From Ignavibacteriales bacterium (lineage in GTDB: Bacteria; Bacteroidota; Ignavibacteria; UBA10030; UBA6906), in the NCBI GenBank assembly GCA_037441705.1, contig JBBIRR010000001.1:141919-205918 (forward strand): DNA of 64,000 nt, written 5' to 3'. How positions within the stretch are numbered: the stretch's first letter is position 1; every line of letters starts with the position of its first letter. Positions 1 to 64,000 of this stretch are shown here, one piece after another. Under the pieces are notes generated by a model. The model was not told the origin of the DNA. It was given only the letters and a program-made list of their open reading frames with translations, and did no database searches. The position numbers and the translations under genes were made by a program.

Positions 1-270
1 ACATTTCGCGGAGGCGTGATGCCTCAATACCTGTCTGTGCGCAGGAAGTGGGATAGGGTTCGTACGGAACCATCATCGTCCTTGTCCTTTCTCGTCAACA
101 CCACGGACAAATCGCTCAAGTTCCTCACAACAATGGGGCTGTCGCTTCGCGATGAGGAGATAGGAGAGATGCACTTATCGTATGGGGTGAGTGAATCGGG
201 CGTACGGGCGTGGTCTCTTTCGGCGCGCTACATTCCTTAATCGCAGCGTGCCATCAACCAATGACGCTGT

Positions 271-300
271 GAAGCAGCCCGCGCGGGCTGCTTCCCTTTT
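271..300. terminator. Bidirectional intrinsic terminator hairpin
   Basis: Perfect palindrome GAAGCAGCCCGC/GCGGGCTGCTTC (271-294) is followed by CCTTTT on the + strand. It sits between the 3' end of the + ORF 16..240 and the stop of the convergent PEBP gene (299-301). Confidence 0.45.
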
Positions 301-778
301 ACTTCCTTTCGTAATATCCCGTGACGCTCGCTTCGGCAACGACCTTCCCTTCGAGATGATTGAGAAACACGCGCAGCGATGTGCTGATGCCAAGCTTCAG
401 CGTCTCCACATTCAGCGCATAAAGCGTTGCCACATACGGATGCTGCCCTGACCCGCGCGGCGGCGCAGGCCCGCCGTAGCCCATCTCGTTGAAACTGTTG
501 ATCAGTTCTTTCGCACCCGGCGGCAGGGACTTGCTTCTGGAAGCACCTTCGACCAGCTTCCGCGTACTGAACGGAATGTTGATGAGCAACCAGTGAATCC
601 AGTTGTTCGCCACGGGATGAGGATCAATGATGCTGAGCGCGAAGGATTTCGTTGTCGGAGGCGGATCACTCCACTCAAAGCCCGGCGAGATGTTGCGCCC
701 TCCTACGACCGTCGTGTGACAATGCTTGGTGGGAATCATTTCCTTGTCTTTGTACGAAAGACACTCGAGTTTGAACAT
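299..778 (-). CDS. PEBP/YbhB-YbcL family (phosphatidylethanolamine-binding / Raf-kinase-inhibitor-like) protein
   Basis: Motifs IIDPHPVANNWIHWLLINIP and GYGGPAPPRGSGQHPYVATLYALN are typical of bacterial PEBP. Start chosen at ATG 778 (MFKLECL), which has AGGAG 7 nt upstream; the longer ORF up to 862 is rejected. Confidence 0.75.
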   Translation of the reverse strand: MFKLECLSYKDKEMIPTKHCHTTVVGGRNISPGFEWSDPPPTTKSFALSIIDPHPVANNWIHWLLINIPFSTRKLVEGASRSKSLPPGAKELINSFNEMGYGGPAPPRGSGQHPYVATLYALNVETLKLGISTSLRVFLNHLEGKVVAEASVTGYYERK

Positions 779-962
779 ATCGACTCCTGATCTGAATGCG
801 AGGATTGGCTTTGAGAAAAATGTACGGCGTCCTTCTGGTGATGTCAACACACAGAGCCACAAAATCGTGCCACGAACGCGACGGCATCAAGGATACGAGA
901 AAAAATGCGAACCCGACGGCAGCACCGGCGCCGTTTTCAGGCATCAAACGCACGCATCCACC

Positions 963-1736
963 TCAGATCACTCCAATCCCTAACAGCGCAGCCATCAGAA
1001 AGAGAAGGGCCGCAACAAGCGTCTGCACTGTCTTCATGGTCACCTTCGCAACGAGGCGACTCCCTACGAAGGCACCGAGGAACGCACTCAGCGTTGCAAT
1101 CACGAGCAGCAAGGTGTTCTCACGCAACCCGCCGATGGTCAGGTGACGCACATACACGCCCAGCCGCGTCACATCAATCATGCAGGCGATGACCACACCG
1201 GTGGCAATGAAGCCCTCTTTGGAGAGTCCCGCGCGTACAAGGAATGCGCTGCGCAGTGCGCCCTGATGCCCGGAGAGTCCGCCGAAGAATCCGCTGAGCA
1301 CGCCGCCAAGCGGAAGGTATCTGGGACTGAACTGAAGAGATTGCAGCGAGGGCAGACTCTCTAAGAGAGCAAAGCCTGCAATGAGACCCGCCATGAGAAG
1401 TTTTATGGGTATGATGGAAAACGTCCTGCCGAATGCCGTATATGTGAGAAGCGGCTCGCTTTCGGAAATGATAAACAGCAGAGCTGCGCCTGCAAAGGCT
1501 GCAAGAATCGCCGGCAGGCCGAAGCGAAGCACCACGCCCATGTTTGCATGCCGACCGAGAAGGCCGAGCTTGAAGAGATTATTGAGGAAGTGCACAATCG
1601 CCGTCATCGCAACGGCAAGCTCGGCCGGAAAGAAGACAAGAAACGCCGGCAGCAGCAACGTGCCGAGTCCGAATCCGGAGAACAGCGTCAGGCCGGAAGT
1701 CAGCAGCGCTACAAGAGGAACGACCACATACTCCAT
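963..1736 (-). CDS. TauE/SafE (DUF81) family sulfite/anion exporter membrane protein
   Basis: 257 aa polytopic membrane protein with two internally repeated halves and a GFGLGTLLLP-type motif. Confidence 0.7.
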   Translation of the reverse strand: MEYVVVPLVALLTSGLTLFSGFGLGTLLLPAFLVFFPAELAVAMTAIVHFLNNLFKLGLLGRHANMGVVLRFGLPAILAAFAGAALLFIISESEPLLTYTAFGRTFSIIPIKLLMAGLIAGFALLESLPSLQSLQFSPRYLPLGGVLSGFFGGLSGHQGALRSAFLVRAGLSKEGFIATGVVIACMIDVTRLGVYVRHLTIGGLRENTLLLVIATLSAFLGAFVGSRLVAKVTMKTVQTLVAALLFLMAALLGIGVI

Positions 1737-1766
1737 TCTTATCCTTTTCTTCGCGTCTTCATGTGA

Positions 1767-2483
1767 CTATCCGGTTGCTTTCAACAGCCAGCGGACGAAG
1801 GGCATGGTGTCGAGAAAAATGCCGGCGACGGTGTCGGCAAATTTTCTCGAGTAGCACGGCGACTCGTCCTCCCACTCCACACCAACATAGAATTGTTTGT
1901 GTTTGAGATGCTCAATCATCGGATGATCTTTCGGAAAGCCGAGCGGTGCCTTCTGCAGCTTCTCGCCCTGAATGGCGCCGAACCGCCGTATGAAGCGCCT
2001 GTCCTCCACAACGACAAGAAACTCCTCGGGCCGCTCGACGATGGCTGCGCGGATAGCCTTCAACTGGTCGCCCGACGGCATGTACAATCCGCCGCCTACG
2101 AAAATCTCTCCCGGCTCAACACCAACATACAGTCCCGGATACTCGATTCCCTTGCCCACCCCGCGCGGCTGGAAGGACGCGGCAATGTTCGTCTTATAGG
2201 GCGCTTTGTTCTTGCTGAAGCGAACATCGCGATGAATGCGAAAGATCGAGCGGCGCGGATTGAACTCCATCTCCGGAATCTCATCGCGCAGCATCCGCGC
2301 CAGCGTCGCAATCAGGCACTGCATCGGAAAGCGCACGTTCTGCTCATACTCCGATTTGTGCCGTTGAAACCACGGACGGTTGTTGTTCCTCTTCAGCTTG
2401 CGCAGAAACTCGATGCCGCTTTTGGGAAATCCCTCGAACGGTGGGAAGACGTCCTCATCGATCGGATGTGGGTATGCCATCAT
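1767..2483 (-). CDS. DUF2461 (TIGR02453) family protein
   Basis: Motifs NNNRPWFQRHKSEYEQNV and RIHRDVRFSKNKAPYKTN match my recollection of the DUF2461 family. Confidence 0.6.
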   Translation of the reverse strand: MMAYPHPIDEDVFPPFEGFPKSGIEFLRKLKRNNNRPWFQRHKSEYEQNVRFPMQCLIATLARMLRDEIPEMEFNPRRSIFRIHRDVRFSKNKAPYKTNIAASFQPRGVGKGIEYPGLYVGVEPGEIFVGGGLYMPSGDQLKAIRAAIVERPEEFLVVVEDRRFIRRFGAIQGEKLQKAPLGFPKDHPMIEHLKHKQFYVGVEWEDESPCYSRKFADTVAGIFLDTMPFVRWLLKATG

Positions 2484-2528
2484 GCATTCTCTTTTTGCAG
2501 GAACGTCACAGGCGGATGTACGAATTCA

Positions 2529-4592
2529 TCATTTCCGGAACACAAGATTCCGCACCAACTTCGTCATGTCATAGGGTGCCGGCTCGCCGCCGAGGTAGCG
2601 GTGGAACCAGTCGAGATGCGCGTTGTAGTACAGAGGCATGGACTTCACATGACTGGGCCAGTGGCCGTCATTCTTGAACACGATCAAACGCGAAGGGACG
2701 CCCATCTTTTGCAGGCCGGTGAAGAACTCGAGACTCTGCGTGTAGGGCACGCGATAATCTTGTTCACCCGTAATGACAAGGCACGGCGTCTTGAAGTTCT
2801 TGACGTAATTGTTCGGAGAAAGTTTCTGGTAGAGGTCGGACGTCCAGGGCGTTCCGCCGAGATCCCATTCCGGAAACCACAACTCTTCCGTCGCGCCATA
2901 CATCGCCGTGAGATTGTACACGCCCATCATGCACGCGATTGCCTTGAAGCGATCGGTATTGCCTTCCAGCCACATCATCATGTAGCCGCCGTAGGACCAG
3001 CCCATCGCGCCCATGCGTCCGGCATCAACATACGGGAGTTTCGCCAGCGAGTCGGTCACGGCCATGACGTCCTGATACACTTTTCCGTTCCAGTCCTTGG
3101 AGATCGCCTCGGTAAAGGCCTGGCCGTACCCGGTGGAACCGTGGGGATTGGGAAATGCAACGATGTAGCCGGCACCGGGATACACCTGCCAATCGCCGCG
3201 GAAGCCGTCGGTCCACTGCGACTGCGGGCCTCCGTGGACGTTGAGAATGAGCGGATATTTCTTCGTCGGATCAAAATTGTGCGGGGTAACGATGAACGTA
3301 TGAATCAGTTTCCCGGTCGGCGACGGAATCCAGAGTTCTTGCGCGGGGCGAATATCAACCGCATCTGCTATCTCTTTATTGAAGAAGGTGAGCCGCTTCA
3401 GGTTCTTCCCGTCCGTATCAACACGCCACAGTTCTCGCGGTTCGCCCACGGAGCGTCGCACGAGGGCGATGGATTTCCCATCGGGCGAGATGGCGAACGC
3501 GTCGATGGTTCTCGCATTGATCACCTCTGTAATGCGCCCCGATGCGATGTCGACGCGGAAGAGCGGCACCGTTCCCTTCACGTCGGCAGTAAAGAAAATA
3601 CTCTTTGAATCCGGCGCCCAGCGAAACCCGTTCACCCAGTAATCAAACGCGTCGGTCAGAACGCGAATGTTCTCCGTCTTCCGATCGTACAACGCGAGAC
3701 GAAAGCGATCGGACTCGAAGCCGGGCACGGTTTGCATCCTGAAAGCGATGTACCTGCCGTCGGGCGAGTAGAGCGGATCGCCGTCGAACGCCCTGTTCGT
3801 CGCAGTGATGTTGCGCGGCGTGCCGCCCGCAACAGGCACAAGCCACAAATCCTTGTTCGTCGAGGAGGCTTCATCCGCATCGTGATTGGACGTGACACAC
3901 AACTCGGATCCATCAGGCGAGAAGGCAAAGCCTTCACCACCAACCGACCAGGCGGGCCAGTCAAAGTCGCCCGGCGTGAGATCGCGATAGCTCTTCGTAT
4001 CGCGATCGAACAGGAAGGTGTGGGCTCGTTTTCCATCCTTCCAGAAATTCCAATGGCGGTACAACAATCTGTCGGCCATATGCGCTTGCACCGGACCGTC
4101 ATCCAATCCCGATTGATTCTTCTTGTTGCAGGCGTCGTCGGCGCCGCATTCGGGAAAGACAAGCGACGAAAAGCCGATATGCCTTCCTGCCCATCGCACG
4201 TTGTCCGCCCCCATCGAAAAGCCGGTAAGCTGGACCGGCTCTCCGCCTTCGAGGGACATCAACCACGCCTGCGAGCCGTCCTTTCGATTCGATGTGAAGA
4301 GAATGGACATGCCATCCGGCGAGAACAAAGGCTTCGTGTCTGCCGCCGGATCGCTTGTCAGTCGCCGCACCTGACTTCCATCCGCGTTGATGAGATAGAT
4401 GTCGGTATTGCTTTTGCCTTCCTCCAAAAAATCTTCCTTCACCGTGAAGACAATGCGTTTGCCGTCCGGAGAAAACTGTGGATTCTCCACGGTCTTGATT
4501 TTGTAGAGATCGGCAATCGTGAAGGCGCGCTTTTGTGCCACGCCGCTCGCGGAAAGAACGAGCGTCAGGAGAATGATGCTATAGGATTTCAT
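2529..4592 (-). CDS. Secreted S9-family serine peptidase with N-terminal TolB-like beta-propeller
   Basis: Signal peptide MKSYSIILLTLVLSASGVAQ. Repeated xSPDG propeller motifs (FSPDGKRIVF, FSPDGMSILF, YSPDGRYIAF, ISPDGKSIAL). C-terminal alpha/beta-hydrolase with nucleophile elbow GWSYGGYM and a GHW histidine. Confidence 0.85.
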   Translation of the reverse strand: MKSYSIILLTLVLSASGVAQKRAFTIADLYKIKTVENPQFSPDGKRIVFTVKEDFLEEGKSNTDIYLINADGSQVRRLTSDPAADTKPLFSPDGMSILFTSNRKDGSQAWLMSLEGGEPVQLTGFSMGADNVRWAGRHIGFSSLVFPECGADDACNKKNQSGLDDGPVQAHMADRLLYRHWNFWKDGKRAHTFLFDRDTKSYRDLTPGDFDWPAWSVGGEGFAFSPDGSELCVTSNHDADEASSTNKDLWLVPVAGGTPRNITATNRAFDGDPLYSPDGRYIAFRMQTVPGFESDRFRLALYDRKTENIRVLTDAFDYWVNGFRWAPDSKSIFFTADVKGTVPLFRVDIASGRITEVINARTIDAFAISPDGKSIALVRRSVGEPRELWRVDTDGKNLKRLTFFNKEIADAVDIRPAQELWIPSPTGKLIHTFIVTPHNFDPTKKYPLILNVHGGPQSQWTDGFRGDWQVYPGAGYIVAFPNPHGSTGYGQAFTEAISKDWNGKVYQDVMAVTDSLAKLPYVDAGRMGAMGWSYGGYMMMWLEGNTDRFKAIACMMGVYNLTAMYGATEELWFPEWDLGGTPWTSDLYQKLSPNNYVKNFKTPCLVITGEQDYRVPYTQSLEFFTGLQKMGVPSRLIVFKNDGHWPSHVKSMPLYYNAHLDWFHRYLGGEPAPYDMTKLVRNLVFRK

Positions 4593-4693
4593 CGTGTTTC
4601 CTCAGTGAGTTGGTAGAAGGTGGATGGAATTAGACCTGGACTCGCGGAGATGGCTCGACGTTCTCGGAGAAGGCATGAAACCGGCGCTGAGGA

Positions 4694-5080
4694 TTACGGG
4701 CCGCGCTCCAATCGTGCCTGCAGCCGCGTGGTGATAACGTGGCACTCATCCTTCGAGACGACAACGTTCGCCTGTGTCCACTCTCGGTATCCGGGCTTGC
4801 GCACGACAACCGTGTAGATGCCGGGCCGCTCAAACGCCCCGACCATCGTCAACGCACCCTGCGGCGGAAGGGTGGGAAACACGCGCAGGGTGTCCACAAA
4901 CAAACCCTCTTGCGCCAATCCGATGGCGCCTTCCGCGGCCGGTTCACCGGTGAGAGCATCTCGCACGTCTACCTCGATGCCGGCACGCGCTTCCGTCGTA
5001 CAAATCCTTCCGGGAAGCCCGTCATCTTTGCAACTCGAAAACAGCACGACCGCCGCGAACAAAGCAGCACCCTTGCTCAT
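4694..5080 (-). CDS. Lipoprotein with carboxypeptidase-regulatory-like (CarbopepD_reg) domain
   Basis: Lipobox-like LFSSCKDD after a signal peptide. PGIYTVVVRKPGYREW is a typical CarbopepD_reg beta-sandwich segment. GGAGG lies immediately upstream of the start. Confidence 0.55.
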   Translation of the reverse strand: MSKGAALFAAVVLFSSCKDDGLPGRICTTEARAGIEVDVRDALTGEPAAEGAIGLAQEGLFVDTLRVFPTLPPQGALTMVGAFERPGIYTVVVRKPGYREWTQANVVVSKDECHVITTRLQARLERGP

Positions 5081-5088
5081 TGCCCCTC

Positions 5089-7413
5089 CTACCTTGCATT
5101 GAACTTCGCTTTGAGATCCTCGAGCGTAAAATGTTTTTCCGGCGGCTTCTCGTGCTTCGCTTCCGGTACGCTTTCCGGCTTTTGCTCCTGCTTCTTTTTC
5201 GCGGGCTTCGCACCCTTTTCTTTTTTGGTCGGCTTCTCCTTGCGCGGCCGTGGGGGCGCATTCGGCGACTTCATCGTCAGGCTAATGCGCTTCAATGTCG
5301 CGTTCACCTCGAGCACCCGCACCTTGACGATCTGCCCGACCTTCACCACTTTCTTCGGATCGGCAACGTACTTGTCTGCAAGCTGTGAGACGTGCACGAG
5401 TCCGTCCTGATGCACGCCGATATCAACGAAGGCTCCGAAGTTGGCAACGTTCGTCACGACGCCCTCAAGCTCCATTCCCGGTTTCAGGTCGGCAATGTCT
5501 TTTACATCTTCCTTGAATTTTGGGGAGACAAACTCCGCGCGCGGGTCCCGTCCGGGCTTCAGCAACTCGTTGATGATGTCGCGAACCGTAGGCTCGCCGG
5601 CCGTTTCCGTGACGTAGCGTTTGATGTCGAGCGCCTGCAGCTTGTCGGCAACCTCGGGCACCCTGTCCAGCGTCACACCAAGGTCCTGCAGGATTCGTTC
5701 GGCGATGTGGTAACTTTCGGGGTGAACTGCCGAATTATCGAGAGGATTATCGCCGTTGCGGATGCGGAGAAATCCCGCGGCCTGTTCGAATGCCTTCGGC
5801 CCGAACTGCGGCACGTTCATCAACTCCTGCCGGTTGCGGAAGGGACCGTGATCTTCACGATACTTCACGATGTTGCGTGCGCTGCCCTTGTTCAATCCCG
5901 ACACGTACTTCAGCAACTCGACCGAAGCCAGATTCAGGTCAACGCCGACGTAGTTCACGCAGCTTTCGACCGTCTCTCCCAACTTCTTCTTGAGCAGCTT
6001 CTGATCCACATCGTGCTGGTATTGCCCGACGCCGATGGATTTGGGATCAATCTTGACAAGCTCGGCAAGGGGATCCTGCAGGCGTCGCGCGATGCTGATG
6101 GCGCCGCGAATGGTGAGATCGAGTTTGGGAAACTCTTGAATCGCGACGTGGCTTGCCGAGTACACCGACGCGCCCGCCTCACTCACCAACACTTTGATCG
6201 GCGGCTTCTCCAACTCCTTGATCACCTCGCCGATGAACTCGTCGGTTTCGCGCCCGGCCGTACCGTTGCCGATGGCGATGAGTTCCACATTGTGCTTCAC
6301 AATCAAATCGCGTATCACCTGCCCTGCCTGCAGGCGCTGCGCCTCGGAATGATGCGGGTAGATGGTCGCATCCTCGAGGAATTTGCCCGTTTCGCTCACG
6401 ACGGCGACCTTGCAGCCGGTGCGCAAGCCGGGATCAATCCCCATCGTGGGCTTCATGCCGGCAGGGCTGGAGAGCAACAGCGCACGCAAATTCTCCTCGA
6501 ATGTTTTGATGGATTCCCGATCGGCATATTCCTTTTTCTCCACCCGCACATCGTTCTCTAACGAGGGCCTCATGAGACGTTCGAAGGCGTCCTTGAGCAT
6601 CGCTTGATAGAACGCGGCCACCGCCGGTGCCTGCGTGTGAAGCTCCTGTTGCTCGAGGTAGCGCAGCGCCGCGGCTTCATCGAACTGCAAGCTCACGGTC
6701 AGCACGCCTTCGTGTTCGCCGCGCAGCAGTGCCAGCATGTTGTGGGCGTGGATATCCCGCACGCGCACTTTGTACTCGCGGTACATCTCGAACTTCGTCG
6801 TTCCCGGAGGAAAGTCATCCTTCACCTTTGAAACAAAGAAGCCCTCTTTCATCAGGTACTGCCGCAGATGCGCGCGGAGATGCGCTTTCTCCGAGACTTC
6901 CTCTGCGAGGATGTCGGATGCGCCTGCAAGTGCCTCCGCCGCTGTAGGAACACCTTTTTCTGGGTTGATGTATTTTGCGGCTTCTTCCTCCAGCGACGCC
7001 GCGGGAGATTCAGGAACGTTCAGGGATTGGATGAATGCCGCGAGAGGTTCGAGGCCTTTTTCTCGCGCCTCGGTTGCGCGCGTCCGTTTCTTCGGCTTGA
7101 AGGGAAGGTACAGATCTTCGAGTGTCGTCTTGTCCAACGTCGCCTCGATCGCTGCGCGAAGCGCGTCGGTCAGCTTCCCCTGTGCTTCGATCGCGCTGAG
7201 AACAGTCTGCTTGCGCTGTTCGAGTTCGGTGAGATAGGCAAATCGGTCGAAGAGCTTGCGCAATCGCGTTTCGTCCATCCCGCCCGTTCGCTCTTTGCGA
7301 TACCGGGCGATGAACGGCACCGTGGCACCGTCGGCGTGGAGGGCAAGCGCATTCTGAACATAGTGAAGTTTGAGGGACAGCTCGCGGGCGAGGCGTTCGG
7401 GGATGTTAAGCAT
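5089..7413 (-). CDS. tex: Transcription accessory protein Tex (S1 RNA-binding domain protein)
   Basis: Conserved N-terminus after MLNIPERLARELSLK...VPFIARYRKE. YqgF/RuvC-like and HhH regions are present. A C-terminal S1 domain (GMELEGVVTNVANFGAFVDIG) is followed by a Lys-rich tail. Start set at ATG 7413; the ORF-track extension to 7680 is not Tex-like. Confidence 0.85.
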   Translation of the reverse strand: MLNIPERLARELSLKLHYVQNALALHADGATVPFIARYRKERTGGMDETRLRKLFDRFAYLTELEQRKQTVLSAIEAQGKLTDALRAAIEATLDKTTLEDLYLPFKPKKRTRATEAREKGLEPLAAFIQSLNVPESPAASLEEEAAKYINPEKGVPTAAEALAGASDILAEEVSEKAHLRAHLRQYLMKEGFFVSKVKDDFPPGTTKFEMYREYKVRVRDIHAHNMLALLRGEHEGVLTVSLQFDEAAALRYLEQQELHTQAPAVAAFYQAMLKDAFERLMRPSLENDVRVEKKEYADRESIKTFEENLRALLLSSPAGMKPTMGIDPGLRTGCKVAVVSETGKFLEDATIYPHHSEAQRLQAGQVIRDLIVKHNVELIAIGNGTAGRETDEFIGEVIKELEKPPIKVLVSEAGASVYSASHVAIQEFPKLDLTIRGAISIARRLQDPLAELVKIDPKSIGVGQYQHDVDQKLLKKKLGETVESCVNYVGVDLNLASVELLKYVSGLNKGSARNIVKYREDHGPFRNRQELMNVPQFGPKAFEQAAGFLRIRNGDNPLDNSAVHPESYHIAERILQDLGVTLDRVPEVADKLQALDIKRYVTETAGEPTVRDIINELLKPGRDPRAEFVSPKFKEDVKDIADLKPGMELEGVVTNVANFGAFVDIGVHQDGLVHVSQLADKYVADPKKVVKVGQIVKVRVLEVNATLKRISLTMKSPNAPPRPRKEKPTKKEKGAKPAKKKQEQKPESVPEAKHEKPPEKHFTLEDLKAKFNAR

Positions 7414-7612
7414 GGTAACTTCTAAGGTCTCGTTGGAACCTACGTCAACCGCACCCAATGTACATAAATTTTCCCGTTCGATACAAGCATTTGTTCGGCC
7501 GTCCCTTTTTCCATATTTTCTTCTCCGCAGAAGAACGAGGGGCAGGAGTGCACCACATAAACTGTTTTTCCTTCCGGCCTTCACGTCACGTCTGCAGTCA
7601 CACGTTCCAACG

Positions 7613-9220
7613 ATGGGTATCAACGAAGAACTTTTGAAGCGGCGCACGTTCGCCATCATCTCGCATCCGGATGCGGGCAAGACGACACTGACGGAGAAGT
7701 TTCTCCTCTACGGCGGCGCCGTGCAGCTCGCCGGCTCCGTGACCGCACGGAAACATCAGCGTCAAACCACCAGCGACTGGATGGAGCTTGAGCGCAAGCG
7801 CGGCATTTCCATCACCTCCACCGTTCTGCAGTTCGACTACAACGGATACAGAATCAATCTGTTGGATACGCCCGGCCATCAGGACTTCTCTGAAGATACC
7901 TATCGCGTTCTCACCGCGGTTGACGGCGTGATTATGGTGATTGATGCGGGCAAGGGCATCGAGTCGCAAACGAAGAAGCTCTTCGAGGTATGCCGCCGTC
8001 GGCATATCCCCATCTTTACCTTCATGAATAAATGCGACCGCCCGACGCTCGATCCGCTTGCCCTGATTGACGAATTAGAAGAGGTTCTGGGCATCGGCGC
8101 ATTCCCGATGAATTGGCCGCTTGGCACGGGAGAGGAATTCCGCGGCGTGTACGAACGGCAAACGAAGCTTGCGCATTTCTTCGAGCGAACGGCCGGCGGA
8201 GCCTACCGCGCTCCCGTCACCGTCGCCTCGCTGCATGACGACGCGATCAAGGACCTGCTCAGCAGCGAAACCCACGAACGGCTCGTCGAAGAAATCGAGA
8301 TGCTGGACATTGCAGGCGCATCATACACCTCCGACGCCGTTCTGCAAGGAAAAATCACGCCGGTGTTTTTCGGGAGTGCGAAGAACAACTTTGGCGTACA
8401 GTTGTTGTTGGATGGATATCTCGAGCACGCGGTACCGCCGGCACCGCGCCGTTCGGGCGAGCGGTTGGTGATGCCCGACGAGGAGGCCTTTTCGGGATTC
8501 ATCTTCAAGATTCAGGCAAATATGGATCCGCGGCACCGCGATCGCATTGCCTTTCTCCGCATCTGCTCGGGGAAATTCACGCGCGATATGTTCGCCATCC
8601 ACGCCCGAACCGGAAAGCGCGTCCGCCTTGCCAATTCCCAGAAAACGCTCGGGCAATCCCGCGAGACCATTGACGAAGCGTACGCGGGTGACATCATCGG
8701 CTTCATCGGCCACGCCGACTTCCACATCGGCGACACGCTGACGGAGGACCCTTCCATCGTCTACGACGAGATTCCGCGCTTCCCGCCTGAGCATTTCGTT
8801 CTCCTCCACAATCCCAGCCCGGCGAATTACAAGAAGTTCCGAGATGGACTCGATCAACTGACGCAGGAAGGAGTTGTACAAGTCTTCTATCGCGCACAGG
8901 CAGGCCCACGCGTCCCGATCCTCGCTGCCGTCGGGCCGCTGCAGTTCGAAGTCGTGCAGTACCGCCTCGAGCATGAATACGGCGCGCCGTCGCGCCTCGA
9001 GCAGACGGAATGGAAATTCCTGCGCTGGCTTCCGCCCGATCTCGGCGCCGAGCGCATCACATCGCTCATCATCCCGACGGGCGCGGCACTCGCAGAAGAT
9101 CCTCACGAACAGCTCGCACTCCTCTTTCCGGGCGAGTGGGCGCTCAACTATTTTCTCGACAAGAATGAGAACGTGTCGGTGAGCGATTTGCCCTTTCGCA
9201 ATCTCCTTACTCCTCCATAA
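7613..9220 (+). CDS. prfC: Peptide chain release factor 3
   Basis: N-terminus MGINEELLKRRTFAIISHPDAGKTTLTEK carries the G1 motif; DTPGHQDF and NKCDRP GTPase motifs follow. Start at ATG 7613; the upstream in-frame extension has no homology. Confidence 0.9.
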   Translation: MGINEELLKRRTFAIISHPDAGKTTLTEKFLLYGGAVQLAGSVTARKHQRQTTSDWMELERKRGISITSTVLQFDYNGYRINLLDTPGHQDFSEDTYRVLTAVDGVIMVIDAGKGIESQTKKLFEVCRRRHIPIFTFMNKCDRPTLDPLALIDELEEVLGIGAFPMNWPLGTGEEFRGVYERQTKLAHFFERTAGGAYRAPVTVASLHDDAIKDLLSSETHERLVEEIEMLDIAGASYTSDAVLQGKITPVFFGSAKNNFGVQLLLDGYLEHAVPPAPRRSGERLVMPDEEAFSGFIFKIQANMDPRHRDRIAFLRICSGKFTRDMFAIHARTGKRVRLANSQKTLGQSRETIDEAYAGDIIGFIGHADFHIGDTLTEDPSIVYDEIPRFPPEHFVLLHNPSPANYKKFRDGLDQLTQEGVVQVFYRAQAGPRVPILAAVGPLQFEVVQYRLEHEYGAPSRLEQTEWKFLRWLPPDLGAERITSLIIPTGAALAEDPHEQLALLFPGEWALNYFLDKNENVSVSDLPFRNLLTPP

Positions 9221-9257
9221 GCCGAGCTTGCCCATCTTGCCTTTGTCATCGGCTTTT
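9219..9257 (+). terminator. Weak intrinsic terminator candidate after prfC
   Basis: Stem AAGCCGA/TCGGCTT separated by a 23-nt loop, followed by TTTT. Confidence 0.3.
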
Positions 9258-9310
9258 AGTAGAATCGTATTGTCAATTCATCACTTACAGGGACGTCGCG
9301 TTCCACGAAG

Positions 9311-10225
9311 ATGTCGAAATCCACGAAATGGTTTCTGACCATCCTGTTCATCCTTCTGGTCGTCGGCGCGGGGTTTGTGCTGTTGTTGTTCTCGGCTATC
9401 AGATCGCTTGAACGCGACGAGCGCGAAACAGTCGTGATCGGGCGCGGCGAGAAACTTGCCGTCATCGAGTTGAAAGGCGATATTGAATCGGCCGACGATG
9501 TTGTTCGCCAGCTCAAGAAGTACCGCGACGACAAAGCCATCAAAGGAATTATTCTGCGCATCGACTCTCCGGGTGGCGGTGTCGTGGCCAGCCAGGAGAT
9601 GTACGAGGAGATGCGAAAGACACGCGACGCGGGCAAGCCCATCGTTGTTTCGATGGGCGCGCTTGCGGCAAGCGGCGGATACTATGTTGCATGCGGCGCG
9701 TCGAAACTGGTGGCCAACCGCGGCACACTCACCGGCAGCATCGGCGTCATCGGAGAGTTCGTTCAACTACATGAAGCCCTCAACAAGCTCGGCATTGACG
9801 TCAAGACAATCAAGAGCGGCAGGCTGAAGGATGCAGGATCGCCCACGCAACCAATGAGCAAAGACGCCGAGAAGTATTTTCAGAGTTTGATGGACGATGT
9901 TCACGATCAGTTCATCGGCGTGGTTGCTGCGGAGCGGAAATTGGATCACCGTAAGGTGGTCGAGATTGCCGACGGGCGAGTATTCACCGGCGAGCAGGCA
10001 CTGGAGCTGGGACTCGTGGACACGCTCGGAACGTTCGAAGATGCCGTCCGCATTGCAGCCGACCTGGCAGGAATCGAAGGCGAGCCGTCGCTCGTGCGCG
10101 AGCAGGCGCGCAAACGCTGGTGGGTCGAGAGGATCTTCGGCGACGTTCGTGCAAGCGTTGAGGAACTGAAACGGGGACTCCTGCAAACACCGGTGCTCTC
10201 CTATCGGTACAACGGCCCGTTTTGA
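9311..10225 (+). CDS. sppA: Signal peptide peptidase SppA (S49 family, 36K type)
   Basis: N-terminal TM helix. Motifs ILRIDSPGGGVVAS and GALAASGGYYVACGASKLVANRGTLTGSIGVIGE are typical of the S49 catalytic region. Confidence 0.85.
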   Translation: MSKSTKWFLTILFILLVVGAGFVLLLFSAIRSLERDERETVVIGRGEKLAVIELKGDIESADDVVRQLKKYRDDKAIKGIILRIDSPGGGVVASQEMYEEMRKTRDAGKPIVVSMGALAASGGYYVACGASKLVANRGTLTGSIGVIGEFVQLHEALNKLGIDVKTIKSGRLKDAGSPTQPMSKDAEKYFQSLMDDVHDQFIGVVAAERKLDHRKVVEIADGRVFTGEQALELGLVDTLGTFEDAVRIAADLAGIEGEPSLVREQARKRWWVERIFGDVRASVEELKRGLLQTPVLSYRYNGPF

Positions 10226-10371
10226 TCGAGAAGAGTTTCCTCGCAGAATGCCGGGGTTCCTGGTACGTACGGCGGCGGCAACCCGTGTTGCGCTCGGGCA
10301 TGCGCAGGTTCCTTTCTTTACTTGGTTCACAAGCAGCGTCATATCGTACAAATACCACAGGAGGATTTGCG

Positions 10372-10683
10372 TTGACCAAAGCCGATATTGTTGATCGCAT
10401 CGCTACGGGAACGGGCCTGACGAAAGTCGACACCGAGGCCGTCGTGGACGGGTTCATCCTCACCGTCATTGAAGCAATGAAGGAAGGAAAGAATATCGAG
10501 ATACGCGGGTTTGGAAGCTTCAAGGTGAAGAAACGCAAAGGACGCATCGCCCGCAACCCGCGCACGGGCGAACAGGTGATGGTGGATGAACATTGGGTCC
10601 CAATCTTCAAAGTCTCTAAAGAAGTGAAACAGGCGGTGAACGAGAACCTGCAGAAAACCGCCCAACAGCAACCGGAGTCGTAA
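10372..10683 (+). CDS. hup: HU/IHF-family DNA-binding protein
   Basis: LTKADIVDRIA...GFGSFKVKKRKGRIARNPRTGEQV is the canonical HU arm. TTG start at 10372 with AGGAGGA 6 nt upstream; the long in-frame upstream ORF (10222-) is rejected. Confidence 0.8.
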   Translation: MTKADIVDRIATGTGLTKVDTEAVVDGFILTVIEAMKEGKNIEIRGFGSFKVKKRKGRIARNPRTGEQVMVDEHWVPIFKVSKEVKQAVNENLQKTAQQQPES

Positions 10684-10699
10684 GAGGAGAACGGGCGAG

Positions 10700-11608
10700 A
10701 TGGCGACGGCGAAGCTTGTGTGCAGCGAGTGCGGAAACGAACTTTCCCGCGGCGATAGATTTTGCCCTAAGTGCGGCGCGCGCATTGACGACGGCACGCC
10801 GCAGCCGAAGAGCACCGCTGCATCTCTCACGTGCGAAATTTGCGGCCACATCAATACGCACACCGGAGCCTACTGCGAAGCCTGCGGCGCCAAACTTCCG
10901 GGCAGAACGTTTGGCGAACCGGCACCTGTAGAAAAATCGCCCGCCTCGACGTCACAGAAAAAGAAGGCAATATCACGAAACGCCCAACCGTTCCGATTTC
11001 AACCCTGGCATTACGCGGCGGGAGTGTTCGTGATCGCGCTGCTCGGCTATTTCATCTATCTCGAGCTTCAGCGCGACACAGGAGAACACATCCATACCGG
11101 CATGCAAGTCCCAGCCACACAGGGTTCCTCGTCACAGCCGCCAAAAGAAATCCTTGACGCGATCGAACGCCTCGAGACCCAGGTCAGAGACAACCCGACG
11201 AGCGACGGAGCGAAATTGCTGCTTGCCAACGCATTGCACGACGCCGGCATGCACGACCCCCGGATGTTACCGCGCGCCATCGACGCGTACAAGGAGTACC
11301 TGAAGAAAAAACCCGACGATCCCAACGCCCGCGTAGACCTCGGCATCTGCTACTTTGAGCTTGGCAAACTCGACACCACGCGCAAGGGCTCACTCTTCTC
11401 CATGGCTATCAGAGAAATGGAGAGCGCGATGAAGATGTCGCCGACGCATCAACCCGGGGCGTTCAATTTGGGCATTGTCTACCTCTATGCGGGCAACGTG
11501 AAGGAATCCAACAGGTGGTTCAAGAAGGCGATTGACTTGAATCCCGAATCGGATTTGGGGAAGAGGGCGAAAGATATTCTCGACCAACATGCACAAGCAG
11601 GTCTCTAA
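10700..11608 (+). CDS. Double zinc-ribbon, single-TM, TPR-repeat protein
   Basis: Two CxxC...CxxCG ribbons (CSECGN..CPKCG; CEICGH..CEACG), one hydrophobic helix, then TPR-like repeats (AIDAYKEYLKKKPDDPNARVDLGICYFELGK...). GAGGAG RBS upstream. Confidence 0.7.
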   Translation: MATAKLVCSECGNELSRGDRFCPKCGARIDDGTPQPKSTAASLTCEICGHINTHTGAYCEACGAKLPGRTFGEPAPVEKSPASTSQKKKAISRNAQPFRFQPWHYAAGVFVIALLGYFIYLELQRDTGEHIHTGMQVPATQGSSSQPPKEILDAIERLETQVRDNPTSDGAKLLLANALHDAGMHDPRMLPRAIDAYKEYLKKKPDDPNARVDLGICYFELGKLDTTRKGSLFSMAIREMESAMKMSPTHQPGAFNLGIVYLYAGNVKESNRWFKKAIDLNPESDLGKRAKDILDQHAQAGL

Positions 11609-11646
11609 CCTCATCCAACCACCCATCTCGAAGGAAAGGAGGTAGC

Positions 11647-11742
11647 ATGCCCAGCGGCAAGAAGCGCAAGCGCCACAAAATGGCAACGCACAAGCGCAAG
11701 AAGCGCCTGCGCAAGATGCGCCACAAGAAGAAGAACCGATAA
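11647..11742 (+). CDS. 31-aa highly basic peptide, putative ribosomal protein bS22 (DUF1713-like)
   Basis: Not in the ORF track because it is under 60 aa. ATG with AGGAGG 6 nt upstream. Product MPSGKKRKRHKMATHKRKKRLRKMRHKKKNR resembles mycobacterial bS22 as I remember it (…[20 protein letters not shown]…). Followed by a strong terminator hairpin. Confidence 0.5.
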   Translation: MPSGKKRKRHKMATHKRKKRLRKMRHKKKNR

Positions 11743-11751
11743 GCCATACAC

Positions 11752-11776
11752 GAATCCCGCCTCGCAGGCGGGATTC
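11752..11776. terminator. Bidirectional terminator hairpin between the bS22-like gene and lon
   Basis: 10-bp perfect stem GAATCCCGCC/GGCGGGATTC with 5-nt loop, located between convergent stops at 11742 and 11783. Confidence 0.55.
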
Positions 11777-11782
11777 GCATGT

Positions 11783-14173
11783 TCAGTTCACGGCTACCGG
11801 ATCGAGCTGCAACTCGGCAATCTTCAACTTCTCCGACTCCTCGGCGGAGCGGAGCGCGAGCTTTAGCACATCGCCCATCTCCTTCACGAAGTGGAATGTC
11901 ATCCCTTCGATGGCAGGCTTCGGCACTTCGTCCAGGTCGAGCTTGTTGCGCTCGGGAAGGATGACGGTCTTGATGCCTGCGCGGTGAGCGGCGATCACCT
12001 TCTCCTTCACGCCGCCGATGGGCAGCACGGCACCGCGCAGCGTGATTTCGCCCGTCATCGCAAGGTCGTTGCGCACGAGGCGGCCGGTGAGCAGCGAGGT
12101 GAGCGCCGTGAGCATGGCAACGCCCGCCGAAGGCCCATCCTTAGGAATTGCGCCCGCCGGCACGTGCACGTGAATGTCTAACTCCGAGCGGAAGTTCTCG
12201 TCAAGGCCAAGCTCCTTTGCATGCGAGGCAATGAAGCTCAGCGCCGCCTGCGCGGATTCTTTCATCACATCCCCAAGTTGACCCGTAAGCGTGAGGTTTC
12301 CCTTCCCCTTCATCTTCGTCGCTTCGATGAAGAGAATATCGCCGCCTATGGGCGTCCACGCAAGACCAACGGCGATGCCGGGACGATTGATGCGCTCGGC
12401 AACATCCGGGAAAAACTTCTGTTGACCCAAGTACTTCGTAAGATTGTCTTTCTTGATCGTTGCTTTCTGGATCTCTCCTTCTGCCACATCTCTGGCAACG
12501 CCGCGGCAAATGCTCGCAATCTGCCGCTCGAGGTTGCGTACGCCCGCCTCTCGTGTGTAACCGGAAATGATGTGCCGGATCGCCTCGTCGTCAATCTCCA
12601 CCTGCTCGGATTGCAAACCGTGTTCGCGCAACTGCTTCGGCAGCAGGAAGCGGCGCGCAATGTGCAGCTTCTCATCCTCGACGTAGCTCGGAATTTCGAT
12701 AATCTCCATTCGGTCGCGCAGCGCGGGTGGTACCGGTTCGATCATATTCGCCGTGGCGATGAACATCACCTTCGAGAGATCGAAAGGAATCTCGAGGTAG
12801 TGATCGCTGAAGGTGGAGTTTTGCTCAGGGTCGAGAACCTCCAGCAGCGCCGCAGCCGGGTCGCCGCGAAAATCGGCGCCGACTTTGTCAATCTCGTCGA
12901 GCATGAAGACGGGATTGTTGGAGCCGGCTTTGCGCATGCCCTGGATGATGCGCCCGGGCAGCGCGCCGATGTACGTGCGCCGGTGCCCGCGGATCTCCGC
13001 TTCGTCATGCACGCCGCCGAGCGAGATGCGGACGAACTTCCTGCCGAGCGCGTTGGCGATGGAACGCCCCAGCGACGTCTTGCCGACGCCGGGAGGCCCG
13101 ACAAACACCATGATGGGACCGCGCATGTCGTTCTTCAGCTTGCGAACGGCAAGATATTCCAGGATTCGCTTCTTCACTTTATCGAGGCCGTAATGATCTT
13201 GCTCGAGAACCTCTCGCGCCTTTTTGATATCGAGATTGTCCTCGGTGCTGACGCTCCACGGTAAGTCGAGGATCCAGTCGAGATACGTTCGGCTGACGGT
13301 GTATTCGGCCGACGCCTGGTTCATCTGCGAGAGACGCTTCAGTTCCTTCTCGGCAACCTTGAGCGCTTCTTCGGGAAGTTTGGCCGCTTCGATACGCTTG
13401 CGCAGTTCGTTCAACTCAAGGTTCTCGTCGTCTTCGCCCAACTCCCTCTTGATGGCTTTCATCTGCTCGCGCAGGTAGTACTCACGCTGCGTCTTGTTGA
13501 TGCCATCCTGGACCTCCGATTGAATCTTACTGCCCAGCTCCAACTTCTGAACGAGTTTGGTCAGCACAACGGTCACCTGTTCCAGCTTCTTCCTGAGGTC
13601 GAATGATTCCAGAACCTGCTGTTTCTCCTCGACCGAAACCGGAACGAGAGACGTCGCAAGGTCGGCCACCGCCGACGGTTCGTCGGTATTCAGGATGATG
13701 GTCAGGTGTTCTTCCGTAAGGTTCGGAGACAGCTCCACCGCTCTCTTGAAGAGATTCTTGATGGTCGTGGTCATCGCCTCGATCTCGATGCCGGTCTCCG
13801 TCGTTTCATCCACCGTGCGAACGACCGCTTTGATGTACGGATCACTGTGAAGGATGGAAAGGAGCTGCACCCGTTCCAGACCCTGTGTCAGAACGCTCCG
13901 GGTTCCATCCGGCAGCGTGAATTGTTTCAACACTTTTGCCAGCGTGCCCACCCAATAGATGTCCTTTTCCGTCGGATGTTCGATGCTGCCGTCGGTTTGT
14001 GCCACAACAACAATAAGGCCCTCTTCCTTGAGCGATTCATCGATCACCCGTATGCTGCTCTCTCGTCCGATGGAGAGGGGCATCATCTGACGTGGGAAAA
14101 ACACGGAGTTGCGCAATGGCAGCACCGGTAATGCCTGGGGAACTTTCGCTTTCTTCATCTTTCGACCTTTCAT
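11783..14173 (-). CDS. lon: ATP-dependent protease La (Lon)
   Basis: Lon N-domain ([13 protein letters not shown]). AAA+ Walker [10 protein letters not shown]. Catalytic serine in [18 protein letters not shown]. The alternative start at 14158 (MKKAK) cannot be excluded. Confidence 0.9.
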
Positions 14174-14251
14174 ACGCTGTGTGTGCCCAACATGGTAAAC
14201 GTCCGCCGCGTGTGATTCGTTCGCGCAGCGAGCGCCTGCGAGAATTCCGCT

Positions 14252-14297
14252 AAAAGAAAAATGGGAGCCGAACAGGTCCCACCACCTGCCAGCTCCC
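14252..14297 (-). terminator. Intrinsic terminator of the hsp20 operon
   Basis: On the minus-strand transcript, GGGAGC-23 nt-GCTCCC is followed by AUUUUUCUUUU directly downstream of the last hsp20 stop. A second hairpin CGTGAA..TTCACG precedes it. Confidence 0.5.
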
Positions 14298-14333
14298 GTT
14301 TCGGCGTGAACCCGGATGCAGCAGGATTCACGT

Positions 14334-14804
14334 TTACTTCACTTTCACTTCGATCTGCTTCCGCTTTGCCTCTTCAGCCTTGGGCATGGTAATGGTCAGG
14401 ACGCCGTCGCGAAACTCGGCCTCGACCTTGTCCTGCCGTACTGAAGTCGGCAGCGTGAAGGATCGCTGGAACGACCCGTAGCTGCGCTCGAGGCGGTGGT
14501 AGTTCGAGTCTTTCGACTCTCTCTCCTCCTTCTTCTCGCCGCGGATGGTGAGAATGTTGTCGTGGAGGGTGACCTTCACGTCGTCTTTGTGGACGCCGGG
14601 AAGTTCGACCTTTGCAACGAACTCATCATCCTTCTCGAGAAGATCGACAGCGGGCATCCAGGTCGAGGGGAACAGGTCGCCCTCATCCAGAACGCCGCCG
14701 CGGAAGAAGCGATCGAACATGCGATTGATCTCCTGCTGCATGCTCAAGATGCTCGAAGGGATCGTCGCAAGTTCACGCACGGGATTCCAACGTACTAACG
14801 ACAT
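14334..14804 (-). CDS. Hsp20/alpha-crystallin small heat-shock protein (paralog 1)
   Basis: Alpha-crystallin domain (AVDLLEKDDEFVAKVELPGV...GVLTITMPK). ATG 14804 is 8 nt after AGGAGG; the GTG at 14813 overlaps the SD and is rejected. Confidence 0.85.
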   Translation of the reverse strand: MSLVRWNPVRELATIPSSILSMQQEINRMFDRFFRGGVLDEGDLFPSTWMPAVDLLEKDDEFVAKVELPGVHKDDVKVTLHDNILTIRGEKKEERESKDSNYHRLERSYGSFQRSFTLPTSVRQDKVEAEFRDGVLTITMPKAEEAKRKQIEVKVK

Positions 14805-14834
14805 TGTCAACACCTCCTTTGGTGAACGAATGAG

Positions 14835-15233
14835 TTAGCGAATCTGGATTGTTCTGGGTTTTACTTCTTCTTTCTTCAAGAGTTTGATCGTCAACACTCC
14901 GTCGCTGTAGTGTGCCTCGACGCTGTCGCGGTCGATACCATCGGTCAGGTTGAAGACCCGCTCGTAGGTCCCTCCGCGAATCTCGTGGTGCAGCACTTTG
15001 GCGTGTTCATCGCGCGTGCTGTCCACCGTTCCACGAATCGTGAGCGTTGACCTGTCCATGCTGAGCGAGATGGATTCCTTGGTTGCCCCGGGAATATCCA
15101 GCATCAGCACGTACGCGTCATCCGTTTCGTAGATATCGGCCGGCGGAGTGACCGTTGCAGCCGCGCGAGGCTTGCTGATCAGCGACTGCTCTCGTTCGCG
15201 CTTCATGAGTGCGGCATTGTCTCTGCTTGCCAT
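14835..15233 (-). CDS. Hsp20/alpha-crystallin small heat-shock protein (paralog 2)
   Basis: ADIYETDDAYVLMLDIPG...GVLTIKLLK alpha-crystallin domain. AAAGGAG RBS upstream. Confidence 0.85.
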   Translation of the reverse strand: MASRDNAALMKREREQSLISKPRAAATVTPPADIYETDDAYVLMLDIPGATKESISLSMDRSTLTIRGTVDSTRDEHAKVLHHEIRGGTYERVFNLTDGIDRDSVEAHYSDGVLTIKLLKKEEVKPRTIQIR

Positions 15234-15263
15234 AGTGCTTCACTCCTTTCTCGTCGGCATGCT

Positions 15264-15710
15264 TCAGTTAATCTTGATTTCGCGAGGCTTCACTTCGTCT
15301 GCCTTGGGAAGCAGGATGTGAAGAAGCCCGTTCTGCAGCTCGGCCGTGATGCCGTCGACCTTCACGCCGGCGGGCAGCGCAATCGAACGAGTGAAATCGC
15401 CGCGTTGAATCTCGTTGCGCAACCACCGCGCGTTCTCCGGCACACCGTTCTGCTTGCGCGTGCCGCTGATGGTCAGCACATCATTTTCCAGCGACAGCTT
15501 CACATCCTCTTTCCGTACACCGGGCATCTCCGCAACCACCACGAACTCATTGTCCTTCTCAACAACATTGATCGCCGGTGCATACCCTTCGTCCGTTACC
15601 GCCTCACGGGAAAAGAAATTGCTGAAGATGCGGTCCACTTCCCGCTCGAAGTCCGCAATCTCTTTCCACAACGTGTTCATAGCCGGGGAATGACGAACCT
15701 GGACGAACAT
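15264..15710 (-). CDS. Hsp20/alpha-crystallin small heat-shock protein (paralog 3)
   Basis: INVVEKDNEFVVVAEMPGV...GLLHILLPK. ATG 15710 is 6 nt after AGGAGGT; the first ATG (15728) overlaps the SD. Confidence 0.85.
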   Translation of the reverse strand: MFVQVRHSPAMNTLWKEIADFEREVDRIFSNFFSREAVTDEGYAPAINVVEKDNEFVVVAEMPGVRKEDVKLSLENDVLTISGTRKQNGVPENARWLRNEIQRGDFTRSIALPAGVKVDGITAELQNGLLHILLPKADEVKPREIKIN

Positions 15711-16005
15711 ACCTGAACCTCCTTTCATGTATCTGTATGAACTTGTTCTTGAATTTCCATCCGCTCAGGTGTGCTTCAACCGACATGCCACTTGCGAGCC
15801 GTGTTGAATTTCAAGGGAATTTGTGCGGCAAGAGATGAGTACAGCTACGAACGAGTCAGAACGTCAGAAGGTTGGTGCAATGATTTCAGTAGCGAAGTGC
15901 AAGCGTGGCGGATACTGGTGTCAAATCGGCAAAGGGGGTAAAAACACGAACGGGCACCGCAGCCTGCGCCGAATGCCCGTTCGATTGTTGTGCAGTTCCG
16001 TTCAA

Positions 16006-16827
16006 CTACTTCTCGGCATGCACCCCCGGGCGAAGCGAGAGAGTGAATGCAACAGTGGCCACACTGCCTGCCGTGACAACAACTTCCTGACGCTCTTCGT
16101 ACGGGGCTTCATAGTAATAGGTCGTCACCTTCCCTTTCTGAGTCTCTGTCTTTGTCACCGCCACTCCCTCATGCCACATCTTGACTGTGTACTTGCCGGG
16201 GGGAACATCCGTCAGTTCAAAGCGGCCGTGTGCGTCGGTGACTGCATAGTACGGATGCTCAGCAACCACGACGTATGCGCTCATCCATGGATGCCCTGCA
16301 TCGCAGGTCGCGTGGTACGCTCCCGATTCGGAGAAGCTTCCAGCCTTCACCGAAAAACGAACGCCTTTGATGGGCTGGGCGATGTTAAAGATTGTGCGCG
16401 GGTCGCTGCCCGGTGCATACGAATGAACGTTGTGCAGCACGGCGTCGCTGTTCACGATGTCAAGCTCCGCGCCCAGGGGCAGAAGCAGAATGTGCGGTAC
16501 GTACTCACACGATCGCTGATCGAGAACGTACTTCCGATTCTGCGCGAATGGTTTTCCGCGCGTTATTCCTTCCAGCGATACGACCGTGTTCGCAACGCCG
16601 CCGCGGGCACCCAGGGCGAGCCTCGGCGACACCTTGCTTGTTCCGCACCAGTCGGGGTCCTTCCCTGTAGCAAACAGAACCGGCTTCGGCGCGGGACCCG
16701 AAATCCGTACCACACCCGTGATCGTCCCGCCGTATTTCACGTCAACAGCCCGGTAGGGCGTTGTCGCAAACACATGCGAGCCCACAGCGGCGACGATTGC
16801 GCCCAACATGACCCAGCTTCGCGTCAT
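16006..16827 (-). CDS. Secreted protein with putative type-1-copper (cupredoxin-like) ligand set and C-terminal CarbopepD_reg-like domain
   Basis: Signal peptide MTRSWVMLGAIVAAVGSHVFA. An upstream His (HNVHSY) is followed by C-x3-H-x2-M (CDAGHPWM), which resembles a blue-copper site. C-terminus GRFELTDVPPGKYTVKMWHEG. Immediately follows a c-type cytochrome gene. Confidence 0.45.
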   Translation of the reverse strand: MTRSWVMLGAIVAAVGSHVFATTPYRAVDVKYGGTITGVVRISGPAPKPVLFATGKDPDWCGTSKVSPRLALGARGGVANTVVSLEGITRGKPFAQNRKYVLDQRSCEYVPHILLLPLGAELDIVNSDAVLHNVHSYAPGSDPRTIFNIAQPIKGVRFSVKAGSFSESGAYHATCDAGHPWMSAYVVVAEHPYYAVTDAHGRFELTDVPPGKYTVKMWHEGVAVTKTETQKGKVTTYYYEAPYEERQEVVVTAGSVATVAFTLSLRPGVHAEK

Positions 16828-16867
16828 AACGTCCCTTCTCTTTCGCGTTCTTGTGATGATGGAATAA

Positions 16868-17437
16868 CTACTGACCTTTCGGCGGAATCGGTTCCGGTAC
16901 CGCATTCTTCACCGGCGGCAGCGACTTGAGATACGCGAAGATCGCCTTCAAGTCGGCATCGTCGAGCTTGGCAAAATTCTCCCAGGGCATCGGGGGAAGA
17001 ATCGGTCGCCCCTCGCCCATGTGCTTGCCCGTTCGAAGCGCCTTGACGAACATTGCTTCCGTCCAACTGCCGAGGCCGGTCTCAACATCAGGCGTGAGGT
17101 TCGCGGCAAAGCTGATGCCCCACGGTCCGCCCCACGTGCTCAGATGCGCGTTCGTAACTGCACCCCACTTGTCGGGACCCATGCCGACTGCATCCGGGAT
17201 CGGAAGAACCTGATCGTGCGCGGGCGCGCCGGAAAGAATCCGCGTCTCATCCAATTCCATTCCTTTCGGTCCAAACTTCTTCGGAGTGTGGCAGTCGTTA
17301 CAGCCGCCGAGATTTACCAGATACTTGCCGCGCTCGATGAGCTTGCCGGCCGCAGCGGATTTCTTCTGGGCATCGGCCTGCCCCAGCATTAGCCCTCCAA
17401 ACATCACTCCTACGGCAAGGACTCGCAGAGTTTGCAT
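16868..17437 (-). CDS. c-type cytochrome (single CxxCH haem site)
   Basis: Signal peptide, CNDCH haem-binding motif, and a Met-rich distal region (GKHMGEGRPILPPMPW). Confidence 0.7.
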   Translation of the reverse strand: MQTLRVLAVGVMFGGLMLGQADAQKKSAAAGKLIERGKYLVNLGGCNDCHTPKKFGPKGMELDETRILSGAPAHDQVLPIPDAVGMGPDKWGAVTNAHLSTWGGPWGISFAANLTPDVETGLGSWTEAMFVKALRTGKHMGEGRPILPPMPWENFAKLDDADLKAIFAYLKSLPPVKNAVPEPIPPKGQ

Positions 17438-17955
17438 TCATGTCTCCTTGATATGTGTGTATGATGAGTTGATTGGGTAGTTAGGTTTGGTCGAACTTCA
17501 TACGAAGTATCATTCAAAACGGATGTCTTTCGGCACGAAAGCTCCAGCAGCGAGCGCGCCATGGCTTCGAGCACGACGCCATAGCCCATGAGCAGAAGGC
17601 CAAACACCGTGATTGCCAGCGGGATATATTCGCCCAATGCTGCTGCCTCTTCCCGAATGGCCGAAGGCAGCATCGGAATCAACACGACAAACACCATCAA
17701 ACCGAACGATCCGCCTGTTGCGTTCAGCGACCGGGGCAGATAACGCTGGAGCAGCGGAAACACCACGCCGCCGGCCACACCAATGGACGTCGAGAAAACG
17801 AGCGCGGCAAGTGTTCCCTCGATGCTGAACGTCAGCTCGTGGCCGCTCATCAATGCGATGAATTTCATTGCGGCGCGTCCTCCGACACCGATGAAGAGAA
17901 ATGCCGAGAGAATGCCTGCTACAACCGATGCTGTCACGACGCGAATCGTTCTCAT
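17410..17955 (-). CDS. Hypothetical polytopic membrane protein
   Basis: About 4 predicted TM helices. The C-terminal 40 aa are non-hydrophobic and overlap the cytochrome c start by 28 nt, so the true stop is uncertain. Confidence 0.35.
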   Translation of the reverse strand: MRTIRVVTASVVAGILSAFLFIGVGGRAAMKFIALMSGHELTFSIEGTLAALVFSTSIGVAGGVVFPLLQRYLPRSLNATGGSFGLMVFVVLIPMLPSAIREEAAALGEYIPLAITVFGLLLMGYGVVLEAMARSLLELSCRKTSVLNDTSYEVRPNLTTQSTHHTHISRRHECKLCESLP

Positions 17956-18227
17956 CGCATAAACCCATCACATGGTGAACATACGGCGGGGCTTGCACAT
18001 CATCAGCCCCGAGGATTTGAACGGGCATAATCTACTTCAAATCCGTTCGCCGCAACACCGCATGTGGATGTAGGAAGAGTAGGTCGTCCTGCGGCTCGCC
18101 TCCTCCTACGAAGAAGGAAAAGTGATTTCCCCCGCATAAGGATGTGGGTCGAGTGAATTGCGCGACGGGAAGATCATGCAACAGGCGTGGTACCACCACC
18201 AGCTGCGTGACCGCAGTCCGACACCCA

Positions 18228-18866
18228 CTAAATCTCTCCGCGAAGCGACTTGCTGATCACTTCCGCTTTGGAGTTGACGTGGAGCTTCTTGTAGATGTTC
18301 TTGATGTGAAAGCGGATGGTGTCAATCGAAATGTTCATTCTGTCGGCGAGCATCTTGTAGCTCAGTCCGTCCACGAGACCGATGACGATTTCTTTTTCTT
18401 TGGGTGTGAGGACGGATTCAGGAGTTCTTTGCTCGACGGTGGATGGGGTGCTGAAATGTTCCATCACCTTGCGCGCGATTTCGGGTGACATCACCGAGCC
18501 GCCGGCACGTACTGTTTCAATCGCCTTCTTGATTTCGCCCAGGGGGGTGTTTTTCAGGAGATACCCGGATGCGCCGGCACGCAGTGAATCGAAGATCTTC
18601 TGCCAATCATTGTACACCGTCAGCATGATGATGTCGACATCGGGATGCTGTTCTTTGATGAGCCGCATGCCGTCGATTCCCGACATGCCCGGCAAGCCGA
18701 TGTCGCTGAGAATCACATCAGGAAACTCGGTCTGTCTCGCTTTCGCAAGAAACTCCTCGACCGATTCCGCCGCGATCTCACACAAAACATCCTTCTGGTG
18801 ACTCAGATACTTCTGAATCCCCAGCCGAATGTCCTTATCATCTTCAACGATGCCGACGGTAATCAT
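18228..18866 (-). CDS. NarL/FixJ (LuxR-family HTH) response regulator, orphan
   Basis: REC domain (IVEDDKDIRLG...DVILSDIGLPGMSG...LTVY) with phospho-acceptor Asp, and a C-terminal LuxR HTH (LTPKEKEIVIGLVDGLSYKMLADRMNISIDTIRFHIKNIYKKL). ATG 18866 preferred over the TTG at 18881. Confidence 0.8.
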   Translation of the reverse strand: MITVGIVEDDKDIRLGIQKYLSHQKDVLCEIAAESVEEFLAKARQTEFPDVILSDIGLPGMSGIDGMRLIKEQHPDVDIIMLTVYNDWQKIFDSLRAGASGYLLKNTPLGEIKKAIETVRAGGSVMSPEIARKVMEHFSTPSTVEQRTPESVLTPKEKEIVIGLVDGLSYKMLADRMNISIDTIRFHIKNIYKKLHVNSKAEVISKSLRGEI

Positions 18867-18981
18867 GGGGCAATAAGCCAAGAAGCCTGCACAAGGTGAA
18901 CCACATATTCATGTGGGGACACTGAGGCACTGCATTCTCAACCGAGGGGACTGCTTGATCGCCTCTCGACCCAAAAACAGA

Positions 18982-19127
18982 ACGGAGGCTGACCAAAAAG
19001 TAGTATTACGTCATTCTGAGCCTCGTTTCTCAGAGGCGAAGAATCCAGAACCGAGCCATTTACTGGATTCTTCACTCCGCTTCGCTACGTTCAGAATGAC
19101 AATGGTTACTTTTTGTACAGCCTCCGT
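18982..19127. repeat. Nested inverted-repeat element abutting tRNA-Pro
   Basis: Outer imperfect 37-bp inverted arms (18982-19018 vs 19091-19127, about 31/38 match). Inner perfect 11-bp inverted repeat GAAGAATCCAG/CTGGATTCTTC (19038-19048, 19063-19073). Additional small hairpin TCTGAG..CTCAGA. Confidence 0.6.
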
Positions 19128-19133
19128 CGCCTG

Positions 19134-19207
19134 TCGGAGCGGCGGGATTTGAACCCACGACCCCTTGCACCCCAAGCAAGTGCGCTACCGGGCTGCGCCA
19201 CGCTCCG
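19134..19207 (-). tRNA. tRNA-Pro (anticodon GGG)
   Basis: Hand-folded cloverleaf: acceptor CGGAGCG/CGCTCCG, D-stem GCGC/GCGC, anticodon stem CTTGC/GCAAG with loop TTGGGGT, T-arm GTGGG-TTCAAAT-CCCGC, discriminator A. CCA is not encoded. Confidence 0.8.
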
Positions 19208-19283
19208 AAGTTTCAAACTGCATCCCCAAGATACGAAACGCTGCCAACGAGTGCAAGCACACGGCTGATTTCGTTCGTTATGG

Positions 19284-21341
19284 CTAACGGCTCGGCTCTA
19301 CCGCCTTGCGCCCTCCTTCAAGCGGTCCGAAGAAGTTTCCCGTCTGAAGAAACAGCGTGAGCGTTCGAATACTCCAGTTGTAGTAGTTGTTCTCCAGAGG
19401 AAGAGTCGTTGCGACGTTGATGCGATAGGCGGCATCGGCAAATGCCTGGTACGCGGGCCCCGCCGCCATCGCCGCGGCACCGAACGGGCCGATGAAGATG
19501 CTCGTCGGCTCGCTGCGCACCGGCTTGCCGTCGAGGTAATACCCGTTGGCAATATTCGCCGCCCCGATGGACGATGCGAAGCGAACGATTTTCTCGCAGA
19601 ACTGCCGCGCGTCTTCGTTGCCGTACCACAGATAGTCCAGCGCGATGCGCCACGGCGTGCGCGCTGCATCCCAATAGTAGTAATAGCTCTGCGCGCGTTC
19701 GGGCGCAGGCGAGCCGTCCGCGCGACACCAGTCGGGCACCAGACCCGTTTCGGGGTGTGCGCATTTCTTGAGAATCTCATAGCATCGAGCAATCACTTTG
19801 CGCCACCCGGCGTTTCCCGTCGCCGCCTCGAAGGCGCGGTAGTACGCGGGAGCGAAGTAGGACGGATTGAGCATGTGCGAGCCGCCCCAATCGCCGTCGC
19901 CGGGCTTGAGAACGAACGTGTTCTTTTCGACTTCATGTTCCCAGATGCGATTGATGAGAAGCACTGCTTCGTGTTTGTAGTTGATGGCGCCGTCACTGCA
20001 CCACTGCCGGTCGGCGAGCAGCAGTGCGAATGCGGCATCCTCATCGGCATCCGTTGCGGCGCCTCCTTCGAGCACCTCGCAGGTGCTGCCGATGTGCCAT
20101 TCCATCAGCCCGCGCTCATTCATGAACTTCTTGTAATACAACCAGAGATCATCGAAGAGCGGACGGTCGTTGAAGTTCACGGCAAGCAGCATCCCATAGC
20201 CGATGCCCTCGGACGTCGTCGAGCTCATGTCATCGAACAGAACGCGACGAAGTCCGCACGCGCTATCGCCTGTCACATACGCACTCTTCCAACTTTCGTA
20301 CGACCGCTGCGCGTCAACATGGTTCCGGTATTTGCTCATGATGCCGAACGGGTATGCTGCATTCTGCGGAAAGGGAAACGTCACGCAGCCGCCGGCGTTC
20401 TTCGTTGACAGGATGGTGCCACTCGTGCCCACGATCAGGCCAACGACAGAATCGGCCATCGCAACGCCGCGCAAATCCTGTTCGGTCCCACTCGGTCGGC
20501 TCACCCACGTGAAACCACCGTCGGTCGAGCGGAGGATGGTTCCGCGTGACCCCACAACCGTCGCGTCGTGCAACGAAGAGGTCGCCACGTCCCAAAGATC
20601 GTGCGTCGTTCCCGATCGTACAGCAGTCCAGCTCACGCCTCCGTTTTCGGTCCGCAAGATGGTTCCTTTATCTCCGACGGCAAATCCATGTCTGTTTGTG
20701 GCAAAACGCATGCGGTAGAGCATCCCCTCCGATCCCTCGGCCACACGCGTCCACGATTCACCTGCATTCGTGGTCCGCAGGATGATGCCGTTCGAACCGC
20801 AAGCCAGAAAGGTCATCGCTTCAAGGCACTGGACGCCGCGCAAGTCGTTGTTAAACCCGCTCGTACTTTCGGTCCATGTCGTTCCTCCATCCGTCGTTCG
20901 AAGAACAACCCCGCCGTATCCTACGGCAAGGCCCGTCGTTGCCGTGCAGAATGAGACGTCGTACAACGACTTCGCCGTTACACGCTGAACCGAGGTCCAG
21001 GTTTTTCCTCCATCCGTCGTTCGAAGAATGACGCCGTTCCATCCAACAACATAACCAACAAAAGGAGACACGAAGGCAACACCGCTGAGCCAGGTGCCCG
21101 TTCCGCTTTGCTGCGCGCTCCACGTTGTTCCGCCATCCGCGCTGAAGAGAATCGTACCGCGTGCGCCGACGGCGACAGCGGTTCTTCTGTCGACAAAAGT
21201 AACGTCAGAGAGCGGAACGGTGACGCCGCTGGTTTGCTGCACCCACTGGGCGTGCAGGCGAGGACTGGCCGGCAGAAGAGTGAGAAGCCAGCAGGCGATT
21301 AAACGGAGAACAGGTTTCAGGCAAGATGTTGTGCGTAGCAT
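19284..21341 (-). CDS. BNR/Asp-box beta-propeller fused to a glycoside hydrolase family 8 (GH8) catalytic domain
   Basis: Signal peptide. Six SxDGGxTW Asp-box repeats (SADGGTTW, TTDGGKTW, TTDGGTTW, TENGGVSW, STDGGFTW...). The GH8 signature ATDADEDAAFALLLADRQW and catalytic-Glu motif TSEGIGYGML are present. Start overlaps the upstream GT4 stop (TGATG). Confidence 0.8.
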   Translation of the reverse strand: MLRTTSCLKPVLRLIACWLLTLLPASPRLHAQWVQQTSGVTVPLSDVTFVDRRTAVAVGARGTILFSADGGTTWSAQQSGTGTWLSGVAFVSPFVGYVVGWNGVILRTTDGGKTWTSVQRVTAKSLYDVSFCTATTGLAVGYGGVVLRTTDGGTTWTESTSGFNNDLRGVQCLEAMTFLACGSNGIILRTTNAGESWTRVAEGSEGMLYRMRFATNRHGFAVGDKGTILRTENGGVSWTAVRSGTTHDLWDVATSSLHDATVVGSRGTILRSTDGGFTWVSRPSGTEQDLRGVAMADSVVGLIVGTSGTILSTKNAGGCVTFPFPQNAAYPFGIMSKYRNHVDAQRSYESWKSAYVTGDSACGLRRVLFDDMSSTTSEGIGYGMLLAVNFNDRPLFDDLWLYYKKFMNERGLMEWHIGSTCEVLEGGAATDADEDAAFALLLADRQWCSDGAINYKHEAVLLINRIWEHEVEKNTFVLKPGDGDWGGSHMLNPSYFAPAYYRAFEAATGNAGWRKVIARCYEILKKCAHPETGLVPDWCRADGSPAPERAQSYYYYWDAARTPWRIALDYLWYGNEDARQFCEKIVRFASSIGAANIANGYYLDGKPVRSEPTSIFIGPFGAAAMAAGPAYQAFADAAYRINVATTLPLENNYYNWSIRTLTLFLQTGNFFGPLEGGRKAVEPSR

Positions 21342-22468
21342 CAGTGCTCCGTGGGAATTGATGATTCGGCAGCTTTGCGCAGTGTTTCGAGAATGACTTC
21401 TGCGTTGCGCTTCAGGTTGAATTCCCGCTCCGCTTTACGCCGTGCATTGGCGCCAAACTCACGACGAAGAGCGGGGTTGTTCATCAGCAGCAACAACCTC
21501 TCCGCCAGTGCCGCCTCATCCTCTCCACGAATCAGGAAGCCGGTGGTACCGTCCGTCACCATTTCGTCAATGCTGCCAAGCTCGGTAGCCACTACCGGAA
21601 GGTTCATGGCCATTGCTTCCATGATGGCAAGCGGAAAGAAGTCCGCGCGTGTCGGCAGCACGAACACGTCGGCCTGCTTGTAGAGGTGCAGGAGTTCGGG
21701 ACTGTTGGGAGAGATGTTCGAATGAATGACGACATTCCGCGGCCTTTCGCCGGCCGCGCTGTTTGTCACAAGATGAAACTCGCAATTCCTGAACGGCTCA
21801 TGGCGGGCGATGTTACACAGCAAATCTCCACCCTTCCGCATAAAATGATTGCCCACAAACAGGATGCGCACCTTCGACCCCGGCATTCGTTCAGAACTTT
21901 TCCAGAGATCGAGATCCACGCCCGGCGCAAGGACGCGAATTCTCCTCTCATCCACCCCATAATGTTCGATCAGCGATCGTTTCACCCAGTTCGACCAGGG
22001 CAGAAGAAAGGTCGTGTTCCGATACGTCCGACACGTTTGGAGAAACTTGATGCGTTCGATCAAATGCTTTTGCGATGAAGTAGGAACGCCGTACCACGCG
22101 CGATGCTCTTCCATCAGCAACGGTGTCACATCCATCGCCATCACGCTGGGGACGCGCTTGCGGAAGGTGTTCAAGAACGTCGCAGGAATGTGGTCGTTGA
22201 AATAGACTGCGTCGAATTTCTTTCCCGCTTTCAGCTCCCTGCGGATGCGCGACCGAGCAATCCATCCCCCCTTCAGAGTCCAGTTCAGCGAAATCGGAGG
22301 AATGCGCGCAAGAAGCTCCGGCGGACTGTACTCGATGGGAAGCCACGTGCACTCGACATCGTCACGCGCAGAGACGACGCCCCGCAGGTTCTGCAGCACC
22401 GTCGCCGTACCGCCAAACCACATGCCGGTGAACAAGAAACTCGGTTTGCCCTTATCCGACGAATTCAT
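21341..22468 (-). CDS. GT4-family glycosyltransferase
   Basis: C-terminal GT-B motif (VFVLPTRADFFPLAIMEAMAMNLPVVATELGSIDEMV). Start at ATG 22468 (MNSSDKGKPSFLF) is uncertain; ATG 22540 is possible. Confidence 0.7.
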   Translation of the reverse strand: MNSSDKGKPSFLFTGMWFGGTATVLQNLRGVVSARDDVECTWLPIEYSPPELLARIPPISLNWTLKGGWIARSRIRRELKAGKKFDAVYFNDHIPATFLNTFRKRVPSVMAMDVTPLLMEEHRAWYGVPTSSQKHLIERIKFLQTCRTYRNTTFLLPWSNWVKRSLIEHYGVDERRIRVLAPGVDLDLWKSSERMPGSKVRILFVGNHFMRKGGDLLCNIARHEPFRNCEFHLVTNSAAGERPRNVVIHSNISPNSPELLHLYKQADVFVLPTRADFFPLAIMEAMAMNLPVVATELGSIDEMVTDGTTGFLIRGEDEAALAERLLLLMNNPALRREFGANARRKAEREFNLKRNAEVILETLRKAAESSIPTEH

Positions 22469-22520
22469 GATGCCGTGTTTCCATTTGAATTTTTTGTTCG
22501 GGTAATGATATTCAATTCGC

Positions 22521-23888
22521 CTACCGCACCAATCGCCCATCCGTGAGGTACGCAGTAAGCAGCCTCGCAACAAAAGCATGCCCTCGTTCATTCCAATGAG
22601 GGTCATCATCAAGCACGAGCGGAAACTCCTCACAGGCACGAAATGCAGGCAGCAGGTTGAACACTACGTAAGGCAACTGCGGCGCCGCTTCATCAAAGAA
22701 TCTGAAGTACTCATCCTGATATGGCTCCGAGAGTGCGTACTCGTTTTTCTCCCAGTTGTTGGGACATTCATTCGGATTCCAATGCTGAAATCGAGGAGTG
22801 ACGACCAGAATGAACATCGCGCCAATGTCGTTGGCCTTTGAGGCAATACGATTGATGTGCGCCAGAGTGTTCAAGAAGTACCCTCGTGTGCTTGCCAGAG
22901 GATGTCGGTAAATGAAGAATCGGTTGTGCTCAACGACGCCATCAATCTTCACTGCAAAGTCATAATAGTCATATCCCGCCTGACGGGTCACGCTTGCTCT
23001 TGCATCGCCCCTGTTCGACAGAGCGTAGCGCACGACACTGAACGGGTAGCTGAGATATCGGCGTATCTTTTCAAGTTGGAAGGATGACACGTTCCCAAGC
23101 GCAGTGTGAAAGCCCATCTCCTCGGTAGACGATTCAGCCAAGTTGAATTGGCTCTGGTCACCATCGCCCTGTATCTCTGCTGCATATTTCATGTCATCAC
23201 CGATATCCGTTGCATCCAGAAAAAGGATAACGTGAGTGGGCGCGTAATGGATCACGATGCCGGAGAACAGTCGCTCTTCCAGAAGTGGCGAGTAGCTGTT
23301 GATCCCGGCATTGAGCACCGCAACGTCATTGCGGCCCAGTTGTTCTCGGAGCAGACGCTCGGCGACAGCCGGAAAAGCAAACTCCTGTCTCACACACTTT
23401 CCGAAGGTGAAGGAATCGCCAAGAAGAGCAATTCGGGTCTTGAAGGCGCGGAATGCTTCACGCGAGTACAAGCTCCTGAGGCCGTCCTCATTCGTTCGGA
23501 CAATAACCCGCTTCCCATCGAAGATGCCTGCATTCATTTCCGCGTTCTTCGGAAGCAGATGGTGGTATGTTCTGGAACTGATGCCATGGAACTCCGGCAT
23601 GGCAGCAGGCGGATTGAACATGCGCAGACCCAATTCCACCCCCACCAGGGTTACCAGTACCGTACCCACCAGAAGGAGAATTTCTCTCCATCGCTGGCGT
23701 CCTCTGAACGCGAGGAAGATTCCGATGATGCTGAGGAGCCAATAGGCAACCAGCGAGCCAATGAGTGCCTCGTCAACTTTCCCGTCCGCCGCAATGAAAT
23801 CAAGAAGATGCCAGTACACAGCCAGAGCGGCCATCAGGAAGAAGGCCGTAATCGCAACCATGAGGGTGCTATCGGTATTCCACTTCAT
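22521..23888 (-). CDS. Membrane-anchored SGNH/GDSL-family hydrolase (polysaccharide esterase or acyltransferase candidate)
   Basis: Two N-terminal TM helices. GDSL block IALLGDSFTFG with catalytic Ser. C-terminal DDDPHWNERGH block. Overlaps the upstream GT4 by ATGA. Confidence 0.6.
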   Translation of the reverse strand: MKWNTDSTLMVAITAFFLMAALAVYWHLLDFIAADGKVDEALIGSLVAYWLLSIIGIFLAFRGRQRWREILLLVGTVLVTLVGVELGLRMFNPPAAMPEFHGISSRTYHHLLPKNAEMNAGIFDGKRVIVRTNEDGLRSLYSREAFRAFKTRIALLGDSFTFGKCVRQEFAFPAVAERLLREQLGRNDVAVLNAGINSYSPLLEERLFSGIVIHYAPTHVILFLDATDIGDDMKYAAEIQGDGDQSQFNLAESSTEEMGFHTALGNVSSFQLEKIRRYLSYPFSVVRYALSNRGDARASVTRQAGYDYYDFAVKIDGVVEHNRFFIYRHPLASTRGYFLNTLAHINRIASKANDIGAMFILVVTPRFQHWNPNECPNNWEKNEYALSEPYQDEYFRFFDEAAPQLPYVVFNLLPAFRACEEFPLVLDDDPHWNERGHAFVARLLTAYLTDGRLVR

Positions 23889-25078
23889 GCAGCAAAGTCG
23901 TTGCAGCTGTTGGATGATTTCCGTTCTACAACATTCCTCAACTCGTGGAGGCTTTCCGCGTTCCAGCGCTCGACAAAGCGATACGCAGCGCGAGCCAGTG
24001 AACGGGCACGAGCGGCATCGCGGGCGACATGCAACACGGCTTGCGCAAAATCGTCGGGCGAGTCTGCAACGAGAAACGCCTGCCCGGCTCCATCCTCAAG
24101 ACCACGCGACCCGGCAGACGTTGTGACGACCGGCCTCCCGTAGCCAAGCGCCTCGATGGTCTTGATGCACAGTCCGGTGCTGAACTCAATGGGATTTACG
24201 ACAATATCAGCCACTTCGTACAGAGAATCAAGATCATCCACCACGCCGTGCTTGATGCAGCCCTCGGCATCCGGCACGTTGTCACAAATCTGCCCGGCAA
24301 GGTGTAACATGGCGTGCGGTACTACGCGTCGAATGCGCGGAAACGTTTGTGCGAGAAAGGAACGAAGACCGTGAATGTTCGTCCCCGCATCCGAACCGAT
24401 AAACAGGAGGTTCGCCTCATTTCTCTCTCGCGGAGGCAGGGCGCGAAGCGGAGCAATATGCCGGACGGTAATGACCGGCCTGGATGTGAGCCGCGAGAAA
24501 TATTCCCTTTCCTGATCCTGAATTGCTACAACGACATCGGCGCGGTTCAAGGCTTTCGCTTCTTCCTTCGCGGTAGTACAGTACCATCCGTAGTCTTGCC
24601 CCGCTTTGCGATACAGCATGTGTCGCCTGGTGAATACGTCGTGCGTGTCGATGATCTTCAGAACGCTATCGTCGAAACAGTCCAACGCTTTCGACCAAAA
24701 GATATATTCGACAATCACCACATCGAAGCGTGTGGACTTCGCCAACTCTCGCAGGACGAGATCGAGCGCGTTGTCGTACCGATAGTCCACCGGCTGGATT
24801 TCCAAGAATCCCGGCTCGAAGAGAAAACGCAAGCGGGAGATGTAGCGCCGGAGACTCCGCGGCGGATGACGATACGCGACACGATAGAAATGCTTGCCCC
24901 ACCACCGTGCCATCGCCTCCTCGTCCGCCTTCCATGGTTCGGTGTTCACGCAGAGAAAGTGCACTTCATGTCCCATGTCACGCAGACTTTGCAGCAGCCG
25001 CTGAATGCGCGTGCGGTTACCCGCGATCTGGGGGTGGGTGGGGATGGGTGAGATGAGGAGAATGCGGCGCCTCATCAT
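23885..25078 (-). CDS. GT4-family glycosyltransferase
   Basis: GT-B fold with EX7E-like region (ADIVVNPIEFSTGLCIKTIEALGYGRPVVTT). Confidence 0.7.
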   Translation of the reverse strand: MMRRRILLISPIPTHPQIAGNRTRIQRLLQSLRDMGHEVHFLCVNTEPWKADEEAMARWWGKHFYRVAYRHPPRSLRRYISRLRFLFEPGFLEIQPVDYRYDNALDLVLRELAKSTRFDVVIVEYIFWSKALDCFDDSVLKIIDTHDVFTRRHMLYRKAGQDYGWYCTTAKEEAKALNRADVVVAIQDQEREYFSRLTSRPVITVRHIAPLRALPPRERNEANLLFIGSDAGTNIHGLRSFLAQTFPRIRRVVPHAMLHLAGQICDNVPDAEGCIKHGVVDDLDSLYEVADIVVNPIEFSTGLCIKTIEALGYGRPVVTTSAGSRGLEDGAGQAFLVADSPDDFAQAVLHVARDAARARSLARAAYRFVERWNAESLHELRNVVERKSSNSCNDFAA

Positions 25079-26340
25079 CGCTTCCCGCTCAGGTGATTCT
25101 GTATCAAGGACTTCAGTACGTCAAGTGTCTCGCGAATCATCCGGTCTTCCGAAAACTGCTGCACCCTTGCCTCCGCAGCGATGGCCATCGCCCTCATCTG
25201 GTCAGGATGGGTTAACGCCCATTGGAGCGCTTCTGCCCAACCGTGCACGTCGCTTGCGGACACGATCAGACCGTCTACGCGATGACGAATGACTTCGGGG
25301 ATTCCTCCTACATCCGAGGCAACAACAGGAACTCGCTGTGCCATGGCTTCGAGTATGGTAAACGGCAGCCCTTCGAATTCTGTGGGCAATACAAAAAGAT
25401 CTGCCGCGCGCATCAGGCGCGGCACATCCGACCGATATCCGAGAAAGAGAACGTTGCTGGCGATGCGATGCTCGGCCGCTTCTCTTGCAATGCACTCTTT
25501 ATCTTTTCCCTCCCCCACCCATACACAACACACGTGGGAAAAATCTCGGATGATATCGGGTAGCACACGAACGAGAAGCCCAAAGCCTTTCGTCAACTCC
25601 AATCGGGCAACCGTGAGAAGCATGATCGAACGATCCGACAGGCCAAGTTCCGCTCGGACCTCCTCACGAACGGTGGCCGCATCATCACGAGGGCTTGGCG
25701 ATGTCAGACGAATCCCATTATAGATTCTGACAACTTCGTCTTTATCCAGGCCGAAGGTCTGACTGATAAGCGACCGGTTGAAATCGGACACTGTGACCCA
25801 GCGCTGACGACGTTGTCGCGCCCAGTGGTAAACTCTTCGCTTCGCTGCGCGAAAGGCGAAAGGAAAAGGATACCCATGAAAAACGACAGCCGTGGGGACG
25901 TTCACAACGGCACATCCGGCAATTATGCCAAGCCCGAAGGTTCCCCAGCATATGTTCAGAAGGACAACATCAGGTTGTACACTTCGCAGGAGTTTCACCG
26001 TCCGCATCAACTGCGAGACCGTGCGCTGAACTTCGGCAAGCCGATGAAAGGTTCGCTCAACGCCTCTGAGCATTCGTCGAACCACACTGCGCTCCCGCGG
26101 TCGTTCGTGTTTCCACGTGTGCTCGGTTTGCAGCACTGCAAAATGTTGTAGCGGGAGACGAAACGTATGGCACGCGATCCCATCGTGCGTCAGTTCCTCG
26201 ACCAACGGTAGCGTCTGCGGGGTCTCGGTCACAGCAGCATGAACATCCCATCCCTGAATGCAGGCGCGTGCAATGGTCTGCGCGTACTTTTCGGCACCTC
26301 CGCGTTCCACCGCAGGTATGATGACCAGAAGCTTCTTCAT
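25075..26340 (-). CDS. GT4-family glycosyltransferase
   Basis: ADLFVLPTEFEGLPFTILEAMAQRVPVVASDVGGIPEVI. Start ATG 26340 overlaps the upstream stop as ATGA; the longer ORF-track extension is rejected. Confidence 0.75.
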   Translation of the reverse strand: MKKLLVIIPAVERGGAEKYAQTIARACIQGWDVHAAVTETPQTLPLVEELTHDGIACHTFRLPLQHFAVLQTEHTWKHERPRERSVVRRMLRGVERTFHRLAEVQRTVSQLMRTVKLLRSVQPDVVLLNICWGTFGLGIIAGCAVVNVPTAVVFHGYPFPFAFRAAKRRVYHWARQRRQRWVTVSDFNRSLISQTFGLDKDEVVRIYNGIRLTSPSPRDDAATVREEVRAELGLSDRSIMLLTVARLELTKGFGLLVRVLPDIIRDFSHVCCVWVGEGKDKECIAREAAEHRIASNVLFLGYRSDVPRLMRAADLFVLPTEFEGLPFTILEAMAQRVPVVASDVGGIPEVIRHRVDGLIVSASDVHGWAEALQWALTHPDQMRAMAIAAEARVQQFSEDRMIRETLDVLKSLIQNHLSGKR

Positions 26341-27365
26341 TGCTTCGAACCTGCAAGCCATTGCAGCATCTGGCGTTCGAACTGTTCTCCGTTCCAATCC
26401 AAAACAGAGAATCGAGGGAGTTGGAAGCAATCCATCCCTATCGTGACAGGGCTGTGCGTGACAGAACACGCAGCCACGTAGCCTTCGTTCCGTACGATTG
26501 CAGCTGTTTCATCCGTGTAGCGGCCAAAGGGATAGGAGAATGTGGTTATCTCCTGCTTCAGAAGCTCGCGAAGATACGACCTGCTTTCTCGGATCTCGTG
26601 CCGCTGCTGTTCCAGGGGTAGTTCCGTGAGCAGGGCGTGGGTGACCGTATGCGCGCCAATGCTGACAAGCCCTCCATCGGCCAACGTACATACTTCCTGG
26701 GGAGTGAGCGAACGGTGGCTTTCGCGCAGGCTGGGTTCGGTTGCTGCCCACGATTGGATCTCTGTCAGCAACTGCGTTCGGTGCTGATGCGGTACAGAGC
26801 GGAGTTTTTCCCACACGGCGTAGTAGAACTGCGTGCGCCGACTGGGCTCGCGCGTGTGCCTGCAATCGTGATGGTACTCCTCTTCACTGTAGACTTCGGC
26901 TCCTCCGAGGTCCCAGGTCCACTCCCCATCGCGAAGCGTGAGCCTCGATGGCAATCTACCGGGACGCAGCAGTGCTTGCTCTAATTCATCCCACCAGTAC
27001 TCTTTGCGGGCGCCGAGATACCCTGTCGTCACAAAGACCGTCGCCGGGATTTCGTATCGTTCGAGGATGGGTTTGGCCTGATACAGGTTGTTTGCGTATC
27101 CATCATCGAAGGACACGACAACCGAGCGGTCCGCTAAACGTCCCTGATCCAAAGCGACCGGGAGTTCATGAAGATGAATGGGCCGCGCCCGCGTGCGGAG
27201 GATTCTCATCTGCATATCAAAATGTTCCGGGCTCACTCGGAGATACCACGGGTCGGCGTCAAGGTCACCCACCCGATGATACATGAGAATGATCGCGCGC
27301 GGCTGCTGCAATCCTCTGAAGTTCTGCTTCACCCACTGCAGGCGTGTAAGGCCGGGTACTCTCAT
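26337..27365 (-). CDS. Polysaccharide deacetylase (CE4 / NodB-homology domain)
   Basis: NodB motifs (VVSFDDGYANNLYQAKPILERYEIPATVFVTTG; AHTVTHALL). Start ATG 27365 (MRVPGLTRLQW) overlaps the upstream stop as ATGA. Confidence 0.75.
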   Translation of the reverse strand: MRVPGLTRLQWVKQNFRGLQQPRAIILMYHRVGDLDADPWYLRVSPEHFDMQMRILRTRARPIHLHELPVALDQGRLADRSVVVSFDDGYANNLYQAKPILERYEIPATVFVTTGYLGARKEYWWDELEQALLRPGRLPSRLTLRDGEWTWDLGGAEVYSEEEYHHDCRHTREPSRRTQFYYAVWEKLRSVPHQHRTQLLTEIQSWAATEPSLRESHRSLTPQEVCTLADGGLVSIGAHTVTHALLTELPLEQQRHEIRESRSYLRELLKQEITTFSYPFGRYTDETAAIVRNEGYVAACSVTHSPVTIGMDCFQLPRFSVLDWNGEQFERQMLQWLAGSKQ

Positions 27366-28267
27366 CGCGACAAACTCCTTTGAATCCGATCCTTCAGGCG
27401 CCGGACTTGTGCCGAGAGCCGCACGAGACGCGGATGCCGATACGGGAATAGCATACCTCGCACGATCTCCCACGTTGAAGTATGCTTCAGCCCGTTTGCT
27501 GCGAGATAGCTTTCCAGCCAGAGCAAGAACATCTTGCGTGTTGATGCCCACAGTCCGGCCTGATGCGATTGCGTTGTACACGCTTTCTCGTGCTGGCGGT
27601 ATCGGTACCAGCATTCGCTCGAAACAAACACAGGAAACCGCGCGCAGAGCTTGGCGTGAAACGCTTGATCTTCATACATGCCGCGAAACATATCGTCGTA
27701 TCCCCCTACCGTCTCGATGGCGCTGCGTCGAACCATGATATCACACAGGCTCGCCCATTCATCCTGCAAGAACATATCCAGCACAGCCGGTGGTTGGATT
27801 ACGGTATCGAGGGGGACACTGTACTTCTGTAGAAAGTCTCGACTCTGATCTTCGGGCTTTCGCGTCCAGCTATACCACCACTCCGTGCGGCCACAAACAA
27901 GCGCGGCCTCGGGCTGAGAGGTGAGAATCTCCACCTGTCGCTCGAGTTTGTGCGGAAGCCACACATCGTCGGCATCAATGAACGAGATGAACGTCCCACG
28001 AGAGCGGGCGATACCCAGGTTTCGCGACGCACTCATCCCGCGATTCAGGTGTCCATCATGTTCGAGATAGATAAAGCGTGATGGATCGGATGCCACATAG
28101 CTTCGAGCGATCGCGCTGCTGCTATCGGTCGATCCATCATCCACCAACAGCAGCTCCCAATCTTGAAACGATTGCTTCACGACACTCTCGATTGCTTCGC
28201 GAAGAAACTCCTCTCCGTTAAGAAAGATCAACACAACTGAGACGTGAGGTGTCCGGGCTGCGTTCAT
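27362..28267 (-). CDS. GT2-family glycosyltransferase
   Basis: VSVVLIFLNGEEFLREAIESVVKQSF...LLLVDDGSTDSS...FIDADDVW (DxD) GT-A motifs. Confidence 0.8.
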   Translation of the reverse strand: MNAARTPHVSVVLIFLNGEEFLREAIESVVKQSFQDWELLLVDDGSTDSSSAIARSYVASDPSRFIYLEHDGHLNRGMSASRNLGIARSRGTFISFIDADDVWLPHKLERQVEILTSQPEAALVCGRTEWWYSWTRKPEDQSRDFLQKYSVPLDTVIQPPAVLDMFLQDEWASLCDIMVRRSAIETVGGYDDMFRGMYEDQAFHAKLCARFPVFVSSECWYRYRQHEKACTTQSHQAGLWASTRKMFLLWLESYLAANGLKHTSTWEIVRGMLFPYRHPRLVRLSAQVRRLKDRIQRSLSR

Positions 28268-30201
28268 ATTGCCTTCCAATCGCTGGGGGTTGTACCAAGC
28301 GCACGCAACAGCGCAGATTCGAAGTAGGCGAAGGAGTGGACTTCCGCAATGTAGCGCTGGGCTTGTCTTCCGACGCCTTCTTTGTCGAACCTGCCCGTCA
28401 CAACCTGTTCGATTGCTCCGGAGAAGAGGTCAAGCGTTTCGGCATCGCTGCCATCGCCGGACCTCTCGCCTACGAAAATCCCGAATCTCTTTGTCAGGTC
28501 ATCTGGATTGAGCGCGGCGATGCAGGGTTTCGCAAACGCAAATCCCTCCAGCATCGCCACGGGCACCCCTTCGTGGATGCTGGTGTTGATGGTTGCCCAC
28601 GCCGTCTTCAACAGCTTTTCCTTTTCTGCACCATCCACTCTTCCCAGAACTTTCAGATTAGGAATATCCCGATAGCGGGCGAGAATGGGGTTCATGATAT
28701 GAGGATGGTGTGTTGTACCAGCGAGAAAGAAATCGCAGTGCGGGAACCGCCGTGCCAGTTCACAAAACACCCACGGACGCTTGATCGGGTCGAGGCGAGC
28801 AAGAAAAAGGAAACTGGGACGTTCGGAAGACGACGGCGCCCCGGGGGCAACAGGAATCGGCTTGGGCCAATGAAACGCCTCTATGTGATCGAGGCCATAG
28901 AGCCGCCGCGCGATTTCGGCGAGATGGTTCGCCTCTGCGGCAAACAGCACCTTGCGACCGTAGGCGCGGCTGAGGTCCAGCATCCGTCGCAAGGATTCGC
29001 CTCGGCGCTCTCCCTGTTCAATCAACTCGTCTACGGTGGTCGCACCCCATACCTCGATTTCCAGCGCAATCGTCCCAAGCTTGGCCCATACCTCCCGGTC
29101 TTTTGGGTCTTTGATCCAAATAATCCATGGGATGTAAGGAAAATGTTGCAGGTAGAATTCGTAGGATGGATAGTGATCAACACCGACCCAGAGGTTCGTT
29201 CCGCGCCGAACAACGAGCTGTGTACATTGGAGGTGCGCTTTCACGCCCGGCCACCGCGGGAGAAATACAAGCTCGGCATTGTGATATTTCTTCATCGTAA
29301 CCCGGGCAACATCTTTGCGTTCGCAAATGAAAACATCGCCCCGCAGCGGTCCAACATGCGTGTTCATGTGGTCTGTCACGTACTTCAAGGTCATGCCGTA
29401 TCCCCCGAAGGGCATCAAGTCCGGATGACTGAACTCGTCGCTCAAGAACCCGATATGCCACGATCGCCGCTGTCGCCCGATCTGTCGCGCCCTAAAGAGG
29501 AAGCGGCCGGCTTGAACAATCAACAACCCGATCAGTTTCTTCACGTTTTCCTTCATTCCCTCCGATGGTGTTCTCTGAGGAGGGACAACGCCGCGGTGGA
29601 GAAGTTCCTGCCAGGTCACTTTCGCGTTGCCGAGAACCTTCGCCCTCACCGACCGCCTTCCGAGGACGTAGTGCACGGCGAATCGGTGATGTCCATGTTT
29701 GATGACATAGTAGTCGCTGCCGGCAATCTTCGCCACACTCAAGAATTCCTCCGGCACGGACGGATCATTCGAGGCATGTCGGGCAGGCGTTCCGTTCTTT
29801 ATCGCGCGGTAAAGATCGAGAAAGACTTGCGCGCGCTCGATTACGCGTTCCGGCTGTGTAATGCCGAAGAACGAGCCGAAGACCGCAATATCCTCGCAGC
29901 CGTGCTTGTAGTAGTCCGTTTTGGTGAAGCGTTCGAGATCGATCGTTGCTGCGCTCCTGAATTCCCGGAGGAACTTCACATGGGGAGAGTGATCGAGCAG
30001 GCAGTGCTTGCGTTCAGTGAATCCGCCCGTCAACAGTTTGTCAAGAGGGATGCGGCGCGCTGTCAGCCGAAAAACGAATCGGTGCCACATACGTATCCAC
30101 CGCTGAAACGTTTTTGCGTGACCGAGGCGATAGGCAGTTCGCTGCAGCGCCCATATCGGATCAGCCGCTGCTCGCTGCACATATGTGGCAAGTGGTTTCA
30201 T
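28264..30201 (-). CDS. Two-domain protein: uncharacterised ~330-aa N-terminal domain + GT4-like glycosyltransferase C-terminal domain
   Basis: C-terminal segment ...LKTAWATINTSIHEGVPVAMLEGFAFAKPCIAALNPDD resembles the GT-B EX7E region. I cannot assign the N-terminal half. Confidence 0.55.
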   Translation of the reverse strand: MKPLATYVQRAAADPIWALQRTAYRLGHAKTFQRWIRMWHRFVFRLTARRIPLDKLLTGGFTERKHCLLDHSPHVKFLREFRSAATIDLERFTKTDYYKHGCEDIAVFGSFFGITQPERVIERAQVFLDLYRAIKNGTPARHASNDPSVPEEFLSVAKIAGSDYYVIKHGHHRFAVHYVLGRRSVRAKVLGNAKVTWQELLHRGVVPPQRTPSEGMKENVKKLIGLLIVQAGRFLFRARQIGRQRRSWHIGFLSDEFSHPDLMPFGGYGMTLKYVTDHMNTHVGPLRGDVFICERKDVARVTMKKYHNAELVFLPRWPGVKAHLQCTQLVVRRGTNLWVGVDHYPSYEFYLQHFPYIPWIIWIKDPKDREVWAKLGTIALEIEVWGATTVDELIEQGERRGESLRRMLDLSRAYGRKVLFAAEANHLAEIARRLYGLDHIEAFHWPKPIPVAPGAPSSSERPSFLFLARLDPIKRPWVFCELARRFPHCDFFLAGTTHHPHIMNPILARYRDIPNLKVLGRVDGAEKEKLLKTAWATINTSIHEGVPVAMLEGFAFAKPCIAALNPDDLTKRFGIFVGERSGDGSDAETLDLFSGAIEQVVTGRFDKEGVGRQAQRYIAEVHSFAYFESALLRALGTTPSDWKAI

Positions 30202-30227
30202 GGACGTGTACTTGAAAGCAAGATGGG

Positions 30228-31385
30228 TTAGTTACGTAACACCGAACTGTAGTGTGCTTCCAGCACGTTCAGCTCCTTGTCAATGTCATGGTATGTTTCG
30301 ATAAACGCACGCCCAACTCGTCCCATCTGTGCCCACATCTCCTGGTGGTCGATCAACTGCACGACGTTGGCGGCCATTGCTTCACAATCCCGTTCCGGCG
30401 AGAGGAGAGCACTCTGGCCAGGCACGACAACGTTCGGAATGTCTGCGTGAAGAGTACTGACAACGGGGATTTCCATTGCCTGGGCTTCGAGGATTGTTGT
30501 GGGCGCGCCGCCTTCACTGTTTCCGTCATCAGCGGTAATACTGTGGTGCAGATAGATGTCGGCCTTGCTCATCTCTTCAAGATAGGCATGGTGATTCAAC
30601 GGCCCGAGAAGTCGAACGCAGTCGTGCATGCGATGATCACGGATGAAATTTTCGATTGCCGGTTTCATTACGCCATCACCGACAATGCGGAACTCAAACG
30701 TTTTTCCCTGCTGCCGCACGAGGTCGAGCGCCTTCAGCGCGTATAGGACGCCCTTCTTCTCCACCAGCCGACCGCAAAAGAAAAAAACGGGCGGTTCATT
30801 GTGCTTTTTCGGCATGCGTGCACGAAAGGGGGTTTTGGAAAGCGGTATGCCAATTCTCTGAATACCGACCTTCTCCGCTGAGGCTCCCATGGCAACGAGA
30901 CGTGACTTCATAAACTCTCCCTCTACAAGAAAGCGCGCCCCTTCCTGAAAGAGCCGCTTGTACTTCTCGCGCCATTCTTCTTGCTCAGCATAGCGTGAGA
31001 CGTCGTACCCGTAGAAGCTGGTGATAATCGGGATCCTCTGTTTGCCCCTCAGCTCCAACGCTTGCCAGCCCCGTGGTCCAAAATGAGCATGAATGAGCCG
31101 TACCTCGCGGCGTTTGAGGATTTCTTCACTCAAGGACAATGACCGACCGCTGAGACGGCGACCGATACCGCGCCGAAACCAACGCCAGGAGTATTTTTGA
31201 GGGGCGCGCAAGGGGAGTGTATAGGCGTCACGTTCCGGAATCCGATAGTGCGTCAAAGGACGGAACTCTTCCGCAAAGTACACGTTCCGGAATCGCCTCA
31301 ATCGCAAAAGGAATTCATAGATGAAAGGCTGAATCTCTAGAAAAAAGCAATCGTTCATCTGAGCAACGACGGGCCTGGTGTTCAT
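30228..31385 (-). CDS. GT4-family glycosyltransferase
   Basis: ADIYLHHSITADDGNSEGGAPTTILEAQAMEIPVVSTLHADIPNVV. Confidence 0.7.
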   Translation of the reverse strand: MNTRPVVAQMNDCFFLEIQPFIYEFLLRLRRFRNVYFAEEFRPLTHYRIPERDAYTLPLRAPQKYSWRWFRRGIGRRLSGRSLSLSEEILKRREVRLIHAHFGPRGWQALELRGKQRIPIITSFYGYDVSRYAEQEEWREKYKRLFQEGARFLVEGEFMKSRLVAMGASAEKVGIQRIGIPLSKTPFRARMPKKHNEPPVFFFCGRLVEKKGVLYALKALDLVRQQGKTFEFRIVGDGVMKPAIENFIRDHRMHDCVRLLGPLNHHAYLEEMSKADIYLHHSITADDGNSEGGAPTTILEAQAMEIPVVSTLHADIPNVVVPGQSALLSPERDCEAMAANVVQLIDHQEMWAQMGRVGRAFIETYHDIDKELNVLEAHYSSVLRN

Positions 31386-31391
31386 TCTGCA

Positions 31392-32582
31392 TCACCCATC
31401 TCGTTGAAGGATTGACCGCACCGCACGGATAACATCATCTACGTCTTGATCCGAGAGCTTTGGGGAGAGCGGCAAGGAGACGGTCCGATCCGAAATCCAC
31501 TCCGCATTCGGAAAATCGCCTCGCCGGTAGCCGAAGGTTTTCCGATAAAAGGGATGCAGGTGGAGAGCAATGTAATGCACGCCGACGCCGATCCGTGCCT
31601 CCGTCATCTTCTGAAGAAAGACGCCACGTCGCATTTTGCATCGTTGGATATCCAACAACAGGGTGTAGAGATGGAACGCATGACGTGTGTTCGGCTCAGG
31701 ATCCCGCGGAAGAATCACAGGTAAGTCGGCAAACGCTTCGTTGTAGCGCAGCCAGATCTGTTGCCGCCTCTGCCAGTACCGATTGACACGCGGCAACTGA
31801 TGGATGCCGATGGCCGCCTGGATATCCATCATGTTGTATTTGAATCCGGCATGAACCACCTTGTAGTGCTTGTAGCCTGCATCGCTGAAACGACGCCAGG
31901 CATCTTTGCTCATGCCGTGCAGCGCCAGCACCTTGATGCGCTCCGCATAAGCCTTTCGGCGGGTAATGACCATCCCTCCTTCGCCAGTTACGATGTTCTT
32001 CGTGACGTAAAAACTGAAGCAGCCTAAGTCGCCAAATGTCCCGGCGTGCTTGCCGTGATATTCTGTCTCGATTGCATGTGCGCAATCCTCAATCACTTTC
32101 AATCGGTGTTTGCGCGCCAGAGCCATAATGTCATCCATGTCGCAGGGCCGTCCTGCGAAGTGCACGGGGATGACGGCCCGTGACCGTGAAGTTATCTTGC
32201 GCGCAAGATCATCAGGCGAGATGTTCTGCGTGTCCCGTTCACAGTCCACGAAGACGGGTCGGCCGCCTGCATGGATCACCGCATTGGCGGTTGCGGCAAA
32301 CGTCATTGCCGGCACAAGCACCTCATCGCCTGGCCGCACTCCGATGGCAAGAAGCGAGAGATGCAGGGCAGCCGTGCACGAGTTGAGCGCAAGGCCGTAT
32401 GGACTTCCCTTGTATTGCGCAAACATTTCCTCAAACTGCTTGACCTTGGGTCCGGTTCCGAGCCATCCCGACTGCAATGAGCGCGTAACTTCTGCAATTT
32501 CCTCAGCCTCTATGAGCGGATTCCCAAATATCAGGAACGTGCTTCTTTTTGTTGGCGGCGTTGGTTGTGCTCGACCTGACAT
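31392..32582 (-). CDS. DegT/DnrJ/EryC1/StrS-family PLP-dependent sugar aminotransferase
   Basis: FLIFGNPLIEAEEIAEVTRSLQSGWLGTGPKV...DCAHAIETEYHGKHAGTFGDLGCFSFYVTKNIVTGEGG (Schiff-base Lys region). ATG 32582 has AGGAG 5 nt upstream. Confidence 0.8.
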   Translation of the reverse strand: MSGRAQPTPPTKRSTFLIFGNPLIEAEEIAEVTRSLQSGWLGTGPKVKQFEEMFAQYKGSPYGLALNSCTAALHLSLLAIGVRPGDEVLVPAMTFAATANAVIHAGGRPVFVDCERDTQNISPDDLARKITSRSRAVIPVHFAGRPCDMDDIMALARKHRLKVIEDCAHAIETEYHGKHAGTFGDLGCFSFYVTKNIVTGEGGMVITRRKAYAERIKVLALHGMSKDAWRRFSDAGYKHYKVVHAGFKYNMMDIQAAIGIHQLPRVNRYWQRRQQIWLRYNEAFADLPVILPRDPEPNTRHAFHLYTLLLDIQRCKMRRGVFLQKMTEARIGVGVHYIALHLHPFYRKTFGYRRGDFPNAEWISDRTVSLPLSPKLSDQDVDDVIRAVRSILQRDG

Positions 32583-32595
32583 GGAAACTCCTGAA

Positions 32596-33897
32596 TCAAT
32601 GAACCTCAACGGTTTCGGGCACACTCCACTGATAGTCAAAATGGAGATACCCTTTAGCCCACGTATAATGGCCTGCACTTCTTTGGTTGCCGGAGGTAGG
32701 ACGAATGCTGAAGAAGGCAGCCTCCGGGAGATGGTCCTGCCGCGCTCCATCTCCGAAGAGACGCAGCATGAGGACATACTCGCCTGAACGCAAGTAGTTC
32801 GGATCGAATCGAAGCTGAATGCTGTAGCGACCGGGATCGAACCGATGAGAAAACTCCGGCGAGGCGACGGTAAAGAGTTTGATCTCCTCTTTCAGTGTCT
32901 TGATCGTGCAGCCCAGCTGCAGATGCTCCAGCGGTTCGTCCACACGAAAGCCGAGTTCGACAACGAACGGCTCCTGTTCATAGACTGAAGGCGTTTCTTC
33001 TCCCTTACTATTGACAAGGCGAACCCATTCGTACCGTGCCTTGGTGCCGACAATACTCTCATCGCGTTCAAGGTCAATCAGAGAGGCTCTGCTCTTTCGC
33101 TCGACCTGTGCCTCTATGTGCTGGACATACTGCCGCACCACCTCATTCGTAGGACCAGAGGCAACAATCTGCCCCGCTTCGAGCATGAAGCTACGCTGGG
33201 TTAGGTTGAGAATGGAGGACATGTTATGACTGACGAACAACAGTGTGCGTCCTTCACTGGCAACGCTCTCCATTTTTCCGAGGCATTTCCGTTGAAAAGC
33301 AAGATCGCCAACGGCCAGCACTTCATCCACAATGAGAATCTCCGGCTCGAGGTGTGCTGCCACGGCGAACGCCAGCCGCACATACATGCCGGACGAGTAC
33401 CGCTTCACGGGCGTGTCGAGGAATTTCTCTACCTCCGCGAACGCAACAATCTCATCGAACTTCTTCTTGATCTCGGCCTTGCTCATTCCTAATACAGCAC
33501 CATTCATGAAGATGTTCTCGCGTCCGGTCAATTCAGGATGAAAGCCCGTTCCAACTTCCAGCAGACTGGCGACGCGTCCTTTGATGCGGATGCGTCCCGT
33601 GGTCGGCTCGGTGACGCGGCTGAAAATTTTCAGCAGCGTGGATTTGCCGGCACCGTTCCTGCCGATGACGCCGATCCGCTCGCCCTGCCGGATTTCCAGC
33701 GATATGTTCTTCAAAGCCCAGAATTCTTCCCGCGTGGAATACATCCCGCCTGCGTGCTGCGGCGAACGAACTTTGCGCAACAGCGTCTGCGCTGCAGCCG
33801 AGAGGGCATCCTTGAGTGTCGGATTCCGGTTCTGCTGACGGTGGACAAGGATATATTTTTTTCCCACGTTCTCGACGCAGATAACGGGTTCAGCCAT
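32596..33897 (-). CDS. wzt: ABC transporter ATP-binding protein, Wzt/TagH-type polysaccharide exporter with extra C-terminal domain
   Basis: Walker A GRNGAGKST, signature YSSGMYVRLAFA and Walker B ILIVDE. About 190 extra C-terminal residues, as in Wzt carbohydrate-binding domains. Confidence 0.8.
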   Translation of the reverse strand: MAEPVICVENVGKKYILVHRQQNRNPTLKDALSAAAQTLLRKVRSPQHAGGMYSTREEFWALKNISLEIRQGERIGVIGRNGAGKSTLLKIFSRVTEPTTGRIRIKGRVASLLEVGTGFHPELTGRENIFMNGAVLGMSKAEIKKKFDEIVAFAEVEKFLDTPVKRYSSGMYVRLAFAVAAHLEPEILIVDEVLAVGDLAFQRKCLGKMESVASEGRTLLFVSHNMSSILNLTQRSFMLEAGQIVASGPTNEVVRQYVQHIEAQVERKSRASLIDLERDESIVGTKARYEWVRLVNSKGEETPSVYEQEPFVVELGFRVDEPLEHLQLGCTIKTLKEEIKLFTVASPEFSHRFDPGRYSIQLRFDPNYLRSGEYVLMLRLFGDGARQDHLPEAAFFSIRPTSGNQRSAGHYTWAKGYLHFDYQWSVPETVEVH

Positions 33898-33953
33898 GGC
33901 GCAAGCACAGCAAACAACGACAGGGTCTGGAAAGAGTTCGAATCATGATTCGC

Positions 33954-35435
33954 TCAAGGACTTGGCAGCGGGAGACGTCCGGAAACTGCCACAAGAGCAT
34001 ACAAAAAGCAGATGATAATGCCTGTTGGCAACATCACCCAGGCCCAATGGTGCCGGTGTTTGAAGCCCACGATTCCCTTCATGCTCAGAGGCAAAAGCAA
34101 TGGAATCACATCAATAGCATAGAGCATTCGTGCGGCAACCGCCATGTGGATGAGCGTAAAAGTCCCAACAGCCACAACAATCGGCCACGCGCGCGTCGGT
34201 AGGGCACGCGCACCACCGAGAAGGGCAAAGGCAAGAAACAGCCCGTGCTCCAGCATTAGAAAATAGTCGGAGAAGCTGGCTGCTTGACCGTAGGCCTCAG
34301 GAACTTTCCAGTTGAACCACAGCGGCAGGGCACGGTAGAAGGAAAGGAGAACGTACTCTCCGGGATGCGAGAGGATAATGCGCGCAGATTCCTTCTGCAA
34401 CAGGCGGTCGAATTCTGCTTCGTTTTCGCGCCCCGTGAGTTCTGGATGTTTTGACACAAAGGCCAACAGCGCACGCTCGGTCCCCGGGCCCGCCACAAAC
34501 GGTACGAACTTGCCCTCTTCCAAGAAATGGTTCTGACGATAGAGATTATACCCAAACAACGTTGTCCCAATAACCGGACGGCCGAACGCGAGATAGTTCC
34601 TCGCAATCCAAGGCAGTTGGACGGCAGAGAAGACAAGCAGGAATAAACCAACGGCACGGGCGTTCATCGCTGCACGTTGGTTGTTCAACGCCGGTTTCTT
34701 CCATGCAATCACAGCCAACCCCGTCAGCCCCAGAGCCACAGCCATGAATGCAGAGCGAGACAACACCGCCAGGCCCAGCATCAGGCCCGAGGCTGCCCAC
34801 CAGCCGGTGCCGCCATCAGACCAAGCACGCGCGAAGAAGGCAAGCGACCATACGGCACACGCAGCAGCGATAAGGTCAACCTCCTTGGCGGAGACTTCTC
34901 GAATTGCCGGAAGGTACACAACCCAGAACAACGCGGAGATCATCGCAAGCCGGTTGTCCTCAAGCCTCCGTGCAAGAGCGACGATGCCAAAGAGGGTTAT
35001 GATCCGGATAGCGATGTGGAACGCGCCGAGCGCAAAGTACGAACCGCCTGCAAGCAGACCGATCCCGGCAAAGAGCAAGACGGGCACAGGCTCTCGTGCC
35101 GCGCTCACCTTATTGCTCGGACTGCTGAACGGGAAATACGATGGCGCAATGAAACTGTATCCTTCGCCCTTCCGCAGTGACTCGGCAATATCCCACGACA
35201 TTCCGGTAAACGATATTGCTGAATGCCGTGAATGCCAAACATGATAACCATCGATCGCCACAATCATCAACGCCAGGGCGAGGAGGATGGTTATGGAAGA
35301 GCGATCGCCCCGAAGCAGGAATTGCTCCTTCACCATCCTCACAACACCTTCTATCCGTTTTCCAAGGTTCTGACTCATAAGAGAAAGAAGTTGAGCTTTT
35401 TGTGTGTCAGACGTGTGACGCCCACGAGTTGCCAT
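33954..35435 (-). CDS. GT-C-fold polytopic membrane glycosyltransferase (ArnT/PMT-like)
   Basis: More than 10 predicted TM helices with a periplasmic-loop-rich architecture. Sits between wzt and wzm. Family call comes from topology and resemblance only; the start could be 35336. Confidence 0.45.
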   Translation of the reverse strand: MATRGRHTSDTQKAQLLSLMSQNLGKRIEGVVRMVKEQFLLRGDRSSITILLALALMIVAIDGYHVWHSRHSAISFTGMSWDIAESLRKGEGYSFIAPSYFPFSSPSNKVSAAREPVPVLLFAGIGLLAGGSYFALGAFHIAIRIITLFGIVALARRLEDNRLAMISALFWVVYLPAIREVSAKEVDLIAAACAVWSLAFFARAWSDGGTGWWAASGLMLGLAVLSRSAFMAVALGLTGLAVIAWKKPALNNQRAAMNARAVGLFLLVFSAVQLPWIARNYLAFGRPVIGTTLFGYNLYRQNHFLEEGKFVPFVAGPGTERALLAFVSKHPELTGRENEAEFDRLLQKESARIILSHPGEYVLLSFYRALPLWFNWKVPEAYGQAASFSDYFLMLEHGLFLAFALLGGARALPTRAWPIVVAVGTFTLIHMAVAARMLYAIDVIPLLLPLSMKGIVGFKHRHHWAWVMLPTGIIICFLYALVAVSGRLPLPSP

Positions 35436-35447
35436 CGCCGTCGTCGT

Positions 35448-36272
35448 TCAGATGACATCGGCAAATGTTCGCTCCGTTCGGCGGAAGTACCACATGCCCG
35501 AAAGCATCAACAGAGCGACAATCGAAATCGAAAGCACGAGCCCCGGCAGAAACAACTGCTGCGCTCCACCCAGGAGCGACCAGCGGATGCCGTCAATCCC
35601 CGCTGCCATTGGATTGACGTAGTACAGCAATCGCCATTGTTCCGGGATGACGCTGCTGGTGAACCCCACAGGCGAGACGTACACGCCAAGCTGAATGACA
35701 AATGGAATGATGTGCTGAAAATCCCGATACTTCACATTCAGCGCAGCGAACCACAGGCCCAGGCCGAGCGACGCGCCGAGTGTGAAAAGCAGAAACAGCG
35801 GAAACAGCACCACGCGGCCATCGGGAACGACGCCGTACCATCCCATCAGTCCCGCCAGCATCAGTGCGGAAATGCCGAAGTCAACCAGACTTGTGATGAT
35901 GGCACTGAGCGGTATGATGAGACGCGGGAAATACACTTTCGAGATCATTCCTGCGTTCTTGGTCATGCTGTAGCTGCATTCGGACAGCCCGTTGGCAAAA
36001 AGTTGCCATGGAAGAATGCCGGCGAAAACCAGGAGAGGATACGGGACTCCTTCGGAAGGAAGCCCGGCGATTCTGCCGAAGATGATCGTAAAGATGACCA
36101 TTGTGAGCGCCGGACGCACAAACGCCCATGCAACGCCGATCACCGTCTGCTTGTAGCGGACGAGAATGTCGCGCCAGGCGAGAAAGAGGAACAGTTCGCG
36201 GTAGCGCCAGATATCGCGCCAGTACTGTGCTTCCGTCCTTCCTGCTTCGATGATGACTTCGGGTGTCTCCAC
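35448..36272 (-). CDS. wzm: ABC-2-type polysaccharide exporter permease (Wzm/KpsM/TagG)
   Basis: Six TM helices. N-terminal WRYRELFLFLAWRDILVRYKQTVIGVAWAF is the characteristic ABC-2 signature region. Confidence 0.8.
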   Translation of the reverse strand: METPEVIIEAGRTEAQYWRDIWRYRELFLFLAWRDILVRYKQTVIGVAWAFVRPALTMVIFTIIFGRIAGLPSEGVPYPLLVFAGILPWQLFANGLSECSYSMTKNAGMISKVYFPRLIIPLSAIITSLVDFGISALMLAGLMGWYGVVPDGRVVLFPLFLLFTLGASLGLGLWFAALNVKYRDFQHIIPFVIQLGVYVSPVGFTSSVIPEQWRLLYYVNPMAAGIDGIRWSLLGGAQQLFLPGLVLSISIVALLMLSGMWYFRRTERTFADVI

Positions 36273-36309
36273 GGCGCCTGAAAAGTTTTGATAAGGTTCT
36301 GATTCTGAT

Positions 36310-37416
36310 TCACAGGGATCCGCTTCGAAGACGCGCCATCCGACCGTGATGAATTCTGTCGTACAACCGGCGCGGGCGTGCGTTTTCTCCTGTCGGAGGT
36401 TCCTGCTGAGCTGTGTGCGGCTGCGCGGCAGGTTCGGAATTCCCTTCTTTCTTTGTCAGAGCACCACGCAACGAACGCCACCCGCGGTCGTCCTGCAACA
36501 ATCGTGATGTCACCGGATGGGTAATGAACCGAATCAGTGCCTTCAGCAGCGTGAGATGGAACTCGGAGGACACAATCCGCAACAGGTCGGCGGCAAAGCT
36601 CCTCCACAGATACACAAGCGTCACTCCGTACTGACTCTGCCGGTTACTCTTGCCCGTAAGATATAAATAGAAGTAACTCTTGGAATATCGTGTGATAGAT
36701 GCCGGCACCCGGGGATTGCGATGACGAAGTTCCGTCGTAAAAGCCGCAAAGGCCCGCTCCATCCGCCGGTGGTTTGCCGAGAGGCTGGTCAACACTTCGC
36801 GGTAGCCGACGAGAATCTTCGGCACAAGCCGATACTGAAAGCGTTCGGCAATCCGAAGGTACATATCCCACTCCTCGCACGGTGTCGTGGCGCCGTTGTA
36901 CAGGCCCACAGCATCGAAGCAAGACCGACGGATCAACGCGCAGCTTCCGTTGCCGAGAAAGTTGGAGAACATGAGGTCGGCGACCACATTACCCTCATAT
37001 CTGTGCGTGATGGGAACAATGGGCCGATCATCTTCATCAATAATCATGGACCAGCAATAGATGAGGCCCACGCTGTCCTCGCAGTCCTGCATTACCCTCA
37101 CCTGCTCGCTCAGTTTTTCCGGATACCACACGTCGTCCGAATCGAGCGGGGCAATAAGGTCGCCCTTCGATTGCTGAATGCCGAGGTTGCGTGCCGTGGC
37201 GACGCCGCCGTTGTCTTTCCGCAGCAGAACGACGCGCCCATCCTGCTGGCAGAATGACTCAACGATCTGCGGCGTCTCATCGGTCGAGCCGTCATCCACC
37301 ACGATGATTTCCATGTTGGGATACGTCTGCCCCACCGCCGAACGCAGCGTGCGCTCGATGAAGCGTGCCGCGTTGTACGAAGGAATGACAACAGAAACCA
37401 AGGGATGTGTGGGCAC
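36310..37416 (-). CDS. GT2-family glycosyltransferase
   Basis: VSVVIPSYNAARFIERTLRSAVGQTY...IIVVDDGSTDETP...LDSDDVW. Confidence 0.8.
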   Translation of the reverse strand: MPTHPLVSVVIPSYNAARFIERTLRSAVGQTYPNMEIIVVDDGSTDETPQIVESFCQQDGRVVLLRKDNGGVATARNLGIQQSKGDLIAPLDSDDVWYPEKLSEQVRVMQDCEDSVGLIYCWSMIIDEDDRPIVPITHRYEGNVVADLMFSNFLGNGSCALIRRSCFDAVGLYNGATTPCEEWDMYLRIAERFQYRLVPKILVGYREVLTSLSANHRRMERAFAAFTTELRHRNPRVPASITRYSKSYFYLYLTGKSNRQSQYGVTLVYLWRSFAADLLRIVSSEFHLTLLKALIRFITHPVTSRLLQDDRGWRSLRGALTKKEGNSEPAAQPHTAQQEPPTGENARPRRLYDRIHHGRMARLRSGSL

Positions 37417-37515
37417 GGGTCTTCAGGGATCAAAGAGTTTGGTTCTACCGAAGCAACGTGAGAGAATTCCGGCTGCCATCGCATGTTGCCGTCACAGGCG
37501 AGGGCACCGCCATCC

Positions 37516-40191
37516 TCATCGAACGAGAACAAGCTTACGTGTGGCAACGAAACTGCCTGCTCGGAGACGATAGTAGTATACACCGCTGGCAAGCCCGTCA
37601 CCATGAAAAACCACTTGATGATACCCGGCTTCCTGATGCTGCGCCACGAGGCGTGCCACCTCACGGCCGAGGCCATCATAGACAACCAGCGAAACGACGC
37701 TTGCGCGCGGCAGACCGAACCGAATGAGCGTTGTCGGGTTTGCCGGATTGGGATAGTTTTGCAGCAGTTCGAATGCCTTCGGTGTTTCTGCAGCCTCGGC
37801 CACGTCAGTCAGATGAACACGAAAGTTCCGCACCTCACCGAACTGGCCCCATCCTGCTTCGTTCCTCGCTCGCACCCTCCACCAATAACTTCTCGAGTTG
37901 GCAAGTTGCCGCGCAGTCGTTGTCGTATCAACCAGCAAGGAGTCGACAAGCGGCGAAGAGAAGAGCGAGTCTGTGGCCAGTTCAAGCCAGTAGCGCACAA
38001 CGTCCGGCCGACTTTGACGCCAGATGAGACGGACCGTGTCCGTACCGATCAGCGCATTGGGCGCAGGCGAAACCAGCGCCACCGGCTCGGGCAGCTGAAC
38101 GAGCGTCCGGAAACTCCAGCGATCCGACCACGGACTTGTCCCACCGGCGTTCGTTGCATTAACCCTCCAGTAGTACCACTGGCCGCGCTGCAATCCTGCA
38201 ACCGTGCGAGCTGTGTCGCTCAACGTGGAGTCATCGACCTCGAGCGCCGTGAACAGCGAATCGGCCGCCACCTGAAGGCGATACCGATCAGCCTCCGCGC
38301 TTCGATGCCAGACGACAGGAAGCGTCGTCGGGTGACCGACAGAGAGATTGGCCGGTGAAAGCAATTGCGGCGCAAGGGGCGCTGCAAGGACGGTCATGAA
38401 ATTCCACCACGGACTGAATTCTCCCCACCCCATATCGTTCCTCGCACGTGCGCGCCAGTAGTAGCGCGTGTTGTTCGCCAGTTGGCTCACAGTCGTGGTC
38501 GTGTCGGTGAGAGATGTATCTCGCACGGCAGGCTGCGCGCTCGTGTCGGTTGAAAGCTCAAACCAGTATCCGCTTACGTTCATTGGTCCATCACTCTCCC
38601 ACCATAGTTTTTTTGTTGGTGAAATGACGGACGTTTGGTCCGCGCCGCGATGCCACATGAACGTCACGCTCGTCGGCTGGTTCAGAGCATTGTTGGGAGG
38701 GCTGAGCAAAGCAACCTGCATCGGAACGCCAAGCGTCTTGAAGCTCCGCCATGGAGAAAACGCGCTGGTGCCCGCGCCGTTCCTCGCATTCACCTTCCAA
38801 TAGTACCACGTCAACGGCTGAAGATTCTCCAGTTGATAGGTCGTGTCGGTGATCAGCGAATCATTGACAACGAGTTGGATGAACGACGTGTCGAGTGCAA
38901 CCAGCACGCCATAGCTCGAGGCGGTGGACGACGTGCGCCAGAGAAGTGCTGTTGACGGTGGGTGACCGACGGACCCATTCAGCGGCGACACAAGCTCCGG
39001 GGCACTCGGCGGCAGAATCGGAACGCTGTCCAGCGGATTGAAGAAGTTCCCCGTCTGCAGGAACAGGGTGAGCGTTCTGAGGCTCCAGTTGTAGTAGTTG
39101 CCGTTCACAAAGGGCGGGACGGTTGCGACGTTATCGTCGTAGGCCGAATCGCAAAATGCCTGATACGCCGGAGTGGTCCCCATCGAGCCGGCGGCAAACG
39201 GCCCGACGAACACGTTGATGTGCTGCTGCCCGATGGGAGTGCCGTCAAGGTAGTATCCCTCGCGGATATTGACTGAACCAATCCCGCGTGCGAAGTCGGA
39301 TATTTTTTGCAGGAACACTCTCGCCCGGTTGTCGCCAAACCACACGTAGTCAACGGCAATGCGCCAGGGCGTGCGGGTCGCGTCGTAGTAATAATAGTAG
39401 GCGAACCCGGGTGCCGGCTGCCCGCTCGCCTGACACCAGTCGGGCACGAGACCGGTGTTGACATGCGCGGCGCGCTGGAGAATCTCATAACACTTCGTCA
39501 CAACGCTATCCCATCCCGGATTGCCCGTGACGGCACGAAAGGCTCGATAGTACGCAGGAGCAAAGTAGGATGGATTGAGAACGTGCGACCCGCCCCAGTA
39601 ATCGCCGGGCTTCAGCACGTACGTGTTGGGTTCAACTTCGTACTGGTAGATGCGATTGATTTGGGTGATTGCATGCTGAAGATAATTGATCGCGCCGGTA
39701 CTGCCCCACTGCTTATGTGCCAGCAGCAAAGCAAAGGCAGCATCTTCATCGGCGTCGGTTGCTCCGCCATCACCCAGAATCTGACCGCAATTACTGCCGA
39801 TCCACCAGTGCATCATGCCGCGCGGGTCCATGTGCGCCATGTAGTAACGCCACAGATCATCGAACAACGCGCGATCGTTGTAGTTCACCGACAGCAGCAT
39901 GCCGTAGGCAATCCCCTCCGAGTACGTCGAACTCATATCATTGAAGAGCACGCGGCGGTACCCGCATGCCCCGCTGGTGGTCACATAGTTGTTTTTCCAG
40001 GCAAGGTACGACGATTCGGCAGGAACATGGCTTCGCGCGGTGGGCATGATGCCGTACGGGTACGTGGTGTTCTGGGGAAAGGGGTATCGCGCCTGCGCGT
40101 GTGCCGGCTCTACAGCGATGAAGCAGAGAAGCACAGCCTTGCATGCCGCAAGCAGTATTACGTCCGACGCGCGCGTAGGTTCACCTCTCAT
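37516..40191 (-). CDS. Secreted GH8 glycoside hydrolase with about five FN3-like repeats and T9SS (Por) C-terminal sorting domain
   Basis: Signal peptide. GH8 signature ATDADEDAAFALLLAHKQW and TYSEGIAYGML. Repeated P.L.SP.N...YYW.V.A.N..G.S.FS modules. C-terminus LLQNYPNPANPTTLIRFGLP...VYDGLGREV...SGVYYYRLRAGSFVATRKLVLVR matches the Por_Secre_tail consensus. Confidence 0.85.
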   Translation of the reverse strand: MRGEPTRASDVILLAACKAVLLCFIAVEPAHAQARYPFPQNTTYPYGIMPTARSHVPAESSYLAWKNNYVTTSGACGYRRVLFNDMSSTYSEGIAYGMLLSVNYNDRALFDDLWRYYMAHMDPRGMMHWWIGSNCGQILGDGGATDADEDAAFALLLAHKQWGSTGAINYLQHAITQINRIYQYEVEPNTYVLKPGDYWGGSHVLNPSYFAPAYYRAFRAVTGNPGWDSVVTKCYEILQRAAHVNTGLVPDWCQASGQPAPGFAYYYYYDATRTPWRIAVDYVWFGDNRARVFLQKISDFARGIGSVNIREGYYLDGTPIGQQHINVFVGPFAAGSMGTTPAYQAFCDSAYDDNVATVPPFVNGNYYNWSLRTLTLFLQTGNFFNPLDSVPILPPSAPELVSPLNGSVGHPPSTALLWRTSSTASSYGVLVALDTSFIQLVVNDSLITDTTYQLENLQPLTWYYWKVNARNGAGTSAFSPWRSFKTLGVPMQVALLSPPNNALNQPTSVTFMWHRGADQTSVISPTKKLWWESDGPMNVSGYWFELSTDTSAQPAVRDTSLTDTTTTVSQLANNTRYYWRARARNDMGWGEFSPWWNFMTVLAAPLAPQLLSPANLSVGHPTTLPVVWHRSAEADRYRLQVAADSLFTALEVDDSTLSDTARTVAGLQRGQWYYWRVNATNAGGTSPWSDRWSFRTLVQLPEPVALVSPAPNALIGTDTVRLIWRQSRPDVVRYWLELATDSLFSSPLVDSLLVDTTTTARQLANSRSYWWRVRARNEAGWGQFGEVRNFRVHLTDVAEAAETPKAFELLQNYPNPANPTTLIRFGLPRASVVSLVVYDGLGREVARLVAQHQEAGYHQVVFHGDGLASGVYYYRLRAGSFVATRKLVLVR

Positions 40192-40335
40192 TCGTGATTG
40201 TGTACAATGCCGGCGAGTGTGGGAAAATCATCGGCTGCAACCGGCACAGGACCCCTCAATGCAGTGACCGTCTCGGAGGGAATATACGTGAGTCCATCAC
40301 CGTAGTCAAGTTTCTGCGCTGCGAACGCTCGGCCC

Positions 40336-41514
40336 TTACGGGCGTGGATTTCGTGGCCTAAATTCAGCGACGCGCTTGCGAGAAAAGCCGAAGGAATTCT
40401 TGATGATGGCCACGATTCGCTGTGCCGCTTTCCCATCGCCGTAGGGGTTGACAGCGTTTGCCATCCTGCGGTACTCACGCTGATCGTTCAGCAGTACAGT
40501 TGCTGCGCGGAAAATTCGCTCTTCGTTCAGCCCTACCAGACGTGCCGTACCGAATTGAATGGCCTCAGGACGCTCTGTCACCTCTCTCAGCACCAGCACC
40601 GGCTTTCCCAGCGCCGGCGCCTCTTCCTGTATCCCGCCTGAATCGGTGATGATCAGATGAGCCTTCGCCATGAGATGGATGAATTCCAGATAGCCCAACG
40701 GCTCCAGAAGGCAGACGTTGGAGAGGCCGCCGAGAATCGGAACAACAACCTCGCGCACGACCGGATTGAGATGAACCGGAAAGACGAAGAGGTCCTCCGG
40801 ATGACGCGACGCGAGCTTTTTCACTGCACGGCATGCGCCGCGCATCGGTTCCCCCCAATTCTCACGCCGGTGCATGGTCAAGAGAACAATCCGACGCGGC
40901 AATTGCATGATACGTGCAACGGTCCGTGCATGCGGCTTGAAGGGCCGTTGAAGCGCAATCCGTAGCGCGTCGATGACAGTATTGCCGGTGACAAAAATCC
41001 GCTCGGGTGGATAATGCTCGGCGAGCAGTGCGTCCTTTGCCGCTTGCGTCGGGGCGAAGTGCAGGTCGGTCACCGAACTTGTAAGCCTGCGGTTGATTTC
41101 TTCCGGAAACGGATGCGCCTTGTCGTTCGTTCGTAAGCCGGCCTCAACATGTCCAACGGGAATGCGGCGATAGAAGGCCGCCAGGCTTCCCACGAACGTC
41201 GTGGTCGTATCCCCCTGGACGAGAACCATGTCCGGCTGTTCCTTTTCCAGAACGGCATCCAGGGCCGACATCGTTCTGCTGGTGAGCGTCGCAAGAGATT
41301 GCCGCGGCTGCATCAGGTTCAAATCGTGTTCGGGCCTGATGGCAAATACGTCCAACACCTGATCAAGCATGTGGCGGTGCTGCGCGGTCGCAATCGTTAC
41401 CACACGAAACAACCGCGCTTGGTTCCTGAGGGCGAGAATGACGGGAGCTAATTTGATGGTATCCGGGCGCGTGCCGAAAATGACTGCAATGCGTTTGCGC
41501 TGTTTCCGTTTCAT
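40336..41514 (-). CDS. wecB: UDP-N-acetylglucosamine 2-epimerase (non-hydrolysing)
   Basis: IAVIFGTRPDTIKLAPV...HVEAGLRTNDKAHPFPEEINRRL...GNTVIDAL. Start at ATG 41514; the upstream extension translates a tandem DNA repeat (HHFNHHFN) and is rejected. Confidence 0.85.
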   Translation of the reverse strand: MKRKQRKRIAVIFGTRPDTIKLAPVILALRNQARLFRVVTIATAQHRHMLDQVLDVFAIRPEHDLNLMQPRQSLATLTSRTMSALDAVLEKEQPDMVLVQGDTTTTFVGSLAAFYRRIPVGHVEAGLRTNDKAHPFPEEINRRLTSSVTDLHFAPTQAAKDALLAEHYPPERIFVTGNTVIDALRIALQRPFKPHARTVARIMQLPRRIVLLTMHRRENWGEPMRGACRAVKKLASRHPEDLFVFPVHLNPVVREVVVPILGGLSNVCLLEPLGYLEFIHLMAKAHLIITDSGGIQEEAPALGKPVLVLREVTERPEAIQFGTARLVGLNEERIFRAATVLLNDQREYRRMANAVNPYGDGKAAQRIVAIIKNSFGFSRKRVAEFRPRNPRP

Positions 41515-41593
41515 GAGGTTCCGAGAGTATCCAGGCGCGGACACCAAGAAAGTACGTAATTCGGCAACGTCTTCCAACGCTCTGTGTGCTCTC

Positions 41594-41629
41594 TGGTTGA
41601 AATGATGGTTGAAATGATGGGTCAATTTC
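41594..41629. promoter_or_regulatory. Tandem 12-nt direct repeats in divergent intergenic region (candidate regulator binding sites)
   Basis: TGGTTGAAATGA occurs twice perfectly (41594-41605, 41606-41617) plus a degenerate third copy TGGGTCAATTTC. Located between the divergently transcribed wecB polysaccharide operon and the PAS histidine kinase. Confidence 0.4.
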
Positions 41630-41689
41630 TCTACATTGGCTCGGCGCTCTCCCCTGCCTCGTATTTAATTCGTCGTCCAGGTACCGACC

Positions 41690-43777
41690 ATGCGTCACAG
41701 GACAACCAAGCCTCCCCTCAAAATTGCACTGACATACGCAATCGTGGCCAGCCTCTACATCATGATCTCCGACAAGCTCGCCGGCACACTCGCCTCCACG
41801 ACCGAAGCGCTCACCGGGATCTCCCAAATCAAAGGACTGATGTTTGTCGCCCTCACCAGCCTGATGCTCTACCTGATGGTCCGGCGACTTACCAACGCCC
41901 AGCACCGCGTTCAAGAGGAATTGGTGAAGAGCAACGAACGCCTCGCGCTTATCACCTCAACGACGCCGGTCTTTCTTTTTGAGATTGATCGAACAGGAAC
42001 CATCCTTCACGCAACGAAGCCGTTCCAAGGAATACCGACGACGGATATCCTCAGCACGAACTTTTTCTCGTTCCTCCCCGAGCATCGGCGCGGAGCGCTC
42101 GCCGCGGTTATCGAAGCGACGTGCGCCACAGCGACAGCGCAGTCGTTCGAGTACACGACACGGACAGACGGACAGGAGCCGAGAACCTTTTCTCTGACGA
42201 TTGCCCCACTTCATCACAGCAACAACTCGCCTCACCTGCTGGTGACCGTCCACGACATCACCGACCAGAAACAGAAAGAGGATGCACTCCGACAATCGCA
42301 TCAACGCTTCGAGTTAGTTTCCCGCGCCTCCAACGACACCATCTGGGATTGGGATATCGTCTCGGGCAAGCTCTGGGTCAGCGACGCGTTCTTTCAAAAA
42401 TACGGCTATCCCCGAACCGCATCGCTGACGCTCAGTGATTGGGATTCACACATCCATCCGGAGGATCGCGAGCGCGTGGTGAAAAGCCGGCTCACCGCGG
42501 TGCAGCAGAGAGCAACTTCGTGGGAGGAAGAATTCCGCTTCGTGCATGCGAACGGATCAACCAGTTACGTTGTGGATCGCGGGTTTCTCGTGTTCGACGA
42601 TCAGGGCACGCCGGTGCGGATGATCTGCTCCATGGTGGATGTGACAACGTTGAAGCTCGCAGAGCTGGACCAGCGGTACTTAGCGGAAGAGCGGCAAAAG
42701 CTGCTGCATCAATTGCGCCTGCAGTTCGAGCGCATGCCGATCGGGTACGTCCTGGCCGACAGAAACTTCCGCATCGTCGAGTGGAATCCTTCCTGTGAGA
42801 AAATCTTCGGCTACACACGCGCGGAGGTGATCGGGCGGTCACCGTTCGATGTTGTGATCCCCTCCGTGCTCAAGCCCTTCATTCATGAGTTCATCGAACG
42901 GCTCAAGACGGGAAAAGAGACGCTGACCGCCATCAACGAAAATCTCACGAAAGACGGACGTACGATCCTGTGCGAATGGTTCGACACGCCGCTGTTTGAC
43001 GAGTACGGTAACTACACCGGCATGATCGCGATGGTGCAGGATATTACCGAGCGTCGGCATGCAGAGGAGGAGCTGAAGAAATCGAACATTCAGTTACGCA
43101 ACCTTTCGGCCTACTTGCAGACGGTTCGCGAGCAGGAACGTAAACACATCGCGCGCGAGATACACGATGAACTGGGCCAGGAACTGACGGCGCTGAAGAT
43201 GCAGGCAGCACTGATGCAGAAAGCGATCGCCAAGCTGGATGCAGCCGCGCCGAAGTCCGAACTTCTGGACCTCACGCACTCGCTCACCGTCATGGCCGAC
43301 ACGGCGATCAAGACCGTTCGCCGCATCGCGACAGAGCTGCGCCCCGATGTGCTGGACAAAGTGGGGCTGATCGACGCGCTGAAATGGCAGGCGCAGGAGT
43401 TCGAGAAGCGAACCGGCGTCCAGTGCATCTTTCGCTCGCGCGTGGACGAGTGGGACTTCCCCGACGACGTGGCAACGGCGCTCTTTCGGATTTTTCAGGA
43501 GGCACTCACCAACGTCTCGCGCCACGCTCGCGCAACGCGCGTTGCCGCCGAGCTTTCGCTGCGCGAGGATTGGGTGGACTTCCGCGTGGAAGATAACGGC
43601 CGAGGCATCAGCAAAGAACAGATCGAGAACACGTCGTCGCTCGGACTGATCGGCCTCGTCGAGCGCGCAAAACTCCTGGGCGGAACCGCCACGATTGTCG
43701 GCGTGCCTGGCGCGGGCACCACCATCAACGTGCATATTCCTCTCCCATCATCGAACGCGGAGAACGGACAGTCATGA
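41690..43777 (+). CDS. Membrane PAS-domain sensor histidine kinase (HisKA_3 / NarX-type)
   Basis: N-terminal TM region and three PAS-like modules. H-box HIAREIHDELGQELTALKMQ (HisKA_3 type). HATPase_c G-boxes (DNGRGI; GLIGLVERAKLLGG). Confidence 0.8.
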   Translation: MRHRTTKPPLKIALTYAIVASLYIMISDKLAGTLASTTEALTGISQIKGLMFVALTSLMLYLMVRRLTNAQHRVQEELVKSNERLALITSTTPVFLFEIDRTGTILHATKPFQGIPTTDILSTNFFSFLPEHRRGALAAVIEATCATATAQSFEYTTRTDGQEPRTFSLTIAPLHHSNNSPHLLVTVHDITDQKQKEDALRQSHQRFELVSRASNDTIWDWDIVSGKLWVSDAFFQKYGYPRTASLTLSDWDSHIHPEDRERVVKSRLTAVQQRATSWEEEFRFVHANGSTSYVVDRGFLVFDDQGTPVRMICSMVDVTTLKLAELDQRYLAEERQKLLHQLRLQFERMPIGYVLADRNFRIVEWNPSCEKIFGYTRAEVIGRSPFDVVIPSVLKPFIHEFIERLKTGKETLTAINENLTKDGRTILCEWFDTPLFDEYGNYTGMIAMVQDITERRHAEEELKKSNIQLRNLSAYLQTVREQERKHIAREIHDELGQELTALKMQAALMQKAIAKLDAAAPKSELLDLTHSLTVMADTAIKTVRRIATELRPDVLDKVGLIDALKWQAQEFEKRTGVQCIFRSRVDEWDFPDDVATALFRIFQEALTNVSRHARATRVAAELSLREDWVDFRVEDNGRGISKEQIENTSSLGLIGLVERAKLLGGTATIVGVPGAGTTINVHIPLPSSNAENGQS

Positions 43778-44406
43778 TCAAAATCCTCATCGCCGACGAC
43801 CATCCGATGGTTCGGGAGGGGCTGAAGAAGACGCTGAGCGAGGAACCGGATATCCACCTGCTGGGCGAGGCACGCAACGCACAGGAAACGCGCGCGCTGG
43901 TTGCCGAACATGACGCCGATGTGCTGGTGCTGGATATCTCGATGCCCGGCACAAGCGGCCTTTCGCTCCTGCAGGACGTCCTGCGCATGAAGAACGACCT
44001 GCGTGTGCTGATCCTGAGCATGCACCCCGAGGAACGCTTTGCCATCCGCGCACTCAAGGAAGGCGCCTCCGGTTATCTCACGAAAGAATCCGCGCCGGAG
44101 GAACTTGCGCGGGCAATCCGCAAAATTGCCGCCGGCCGACGCTACATCAGTCCCACACTTGCCGAGAAGCTCGTCGAAGAGCTTCAGTCGGATAGCACCG
44201 CTCTTCCTCATGAACTCCTCTCCGAGCGCGAGTACGAAATCTTCCTCATGATTGCCGGCGGCAAAACCGTAAGCGCTATCGCGGAGGAACTCTCGTTGAG
44301 CGTTGCGACCGTGAGCACACATCGCCGACGCATCCTCGAGAAAATGAACCTTTCGAACAACGCAGAAATCGTGCAATACGCTTACGCCAACAAGCTGATG
44401 CAGTAA
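43774..44406 (+). CDS. NarL/LuxR-family response regulator
   Basis: REC (ILIADDHPMVREG...VLVLDISMPG) plus LuxR HTH (LSEREYEIFLMIAGGKTVSAIAEELSLSVATVSTHRRRILEKM). ATGA overlap with the kinase. Confidence 0.85.
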   Translation: MIKILIADDHPMVREGLKKTLSEEPDIHLLGEARNAQETRALVAEHDADVLVLDISMPGTSGLSLLQDVLRMKNDLRVLILSMHPEERFAIRALKEGASGYLTKESAPEELARAIRKIAAGRRYISPTLAEKLVEELQSDSTALPHELLSEREYEIFLMIAGGKTVSAIAEELSLSVATVSTHRRRILEKMNLSNNAEIVQYAYANKLMQ

Positions 44407-44862
44407 GACCCGCCGCAACACGTCACCCCTGTTGGTTCCTTCTGCTGCAACGAGTTATCAGCGAAAGTATGACAGTACTTTCATACCCCCGCGAATTTTG
44501 CTTCCGTGTGTTCCATCGTATCTTTCTGTTGCCATCATCCGCGTCCGGGAGACCGCCGCGGCCCCCCGATGATGCGCAACAAAACAGTCAGGGAGAGAAA
44601 AATCTTTGCAACACAACAAGCAGCACAACACACAGGGACGAGACGGGGCCGCGCGCGCGGTTCGTATGAAGAGAATAGGTAAACTCTGTCCTCCGTTCGA
44701 TGCCTCGTACACAATCCTGAGCCGCACGGAAGCATTGTGCAGGAACGGAGCGGCCCTCTGGTTCCTCGCGCAGAGAGCAAGCAGCTCTACACAACGTCCT
44801 TCACGCAGCTTGCTCATTCCGCCCTTCCCGCCAGAAACACCATGCACGCGTAAGGAGGGGCA

Positions 44863-46065
44863 GTGAAAGACGCACGCATTCTGATTGTGGAAAACGAAGC
44901 ACCTCATGCCATGGACCTGAAGTACCGCGTCGAAACGCTCGGTTACCATGTGCTGGGGATTGTGGACACCGGAGAGAAAGCCGTTGATTTTGTCAAACGC
45001 TATCGCCCCGATTTGATTCTCATGGATGTCGGGCTGAATAGCGCAATGGATGGGGTTGCGACCGCGGCGGAAATCTGGAAGAAGACCAGGACGCCGTTCG
45101 TGTACATCACCGCGTATTCGGAAGAATCCATCGCGACCCGAACGGATGCCGTCGAGCCTTACGGTCTTGTCGGCAAGCCGTTTCATGATCGGGAGCTGCA
45201 GACGGCCATCGAAGTGGCGCTCTACAAGGCCGCGGTCGAAGCGTCGGTGCGCCGACGCGAACGGGAGCTTGAGACGATTCTCAACAGCATGCGCGACGGC
45301 GCGATCATCGTTGATCGGCACTCGCGTATTCGCTACATGAATCCCATTGCAGAACTCCTGACGGGTTGGAAAGCGAGCGAAGCAAACGGGCGCGAGCTTA
45401 GCAGCGTGCTGCGTCCGGCAGGGACGGACACGAAACAGGAGTTGTCCATCTGTCTCGGCATCGTCCTTCGTGAAGGCGGCGGCTTGACCGTCTCCAACAT
45501 CGAGTTGCTGACAAAGGATGATGCGCCCATCGTTGTGGATGCGGCGATCGCCGTGGTGCAGAATGCAACGGGCGAACTCGAAGGAGCGGCAGTGCTCCTC
45601 CAGGACGCTTCACCGCGCCTGCGTGCCGAGCGGGAGTTGGAGATGCAGCGCGCGTTCTTCCGCCAATTGTTCGAGAAGTCACCCCTGGCCATTGCCATTC
45701 TCGATCGCAACGATCGCTTCGTCGACATCAACCCGGCGTTCACCGAACTGTTTCAGTACACGCCGTCGGATGTCCGGGGGAAATGTATTGCTGATCTGCT
45801 TGTCCCGCCGGAATCCGCGAGCGAGTGGATGAACTACTCCCGTATGGTTCATGACAAAGAACGAGTGACCGCCACAGGATTACGTCGGCGGAAAGACGGA
45901 GGCATCGTTCCAGTTTCCATACATGCGATCCCCATTATGCTTTCGGACGACTCGATCGGCGTGTATGCAATTTACGGGAATGCCTCAGGGCAGGACCTCG
46001 ACGCGGCCTCGCCCTCTCGCGTTCTTACGCAGACATCACCAGAAACCATGAACGAAAGCGTATGA
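44863..46065 (+). CDS. Response-regulator receiver + two PAS domains (no recognised output domain)
   Basis: GTG start 5 nt after AAGGAGG. REC (ILIVENEAPHAMDL...LILMDVGL). PAS segments include QRAFFRQLFEKSPLAIAILDRNDRFVDINPAFTELFQY. ATGA overlap with the following kinase. Confidence 0.75.
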   Translation: MKDARILIVENEAPHAMDLKYRVETLGYHVLGIVDTGEKAVDFVKRYRPDLILMDVGLNSAMDGVATAAEIWKKTRTPFVYITAYSEESIATRTDAVEPYGLVGKPFHDRELQTAIEVALYKAAVEASVRRRERELETILNSMRDGAIIVDRHSRIRYMNPIAELLTGWKASEANGRELSSVLRPAGTDTKQELSICLGIVLREGGGLTVSNIELLTKDDAPIVVDAAIAVVQNATGELEGAAVLLQDASPRLRAERELEMQRAFFRQLFEKSPLAIAILDRNDRFVDINPAFTELFQYTPSDVRGKCIADLLVPPESASEWMNYSRMVHDKERVTATGLRRRKDGGIVPVSIHAIPIMLSDDSIGVYAIYGNASGQDLDAASPSRVLTQTSPETMNESV

Positions 46066-48950
46066 CGACATCCGCGAGTATTGATCTTCAGGGCAACATC
46101 AGCTTCGATTCTTCGCACCGGTCTGTGTATGCACCGGACATCGGTGTGGAAGAACGCTATCGCATCATCACGGAATTACTGACCGACATCATCTGCGAGA
46201 CCGACCCGAACGGTATCGCGACGTACGTGAGTCCATCGTGTCAAAAGGTTCTCGGCTACTCGCCCGATCAGTTGGTAGGCCGCTCGATCTTCGACCTGAT
46301 TCATCCCGATGATGTTGCCGAAGCACTCATCGTGTTCCACACGGCGATCAGCGATCGAAGCGAGGGCCGGGCCGAGGTTCGGTATCGCACCGCCGATGGT
46401 CGGTACATCTGGATGGAAGCAGTCGGACGAGCCATCTGTGAGTGGGACGGCACTGTCCGCGGCGCGATCATTATATGCCGGGACATCACCAGACGAGTTG
46501 AACAGCAGCGTGAACTGCGCGTCCAGAACGCGCTCCGTCAGGCTGCGCTTAACAGCACCGAGAACGGATTGTTTGCAATCGATGGCGAGTATCGGTACAC
46601 CCTGTTCAATCGCCATCACGCGGAACGCATGAAGCGCTTGTTCGGCATCGAGATCCAGCCCGGCAAGAGCATTGTCGAAGCCTTCAACACTCATCCGCAG
46701 CGGGATGAGATCAAGGCGTTCCTCGACCGCCTGCTGCAGGGTGAGCAAGCAGAGCCGCATCTGTGGTCCTTCGACACGGCTGAAGGGGGAGAGTACTACT
46801 GTGAAGCCTCCGGCAATCCCATCCGCAACGGACGCGGGGGCGTTGTGGGCGCTGTTGTCGTAACCAGAGACGTTACCCATCAGCATAAAGCGGAGGTACG
46901 CCGCCAGGAGCAACTGCTCTTTCTGAACACGCTGCTTGACGGCATTCCCGCTCCTGTTTTCTACAAGGACTGTCAGGGAAGGTTCCTGGGAATGAACAGA
47001 AGCTTCGAGCAGTTCTTTGCCATCGCGAAAGAGAGTCTCATCGGCAAGACGGTGTACGATCTTCTGCACGACGAACTCGCCCACGTAATCAGCCAGCATA
47101 ACCGGCAGGTTCTCTCGACCGAACAACCGCTTGTCTATCCGACAACGGTTTACAACGCAGCCGGCCAACTGCGTCAAGTGCTTGTTCATCTGGCTCCCTT
47201 CAAGGATCGGTCAGGGGCGATTGCCGGTGTGGTGGGGGTGGTTCTGGACGTAACGGAGTTGCGGGAGACGCAACAGCAGCTCCGCGGATCACTGGAAGAG
47301 AAAGAGGTGTTGGTGCGTGAGCTGAAGCTGCAGCAGGCATTCTTCAAACAACTGTTCCAGGCATCCCCCGAGGCGGTTGCCATCCTTGATGCTGACGGCG
47401 TGATCATAGATGTCAACGCGGCGTTCGAGCAGCTGTTCCAGTTCACAGCCGATGAAGCTCGGGGGAAAGTCTTCCGGGAGCTTATCGTGCCCGACGAACA
47501 ACGGGCCGACGCAGCAGCACAGTGGAATCCCCAAGAAGCTACCGATCTTCTCCGAACGGAAACCATCCGCATGCGTAAGGACGGTAGTCGCTTCCCGGTC
47601 GCCATCAGTGCGTCATCAATCATGCTGGACCAAAGTCGGTTGGGGGTGTGTGCTGTGTATCAGGACCTCACCCAAAGGAAGGAAGCAGAGGCACAACTTC
47701 GGCAGCTTTCGCGTGCCGTCGAGCAAAGCCCGGCTTCGATCATCATCACCGACACGACCGGAGCCATTGAATACGTCAACCCAAGATTCTGTGCACAAAC
47801 CGGCTACGCACTCGAGGAGGTACTCGGCAAGAATCCGCGCATCCTCAAATCCGGGCTGACGCCGCCGGAGGTGTATCGAGACCTGTGGCAAACGATCACG
47901 TCGGGCAGAGAGTGGATTGGAGAGCTTCACAACAAGACAAAAACCGGGGAGCTCTTCTGGGAACTCGCACATATCTCACCCATCATGGATGAGAACGGTA
48001 CCATCACCCACTACCTTGCCGTGAAGGAAGACATCACCGAGCGGAAGGGCATCGACTCGCTGCGTTCTCATCTGGAGGAACAGTTGCGCGCACGGAACGC
48101 CGAGCTGGAGCAGTCGATCGCGCAGATAAAAAAAATGCAGTCGGGCCTCATCCAGTCGGAAAAGATGGCGTCGCTGGGCTTGCTGACCGCCGGCATCGCG
48201 CACGAAATCAACAACCCGCTGGCCTACATTTCCAGCAACCTGAATCGGTTTGCCGAGTACTTCAATGACTCCGTTGCGCTGCTCGAGCGATGGAAGAAGT
48301 TCGCCGACGATGCTCGCCTCCAGGAAACACACGGTGCGGCGATCGCCGAACTGCAAGCTGAAGAAGAGCAGGTTGATCTTCCCTTCATCACAACCGATTT
48401 CACAAACCTGATGCAGCATGCCCGCGAGGGAATCGATCGCATCCGCTCCATCGTGGATCAACTACGCGGCTTCTCGCACGTGAGCAGCGAGGTGACGGAT
48501 GACGTCTCGGTGGAGCGCGCCCTGGACGACACGGTGATCCTTGCCTGGAACGAGATCAAGTACAAGGCCACGATGGTTCGGGAATACGGCAACATCCCGC
48601 CGGTACGCTGCAGCGCGGGCGAGCTGAAACAGGTGTTCGTCAACCTGCTGGTGAATGCGGCCCACGCGATTGAGAAGAACGGGACCATCACGCTGCGAAC
48701 GGCCACACGCGACGGACAGGCCGTGATCGAAATCGAAGACACCGGATGCGGCATTCCGCCGGAACATCTCAAGAAAATTTTCGATCCCTTCTTCACCACA
48801 AAAGCCGTCGGGAAAGGGACGGGCCTTGGCCTGTGGATTTCCGCAACCATCATCAACAAATATGGCGGAACGATCAACGTCGAGAGTCGCGTCGGTGTCG
48901 GATCGAAGTTCATCATCACCCTCCCCCTCGCTGCGGAGGCAAAAGGCTGA
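46062..48950 (+). CDS. Cytoplasmic multi-PAS sensor histidine kinase (HisKA + HATPase_c)
   Basis: At least five PAS/PAC modules. H-box SEKMASLGLLTAGIAHEINNPLAYISSNL. N, G1 and G2 boxes (VNAAHAI; DTGCGIP; GKGTGLGL). No REC domain. Confidence 0.8.
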   Translation: MTTSASIDLQGNISFDSSHRSVYAPDIGVEERYRIITELLTDIICETDPNGIATYVSPSCQKVLGYSPDQLVGRSIFDLIHPDDVAEALIVFHTAISDRSEGRAEVRYRTADGRYIWMEAVGRAICEWDGTVRGAIIICRDITRRVEQQRELRVQNALRQAALNSTENGLFAIDGEYRYTLFNRHHAERMKRLFGIEIQPGKSIVEAFNTHPQRDEIKAFLDRLLQGEQAEPHLWSFDTAEGGEYYCEASGNPIRNGRGGVVGAVVVTRDVTHQHKAEVRRQEQLLFLNTLLDGIPAPVFYKDCQGRFLGMNRSFEQFFAIAKESLIGKTVYDLLHDELAHVISQHNRQVLSTEQPLVYPTTVYNAAGQLRQVLVHLAPFKDRSGAIAGVVGVVLDVTELRETQQQLRGSLEEKEVLVRELKLQQAFFKQLFQASPEAVAILDADGVIIDVNAAFEQLFQFTADEARGKVFRELIVPDEQRADAAAQWNPQEATDLLRTETIRMRKDGSRFPVAISASSIMLDQSRLGVCAVYQDLTQRKEAEAQLRQLSRAVEQSPASIIITDTTGAIEYVNPRFCAQTGYALEEVLGKNPRILKSGLTPPEVYRDLWQTITSGREWIGELHNKTKTGELFWELAHISPIMDENGTITHYLAVKEDITERKGIDSLRSHLEEQLRARNAELEQSIAQIKKMQSGLIQSEKMASLGLLTAGIAHEINNPLAYISSNLNRFAEYFNDSVALLERWKKFADDARLQETHGAAIAELQAEEEQVDLPFITTDFTNLMQHAREGIDRIRSIVDQLRGFSHVSSEVTDDVSVERALDDTVILAWNEIKYKATMVREYGNIPPVRCSAGELKQVFVNLLVNAAHAIEKNGTITLRTATRDGQAVIEIEDTGCGIPPEHLKKIFDPFFTTKAVGKGTGLGLWISATIINKYGGTINVESRVGVGSKFIITLPLAAEAKG

Positions 48951-48959
48951 GCAGGTGAC

Positions 48960-50144
48960 ATGATTGCGGTCGATGAACATAAGAGGGCACAGGAGTCGGT
49001 TGCGTCGTCGTCCATCGTCGTGGTGGATGACGAGCCGGCGATTCTTGCGTCGCTCACAAGTTTGCTGCGCCGTCAACGCTTTGCCGTCCACGGATTTGAG
49101 GCAGGAACGGAAGCCCTCGAGTTTCTTCGCAACAATCCGGTGAGTCTGATCCTCAGCGACATGAAGATGCCGGAGATGAACGGGTGCGAGGTACTTCAGA
49201 AAGCTGTGCAGCTCAATCCGGACTCTGTACGCATCCTGATGAGCGGGCATGAGAGTAAAGAGGAGATTCTGGCTGCGATCAGCGACGGCATCGCCCAATT
49301 TTACATCATCAAACCGTGGGACGACGAGGCGCTGCGCGAGACCATGGGTGAAGCCATCCGCCTGCAGCAGGAGCTGAAGGCCCTGCGTCTCAAGGAAGTG
49401 CTGAAGTCGCTGAACGCGCTTCCGTCACCCTCGCGATTTCAGACGGGGCTCTGGCAGCTTCTGGCCAAGCCCGAGAAACCCATCCATGAACTCGCCGAAG
49501 AGATCGAGCGCAGTCCTGCGCTTGTAGCGAAGCTCCTGCGCGTCGCGAACTCGGTTTTCTTCGGGGCACGGCAGAAAGTCACAACCGTCCTCGATGCCCT
49601 TCGCCTCGTCGGGACGCAGTACGTCGTCTCCATGGCCATTTCGATCGAATCGCTGAACGCCGCGACGGGGGGGATGTCTGCCGACACTGCCGCTCGTGTC
49701 GAGAAGATTTGGGAGCGCAGCCTGCGGAAGACACATCTGGCAAAGCAGATTGCCTCGCGCTGGCAGAACTTCCAGCAGATGCATGCCCTGACGATCGCGT
49801 CGTTGCTGCAGGACATTGGCATAATCATCCTGATGTGTTATCGTCCCGAGGAGTATCGTCGGTATCAATCTCTGCTGGACACCAAGGGGGCGACGCCGTA
49901 CGCACTGCAGCGCGAGGTCTTCGGCATTACGCACGAGAAGTTGGGCGAAGCAGTGCTTGAGTACTGGAACTTTCCCAAAGAAATCAGCGCCGCTGTGGGA
50001 CGACACCATGGTCCGACGGAGAACGATACGATCGCTGTAATCCTTCAACTCACCAACATCCTCGACGACGAAAATGATGCGCGTCCCTACGACGAATCCA
50101 TCCTGCCGTTGGTCGGGGAGTGGAGCAATATCACCGGAACATAA
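48960..50144 (+). CDS. Response-regulator receiver + HDOD domain protein
   Basis: REC (VVVDDEPAILASL...LILSDMKMPEMNG). The C-terminal half matches my recollection of HDOD (PIHELAEEIERSPALVAKLLRVANSVFFGARQKVTTVLDALRLVGTQYV). Confidence 0.65.
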   Translation: MIAVDEHKRAQESVASSSIVVVDDEPAILASLTSLLRRQRFAVHGFEAGTEALEFLRNNPVSLILSDMKMPEMNGCEVLQKAVQLNPDSVRILMSGHESKEEILAAISDGIAQFYIIKPWDDEALRETMGEAIRLQQELKALRLKEVLKSLNALPSPSRFQTGLWQLLAKPEKPIHELAEEIERSPALVAKLLRVANSVFFGARQKVTTVLDALRLVGTQYVVSMAISIESLNAATGGMSADTAARVEKIWERSLRKTHLAKQIASRWQNFQQMHALTIASLLQDIGIIILMCYRPEEYRRYQSLLDTKGATPYALQREVFGITHEKLGEAVLEYWNFPKEISAAVGRHHGPTENDTIAVILQLTNILDDENDARPYDESILPLVGEWSNITGT

Positions 50145-50169
50145 TTCGTGAACTAATGATGATTGCCCT

Positions 50170-51387
50170 ATGAGTACACCATTTACGCCCAACCGAAAAG
50201 TCCTCTACGTTGACGACGAAGCGAATCTACTGACGTCGTTCATGTCGCTGATGCGGAAGGAACGTGTTCAGGTGAGCGTCCTCCAGCAATCGGAGCGGAT
50301 CGAGAGCGTCCTGCAGGAGCAGGGGCCTTTCGCCGTCGTCTTTTCCGATCAACGTATGCCGGCGATGGATGGTGTGGCGGTGCTCGAAACGGTGATGCGT
50401 CTGCATCCGGCAACCATCCGCGTGCTGATTACGGGTCATGCAGATTACGCAGACACGGTACGCGCCATCAACCTCGGCGGCATCAGTCACTTTATTTCCA
50501 AGCCGTGGAAAGACGATGCTTTGCGCAAGCTCGTCGGGGATTGCATTCAGCGATACAACATGGCCGAAGAGAACAAGTACCTCTTCGGTGAGCTGCAGCA
50601 AGCCAACGCCCATCTGAAGGAGTTGTTGGAGGGAACGGTGGTGGGTGCGGTGCACATCCTGAGCGATATTCTCACCTATCTCAATCCCGCTGCTGCCGCG
50701 CAGGTTGATCGCGTGCGCAAGTTAGGCCTGGCGTATTTGAACATGACGCCCGAGATTCACGGACAGGAACGATGGGAAATCGAGCGGGCGTTGGACCTGT
50801 TTAACCTCGGCATGGCATTGCTTCCGTCATGGCTGCAAGCGTCGCTCAACAAGGGGAATGCTGCGCTCCACGCCGATTCTCCTGTTCTGCAGAAGCAGCA
50901 TCTTGTCGCGGCCGGATTATTGAAAGACATCCCACGTCTGGAAGGCGTTGCGCGCATCATCGCCCTGCAGACAAAGAACTTCGACGGCTCCGGCGAACCC
51001 GCCAACGAAAACATCAGCGGCAAGGACATCCCGCTGGGCGCGCGGCTGCTGCACATCCTCATCGACCTCGACAAAGCACAGATCGAAAAAGGCCACGGCC
51101 GGCTTGCCCTCGAGCGCATGGCAACACAGCCTGCAAAGTACGACGTGGACATCATCGCTCGAATGGTGGGAGCTCAATCCCGACCAGCAGACCAAAGCGA
51201 ACGGCTGTTGCCGCTGCACGAGCTACGCCCCGGGATGATTCTGCTGGACGACATCATCACCGAAACGGGTCAACTGCTGCTGAAAGCCGACTTCGTGCTG
51301 ACCGACGTCGCCCTGAAGATTCTGCGTCAGTGGCACATGAACGATCCTATCGTTCACAAATTCCGCGTGAAGGCGGCTGCGTATTAG
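50170..51387 (+). CDS. Response-regulator receiver + degenerate HD-GYP-like domain
   Basis: REC (VLYVDDEANLLTS...VFSDQRMPAMDG). C-terminal NFDGSGEP...IPLGARLLHILIDLD aligns to the HHERxDGxGYP...IPxxARIxxVADxxD core of HD-GYP, but the HHE and GYP residues are replaced. Confidence 0.6.
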   Translation: MSTPFTPNRKVLYVDDEANLLTSFMSLMRKERVQVSVLQQSERIESVLQEQGPFAVVFSDQRMPAMDGVAVLETVMRLHPATIRVLITGHADYADTVRAINLGGISHFISKPWKDDALRKLVGDCIQRYNMAEENKYLFGELQQANAHLKELLEGTVVGAVHILSDILTYLNPAAAAQVDRVRKLGLAYLNMTPEIHGQERWEIERALDLFNLGMALLPSWLQASLNKGNAALHADSPVLQKQHLVAAGLLKDIPRLEGVARIIALQTKNFDGSGEPANENISGKDIPLGARLLHILIDLDKAQIEKGHGRLALERMATQPAKYDVDIIARMVGAQSRPADQSERLLPLHELRPGMILLDDIITETGQLLLKADFVLTDVALKILRQWHMNDPIVHKFRVKAAAY

Positions 51388-51491
51388 TATCGAGAAATCG
51401 CGGCAGCGTTTGCACTTCCCGAAAATTCTTCGTACTAATTGGCCAGACATCCATCCAGCAATTGTGTGTTTGAGTGAAGGAGGACTTGCCA

Positions 51492-51734
51492 ATGCGGATT
51501 GCGTGTCCGAAGTGCGCGTGGGAGCCGAGCGCAGGAGACCAGTGGCGATGTGCACCCGGCTGCGATTATGTCTGGAATACATTCGAGACGATGGGACGAT
51601 GCCCGCAGTGCGGCAAACAGTGGCGCGAAACCTGTTGCCTCGAGTGTAAGCGGTGGAGCCCACACCTCGACTGGTATCACGATCTGCCCGATGTGCTCGA
51701 TGAGGTGGAAGACGCCGTCAACGCTCCCGCCTGA
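51492..51734 (+). CDS. Small double zinc-ribbon protein
   Basis: Cys pairs CPKC/CAPGC and CPQC/CLEC. ATG is 8 nt after AAGGAGG; the GTG at 51474 lies inside the SD and is rejected. Confidence 0.5.
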   Translation: MRIACPKCAWEPSAGDQWRCAPGCDYVWNTFETMGRCPQCGKQWRETCCLECKRWSPHLDWYHDLPDVLDEVEDAVNAPA

Positions 51735-51736
51735 CG

Positions 51737-52309
51737 TTACTCCAGCTTCAGCTTTTTCAGCTTCGGTTTGATCACGAACTGGCAGTACGGCTGGAAGGCG
51801 TTGTTGTTGTAATAGTTGTGGTGATAATCTTCGGCAACGTAGAACTTTGTCAGCGGCGCAATCTCGGTGACGATCGGCCGGTCGAAATGTTTCTGCGCTT
51901 CCTTCAACGACTTCTGCGCCGCCGCTTTCTGTTGCTCGTTGTGGTAGAAGATCACCGAGCGGTACTGTGTTCCGACGTCATTTCCCTGCCGGTTACGCGT
52001 GGTGGGATCGTGTGCCTCCCAGAAAATCTCGAGCAGCCGCTCGTAGCTGACCTTCGATGGGTCGAACGTAATCTGCGCAACTTCGGCATGCCCGGTGGTG
52101 CCGGTGCAGACTTCCTGATAGGTCGGATTATCCTTTGTGCCTCCGGCATAGCCGGGCACAACGGATGTGACGCCCGTGATGCGCTGGAACACAGCCTCGA
52201 CACACCAGAAACATCCCGCGCCGAATGTTGCTTTTTCCTCGTGAACCATCTTGTCCCCTTTCTGTCCTACGCCCGGCATAAGCATGAGCAACGTCATGAA
52301 TGTCATCAT
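51737..52309 (-). CDS. msrA: Peptide methionine sulfoxide reductase A (probably exported)
   Basis: Active-site GCFWCVEAVF. Hydrophobic N-terminal leader. GAAGGAGGG RBS upstream. Confidence 0.85.
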   Translation of the reverse strand: MMTFMTLLMLMPGVGQKGDKMVHEEKATFGAGCFWCVEAVFQRITGVTSVVPGYAGGTKDNPTYQEVCTGTTGHAEVAQITFDPSKVSYERLLEIFWEAHDPTTRNRQGNDVGTQYRSVIFYHNEQQKAAAQKSLKEAQKHFDRPIVTEIAPLTKFYVAEDYHHNYYNNNAFQPYCQFVIKPKLKKLKLE

Positions 52310-52381
52310 CGCGGACCCTCCTTCCCTTAAACAAACACATTTGCCATCACAGAATGTTCACGCGCCGATCACGGAAGGAGT

Positions 52382-53143
52382 TCATCGCACTCTCCCGATG
52401 AACACATCCGGTTCCCTCCGTCCCGCCTCGAACAGCTTCACCAGCACAAGACCGACTAGGAAGCCGCCGATGTGCGCAGCATACGCAACCCCGCCGCCTT
52501 GCGAACCGAGCGAGCCAACGCCGCTCGCCAGCTGAAACACAAACCACAGCCCGATTGCCATGAGGGAAGGAACTTCTGTGAGCATGTTGAACATGATGAC
52601 GCGAACGCGTTTGCCGGGAAAGAGAATAAGATAGGCGCCGAGCACGCCCGAGATTGCTCCGGAGGCACCGAGGCTCGGAATGTACGGGTTACCTCCGAAG
52701 ATGAAGGTCGAAGACACGTGGGCGAGAGAAGCAAGTACCCCGGCGACAAGATAGAAGATAAGATATCGCAGATGGCCGAGCCGATCTTCGATGTTATCGC
52801 CAAAGATCCAGAGGTAGAGCATGTTACCGCCGAGATGCGCAAAGCCTCCGTGCATGAACATGGACGTCAGCAGCGTGAGATAAACGGAAATGGGGGTCGG
52901 CTGGAGGCCCGGAATGTCGAAGATGCGTCCCGTGCGCGGATCCCGTGCCATACGATCTTCCGTAACCACGTCCGCGCCCGTGGCAATCTCTTCGGGCACG
53001 GTGGAGAACGCCATCGTGAACCTGTCGTTGGAGCCTAACCCTTGCAGGAAGACGAACACGATAACATTCAATGCGATGAGCGCATAGTTGACCAGCGGTG
53101 TCGTTGTCCGATCCGTGTTGTCATCACCGAGGGGAAGTATCAT
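52382..53143 (-). CDS. Rhomboid-family intramembrane serine protease
   Basis: GASGAISGVLGAYL (catalytic Ser) and AHIGGFLVGL (catalytic His) within 6 TM helices. Confidence 0.8.
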   Translation of the reverse strand: MILPLGDDNTDRTTTPLVNYALIALNVIVFVFLQGLGSNDRFTMAFSTVPEEIATGADVVTEDRMARDPRTGRIFDIPGLQPTPISVYLTLLTSMFMHGGFAHLGGNMLYLWIFGDNIEDRLGHLRYLIFYLVAGVLASLAHVSSTFIFGGNPYIPSLGASGAISGVLGAYLILFPGKRVRVIMFNMLTEVPSLMAIGLWFVFQLASGVGSLGSQGGGVAYAAHIGGFLVGLVLVKLFEAGRREPDVFIGRVR

Positions 53144-53246
53144 CGAATTGGCCTTTCAGGTTTCTCATGCACGACGAGGATTCCACCGACAACTTACTCA
53201 ACCCACACATGACAAGCAAGACGAGACAAATGAAGAGCCGGCAGGG

Positions 53247-53498
53247 TTAGATGACGACCGTTGTTGCCGGGTGCTTATTGAGCGCGTGATAGATACCCAC
53301 CCGATCATCGTCATTGTGGACGACGACGAGTACCTTGAGCGAGATGTATCTGCCGTGCGCGCTTGTGTTGGAGAGCGTGACGGTGTGACTTCTCTCCTGA
53401 ACGATTTCGCGTACGGCGGCTCGCAGTTCCAGTTCGCTCCGCCCGATGACCACGTAGGGCCATTCACAGGGGTATGAAAGCTTCAATCGTGGTTGCAT
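53247..53498 (-). CDS. DUF493/YbeD-like small protein
   Basis: LSYPCEWPYVVIGRSELELRAAVREIV...SAHGRYISLKV...RVGIYHALNKHP follows the pattern I recall for YbeD (FPC..K.IG ... G.Y.S ... IY..L). Confidence 0.5.
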   Translation of the reverse strand: MQPRLKLSYPCEWPYVVIGRSELELRAAVREIVQERSHTVTLSNTSAHGRYISLKVLVVVHNDDDRVGIYHALNKHPATTVVI

Positions 53499-53512
53499 TC
53501 CGGAATCTCTCA

Positions 53513-54994
53513 TCAATCCATCCTCTCATAGTTATCGGCTGCGCCGTAGAGTTGATTGAGCGGCACCTGCCGAATGGTGCGGAGGTTCTGCGGATTGGAA
53601 ATGTAGCGGAGAATGATTTTGTAGCTGTCGTAGTCGAATCGCGGCGTCCGCCTGAACAATTCGGTCTGGCCGAACTCGTTGAACGTAAAGCTCGACAGCA
53701 GACACCAGTTGTCGATCACAAATGCCTGTCCTTCATTGGTTACCGGATTACGCTCCTCGATAATGATCCCCCCATTGAAGGGCCACGCTTTGATGCGGCG
53801 CGACGCAAACGCCTCCTCGACCCGCCGATTGTACGTGGCGGCTTCCTCCTCTCCCACACAGGCGCCGCTGCACTGATGAAGATGATAGGCAAAACAGTAG
53901 GAGTGTGTCCGTTCCAAACCCAACAGCTTGTGGCAGAGGCGGTATTCCTTTGCAGAGGCGGCAAGGTATTCTTTTGCTTGCTTGATGCTCTTGAAGATTC
54001 CCATGATGGGCGCTTCGAGGTCAATGGCAATTTCGTGCACCTTTTCTAACTCGATGCGGGCGTACCCGTTGGGAGAGAGGACGCGGCGCGCAAGCACAAT
54101 GTCGCGATGGCTGCGCGAGGCAACGTTGTACACGGGACGCAGTTCCTTGATCAATTGCGACTCCAGCAGCAGCGCGCCTAACTCGCCGCTCGTCTTTCGT
54201 GCCTCGATGCGTGCCACCTGCTGCGCCATCTCCATCTCGCGAGAGGAGCGATGATCGCCGGAGAAATGCGACATGACGCGGTCGCGAATGCAGACACTCT
54301 TGCCCACGTAGAGCAGTTCGTTCGCCTTGCCGTAAAAGAGATAAACACCCGGTGTCTCCGGCAACTCCTCGATCACTTCCTTATCCAGATGCGCCGGCAG
54401 GCTGGACGTTTTGAGGATGGCATTCACGGCGTTCGTGAACAGCTCTCGCGACGTCTCACGTTCGAGCGCGCACAACACCTCCAGCAGCGCGCGTGCATCC
54501 CCCAATGCACGATGACGATCCCGGCAGACAATCTGATGCCGCTGCAGCATGCTGTCGAGATCGTGATGCCGATAGGCGGGAAAGAGTTTCTTCGAGAGCT
54601 TGACCGTACAGAGGCAGCGCGCGGAAAACTCTCGCCCCAACCGCCTGAACTCATTCTTGATAAACCCATAATCAAACCGGGCGTTGTGTGCGACGAAAAG
54701 TGCGCCAGCCAGCATCGTGAACAGCTCGCGGGCAATGGAGTGAAACATCGGCGCGTGGTACACATCCTCGTTGGTGATGCCGGTGAGCTGCTCGATTTCA
54801 TGCGGGATGAACCGGTCGGGATTTACCAACGAGTGAAATTCCTTCACCACTCGTCCTCGCTCAAGACGAATCACGGCGACGTCAATGATGCGGCCGTACA
54901 TCGCATTGCCGCCGGTCGTCTCGATATCCACAACAGCGAGCGGCCGATCATCGAGAAAGCGGAGGCGGGGTTCGAGGGTTGAGGTCAGCGTCAT
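53513..54994 (-). CDS. DnaQ-like 3'-5' exonuclease (DEDDh) fused to GIY-YIG nuclease domain (Cho/UvrC-N-like)
   Basis: Exo motifs VVDIETTG (Exo I), FVAHNARFDYGF (Exo II) and HRALGDARAL (Exo III). Then GVYLFYGKANELLYVGKS...R (GIY-YIG). Start ATG 54994 overlaps the PfkB stop as ATGA. Confidence 0.75.
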   Translation of the reverse strand: MTLTSTLEPRLRFLDDRPLAVVDIETTGGNAMYGRIIDVAVIRLERGRVVKEFHSLVNPDRFIPHEIEQLTGITNEDVYHAPMFHSIARELFTMLAGALFVAHNARFDYGFIKNEFRRLGREFSARCLCTVKLSKKLFPAYRHHDLDSMLQRHQIVCRDRHRALGDARALLEVLCALERETSRELFTNAVNAILKTSSLPAHLDKEVIEELPETPGVYLFYGKANELLYVGKSVCIRDRVMSHFSGDHRSSREMEMAQQVARIEARKTSGELGALLLESQLIKELRPVYNVASRSHRDIVLARRVLSPNGYARIELEKVHEIAIDLEAPIMGIFKSIKQAKEYLAASAKEYRLCHKLLGLERTHSYCFAYHLHQCSGACVGEEEAATYNRRVEEAFASRRIKAWPFNGGIIIEERNPVTNEGQAFVIDNWCLLSSFTFNEFGQTELFRRTPRFDYDSYKIILRYISNPQNLRTIRQVPLNQLYGAADNYERMD

Positions 54995-55974
54995 GACTTC
55001 TTCATGAACCGGACGACATGCTTCGGATACGGAATCGCCGCGGCGCCCCCGCGCTTGCGTGCAGTGAGCGCGCCGACGGCGTTTGCAAAACGACAAATGG
55101 ACGTAAGCTCTTCCTCCGTCAGGTTACCGGCCGCGCGCCCCGTCGCTGCAATGCCGTGCAGCAGGGCGGCAAAGAAGGCATCGCCGCAGCCCGTCGTGTC
55201 CACGGCTTTGACCTTGAAGCCGCGCACGAAGGCCCGCACCGAAGCGGTTTGAACATAGCTTCCCTTCGCACCGAGCGTGATCGCAACGAGGTGAGGACCC
55301 GATGCACGCAGCTTTCTCGCCGCGCGGTCAAGGTCTGCTTCTCCCGTCAGGAAATTGGCTTCGTCGGCATTGAGTCGCAAGATGGATGCACGGCGTGCCA
55401 TGAGAGACAACACGCGCCGGGCTTCGGCAGCGGATTTCCAGAGCGAGAGTCGAACGTTTGCATCGAACGCAACAACCCCGCCGATGTCTCTCACCCTCTC
55501 TGCAATCTCGAAGGCCGTGGAGCGTGCCGGTTCCTTCATGAACAAAAGCGGCGCGATGTTGACGATGCACGAAGCTGCAACTGCATTGAAGTCGATGTCG
55601 GCGGTTAGAAGCTGCTCTCCGGCCGGCTCCTTCTCCCAGAATTCGAAATCTCTCTCCCCATCGCTTGAGAGTGATACAAACGCGAGGCGCGTCTTGTGCC
55701 TCTTGTCGAACACGATGCCGCGGGTGTCGACGCCGTTCTTCGACAACTCTTCCACCAAAAACGTTCCGAACGCATCCGCGCCCACCCTTCCCACAAAGCG
55801 AACGGGCGAGCCGAGCCGGGCAAGTCCGACGGCAACATTGGCACCTTCACCGCCGAGGGCTTTCACGAATCCTCGGACGTGAGACAGCGGACCCGGCGAA
55901 GTGGCAACCAAATCCACCAACGCTTCGCCGATGCAGGTAATGGTAGGAGAGTTGGCTTTCACGGTTACCAACAT
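54991..55974 (-). CDS. PfkB-family carbohydrate kinase (fructokinase/ribokinase-like)
   Basis: ITCIGEALVDL N-terminal motif. GGEGANVAVGLARLG. C-terminal DTTGCGDAFFAALL anion hole. Start ATG 55974 preferred over the TTG at 56064. Confidence 0.75.
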   Translation of the reverse strand: MLVTVKANSPTITCIGEALVDLVATSPGPLSHVRGFVKALGGEGANVAVGLARLGSPVRFVGRVGADAFGTFLVEELSKNGVDTRGIVFDKRHKTRLAFVSLSSDGERDFEFWEKEPAGEQLLTADIDFNAVAASCIVNIAPLLFMKEPARSTAFEIAERVRDIGGVVAFDANVRLSLWKSAAEARRVLSLMARRASILRLNADEANFLTGEADLDRAARKLRASGPHLVAITLGAKGSYVQTASVRAFVRGFKVKAVDTTGCGDAFFAALLHGIAATGRAAGNLTEEELTSICRFANAVGALTARKRGGAAAIPYPKHVVRFMKKS

Positions 55975-56063
55975 ACAACAGCGCAATCGTTTAATCAAGA
56001 GTTCTCTTGACTTTCTTACCCGATTCAGTAAGATTAGAGTCGGCATCATGACCAGAGGTCGCA

Positions 56064-56618
56064 ATGCAGACTCCGACCATCATCTTCACATACGATGACT
56101 ACCTGACTCTTCCCAACGACGGGAAGAGATATGAGATTATTGACGGAGATTTGCACATCACCCCCGCACCCATCCCCGAGCACCAGCTTGTCCTTGTTTA
56201 TTTGACAGAAATCTTGCTGGCCTACCTTCGCAGCCATAAATGGGGAAAGTTGTTCGTTGCACCTACCGATGTGGTGTTCTCCATGACGGAAGTGGCACAA
56301 CCTGACATCGCAGTCGTTGCAAGAGAGCGTGACCACATCATCACAAAAAGGAATATCATTGCAGCTCCCGATCTCATCGTCGAGATTCTTTCGGAGGCAA
56401 CGGAGAAAACCGACCGGACAACAAAGAAGGCGATGTACGAACGGCATGGCGTGAAAGAATACTGGATCGTTGATCCGTCCGATCGCTCCGTGGAGATCTT
56501 CGAACTCGTGGGCGGAGCGTACGCGCCGGGCACACGCTTTGCATCAACGGAAGAAGTACACTCCCCGCTTCTGTCCGGGCTTTCGTTCCGTGTGCAGACC
56601 ATTTTCGACTTCGAGTAG
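56064..56618 (+). CDS. Uma2-family (DUF820) putative restriction-endonuclease-like protein
   Basis: YEIIDGDLHITPAPIPEHQLVL...PDIAVV...APDLIVEILS...KKAMYERHGVKEYWIVDP fits the PD-(D/E)xK-like Uma2 pattern as I recall it. Confidence 0.6.
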   Translation: MQTPTIIFTYDDYLTLPNDGKRYEIIDGDLHITPAPIPEHQLVLVYLTEILLAYLRSHKWGKLFVAPTDVVFSMTEVAQPDIAVVARERDHIITKRNIIAAPDLIVEILSEATEKTDRTTKKAMYERHGVKEYWIVDPSDRSVEIFELVGGAYAPGTRFASTEEVHSPLLSGLSFRVQTIFDFE

Positions 56619-56645
56619 TTTCCCATACCGAAAGGAGCCAACACC

Positions 56646-58154
56646 ATGTCACTCGCGGCAGAAGTACCCTCCATCGCCTCTGCAACAAAATCCTCCAACG
56701 GCGTTCGTGTGTTGATGAACTATGTGAACGGCTCGTGGGTGGACGCAAGAACCGGAGAGTTCCAACCTGTCATGAATCCTTCAATCGGGCAGCAGATTGC
56801 CCGGGTGCCGCTCTCGCTGCCGGAGGATGTTGATGCGGCAGTGCGCGCCGCGCGGGCGGCCTTCCCCGCATGGTCGGCAACGCCCATCAAGGAACGTGTG
56901 CAGGTTTTCTTCCGCTACAAGCGCTTGATGGAAGACCATCTGCAGGAGCTTGCCGCACTGGTGCATGAAGAAAACGGCAAGACGATGAGCGAGGCAATCG
57001 CCGAAATCGAAAAGGCGATCGAAGTAACGGAGTTCGCATGCTCGATGCCGCAGCTTGTGACGGGAGAGATTCTCGAGGTGAGCAAAGGGGTCGAGTGCAG
57101 AATTGATCGCTATCCTGTCGGGGTCGTCGCCTCGATCACGCCGTTCAACTTTCCCCACATGGTCCCGAACTGGACGATCCCGAATGCACTGGTGCTGGGC
57201 AATACGATGATCCTCAAGCCATCCGAGCTTGTGCCGCTCAGTTCCATCCGCATCGCGGAACTGCTGAAGGAAGCCGGCCTTCCCGACGGCGTGTTCAACA
57301 TCGTGCACGGCGGACAAACAGCAGTCGAAACAATTTGCGACCATCCGGGCATTGACGCACTCACGTTCGTTGGCTCGACGCGCGTCGCAAAGCTTGTGTA
57401 CGCACGCGCGACGTCGCACTTCAAGCGAGCGCTCTGTTTGGGCGGGGCGAAGAATCACCTCATCGTCCTTCCCGACGCGCATGAGGAAATGGCAGCGTCC
57501 AATATCGCCGCCTCGATGAGTGGCTGCGCCGGTCAACGCTGCATGGCCGCTTCGGCCATGGTCGCCGTCGGCAACGTGGACCACATCATCAAGCGATTGT
57601 GTGAAGAAGCAAAGAAGATCATCCCCGGGAAAAATCTCGGCGCCGTCATCTCGAAGAAAGCGAAGGAACGCATCGAGGGCTATATCACCGAAGCCGAACA
57701 GCAAGGGGCAAAAGTTCTCGTTGACGGACGGAACTATGTGGTCCAAGGAAAGGAGGAAGGCTTCTACGTGGGGCCAACAGTGATTGACCACGTTCGTCCG
57801 GAAATGCGTATTGCGAACGAGGAGGTGTTCGGACCGGTTCTTGCCATCATGCGCGTCAACACGGTTGATGAGGCGCTAAAGATTGAGAACAACAATCCGT
57901 ACGGCAATGCGGCATCGGTGTTCACGCAAAGCGGGGGCGCTGCCCGCTACGTGATCGAGCGTGCAAGTGCGGGTATGATCGGCGTGAACATCGGCGTGCC
58001 CGTCCCACGAGAACCGTTCTCGTTCGGCGGATGGAATGAGTCGAAGTTCGGTGCGTGCGACATCACCGGCAAAAGCTCCATCGAGTTTCTCACCAAGCCG
58101 AAGAAGACCACCATCAAGTGGAATCCGGAATCGCGTGTGAATTGGATGAGTTAG
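56646..58154 (+). CDS. mmsA: CoA-acylating methylmalonate/malonate-semialdehyde dehydrogenase
   Basis: ALDH fold with the MmsA-type ITPFNFPHMVPNW segment and catalytic Cys in LCLGGAKN. AAAGGAG RBS 8 nt upstream. Confidence 0.8.
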   Translation: MSLAAEVPSIASATKSSNGVRVLMNYVNGSWVDARTGEFQPVMNPSIGQQIARVPLSLPEDVDAAVRAARAAFPAWSATPIKERVQVFFRYKRLMEDHLQELAALVHEENGKTMSEAIAEIEKAIEVTEFACSMPQLVTGEILEVSKGVECRIDRYPVGVVASITPFNFPHMVPNWTIPNALVLGNTMILKPSELVPLSSIRIAELLKEAGLPDGVFNIVHGGQTAVETICDHPGIDALTFVGSTRVAKLVYARATSHFKRALCLGGAKNHLIVLPDAHEEMAASNIAASMSGCAGQRCMAASAMVAVGNVDHIIKRLCEEAKKIIPGKNLGAVISKKAKERIEGYITEAEQQGAKVLVDGRNYVVQGKEEGFYVGPTVIDHVRPEMRIANEEVFGPVLAIMRVNTVDEALKIENNNPYGNAASVFTQSGGAARYVIERASAGMIGVNIGVPVPREPFSFGGWNESKFGACDITGKSSIEFLTKPKKTTIKWNPESRVNWMS

Positions 58155-58173
58155 CAAGGTAAACGTCTCGGAA

Positions 58174-58205
58174 ATGGAGTGTTGGAGTTCTGGAGTTGTG
58201 GGGGT
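58174..58205. repeat. GGAGTNNN octamer array (left inverted arm of the element carrying the four-helix-bundle gene)
   Basis: GGAGTgtt GGAGTtct GGAGTtgt GGGGGttc. Inverted relative to the array at 58721-58820. Confidence 0.5.
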
Positions 58206-58277
58206 TCCATTACATCCCTGTGGTGGACGGAGGCTTCAAGTGAGAATCTATTGCGGACCGGAAATCCGGAGTTGCAA

Positions 58278-58718
58278 ATGACCGAATATACGAAACGAAA
58301 GAACGTCAACCGCGGCTACATGAAGCTTGATGTCTGGCAGAATAGCATCGAGCTTTACAAGATCGTTCACAACATTGTTTACAAGGAATCCCAATTGGAT
58401 TTCAAAATCCGGTCACAGATCGACGACGCCGCTCATTCCGTCTCGAGCAACATCGCCGAAGGTTATGCAAGAAGATCAATCCACGAGTACATCCAGCACC
58501 TTTATGTTGCTGCCGGGTCACTTGCAGAAACACTCACCCGAACAATTGGACTGATGGTAACAGGTCAGATATCTGGAAAACAGTTCGAGCACATTGATGA
58601 GATGCATTATGAAGTGGAGAACAAACTGATCCGACTCATAGAAAGCTTGGAGCATAAACGTGACACCGGCTCCTGGGTCAACAAGATATCAGAACCCATA
58701 GACGTATACAACCCGTAG
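58278..58718 (+). CDS. Four-helix-bundle protein (TIGR02436 / 23S rRNA intervening-sequence protein family)
   Basis: LDVWQNSIELYKIVHNI...AAHSVSSNIAEGYARRS..EYIQHLYVAAGSLAETLT matches the family pattern (LxVWQ...AxSIxxNIAEG...GSxxE) as I remember it. Confidence 0.65.
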   Translation: MTEYTKRKNVNRGYMKLDVWQNSIELYKIVHNIVYKESQLDFKIRSQIDDAAHSVSSNIAEGYARRSIHEYIQHLYVAAGSLAETLTRTIGLMVTGQISGKQFEHIDEMHYEVENKLIRLIESLEHKRDTGSWVNKISEPIDVYNP

Positions 58719-58720
58719 CT

Positions 58721-58820
58721 CCCACCACTCCAATACCCCAATACTCCAATACTCCATTACTCCATTACTCCACTACTCCATCACTGCGTCACTCCGTCAC
58801 CCCATCACTCTACCCTCCTC
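58721..58820. repeat. Tandem octanucleotide repeat array (about 11 units of ACTCCAnT / CCAnTACT)
   Basis: CCACCACT CCAATACC CCAATACT CCAATACT CCATTACT CCATTACT CCACTACT CCATCACT ... lies in the convergent intergenic region. It is the reverse complement of the GGAGTNNN units upstream of the four-helix-bundle gene. Confidence 0.7.
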
Positions 58821-60229
58821 CTCATCATCGCCGCATACACCGCGAACGCGACCGCAAAGCCGACGAACCAGGCGTAGTCATAGAGAAAGCGCAACGGCTC
58901 CACCAACAAGCCGATGAGCGCGACCACGACGCCTGCGGCAAGGGCAAGGAGCGCCCGAAGATTGAACCCCCCTGCAAACTCATACTCTCCCCCGCGTAGA
59001 TACAGATCACGCACGCTGAGGGTTCTCTTCCGCACGAGATAGTAATCCGCGATCAACACACCGGCGATGGGACCGAGAAAACTCGAGTACCCAACAAGCC
59101 AGCCGAAGATGTACGTACCGTAATCGGACAGCAGCTTCCACGGCATCATCACGATGCCCAGCACGGCCGTGATGAGGCCGCCGGTTTTGAAGCTGATTTT
59201 TCGCGGCAGCAGATTGGCAAAGTCGTTTGCCGGCGAGACAACATTTGCAGCAATATTCGTCGTGAGCGTTGCAACGACAAGAGCAATGAGCGAGAGAAGG
59301 ATGACGATGGGACTTTCGAACTTCGACAGCAAGACGACCGGATCCCAAATCGCTTCGCCAAAAAGCACCACGGTGGCGGAGGTGACCGCCACACCGATGA
59401 ACGAGTACAGAGCCATCGTCGGCGGCAGGCCGATGGCCTGACCAATGATCTGCGCACGCTGGCTTCGGGCGTAGCGCGTAAAGTCGGGAATGTTGAGCGA
59501 GAGCGTTGCCCAGAAGCCGACCATGCCGGTGAGCGACGGCATGAAGAACGCCCAGAACTCGCCGGCCGTCTGGAACTTGCTCGGCTGGGCAAACATGGGA
59601 CCGAAGCTGCCGATGCGCGTATAAGCCCACGCCAACAGCGCCAGCCCAACAATGATCAGAAACGGCGCGGCAAGCGCTTCCAGCCATTTGATTGATTCCG
59701 TTCCTTTGATGATGAAGTAGACGTTCATTCCCCAGAAAATGAGAAACCCGATCGCCGGTCCCCATTCGAAAATAGCCCACTGCGGAAGCAGTAGGACGAT
59801 CAGCGAGTTGAATGCCTGTCCCCCAATCCATGTTTGAATGCCGAACCACCCGCAGGCAACAACAGCGCGCAGCAATGCGGGCACATTCGAGCCGAGCGTC
59901 CCGAATGAGGCACGCGCAAGAACCGGAAACGGAATGCCGTACTTCGTTCCTGCGTGCGCGTTCAACACCATTGGAATGAGCACAATGATGTTACCGAGCG
60001 TGATGGTGAGCAGCGCCTGCCACCAATTCATGCCGCCGGCAATCAATCCGCTGGCAAGCATGTAGGTGGGGATGCAGACGCTCATGCCGATCCAGAGTGC
60101 GGCGATGTGGTACGTGCCCCACGTGCGCTGAGCGATTTTGGTCGGGGCGATGTCGGGATTGATGAGAGGACTGTGGTTGACGGAGGAGAGATCAGCCTCA
60201 ACGAGTTCGGAGGTTACCTGCGTTTGCAT
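58805..60229 (-). CDS. NCS1-family nucleobase/hydantoin:cation symporter
   Basis: 12-TM protein. The N-terminal region ...RTWGTYHIAALWIGMSVCIPTYMLASGLIAGGMNWWQAL resembles Mhp1/PucI/CodB-type NCS1 transporters. Confidence 0.75.
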   Translation of the reverse strand: MQTQVTSELVEADLSSVNHSPLINPDIAPTKIAQRTWGTYHIAALWIGMSVCIPTYMLASGLIAGGMNWWQALLTITLGNIIVLIPMVLNAHAGTKYGIPFPVLARASFGTLGSNVPALLRAVVACGWFGIQTWIGGQAFNSLIVLLLPQWAIFEWGPAIGFLIFWGMNVYFIIKGTESIKWLEALAAPFLIIVGLALLAWAYTRIGSFGPMFAQPSKFQTAGEFWAFFMPSLTGMVGFWATLSLNIPDFTRYARSQRAQIIGQAIGLPPTMALYSFIGVAVTSATVVLFGEAIWDPVVLLSKFESPIVILLSLIALVVATLTTNIAANVVSPANDFANLLPRKISFKTGGLITAVLGIVMMPWKLLSDYGTYIFGWLVGYSSFLGPIAGVLIADYYLVRKRTLSVRDLYLRGGEYEFAGGFNLRALLALAAGVVVALIGLLVEPLRFLYDYAWFVGFAVAFAVYAAMMRRRVE

Positions 60230-60312
60230 AGAAGAACACCGTTGTCAATGGACAGAAAGCGTGATGCGATGGCCTCATGATAGGAAATGGAAAGCCGAAG
60301 GTCAAGCACCTC

Positions 60313-60492
60313 TTATCCCGGCAGCGAAGAGAAGTGGGGATGCTTCACGCTGACATCCCCACTTCGCGAGCTCACACCGACGAGGGGATTGCCGGCATGA
60401 TCGGTCACCTTTCCGCTCACTTCTACCTCCTGCGAAAGCGCCGGGCCACCTGCCCAGACAAGAACCAGCAGCAACAGTAGAAGATGTTTCAT
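60313..60492 (-). CDS. 59-aa secreted peptide resembling a SusC/TonB-dependent-receptor N-terminus (possible gene remnant)
   Basis: ATG is 7 nt after AAAGGAG. Signal peptide MKHLLLLLLVLVWAGGPALSQ followed by EVEVSGKVTDHAGNPLVGVS, the typical first strand of a CarbopepD_reg plug-associated domain. It then terminates. Confidence 0.3.
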   Translation of the reverse strand: MKHLLLLLLVLVWAGGPALSQEVEVSGKVTDHAGNPLVGVSSRSGDVSVKHPHFSSLPG

Positions 60493-60567
60493 AGGGGGTC
60501 TCCTTTGAATGTGAAAAGTTGAGTGAATTGAGAAACAACGCGCGTTCTCACCCCCCCGCATGCGCTT

Positions 60568-61956
60568 TCACCCACTTGCTAACGGTTCGCGTTTGATGAA
60601 TTTGCCGCGGCCCACCGTCCCGACAAACTTTCCGTCACGCGCCGCAACTTCGCCGCGGACGGTAACCACGTGCGGCCTGCCTTTGATCTGCCATCCCTCG
60701 AACGCGCTGTAGTCAACGTTGAGCTGATGCGTGCGCGCCGAAATCGTTCCGCGATACTGCGGATCGTACACCACCACATCGGCATCACTGCCGACGGCGA
60801 TGGTGCCCTTGCGCGGGTACAAGCCGAACAACCGGGCCGCCTGCGTGCTGGCACAATTCACAAGTGTGTTCAGGTCAAGACGACCTTCGCAGACCCCGTA
60901 GGTGTAGAGCAAGTTGATGCGATCTTCGAGCGAGGGGATGCCGTTCGGTATTTTGGTGAAGTCGTTGCGTCCCATCTCTTTTTGTCCGACAAAATCGAAC
61001 GGCGCATGATCGGTGGCAACCGTTGAGACAAGTCCCTGACGTATCGCGTTCCAGAACACAGCCTGATTCCGCTTGTCGCGCAGCGGCGGGGACATGACGT
61101 ACTTTGCCCCTTCGAAGTTCGGCAGCTCGGCGTAACTTTTGTCCAGCAGTAAATACTGAATCAATGTCTCGACCCGCACATGCAGGCCGCGCTGCATGGC
61201 AAGCAGCGCTTCTTGCAGCGCTTCTTCACAGCTAGTATGGACAATGTAGCAGTGCGTGCCGTGCAGCTCGGCAAAGGTCAGCAGATGATGCACGCCTTCC
61301 GCCTCGATGCGCGGGGGGCGGCTCCAATAGTGCCATTCGGGTCCCGTCTTTCCTTCGCCGAGCAGCTTCTGCTGCAGTTCGAACACGGCGTCCGCATTCT
61401 CGCAGTGTGCCGTAACAGTAACGCCGAGTTCTTTCGCGAGCCGCATGGTGTGGTACAGCTCCTCGTCCGTAATGCCGAACGCGCCTTTGTATGCGAGGAA
61501 CACTTTGAAACTCGTTATCCCGCTGCGGACGATTTCCCTCAACTCCCCTTCAGTCTTCTTGTCGAACCGCGTCACGGCTTGATGAAATGTGAAATCGCAT
61601 GCACTCTTGCCCTCGGCTTTTCCTCGCCACAACTCGAATCCATCGCGCAGCGGGTTCTCGGCTCTCGACTGACAGATCATTTCGATGAACGTCGTCGTCC
61701 CTCCAACGAGTGCCGCCTTGCTTGCCGTTTCATGCGTGTCTTTCGCGAACGTTCCCATGAACGGCAGATAGATGTGCACGTGCGGATCAATGAAGCCGGG
61801 AAAGACATACTTTCCCGTCGCATCAATTATCGTTGCGTTCGGCGGCGCGTCCAGGTGCTTGCCGATGCGAGTGATTTGTTCATTCTCGCAATAGATATCT
61901 GCCACGTAGTCCTGATCGGCAGTGATGATCCGACCGTTTTTGATGAGGATGGACAT
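60568..61956 (-). CDS. Dihydropyrimidinase / D-hydantoinase (cyclic amidohydrolase)
   Basis: GFIDPHVHIY (metal-binding His pair), FKVFLAYKG (carboxylated Lys) and VATDHAPF. 462 aa. Confidence 0.85.
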   Translation of the reverse strand: MSILIKNGRIITADQDYVADIYCENEQITRIGKHLDAPPNATIIDATGKYVFPGFIDPHVHIYLPFMGTFAKDTHETASKAALVGGTTTFIEMICQSRAENPLRDGFELWRGKAEGKSACDFTFHQAVTRFDKKTEGELREIVRSGITSFKVFLAYKGAFGITDEELYHTMRLAKELGVTVTAHCENADAVFELQQKLLGEGKTGPEWHYWSRPPRIEAEGVHHLLTFAELHGTHCYIVHTSCEEALQEALLAMQRGLHVRVETLIQYLLLDKSYAELPNFEGAKYVMSPPLRDKRNQAVFWNAIRQGLVSTVATDHAPFDFVGQKEMGRNDFTKIPNGIPSLEDRINLLYTYGVCEGRLDLNTLVNCASTQAARLFGLYPRKGTIAVGSDADVVVYDPQYRGTISARTHQLNVDYSAFEGWQIKGRPHVVTVRGEVAARDGKFVGTVGRGKFIKREPLASG

Positions 61957-62029
61957 TGATGGCTCCTTGATTCATGAGGTTCAAGATTAGGGTTTAGACC
62001 TTCTCGTCCAGCGGGCGGCTAATGCCGTC

Positions 62030-62257
62030 TCACGCGTTTGAGACGCCGGAGGCAGTTTGCCATTCAAGAACAAGCAAAGCCTGAATCTGAACAGGAACAG
62101 TGGCAAGAGTTTCGCCGTCTGAGTTGCTGAACTCCACAAGAACATTTTCATCATCAAGCGGCTCAACGACCGTCCCAACCATCCCACGGATGAGTTTTTC
62201 GTCTGGGATGTCCTGAAGCAGTGCGACGACATCATAGGGCTTTGGTTTCGCCGTCAT
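62030..62257 (-). CDS. DUF4926-like small protein
   Basis: DVVALLQDIPDEKLIRGMVGTVVEPLDDENVLVEFSNSDGETLATVPV matches my memory of DUF4926. Overlaps the upstream partner by ATGA. Confidence 0.5.
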   Translation of the reverse strand: MTAKPKPYDVVALLQDIPDEKLIRGMVGTVVEPLDDENVLVEFSNSDGETLATVPVQIQALLVLEWQTASGVSNA

Positions 62258-62508
62258 TTCATTCTCCTCCTAACAAAACAAGAAATCAGTCGTGCTTTCG
62301 CGGAACGTCTTGGAACCATCCATATACTCCGAAGAATTTCCTTGCCCTTCACGCCGTCAATCTCATAATCAATTCGGAAGTACTCACCGTACTTGTCACT
62401 TCGAACCAGTTGAGCTTCAGCTTCTTCCGTGGGAAGACTTCTTCTACTTTTCTGAGCCGCGAAAGACGGATGCCGGACAATTCCGTATTGCCGTTGCCCG
62501 GCATCCAA
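62254..62508 (-). CDS. 84-aa hypothetical protein paired with the DUF4926-like gene
   Basis: I recognise no confident family. The 4-nt overlap with the downstream gene suggests a two-gene module. Confidence 0.35.
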   Translation of the reverse strand: MDAGQRQYGIVRHPSFAAQKSRRSLPTEEAEAQLVRSDKYGEYFRIDYEIDGVKGKEILRSIWMVPRRSAKARLISCFVRRRMK

Positions 62509-62523
62509 TGAGTTACGGTATTG

Positions 62524-62943
62524 TTATGCTGTCGCTGCGCCCTTCTTCATCACAGCCGCGACAACGGCACCGAGAATCACATACCAGATGATGCCGTAGA
62601 TCGTCATGATCCACGATAGCCCGTACGGAAACCCGTTGAACATCAGGTTCATGAAGATGTATGTCGGGAAGCTCATGAGGATCCCGAGGTAGAGACCCGC
62701 GGTTGCACCGTCCTTCACCGTTGTGCCGAACGAAGCGGCAACCTTGTCATACACCCATGCGAAAACGAACACTGCAACGAAGTCGCCGATAACGAACCAT
62801 GCCACGTTCCCTTCCTGACGAAACAGTGCCGTGTTCTGCATGATGTACGCCGGTTGAAGCCACAAACTCCACACAAGCCAATCCAGCACATTTACCACCA
62901 CACCACCCACCAACACCGCGAGCCAGAACTTGCCGCTTTTCAT
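62524..62943 (-). CDS. Small hypothetical membrane protein (4 TM)
   Basis: ATG 62943 (MKSGKFWLAVLVGG) follows AGGAGG. Hydrophobic throughout. Confidence 0.5.
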   Translation of the reverse strand: MKSGKFWLAVLVGGVVVNVLDWLVWSLWLQPAYIMQNTALFRQEGNVAWFVIGDFVAVFVFAWVYDKVAASFGTTVKDGATAGLYLGILMSFPTYIFMNLMFNGFPYGLSWIMTIYGIIWYVILGAVVAAVMKKGAATA

Positions 62944-63063
62944 AGTGCCTCCTATTGATGTTTGTTTGTTGTTTGGGTGATGATTCGGTTGGCATAAAGG
63001 GACAATGTCATCCGAACCGTACATGTTCGTGTTCAAGAAGCAGGGCGTTGCCCCAGCGTCATG

Positions 63064-64000
63064 TCAGTGAATTTCAATCCCATGTTTCTTCTGGAAAGCT
63101 CGCAGCGCATCCCACGTGAGCGGCTGCGGAAGCTCTTTGACCAACTGGTTCCAGGTCTTGGATTCCTTCCCATCATCGAGCCGCACCATCGAGATGCAGT
63201 TTTCCACGGGGCAAACGATGTAACAGAGCCGGCAGCCAACGCAATCTTCTTCGCGAACTTTCGGTTGGAGGATTGTCTCGGACGCGCCGTTCTTTCCGAC
63301 TTGCTTCGGAATCCTGTCGATGCACTGATGCGCGCTGTCTTCACAGGCAATGTAGCAGAGATTGCATTGAATGCACTTCGCCTCGTCAATGCGCGCAACG
63401 GATTTGTACAGAAGGTTGAGATTCCCGAAATCGTCTATCCCGCGCAGCGCTTTGCCGCGAACCTGCTCGAGCGAGGTGTAGCCCTTCTCCTCCATCCAGT
63501 GTTCCAAACCTTCGATCATATCCTCCACGATCCTGAAGCCGTAGTGCATGACTGCGGTGCAGACTTGCACGCTGGTTGCGCCAAGAAGAACAAACTCCAG
63601 CGCGTCGCGCCAGGTTGAAATGCCGCCGATGCCGGAAATAGGAAGTTGAATTTCGGGATCAAGGGCGATTTGCGAGACCATATTGAGGGCAATCGGTTTG
63701 ACGGCCGGACCGGCATACCCGCCATGACCGCCTTTGCCGTCAACCGCCGGTTTCAGCTCGAACGTGTCAAGATCAACGCCCATGATCGTGTTGATGGTAT
63801 TGATGAGCGAGATGCCGTTCGCGCCTGCTCGCTTCGCCGCGCGGCCCGGATAGCGGACGTCTGTTACGTTCGGCGTGAGTTTGACGAGCACGGGAACCGT
63901 CGAGGCTTCCATCACCCATTCGGTGATCATCTGACAATACTCGGGAACTTGTCCCACCGCCGAGCCCATGCCGCGCTCACTCATGCCGTGCGGACAGCCG
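63064..64000 (-). CDS. preA: NAD-dependent dihydropyrimidine dehydrogenase subunit PreA-like (partial; 5' end beyond window)
   Basis: DHOD-like TIM-barrel region (GGHGGYAGPAVKPIAL...ISGIGGIST) plus two C-terminal 4Fe-4S motifs (CIQCNLCYIACE; CVGCRLCYIVCP). Confidence 0.7.
   Translation of the reverse strand, partial: GCPHGMSERGMGSAVGQVPEYCQMITEWVMEASTVPVLVKLTPNVTDVRYPGRAAKRAGANGISLINTINTIMGVDLDTFELKPAVDGKGGHGGYAGPAVKPIALNMVSQIALDPEIQLPISGIGGISTWRDALEFVLLGATSVQVCTAVMHYGFRIVEDMIEGLEHWMEEKGYTSLEQVRGKALRGIDDFGNLNLLYKSVARIDEAKCIQCNLCYIACEDSAHQCIDRIPKQVGKNGASETILQPKVREEDCVGCRLCYIVCPVENCISMVRLDDGKESKTWNQLVKELPQPLTWDALRAFQKKHGIEIH

Follow-up and report, generated by a model that had tools for sequence, protein, structure and literature searches.

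A six-gene signalling cluster of an Ignavibacteriales bacterium contains an apparently widespread cassette of a histidine kinase, a REC-HDOD regulator and a regulator with a dead HD-GYP domain

Here we describe six signalling genes, all on the forward strand, in a window of 64,000 nucleotides (the whole stretch of DNA that was analysed) from an Ignavibacteriales bacterium. A preliminary description of the region had proposed a six-gene signalling cluster at 41690-51387 and named HMM domain annotation as a check; the list of open reading frames and Pfam annotation confirm the cluster, with all six genes (g1 to g6) real at the coordinates in Table 1 and carrying the domains listed there. ATGA overlaps of four nucleotides join g1 to g2 and g3 to g4, gaps of 9 and 25 nt separate g4 from g5 and g5 from g6, and a spacer of 456 nt lies between g2 and g3. 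The overlaps, together with synteny, suggest that g3 to g6 (unit B) are co-transcribed.

Table 1. Genes, domains and sites of the signalling cluster, in window positions.
Feature	Coordinates	Strand	Description
g1	41690..43777	+	cytoplasmic PAS-HisKA_3-HATPase_c sensor kinase, 695 aa; ORF and Pfam
g2	43774..44406	+	NarL/GerE-type DNA-binding response regulator, 210 aa; ATGA overlap with g1
Palindrome GTATGAcagtacttTCATAC	44467..44486		g2-g3 spacer; candidate operator
g3	44863..46065	+	REC-PAS-PAS, 400 aa; GTG start; Pfam REC and two PAS
g3 second PAS	45559..45975	+	aa 233-371; paralogue of g4 fourth PAS
g4	46062..48950	+	cytoplasmic histidine kinase with five PAS domains, 962 aa; enlarged DHp; HATPase_c
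g4 fourth PAS	47304..47660	+	aa 405-533 as matched by BLAST; paralogue of g3 second PAS
g4 fifth PAS, DHp-proximal	47694..48056	+	aa 545-665; MmoS/NifL-like, LOV-related
g5	48960..50144	+	REC-HDOD response regulator, 394 aa; Pfam
g6	50170..51387	+	REC, long helical linker, non-catalytic HD-GYP-fold domain, small C-terminal domain; 405 aa; Pfam REC and HD_5
g6 HD-GYP-fold pseudoenzyme domain	50662..51174	+	aa ~165-335
g6 C-terminal beta-beta-beta-alpha-beta domain	51187..51384	+	aa ~340-405; family-conserved; no Pfam model

Unit A (g1 and g2) is a classical pair of a cytoplasmic kinase and a transcription factor, and the earlier reading of it as an ATGA-coupled PAS/HisKA_3 kinase and NarL-family regulator agrees with the Pfam matches and the overlap. 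The kinase matches PAS_9 (8e-32), HisKA_3 (3e-14) and HATPase_c (2e-13), with PAS repeats visible as two to three matched stretches per Pfam model; its H-box is HDELGQ, and in a simple hydropathy scan no segment reaches typical transmembrane hydrophobicity. The regulator combines Response_reg (2e-26) with GerE (4.5e-17), and its NCBIfam matches, to UvrY/GacA, NarL and others, all fall below their cutoffs. Orthologues of g1 stand upstream of the g4-g5-g6 genes in three of the loci compared, L018, L014 and L017, and those of g2 occupy the same position there with 92%, 70% and 50% identity, respectively. The palindrome in the spacer behind g2, 377 nt upstream of g3, is found once in the window (0.02 matches expected). 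Of 100 fetched loci, L018 (4306-4325) and L014 (5819-5841) alone have it as well, each time, as here, with the GerE regulator gene on one side and the following operon on the other; it is not present in L017, although that locus has g1 and g2. Through this conserved candidate operator, g2 may regulate transcription of the downstream operon.

The first gene of unit B, g3, is preceded by the Shine-Dalgarno sequence AAGGAGG at 44852-44858. The N-terminal receivers that are fused to the corresponding kinases of L017, L035 and L046 share 41%, 39% and 36% identity, respectively, with the receiver of g3, and the same split of g3 from the kinase, with a four-nucleotide overlap, is seen in the independent genome of L018. 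Since the receiver is thus orthologous to a kinase-fused one elsewhere, the more plausible view of g3 is that of an input module detached from g4, a split-off piece of the kinase. This alters the proposal of one kinase with three receiver partners carrying degenerate HD-family domains: the g3 receiver belongs with the kinase, and g3 has no HD-family domain at all. A PAS segment had also been described as duplicated between g3 and g4, and the duplication holds, with 39% identity over 139 aa (BLASTP, E 1e-25) between residues 233-371 of g3 and 405-533 of g4, against the 24-27% reached by other PAS pairs; the consensus quoted for it was slightly off, the g3 sequence being RAFFRQLFE...DINPAFTELFQYT. 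With the corresponding PAS of the L018 kinase, this second PAS of g3 shares 48% identity.

The identification of g4 as a multi-PAS HisKA kinase without a receiver is upheld by Pfam, which finds five PAS domains and HATPase_c (5e-27), with HisKA below threshold (23.8 bits against a cutoff of 26.9); the H-box is AHEINNPL, with His714. In a phmmer search of the PDB, the fifth PAS matches 3ewk ('Sensor protein', E 2.5e-36), the NifL PAS 2gj3 (9e-20) and LOV kinases (~1e-14); it scores 207 bits against the NCBIfam nifL model (cutoff 242), and the photoactive Cys of LOV domains is missing (GKNPRILKSG). We take 3ewk to be the redox-sensor PAS pair of MmoS. The same description stands in a reference title in PMC7994243. 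Judged by these similarities, the fifth PAS may bind flavin, and a DHp-adjacent PAS of the MmoS/NifL flavin type suggests redox sensing; only a few of the related kinases carry a PAS of this type.

The g5 protein matches HDOD (1.8e-43) and REC (1.3e-22). In an alignment with six orthologues, its HDOD domain has lost two His ligands (WERS, LLQDIG), and its closest solved relative is the HDOD domain of MmoQ (3ljx/3p3q, E 3.5e-19), where the same substitutions are present. The receivers of g5 and g6 are 35% identical, whereas their identity to those of g2 and g3 is 21-23%, and both share the alpha-1 signature L.S..SL.R[RK]; such paralogous receivers are consistent with one shared kinase.

In g6, the receiver residues D15, D16, D60, T88 and K111 do not vary among 80 homologues, and the AlphaFold2 model of the protein has a pLDDT of 90.6. 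The preliminary description had seen a non-catalytic HD-GYP-like domain, quoting the strings NFDGSGEP and IPLGARLLHILIDLD, both of which are found, and this view is confirmed. It was right that HHE is absent (Q267-T268-K269) and that GYP is replaced (G275-E276-P277), but it understated the loss: the first His (Gln178), the HD dyad (Phe211-Asn212) and the third His (Gln243) are gone too. No intact HD-GYP catalytic set was found in g6, all of the metal-ligand motifs checked being replaced. The replacement extends across the family, which numbers 1,470 clusters at E<=1e-10; at the HHE position, 138 of 160 aligned sequences have Q and 134 have K, so the catalytic loss is, by these alignments, ancient and family-wide and not a local decay. 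The best NCBIfam match of g6 is NosR, at 222 bits against a cutoff of 400, and the scores of g6 and of every relative tested lie between 206 and 276 bits. By sequence comparison, g6 is a sub-threshold relative of NosR/HnoD.

The suggestion that such a protein serves as a c-di-GMP adaptor is weakened because neither the RxY[K/R] guanine-binding motif of PmGH and DvhD nor the GYP tyrosine is conserved (PMC13090378), and because GGDEF, EAL and PilZ show no enrichment in the 145 genes examined on the flanks of about 30 loci and are absent from the top families there. None of the three was found among the scanned main open reading frames of the 64-kb window either. A metal-free cyclic-dinucleotide receptor like DvhD of Desulfovibrio vulgaris, which would couple c-di-GMP (or cGAMP or pGpG) to the phosphorelay, is nevertheless worth weighing: the same SQ replacement is common in the g6 family, conservation extends to the Lys and Gly of KPG and to the D-G-[ST]-G-x-P loop, and HDOD domains are frequently fused to EAL domains (PMC2952852). 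However, binding by DvhD needs R650, Y652 and R653 of its RxYR motif (PMC13090378), where we read K, H and G in the g6 alignment; this segment is variable and five residues shorter across the g6 family, and the GYP tyrosine, Glu in g6, also varies. DvhD, which unlike g6 retains KPG, GYP and RxYR for nucleotide binding, is moreover a membrane dCache-PAS protein and not a response regulator. Together with the flanking genes, these differences make a DvhD-like role of g6 rather unlikely.

Comparison of loci indicates that g4, g5 and g6 represent a widespread cassette of three genes that is passed on together in several phyla and consists of a HEIN[NT]P kinase with an enlarged DHp, a REC-HDOD protein and a REC-dead HD-GYP protein with a small C-terminal domain. 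In 51 of 59 homologous loci the gene immediately upstream of the g6 counterpart encodes REC-HDOD, and in 36 of 40 a kinase gene directly precedes REC-HDOD, with the HEIN[NT]P H-box in 33 of these 36 kinases; the loci include Pirellulaceae, Solidesulfovibrio, Ignavibacteriaceae and Bacteroidota. Across 44 loci, the kinases encoded upstream of REC-HDOD share 34-88% identity with the core of g4 (aa 691-962), and the identities of kinase core, g5 and g6 co-vary (r 0.95-0.96). The tightly packed second operon of the preliminary description behaves as one unit, with the order kinase, REC-HDOD, REC-dead-HD-GYP kept in most homologous loci across phyla. Two-component-rich genomes often place such genes side by side, and further REC and kinase genes are indeed common in the flanks, so the six genes might be an incidental pile-up of unrelated systems, coupled only within kinase-regulator pairs; but the cassette genes keep their order across phyla while overlapping or nearly abutting, their divergence is correlated, and g1 and g2 are co-conserved with them down to 50% identity. 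For g4 to g6 the synteny counts already contradict such a pile-up, which we regard as highly improbable.

The link to polysaccharides appears, from the same comparison, not to be conserved. The cluster had been placed beside an EPS operon and credited with control of matrix production. The adjacency is real, g1 being divergent from a 22-kb glycan locus whose first gene encodes a UDP-GlcNAc 2-epimerase, but that locus is of the ABC-transporter type (Wzm/Wzt, with Wzt_C), a type met more often with O-antigen or capsule-like polymers than with regulated EPS. The claim of control drew on this adjacency, which recurs in the nearest relative, L018, whose locus alone among those of the close relatives extends upstream of g1, and which is absent in L014, L015, L017, L019 and L020. 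Although HnoD- and NosR-type systems control biofilm in Proteobacteria (PMC6335343, PMC12570481), the flanks of about 30 loci show no enrichment of glycosyltransferase or export families, and the palindrome occurs nowhere within the glycan locus. That the six genes are a dedicated regulator of the adjacent polysaccharide locus is therefore very unlikely.

Our preferred explanation, to which we give as a whole a probability of about 0.6, is that the region holds two linked two-component units, A (g1 and g2) and B (the operon g3 to g6), and that the cassette is most likely a cytoplasmic, probably redox-sensing, branched phosphotransfer module acting by protein-protein contacts. In this lineage, the usual N-terminal receiver-PAS module of the kinase would be the separate, translationally coupled g3. 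The kinase g4 would read cytoplasmic signals through its five PAS domains, among them redox state through the DHp-adjacent one, and pass phosphate to g5 and g6, whose receivers are paralogous. The output domains of these two regulators, neither of which should be able to hydrolyse nucleotides, may be phosphorylation-controlled protein-binding modules, possibly binding each other, with a target that is probably not encoded nearby.

Protein-binding outputs are suggested by the precedents of the degenerate HD-GYP regulators HnoD and NosR and of the HDOD adaptor SadB. In HnoK/HnoS-HnoB/HnoC/HnoD of Shewanella oneidensis and NosP-NosK-NosR of Burkholderia, as we infer here, phosphotransfer is branched, with cytoplasmic kinases serving several single-receiver regulators; among the latter is a REC protein with a degenerate HD-GYP domain. 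HnoD is without phosphodiesterase activity and acts by partner binding (10.1101/2021.11.05.467447, PMC6335343), NosK shares the HEINN H-box of g4 (PMC12570481), and the Hno cluster includes a DNA-binding regulator (HnoC, compare g2). Unlike those systems, the present one has no H-NOX or NosP/FIST sensor, its PAS domains being built into the kinase, and its conserved partner is REC-HDOD instead of REC-EAL; g6 and its tested relatives also stay far below the NosR cutoff, and other residues have taken the place of the lost motifs (Q-x-K and SQ or FN in the g6 family, HG...GTP in NosR, SE/QLE in HnoD).

The MmoS/MmoQ system of Methylococcus capsulatus resembles the cassette in its pairing of a kinase with a REC-HDOD protein, in the fifth PAS and in the HDOD domain, but the cassette does not lie beside methane monooxygenase genes and adds the REC-dead-HD-GYP partner and the NarL-type pair. 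With RpfG of RpfC/RpfG and other RpfG-family c-di-GMP phosphodiesterases, g6 shares the combination of REC and HD-GYP fold; it lacks their catalytic metal-ligand motifs, as far as checked, GYP tyrosine and RxY[K/R], and has an extra C-terminal domain. The contacts of RpfG with GGDEF proteins presumably map to the GYP motif, in the G-x-P loop region, where conservation within the g6 family is highest. Such contacts are reported in reference titles in PMC4114195. HDOD outputs without demonstrable c-di-GMP hydrolysis (PMC4114195) are known from the REC-HDOD regulators GsmR of Xanthomonas and DVU0330 of D. vulgaris and from the HDOD adaptor SadB, and MmoQ and GsmR are precedents only for the existence of REC-HDOD regulators without known enzymatic activity. 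SadB of Pseudomonas is reported to work as a proteolysis adaptor (PMC12075610). Unlike GsmR, SadB and DVU0330, g5 is paired with a dead HD-GYP regulator, a pairing of which we found no published case in the literature. In size and architecture, DVU0330 (412 aa) corresponds to the Solidesulfovibrio REC-HDOD gene that is paired with a g6 homologue.

The kinase, REC-HDOD and REC-HD-GYP-like genes that close the six-gene signalling cluster of the window (g4, g5 and g6 of g1-g6) are the local copy of a widespread cassette, of which our literature search found no published description. One hundred loci around homologues of g6 (28-98% identity, from genomes and metagenomes) were scanned with profiles derived from the window sequences and their orthologues. 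In 51 of the 59 loci having at least 1,250 nt of upstream sequence, the gene directly upstream on the same strand encodes a REC-HDOD protein of about 400 aa; in 1 more it lies one gene further up. A histidine kinase ends no more than 400 nt before the REC-HDOD start in 36 of the 40 pairs with enough sequence; the tight packing that the preliminary description saw is thus that of a real unit, whose gene order is kept. The H-box HEIN[NT]P stands about 250-270 residues from the C-terminus in 33 of the 36 cassette kinases, the g4 core is 34-88% identical to all 44 kinases, and the identities that kinase core, g5 and g6 show with the corresponding proteins rise and fall together (r 0.95-0.96). Named carriers include genomes of Pirellulaceae, Solidesulfovibrio, Ignavibacteriaceae and Bacteroidota. 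The sensor regions of the kinases vary, with an N-terminal receiver in one third of them. At one distant locus (L034, 11309-16177), three more stand-alone HDOD genes and a hybrid kinase follow immediately downstream of the cassette, a local HDOD expansion.

Features of the window, with positions, strands and domain content
Feature	Position	Strand	Description
g1	41690-43777	+	695 aa; PAS repeats (2-3 matched stretches per model), HisKA_3, HATPase_c (Pfam)
g2	43774-44406	+	210 aa; REC, GerE (Pfam)
palindrome	44467-44486		GTATGA-N8-TCATAC
g3	44863-46065	+	400 aa, GTG start; REC, 2 PAS (Pfam)
g4	46062-48950	+	962 aa; 5 PAS, sub-threshold HisKA, HATPase_c (Pfam)
g5	48960-50144	+	394 aa; REC, HDOD (Pfam)
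g6	50170-51387	+	405 aa; REC, HD_5 (71 bits) (Pfam)
glycan locus	19284-41625	-	22 kb, upstream of g1
glycan locus genes		-	UDP-GlcNAc 2-epimerase; GT2 and GT4 transferases; DegT aminotransferase; PMT_2 protein; polysaccharide deacetylase
glycan locus export genes		-	Wzm (ABC2_membrane), Wzt (ABC_tran plus Wzt_C)
two GH8 genes	19284-21341 and 37516-40191	-	one with BNR/Ycf48-like repeats, the other with three fn3 and a type-9-secretion C-terminal sorting domain
second REC-GerE regulator	18228-18881	-	far end of glycan locus
tRNA	19134-19207	-	far end of glycan locus
downstream of cassette			80-aa Cys-rich ORF, msrA, rhomboid protease, exonuclease-GIY-YIG protein, housekeeping genes
80-aa Cys-rich ORF	51492-51734	+	four CxxC-like pairs, zinc-ribbon-like
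Lon, Hsp20 genes	11783-15728	-	Lon protease, then two tandem Hsp20 genes
exonuclease-GIY-YIG protein	53513-55096	-	DnaQ-like exonuclease fused to GIY-YIG nuclease
Uma2-family endonuclease	56064-56618	+	
23S rRNA intervening sequence protein	58179-58718	+	

All six reading frames lie where they had first been placed, and ORF calls and Pfam bear out their domains. ATGA overlaps join g1 to g2 and g3 to g4, gaps of 9 and 25 nt separate g4 from g5 and g5 from g6, and a 456-nt spacer lies between g2 and g3, the latter preceded by AAGGAGG. A simple hydropathy scan found no transmembrane-like segment in any of the six proteins.

The protein encoded by g6 has an N-terminal receiver with a phospho-acceptor Asp followed by an HD-GYP fold, as in the RpfG family, and its AlphaFold2 models are confident (pLDDT 90.6 for the whole protein, 91.7 for aa 150-405). 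To assign its residues, the family profile was aligned residue by residue to the HD-GYP proteins V-cGAP3 and DvhD and read together with the family columns. Every ligand motif is replaced: the first His by Gln178, the HD dyad by Phe211-Asn212, the third His by Gln243 and HHE by Gln267-Thr268-Lys269. The Lys that follows the dyad has become Met215, KPG is reduced to K-G, GYP reads Gly275-Glu276-Pro277, and QTKNFDGSGEP stands in place of the HHExx[D/N]GxGYP signature. Retention of the third catalytic His was considered and rejected, since Gln243 occupies the conserved position and His244 falls one residue off. The first description of g6 as a non-catalytic HD-GYP-like protein stands, both for g6 and across its family. 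An exhaustive search with aa 140-405 recovered 3,522 clusters at E<=1e-3, of which 1,470 also pass E<=1e-10, nearly all of them proteins of 380-410 aa in which the match starts right after the receiver; tblastn of the output module against a plasmid collection gave no match. In an alignment of 160 sequences, made up of search representatives and distant homologues, the HHE position holds Q in 138 sequences and K in 134, SQ prevails at the HD position and the residue at the place of the GYP tyrosine varies, a pattern by which the loss of catalytic residues is judged to be ancient and family-wide. In the family the receiver phosphorylation residues D15, D16, D60, T88 and K111 are all invariant. 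Also conserved are a 57-residue helical linker, a loop D-G-[ST]-G-x-P...G.DIPLGARIL and, at the C-terminus, a beta-beta-beta-alpha-beta domain (about 65 aa, containing a GM motif) for which Pfam has no model.

The characterised systems to which g6 can be linked have degenerate regulators as well. Against the NCBIfam model for NosR (NF053512), g6 scores 222.5 bits and ten diverse relatives score 206-276 bits, all below the cutoff of 400. NosR, a receiver with a degenerate HD-GYP domain, receives its phosphate from NosK, a kinase with the H-box HEINN (PMC12570481). HnoD, a degenerate REC-HD-GYP regulator, acts as an inhibitor of HnoB, a REC-EAL enzyme; its network comprises two kinases and three regulators, with the transcription factor HnoC among its members (10.1101/2021.11.05.467447, PMC6335343). 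Neither NosP (FIST), nor an H-NOX sensor, nor an HnoB-like REC-EAL protein was found in the scanned ORFs of the window or among the top flank families of about 30 loci. The preliminary description had offered g6 as an adaptor for c-di-GMP or another signal, and the c-di-GMP part of that proposal is weakened. In PmGH one of the guanines of c-di-GMP makes contact with an RxY[K/R] segment (10.1101/2021.11.05.467447). In the receptor DvhD, which binds c-di-GMP without metal at a site of RxYR, GYP Tyr and KPG, the RxYR residues R650, Y652 and R653 are essential for binding (PMC13090378). This segment is not conserved in the g6 family, where it is 5 residues shorter; read from the alignment, g6 has K, H and G at the three DvhD positions, Glu276 replaces the GYP Tyr, and of KPG only Lys and Gly are kept. 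With the RpfG family g6 shares the receiver and the HD-GYP fold but lacks the metal ligands, the signature and RxY[K/R]. The flanks scanned around the cassette are not enriched in GGDEF, EAL or PilZ domains.

The HDOD domain of g5 matches PF08668 above the gathering score (148.8 bits, cutoff 22.9) over the whole profile, positions 1-196 of 196. Its nearest solved structure is MmoQ (E 3.5e-19), with two His residues lost in both, and the HD dyad is intact in the Solidesulfovibrio orthologue. HDOD regulators tested so far have shown no c-di-GMP activity (PMC4114195), and the HDOD protein SadB is described as a proteolysis adaptor (PMC12075610). The receivers of g5 and g6 are 35% identical to each other and 21-23% identical to those of g2 and g3, and they share an alpha-1 signature; they are paralogous, which fits a single cognate kinase. 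The branched phosphorelay first proposed, in which one kinase serves three receivers, holds as far as phosphotransfer from one kinase may be inferred, while the third receiver, that of g3, does not belong to an output regulator.

Hundreds of lineages from at least four phyla thus carry neighbouring genes for a REC-HDOD protein and a REC-dead-HD-GYP protein, both placed behind one conserved kinase core. To our knowledge HDOD is among the commonest bacterial signalling output domains without an established mechanism, and we know of degenerate HD-GYP regulators from few proteobacterial cases only (HnoD, NosR). The adjacent coding leads to a testable hypothesis, that one kinase has proteins of the g5 and g6 types as co-substrates and that the two are probably partners, and the cassette supplies a defined set of proteins for expression. 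We give roughly three chances in ten to the fuller reading, that the trio is an unrecognised, phylum-spanning three-component module in which two HD-superfamily pseudoenzyme regulators would form a phosphorylation-controlled heteromeric switch. If that were true, the enigmatic HDOD domain would gain a defined partner and an assay.

In the kinase itself, HATPase_c is clear (95 bits), while HisKA reaches 23.8 bits against a cutoff of 26.9 and is covered in helix 1 only, with the H-box AHEINNPL at His714. The distance from this His to the C-terminus, 248 aa, points to a probable insertion in the DHp domain. The DHp-proximal PAS domain (PAS5) best matches PDB entry 3ewk (E 2.5e-36), followed by PAS1 of NifL (2gj3, 9e-20) and then LOV kinases, with GKNPRILKSG replacing the LOV Cys motif; the NCBIfam NifL model gives 207 bits (cutoff 242). 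We take 3ewk to be the FAD-binding redox sensor of MmoS. The title of a reference in PMC7994243 agrees with 3ewk being the MmoS redox sensor. That a LOV/flavin PAS is common to all cassette kinases was rejected, since the motif is found only in the window and four other loci (L014, L018, L031, L050).

That g3 and g4 are one gene broken by a frameshift was also considered and rejected: in L018, a locus from the independent genome of a close relative, both ORFs are again separate and overlap by the same 4 nt. The g3 receiver resembles the receivers fused to the kinase at three other loci (identity 41% for L017, 39% for L035 and 36% for L046), which tells against g3 as a separate receiver partner. 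This resemblance and the shared split together argue that g3 is, judging from its sequence, a detached input module of the kinase and that there is no third output regulator. The PAS copy common to g3 and g4 is borne out (g3 aa 233-371 and g4 aa 405-533, 39% identity, E 1e-25; other PAS pairs 24-27%). The second PAS of g3 stands closer to the fourth PAS of the kinase in L018 (48% identity, g3 aa 257-382 with aa 419-542) than to that of its own neighbour g4 (39%), which hints at gene conversion or at unequal rates after the duplication.

Within the Bacteroidota-like clade, g1 and g2 are retained together just ahead of the cassette, with g2 orthologues 92% (L018), 70% (L014) and 50% (L017) identical. 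By Pfam matches above cutoffs, the REC-GerE regulator and the adjoining HisKA_3/HATPase_c kinase are a NarL/FixJ-type pair; no NCBIfam equivalog cutoff was reached. The palindrome lies 61 nt after g2 and is unique in the window (0.02 expected). Across the roughly 1.1 Mb of loci retrieved, the only other copies are those of L018 (4306-4325) and L014 (5819-5841, with an 11-nt spacer), both in the corresponding stretch that separates the gene of the GerE regulator from the operon after it; L017 has none. It is a plausible candidate operator for the adjacent GerE-type regulator. A promoter and terminator scan of 41000-52500 gave counts equal to those of shuffles and was uninformative; the host may use other promoter types. 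Rfam searches of the whole window, and permissively of the g2-g3 spacer, found no riboswitch or other RNA, the only match being the tRNA.

The glycan locus beside g1, at first called an EPS operon whose matrix product the cluster might control, is an ABC-transporter-dependent cluster and belongs to neither the Wzx/Wzy nor the synthase type of EPS operon. It adjoins the cluster in L018 too, the only close relative whose locus extends upstream of g1. When 145 flanking ORFs from about 30 diverse loci were compared with Pfam, enrichment was confined to two-component domains (REC 18, HATPase_c 13, HisKA 8, plus PAS; GerE 3 times), and GGDEF, EAL, PilZ, glycosyltransferase and export families were absent from the top 25; the main ORFs scanned in the window likewise hold no GGDEF, EAL or PilZ domain. 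Therefore no c-di-GMP enzyme partner or polysaccharide target is encoded with the cassette, and control of matrix production, for which nothing speaks beyond local adjacency, is unsupported. For the window, it can no longer be assumed that the polysaccharide genes next to the cluster are under its control. With a second REC-GerE regulator and the tRNA at its far end, the locus has a NarL-type regulator on either side and a tRNA at its limit, where an island may end. The type-9 sorting domain and the closest genome match, which is 91% identical and carries the label 'uncultured Chitinophagales', point to the Bacteroidota group. In the region 41511-41690, the epimerase ORF as called, with a TTG start at 41625, leaves 64 nt to g1, and its Pfam match starts at aa 70; the L018 orthologue has 391 aa and a 229-nt spacer. 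The true start therefore probably lies about 38 codons further in.

The Cys-rich ORF about 100 nt after g6 has a GAAGGAGG ribosome-binding site and no Pfam match, and a gene of 80 aa occupies the same place in L018. The L018 orthologue of the exonuclease-GIY-YIG protein carries additional UvrC_M and Cho_C annotations, and the protein is therefore a Cho-like repair protein. An aldehyde dehydrogenase gene lies between those for the Uma2-family endonuclease and the '23S rRNA intervening sequence protein'. Lon and the Hsp20 genes form a heat-shock cluster, with Tex, RF3, SppA and HU genes further upstream.

Follow-up and report, generated by a model that had tools for sequence, protein, structure and literature searches.

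Inverted tandem octamer arrays flank a PF05635 four-helix-bundle gene in an Ignavibacteriales bacterium and recur around homologous genes across phyla

The gene and its two octamer arrays

The window (the whole 64,000-nt stretch of DNA analyzed) carries, between mmsA (TIGR01722, 538.7 bits; forward strand) and a convergent NCS1 permease gene (58805-60229, reverse strand), a small gene enclosed by two arrays of tandem octamers in opposite orientation. The 5' arm (58173-58206, forward strand) starts 19 nt past the mmsA stop codon, and is made up by the octamers AATGGAGT GTTGGAGT TCTGGAGT TGTGGGGG, of the form xxTGGAGT. Of the three to four units counted in a first-pass annotation, three are good, and the fourth (TGGGGG) is degenerate. 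The 3' arm (58721-58812, reverse strand) starts 2 nt past the stop codon of the enclosed gene, and comprises about 11 octamers reading ACTCCAxx on the forward strand, xxTGGAGT on the reverse. Its three outer units (ACTGCGTC, ACTCCGTC, ACCCCATC) are degenerate, and its end overlaps the stop codon (58805-58807) of the NCS1 gene. The same annotation had extended this array to 58820; the number of units, about 11, is retained, but the last 2-3 being degenerate, the end is better placed near 58812. The sense strand of the 5' arm is rich in G/T and nearly free of C, the 3' arm is rich in C/A and nearly free of G. The element had also been described as splitting the genes of one catabolic pathway; as its neighbours are convergent, no operon is split here.

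Tandem Repeats Finder, the repeat search and the HMM scores agree that a gene lies between inverted octamer arrays, as first proposed. Tandem Repeats Finder returned period 8 at 58175-58201 (3.4 copies), 58727-58780 (6.8 copies, 91% matches) and 58775-58810 (4.5 copies); repeat and pattern searches recovered both arms, the former placing 10 downstream copies in one register, each exactly 8 nt from the next. The sequence GGAGTNNNGGAGTNNNGGAGT, with at most one mismatch, occurs eight times in the window, once on the forward and seven times on the reverse strand, always within the two arrays, the expectation being 0 in 100 shuffles. The only other repeats within 58100-58900 are short two-copy matches of low identity. 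The arrays are not an assembly artefact, as they appear unchanged in an independent Logan assembly of the element (L087). Arms of 31 nt (58173-58203 and 58736-58766) are 81% complementary in the repeat search, and when 58155-58830 is folded, the MFE and centroid structures alike join the 5' array to part of the 3' array in a long-range stem, in line with the earlier proposal that the arrays are mutually reverse-complementary and could pair; the repeat is thus not a unique, unpaired one.

The 5' arm is separated from the ATG by a spacer, or 5' UTR, of 71 nt (58207-58277, forward strand), which measures about 25 nt in the orthologue when the two are aligned (L001). Within the spacer, residues 58259-58274 (CGGAAATCCGGAGTTG) are a 16-nt partial direct copy of the arm start (58169-58184). 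No sigma-70-like promoter and no forward-strand terminator were found by scanning 57900-59000, in an organism which may use other promoters; no T-tract follows the arms, and no rRNA or other Rfam family matches 57900-59100 at the gathering level (noise at E<=10 only).

The enclosed gene (58278-58718, forward strand), hereafter the 4HB (four-helix-bundle) gene, encodes a protein of 146 aa scoring above the cut-offs of TIGR02436 in NCBIfam (75.1 bits, cut-off 24) and of PF05635 (76.1 bits, cut-off 33.8), the latter being its sole Pfam match. It is found once in the window, and has a GC content of about 47%, vs. 52-63% in the flanking genes and 56.6% in the window. The alignments of homologues begin at residue 1 of the ATG-started product (58278), and a longer, GTG-started ORF of 179 aa (58179-58718) was therefore discarded as the gene. 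The AF2 monomer model (pLDDT 89.7) features helices at residues 18-37, 42-63, 68-94 and 100-130, and its best Foldseek matches are, in this order, XCC0516 (2GSC; E=1e-5, TM 0.74/0.91), BT_0352 (2RLD; E=7e-4) and bAvd (4DWL/8UB7). A profile search of PDB sequences returned the same two entries, 2GSC and 2RLD, and the protein is predicted to adopt a four-helix-bundle fold like that of XCC0516 and BT_0352. Homopentamers are known for both 2GSC and Avd. Across 38 homologues, 25 residues, mostly polar or aromatic, are invariant; the pI of 4HB proteins ranges from 5.3 to 9.1, i.e. they are not basic, nor is the protein of the window strongly so. PADLOC and PHROGs gave no match to it at E<=0.01, and no viral relatives were found in 2.9 million IMG/VR contigs.

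Orthologous loci encoding a protein 77% identical (L001-L007) have retained the gene together with its inverted arrays. Between the window and its orthologue synonymous sites are saturated, while dN of the 4HB gene (0.148) is close to that of the neighbouring mmsA (0.140). This argues that the gene is under purifying selection and is an old resident of its present site.

Homologous loci in other genomes

The 81 homologous loci surveyed come from no fewer than 8 phyla and represent 39 genomic contexts. At E<=1e-3, this subfamily alone has 870 close relatives. Many homologues reside on very short contigs. When periods 4-13 were compared, period 8 was the best in 70 of 81 upstream and 63 of 81 downstream flanks (about 10% is expected among ten periods), and in 63 of 81 loci each flank had three or more occurrences of the commonest inverted 5-mer, the direct-orientation control giving mostly 1-2. 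Unit cores vary by protein clade (TGGAGT, TGGATT, TGGAAT, TGGAAG, TGCATG, TGAATG), and whatever the core, the 3' arm invariably repeats the 5' unit in reverse complement. G, T and A coexist at core position 5 in single arrays (L018, L029, L013). The best candidate protein columns for tracking the fifth base of the unit (37, 134, 49 and 31) cannot be separated from phylogeny, and break down where the base switched independently (L020 group; L018 vs. L029).

Paralogs at 30-36% identity have inverted 7-, 8- or 11-nt arrays of their own. Nine paralogs, all confirmed as PF05635 members, feature inverted units such as GGTTGTACnnn (11), AAGGTTn (7), GGTATAT (7), GAAACGTG, TTGTTGAA, TACGAGn and GAAATTn, and three different units reside within 3.2 kb in L075. 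Finished plasmids of cultured Riemerella, Geminocystis and Nostoc punctiforme similarly carry 4HB genes with their own inverted arrays; in plasmid pCC7120gamma of Nostoc PCC 7120, tandem arrays found on both sides of the gene are not clearly inverted, and the locus adjoins an ISL3 transposase. About 19 unit types were recognized, all as reverse-complement pairs with one polarity. At the level of DNA sequence, the comparison establishes the architecture, its conservation across phyla and paralogous subfamilies, the unit-level covariation of the arms, and a polarity in which the G-rich array comes first. Arrays are also found apart from the gene, as gene-less hairpins, which fold strongly (L013, 6860-7070: -83 kcal/mol, z = -5), and as solo arrays.

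The upstream neighbour and the 4HB gene point the same way at 70 of 75 loci; counted by independent context, the figure is 31 of 34 (p=0.003 vs. a 70% baseline). A median of 71 nt separates the upstream stop codon and the ATG, most of it filled by the array; in L031 and L176 the array begins at the stop codon of an ABC ATPase gene, and stops some 11 nt short of the permease ATG. Where both neighbours were determined, 56 of 65 cassettes lie between co-directional genes, several inside ABC-transporter ATPase/permease pairs. Such distances and orientations establish co-orientation with the upstream gene and leave no room for a promoter.

On average, C makes up 39% and G 3.5% of downstream arrays, and upstream arrays contain 39% G and 3% C; this bias holds in 75-76 of 77 cases, and the polarity is the same on both strands and in the gene-less hairpins found between genes. 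A composition of this kind would suit transcription insulators, the C-rich, G-poor exit array serving as a Rho loading site, or forming a hairpin terminator with the G-rich arm. In the window, where the long arm of 11 units faces the convergent NCS1 gene, read-through from mmsA and the 4HB gene antisense into NCS1 would be blocked. We consider this quite improbable: arms lack a T-tract, termination would be polar and harmful for cassettes set between co-directional genes, inside ATPase/permease pairs, and neither the need for a matching 5' arm nor the link to the 4HB gene is explained.

Array turnover and presence of the cassette

The number of downstream units differs between the window (11) and its orthologue (3, preceded by decayed units). 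In L005 and L001, copies otherwise identical differ by an indel of one unit, and arrays of 4, 5 and 7 units are found, respectively, in L181, L179 and L180, in which gene and flanks are 98-100% identical. The array is a variable-number locus, as had been anticipated. Whole-unit changes between identical strains might be expected of functionless microsatellites born by slippage and persisting beside 4HB genes; short tandem arrays are moreover frequent between the genes of these genomes, and heptamer repeats abound in bacteria generally (bioRxiv 10.1101/309039). This reading is strongly disfavoured and seems scarcely credible, as TGGAGT arrays were kept on both sides of the gene, in inverted orientation, in the lineages of the window and of its 77% identical orthologue despite saturated synonymous divergence, all of the unit types found remained reverse-complement pairs of the same polarity, and period 8 prevails in upstream flanks far beyond expectation.

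The spacing between mmsA and NCS1 proved variable in relatives, the gap measuring 55 or 146 nt in the absence of the gene, or hosting an ORF6N gene; overall, the site 3' to mmsA holds other 4HB subfamilies, the ORF6N gene, or nothing. In a different genomic context, that of L178 and L181, the cassette is absent and present, respectively, between flanks 99.0% identical, and empty sites with an ordinary spacer of 33 nt are found in L172-L175; elsewhere empty sites hold other sequence. The spacers of filled sites (L176, L179-L181) and of empty ones (L172-L175, L178) differ throughout; comparison of filled and empty sites within L172-L181 revealed neither a target-site duplication nor a clean empty site, and no direct repeat borders the arrays. 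A difference of this extent is consistent with the spacer having been replaced through homologous recombination in the flanks. These comparisons document, for the strains aligned, whole-unit slippage and presence/absence polymorphism of the cassette.

The first-pass annotation had regarded the element as a small selfish or mobile cassette. The variable gap and the polymorphism between nearly identical flanks speak for the notion, which is supported just indirectly because neither a mobility gene nor a target-site duplication was found. In its strict form, that of an element moving as DNA, the arrays would be multi-site terminal repeats, like the subterminal repeats of Tn7, Mu and CACTA elements, or like the REP pairs that border RAYT genes, and a recombinase supplied from elsewhere, or the 4HB protein as an accessory factor, would move the cassette between intergenic sites. 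The spread of a subfamily of at least 44% identity over eight or more phyla and 39 contexts unrelated to one another, the diverse occupants of the mmsA 3' site, a GC content about 10 points under that of the flanks, and short contigs, as for repeated elements, are all in favour. The hypothesis is nonetheless unlikely. No transposase or integrase is associated with the cassette, no clean insertion was seen, orientation is strongly non-random relative to host transcription, the copy in the window was inherited vertically long enough for synonymous sites to become saturated, the viral contigs searched contain none, and the 64-kb window has a single copy. Among the 80 loci listed, only two MAGs contributed two.

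Pairing, recognition and rRNA intervening sequences

In the best register the arms show an overall Watson-Crick complementarity of 70.5%, the two variable positions of each octamer being mostly non-complementary between arms. Mismatches are not biased towards G·U wobbles (155 of G·U type vs. 187 of A·C type). Duplex energies are modestly better than those of column-shuffled arrays (mean z -0.6, p about 0.001), and the window taken alone shows no gain (z +1.0). The lengths of the two arms are weakly correlated (rho 0.21, p 0.07; 3-4 vs. 11 units in the window), the shorter arm typically having 3-4 units, or 24-32 nt. Pairing alone leaves unexplained why six positions are fixed and two are free, and why the G-rich arm is always the first.

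The reading we prefer, to which we give about an even chance, is that the element is an intervening-sequence (IVS)-type cassette, a promoterless PF05635 4HB gene set in the loop of a long-range hairpin, the arms of which are inverted tandem arrays. In the window, the cassette would be transcribed by read-through from mmsA, and in the resulting RNA the 3-4 units of the 5' arm would pair with as many of the 11 in the 3' arm, to form a stem of about 24-31 nt in which 6-bp helices alternate with 2x2 internal loops. By analogy with the homologous 23S rRNA IVSs, this stem may be a substrate for RNase III, a platform for the 4HB oligomer, or both; cutting or binding would detach or regulate the 4HB mRNA, and leave the host transcript unharmed. 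Because the arrays are tandem, either arm could regrow by slippage in any register, which would keep about three or more pairable units.

Alternatively, each unit may work as an iteron, a site bound sequence-specifically by the encoded 4HB oligomer on dsDNA or on one RNA arm, the sites upstream and downstream of the gene facing opposite ways. The purpose would be autoregulation or the assembly of a nucleoprotein complex, and the complementarity of the arms a by-product of reusing one asymmetric site. Although we judge it to hold a minority share of the probability, this stays a strong rival, because the spacer positions are non-complementary with no G·U bias; a fixed core of 6 nt with two such free positions is a signature of protein recognition. 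Repeats recognized by proteins include the (G/U)AG repeats with free spacers bound by TRAP, and the heptads of the omega repressor. In the same direction point the polar or aromatic nature of most invariant residues, the independent variation of arm lengths, the nucleic acid binding of the fold homologue Avd, the association of unit type with protein clade, and the fact that every paralogous cassette has its own unit. Against iterons stand the mixing of bases at core position 5 in single arrays, the lack of a protein column that follows unit type independently of phylogeny, the non-basic character of 4HB proteins, and the occurrence of gene-less hairpins and solo arrays; experimental evidence of specific binding is confined to members from diversity-generating retroelements (DGRs).

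The IVS-type cassette was suggested by an earlier comparison with rRNA intervening sequences which proved apt. Within the 23S rRNA IVS of Coxiella are found a PF05635 ORF, a 28-bp terminal stem that RNase III cleaves in vitro and, upstream of the ATG, tandem heptamers varying in number among strains (PMC4990558). More generally, in the rRNA IVSs of Leptospira and Coxiella burnetii (helix 45), as here, a PF05635 ('S23p') ORF of about 120-150 aa occupies the loop closed by a stem of terminal inverted repeats, has a GC content below that of the host, is preceded in the 5' part by strain-variable tandem repeats (7-nt in the IVS), runs in the direction of host transcription, and is co-transcribed with the host gene, as the window element probably is. 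The differences concern first of all location, rRNA IVSs residing in helix 9, 25 or 45 of 23S (or 16S) rRNA, the window element outside rRNA, in the 3' flank of mmsA, and its relatives inside protein-coding operons. A near-perfect 28-bp stem contrasts moreover with arms which are overt tandem arrays with two non-pairing positions per unit, and the Coxiella ORF is reportedly decaying, whereas the protein of the window is clearly under purifying selection. Excision by RNase III has been shown for rRNA IVSs only.

Avd (accessory variability determinant), the DGR protein, has the same fold (Foldseek probability 1.0 to 4DWL/8UB7, TM 0.6-0.87), and binds, as a pentamer, RNA stem-loops adjoining its own locus (bioRxiv 10.1101/2023.10.23.563531). 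The window protein is only 12-18% identical to Avd, has no match to the bAvd Pfam family, and is not strongly basic; other DGR parts were not found near its gene, which adjoins mmsA and NCS1 rather than an RT gene, with no TR/VR pair nearby. REPtrons similarly consist of a small gene (RAYT) between short, lineage-specific inverted repeats that also occur elsewhere without the gene, repeat type tracking clade. The 4HB protein, however, is not an HUH/Y1 (IS200/IS605-like) nuclease, its repeats are tandem 7-11-mers rather than palindromic REPs, and the TGGAGT unit is not dispersed within the window. In type III toxin-antitoxin systems (ToxIN) a tandem array also lies directly upstream of a co-transcribed small gene, the product of which may bind the repeat RNA; yet ToxI repeats are about 36 nt long and found on one side only, and the toxin has an endoribonuclease fold, while the window protein has no PADLOC match.

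Unit size, intergenic location and phyla are shared with known heptamer and octamer repeats (GGGAATC of Xanthomonas, STRR-type repeats of cyanobacteria, TAACTGA of Beggiatoaceae). In Xanthomonas, 70-75 arrays form convergent pairs on opposite strands (PMC4692102). The passages searched of the papers on such repeats make no mention of a 4HB or PF05635 gene; the arrays described here are defined instead by their position around one. The literature search returned no earlier description of arrays around non-rRNA PF05635 genes. A broader, more speculative view, which we advance tentatively and hold to be doubtful, is that PF05635 proteins are the cognate, sequence-specific partners of 7-11-nt intergenic repeats, each paralog recognizing its own unit and perhaps propagating it or regulating through it. 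Gene and arrays would then be the autonomous 'master copy' of an element that rides on operons at the RNA level, and ORF-bearing rRNA IVSs its special case in rRNA.

Unit slippage makes the arrays VNTR loci, which probably break metagenome assemblies and may be mistaken for CRISPR-like arrays. Carriers which can be cultivated are available in Riemerella, Nostoc and Xanthomonas. The layout, a G-rich array, a 4HB gene and a complementary C-rich array set on host operons, ties PF05635 to intergenic tandem repeats, and ORF-bearing rRNA IVSs would be one case of a cassette type that is far more widespread. The recurring layout gives a first handle on the role of PF05635, a very large family.

The window element and its orthologues

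The four-helix-bundle (4HB) gene (58278-58718, + strand, 146 aa) lies between inverted arrays of octamers, as the first-pass annotation had claimed. The 5' arm (58173-58206, + strand) reads AATGGAGT GTTGGAGT TCTGGAGT TGTGGGGG, the 3' arm (58721-58812) ACTCCAAT ACCCCAAT ACTCCAAT ACTCCATT ACTCCATT ACTCCACT ACTCCATC ACTGCGTC ACTCCGTC ACCCCATC and so on. An exact period of 8 was found by Tandem Repeats Finder and by a separate repeat search, with 10 in-register copies downstream; according to the repeat search the arms measure 31 nt each and are 81% complementary. Triple GGAGTNNN units (≤1 mismatch) match 8 times in the 64-kb window, always within the two arrays, none being expected by chance, and the gene is single-copy in the window as well. 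The arrays are identical in an independent assembly of the same element. Upstream lies mmsA (56646-58154, + strand), downstream the NCS1 permease gene (58805-60229, - strand) followed by dihydropyrimidinase (60568-61956, - strand); the element is therefore located between convergent genes. A 16-nt direct repeat (CGGAAATGGAGTGTTG at 58169-58184, CGGAAATCCGGAGTTG at 58259-58274, 75% identity) marks the start of the 5' arm and the residues just before the ATG. Between 5' arm and ATG the spacer measures 71 nt, exceeding that of the orthologue by about 46 nt, and may have arisen by partial duplication.

The encoded protein is a bona fide PF05635/TIGR02436 member, scoring well over both cut-offs in profile searches, and a confident four-helix-bundle model was obtained (pLDDT 89.7). 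Nearest to the model are the structures of XCC0516 (2GSC) and BT_0352 (2RLD), then the DGR protein Avd. The GC content of the gene is about 10 points under that of its neighbours. No family was matched by the protein among PADLOC and PHROG models, or by the element in Rfam. A role as DGR component was rejected, no reverse transcriptase being encoded by adjacent genes and no bAvd model matching the protein.

The gene order Aldedh - 4HB - NCS1 recurs in a Bacteroidota MAG and five metagenome contigs (L001-L007), their 4HB protein being 77% identical. The arrays are retained on both sides, ATGGAGTx three to four times upstream, ACTCCAxx three times downstream, the latter preceded by decayed units. 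Synonymous sites are saturated between window and orthologue lineage (pS 0.77), and dN is the same for 4HB (0.148) as for mmsA (0.140); purifying selection has therefore acted on the gene, which was passed down together with its neighbours. The arrays are kept, or regenerated, across a divergence that should erase neutral intergenic sequence.

Inverted arrays throughout the family

The main result is the generality of the inverted-array pattern. A scan of one genome per species listed 80 loci (43-77% identity) in Bacteroidota, Ignavibacteria, Calditrichota, Verrucomicrobiota, Acidobacteriota, Marinimicrobia, Poribacteria and WOR-3. When periods 4-13 are compared, flanks match themselves best at period 8 in 70 of 81 cases upstream and 63 of 81 downstream. 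In almost all of the 81 loci, the 5-mer that the flanks most often share as inverted copies belongs to the TGGAx/GGAxT type; it occurs at least three times on both sides in 63, whereas the direct-orientation control mostly gives 1-2. The core varies by protein clade (TGGAGT, TGGATT/G, TGGAAT, TGGAAG, TGCATG, TGAATG), the downstream array being the reverse complement of the upstream core in every clade. Paralogs at 30-36% identity, found in the same loci or beside other mmsA genes (PF05635 membership was confirmed for nine), have wholly different units and periods: GGTTGTACnnn (11), AAGGTTn (7), GGTATAT (7), GAAACGTG, TTGTTGAA, TACGAGn and GAAATTn, each with its complement across the gene. Finished plasmids of cultured hosts feature the same layout (AAGGTTT/AAACCTT in Riemerella anatipestifer, AAGGGAA/TTCCCTT in Geminocystis, GGGTGTG/CACACCC in Nostoc punctiforme), which rules out MAG assembly artefacts. 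On either strand the first arm is rich in G (39% G, 3% C; 76 of 77 arrays), the second in C (39% C, 3.5% G; 75 of 77), a polarity seen in all unit types (L008-L086 and window) and in gene-less hairpins. In L014 (3004-3110), L077 and L081 (about 4444-4600) the 4HB gene is immediately followed by another small hairpin, itself complete with a G-rich array and then the complement, which replaces, or adds to, the simple 3' arm.

The 81 loci represent 39 unrelated contexts. Upstream genes run in the same direction as the cassette at 70 of 75 loci, or 31 of 34 when contexts are counted (p=0.003 vs a baseline of 70%); for downstream genes the figure is 61 of 70 loci. The array fills most of the distance from upstream stop codon to 4HB start codon (median 71 nt). 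In Udaeobacter/Chthoniobacterales the cassette sits between an ABC ATPase gene and its permease gene; the 5' array starts at the ATPase stop codon, its final unit (AATGGAGT...) supplying the ATG, and the 3' array ends about 11 nt short of the permease ATG. Co-directional neighbours and short, array-filled gaps thus depict a promoterless cassette riding on host transcripts. In the window, a sigma-70-like scan detected nothing promoter-like in the mmsA-4HB interval, though the host may use other promoters, and nothing terminator-like was seen there on the + strand.

Array turnover and the mmsA 3' site

Array length varies between strains, as anticipated in the first-pass annotation, and by whole units. 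L005 lacks one AACACTCC unit found in five otherwise matching contigs. The L179 and L180 loci are 100% identical in ATPase, 4HB and permease DNA, yet carry 5 and 7 upstream units, and L181 carries 4; downstream, 11 units are found in the window vs 3 in the orthologue. Of the suggested small mobile cassette, presence/absence holds: L178 has a 109-nt gap in its place, its ATPase DNA being 99.0% identical to that of cassette-bearing L181, and L172-L175 have a plain 33-nt spacer bearing an AAGGAG ribosome-binding site. The difference between filled and empty sites spans the whole spacer with no visible target duplication, and replacement via flanking homology is as likely as transposition. No relative was found in 2.9 million viral contigs. 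Gene-less inverted-array hairpins, made of octamers or heptamers with the G-rich arm first, also occur between genes (L013:6870-7060, L142:2125-2260, L165:4945-5017); that of L013 reaches -83 kcal/mol (z = -5), and all three resemble ORF-less intervening sequences (IVSs) or MITEs. In L127 (1700-2060) the 5' array and the first ~60 codons of the 4HB gene are tandemly duplicated and the gene is cut short, pointing to recombination between arrays. Most close homologues reside on contigs of only 1-5 kb, consistent with arrays or multiple cassette copies breaking short-read metagenome assemblies.

The mmsA-NCS1 spacing varies among relatives. In the two closest, L088 (4730-5360) and L089 (mmsA 87%, NCS1 85%), a 186-aa ORF6N-domain gene replaces the cassette; in L088 this gene is accompanied by two GGAGGTCGCAnnTTGCGACC hairpin copies, at 4732-4752 upstream of the ORF and at 5015-5035 within it. 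Elsewhere the gap is 146 nt, or 55 nt and occupied by a lone GGTTTCA array. Small accessory genes seem to use this convergent gap as a landing site. The mmsA 3' site of one relative holds a heptamer array and a 4HB remnant. The 4HB gene of L104 (5049-5484), 68% identical and accompanied by a GGAGT/GGAAT array, is spread over two reading frames, either a frameshift pseudogene or a sequencing error. 4HB genes or remnants directly follow the mmsA stop codon in L098, L104, L113, L118, L123, L127 and L135, different lineages and at least five subfamilies, each with its own array unit; arrays without gene are found there in L128, L134, L142 and L165. The mmsA 3' end is either a hot spot or the seat of one ancient cassette diverged in place. 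The L123 gene (4270-4545), from another subfamily, is broken after about residue 55 by a small ORF, by eye GIY-YIG-like (KYYIYILKS...YYTGFTENLDHRLREH...), and GAAATTn arrays persist on both sides. In L165 (4945-6463; units GGTATCTG and CAGATACC) and L134 (3063-4991) tandem arrays flank a class-III aminotransferase gene 3' of mmsA, so that ordinary metabolic genes, too, can lie between such arrays.

Possible RNA pairing or protein recognition, and rRNA intervening sequences

ORF-containing 23S rRNA IVSs are the closest characterised relatives of the element. In the Coxiella 23S IVS, which includes a PF05635 ORF, terminal inverted repeats build a 28-bp stem that RNase III cleaves, as in-vitro assay and RACE showed; tandem GACAGAT heptamers, in strain-variable number, lie in the 5' part, the 5' cleavage site falling at the first repeat (PMC4990558). 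PF05635 ORFs are known also within rRNA insertions of CPR bacteria. The likeness drawn in the first-pass annotation is borne out for the terminal stem, the ORF in its loop and co-orientation with host transcription, and variable tandem repeats in the 5' arm are shared with Coxiella, but the element differs in one defining feature, not being located in rRNA. As had been surmised, the arms can pair: MFE and centroid folds of window RNA 58155-58830 join the 5' array to part of the 3' array, through 6-bp helices with 2x2 internal loops in between. The shorter of the two arms usually counts 3-4 units (24-32 nt) across loci. From the Coxiella parallels, the fold and the arm lengths, the element is read as probably an IVS-type cassette outside rRNA. 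Transcribed through read-through, its paired arms would set the ORF apart in a loop, the stem being likely to serve RNase III as substrate and/or the 4HB oligomer as platform; Avd, a fold homologue, binds RNA stem-loops (bioRxiv 10.1101/2023.10.23.563531). With tandem units the stem would repair itself, slippage in one arm or the other bringing back pairing whatever the register.

Iterons, array units serving as putative recognition sites for a protein, are a serious rival to pure pairing, because the fixed 6-nt core with free spacers, the cassette-specific unit and the constant polarity, which pairing alone does not explain, resemble protein recognition sites. The two free positions per unit are mostly non-complementary, overall complementarity is 70.5%, and G·U bias is absent among arm mismatches (155 vs 187). 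Pairing suffers only slightly when arm columns are shuffled (mean z -0.6, p about 0.001), in the window not at all (z +1.0), and arm lengths correlate weakly (rho 0.21). However, no residues tracking unit type independently of phylogeny were found, and 4HB proteins are not notably basic. Protein-site recognition may well be combined with arm pairing; the mechanism would involve RNase III acting on an RNA stem, iterons that bind protein, or both.

In the searched text of papers on bacterial heptamer repeats, convergent pairs are reported in Xanthomonas, the source of XCC0516 (PMC4692102), their function is stated as unknown (bioRxiv 10.1101/309039) and no link to PF05635 genes is made. In a figure legend of the FLSHclust survey, '23S rRNA IVP' is listed in the abbreviation key to CRISPR-linked protein domains (PMC10910872), an association that might reflect tandem repeats scored as CRISPR-like arrays. 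In the open-access literature, no account of non-rRNA PF05635 genes flanked by inverted tandem arrays was found. The element is an apparently new form of IVS-type cassette, one that carries a 4HB gene within protein-coding operons and whose defining feature is a pair of inverted tandem arrays that covary.
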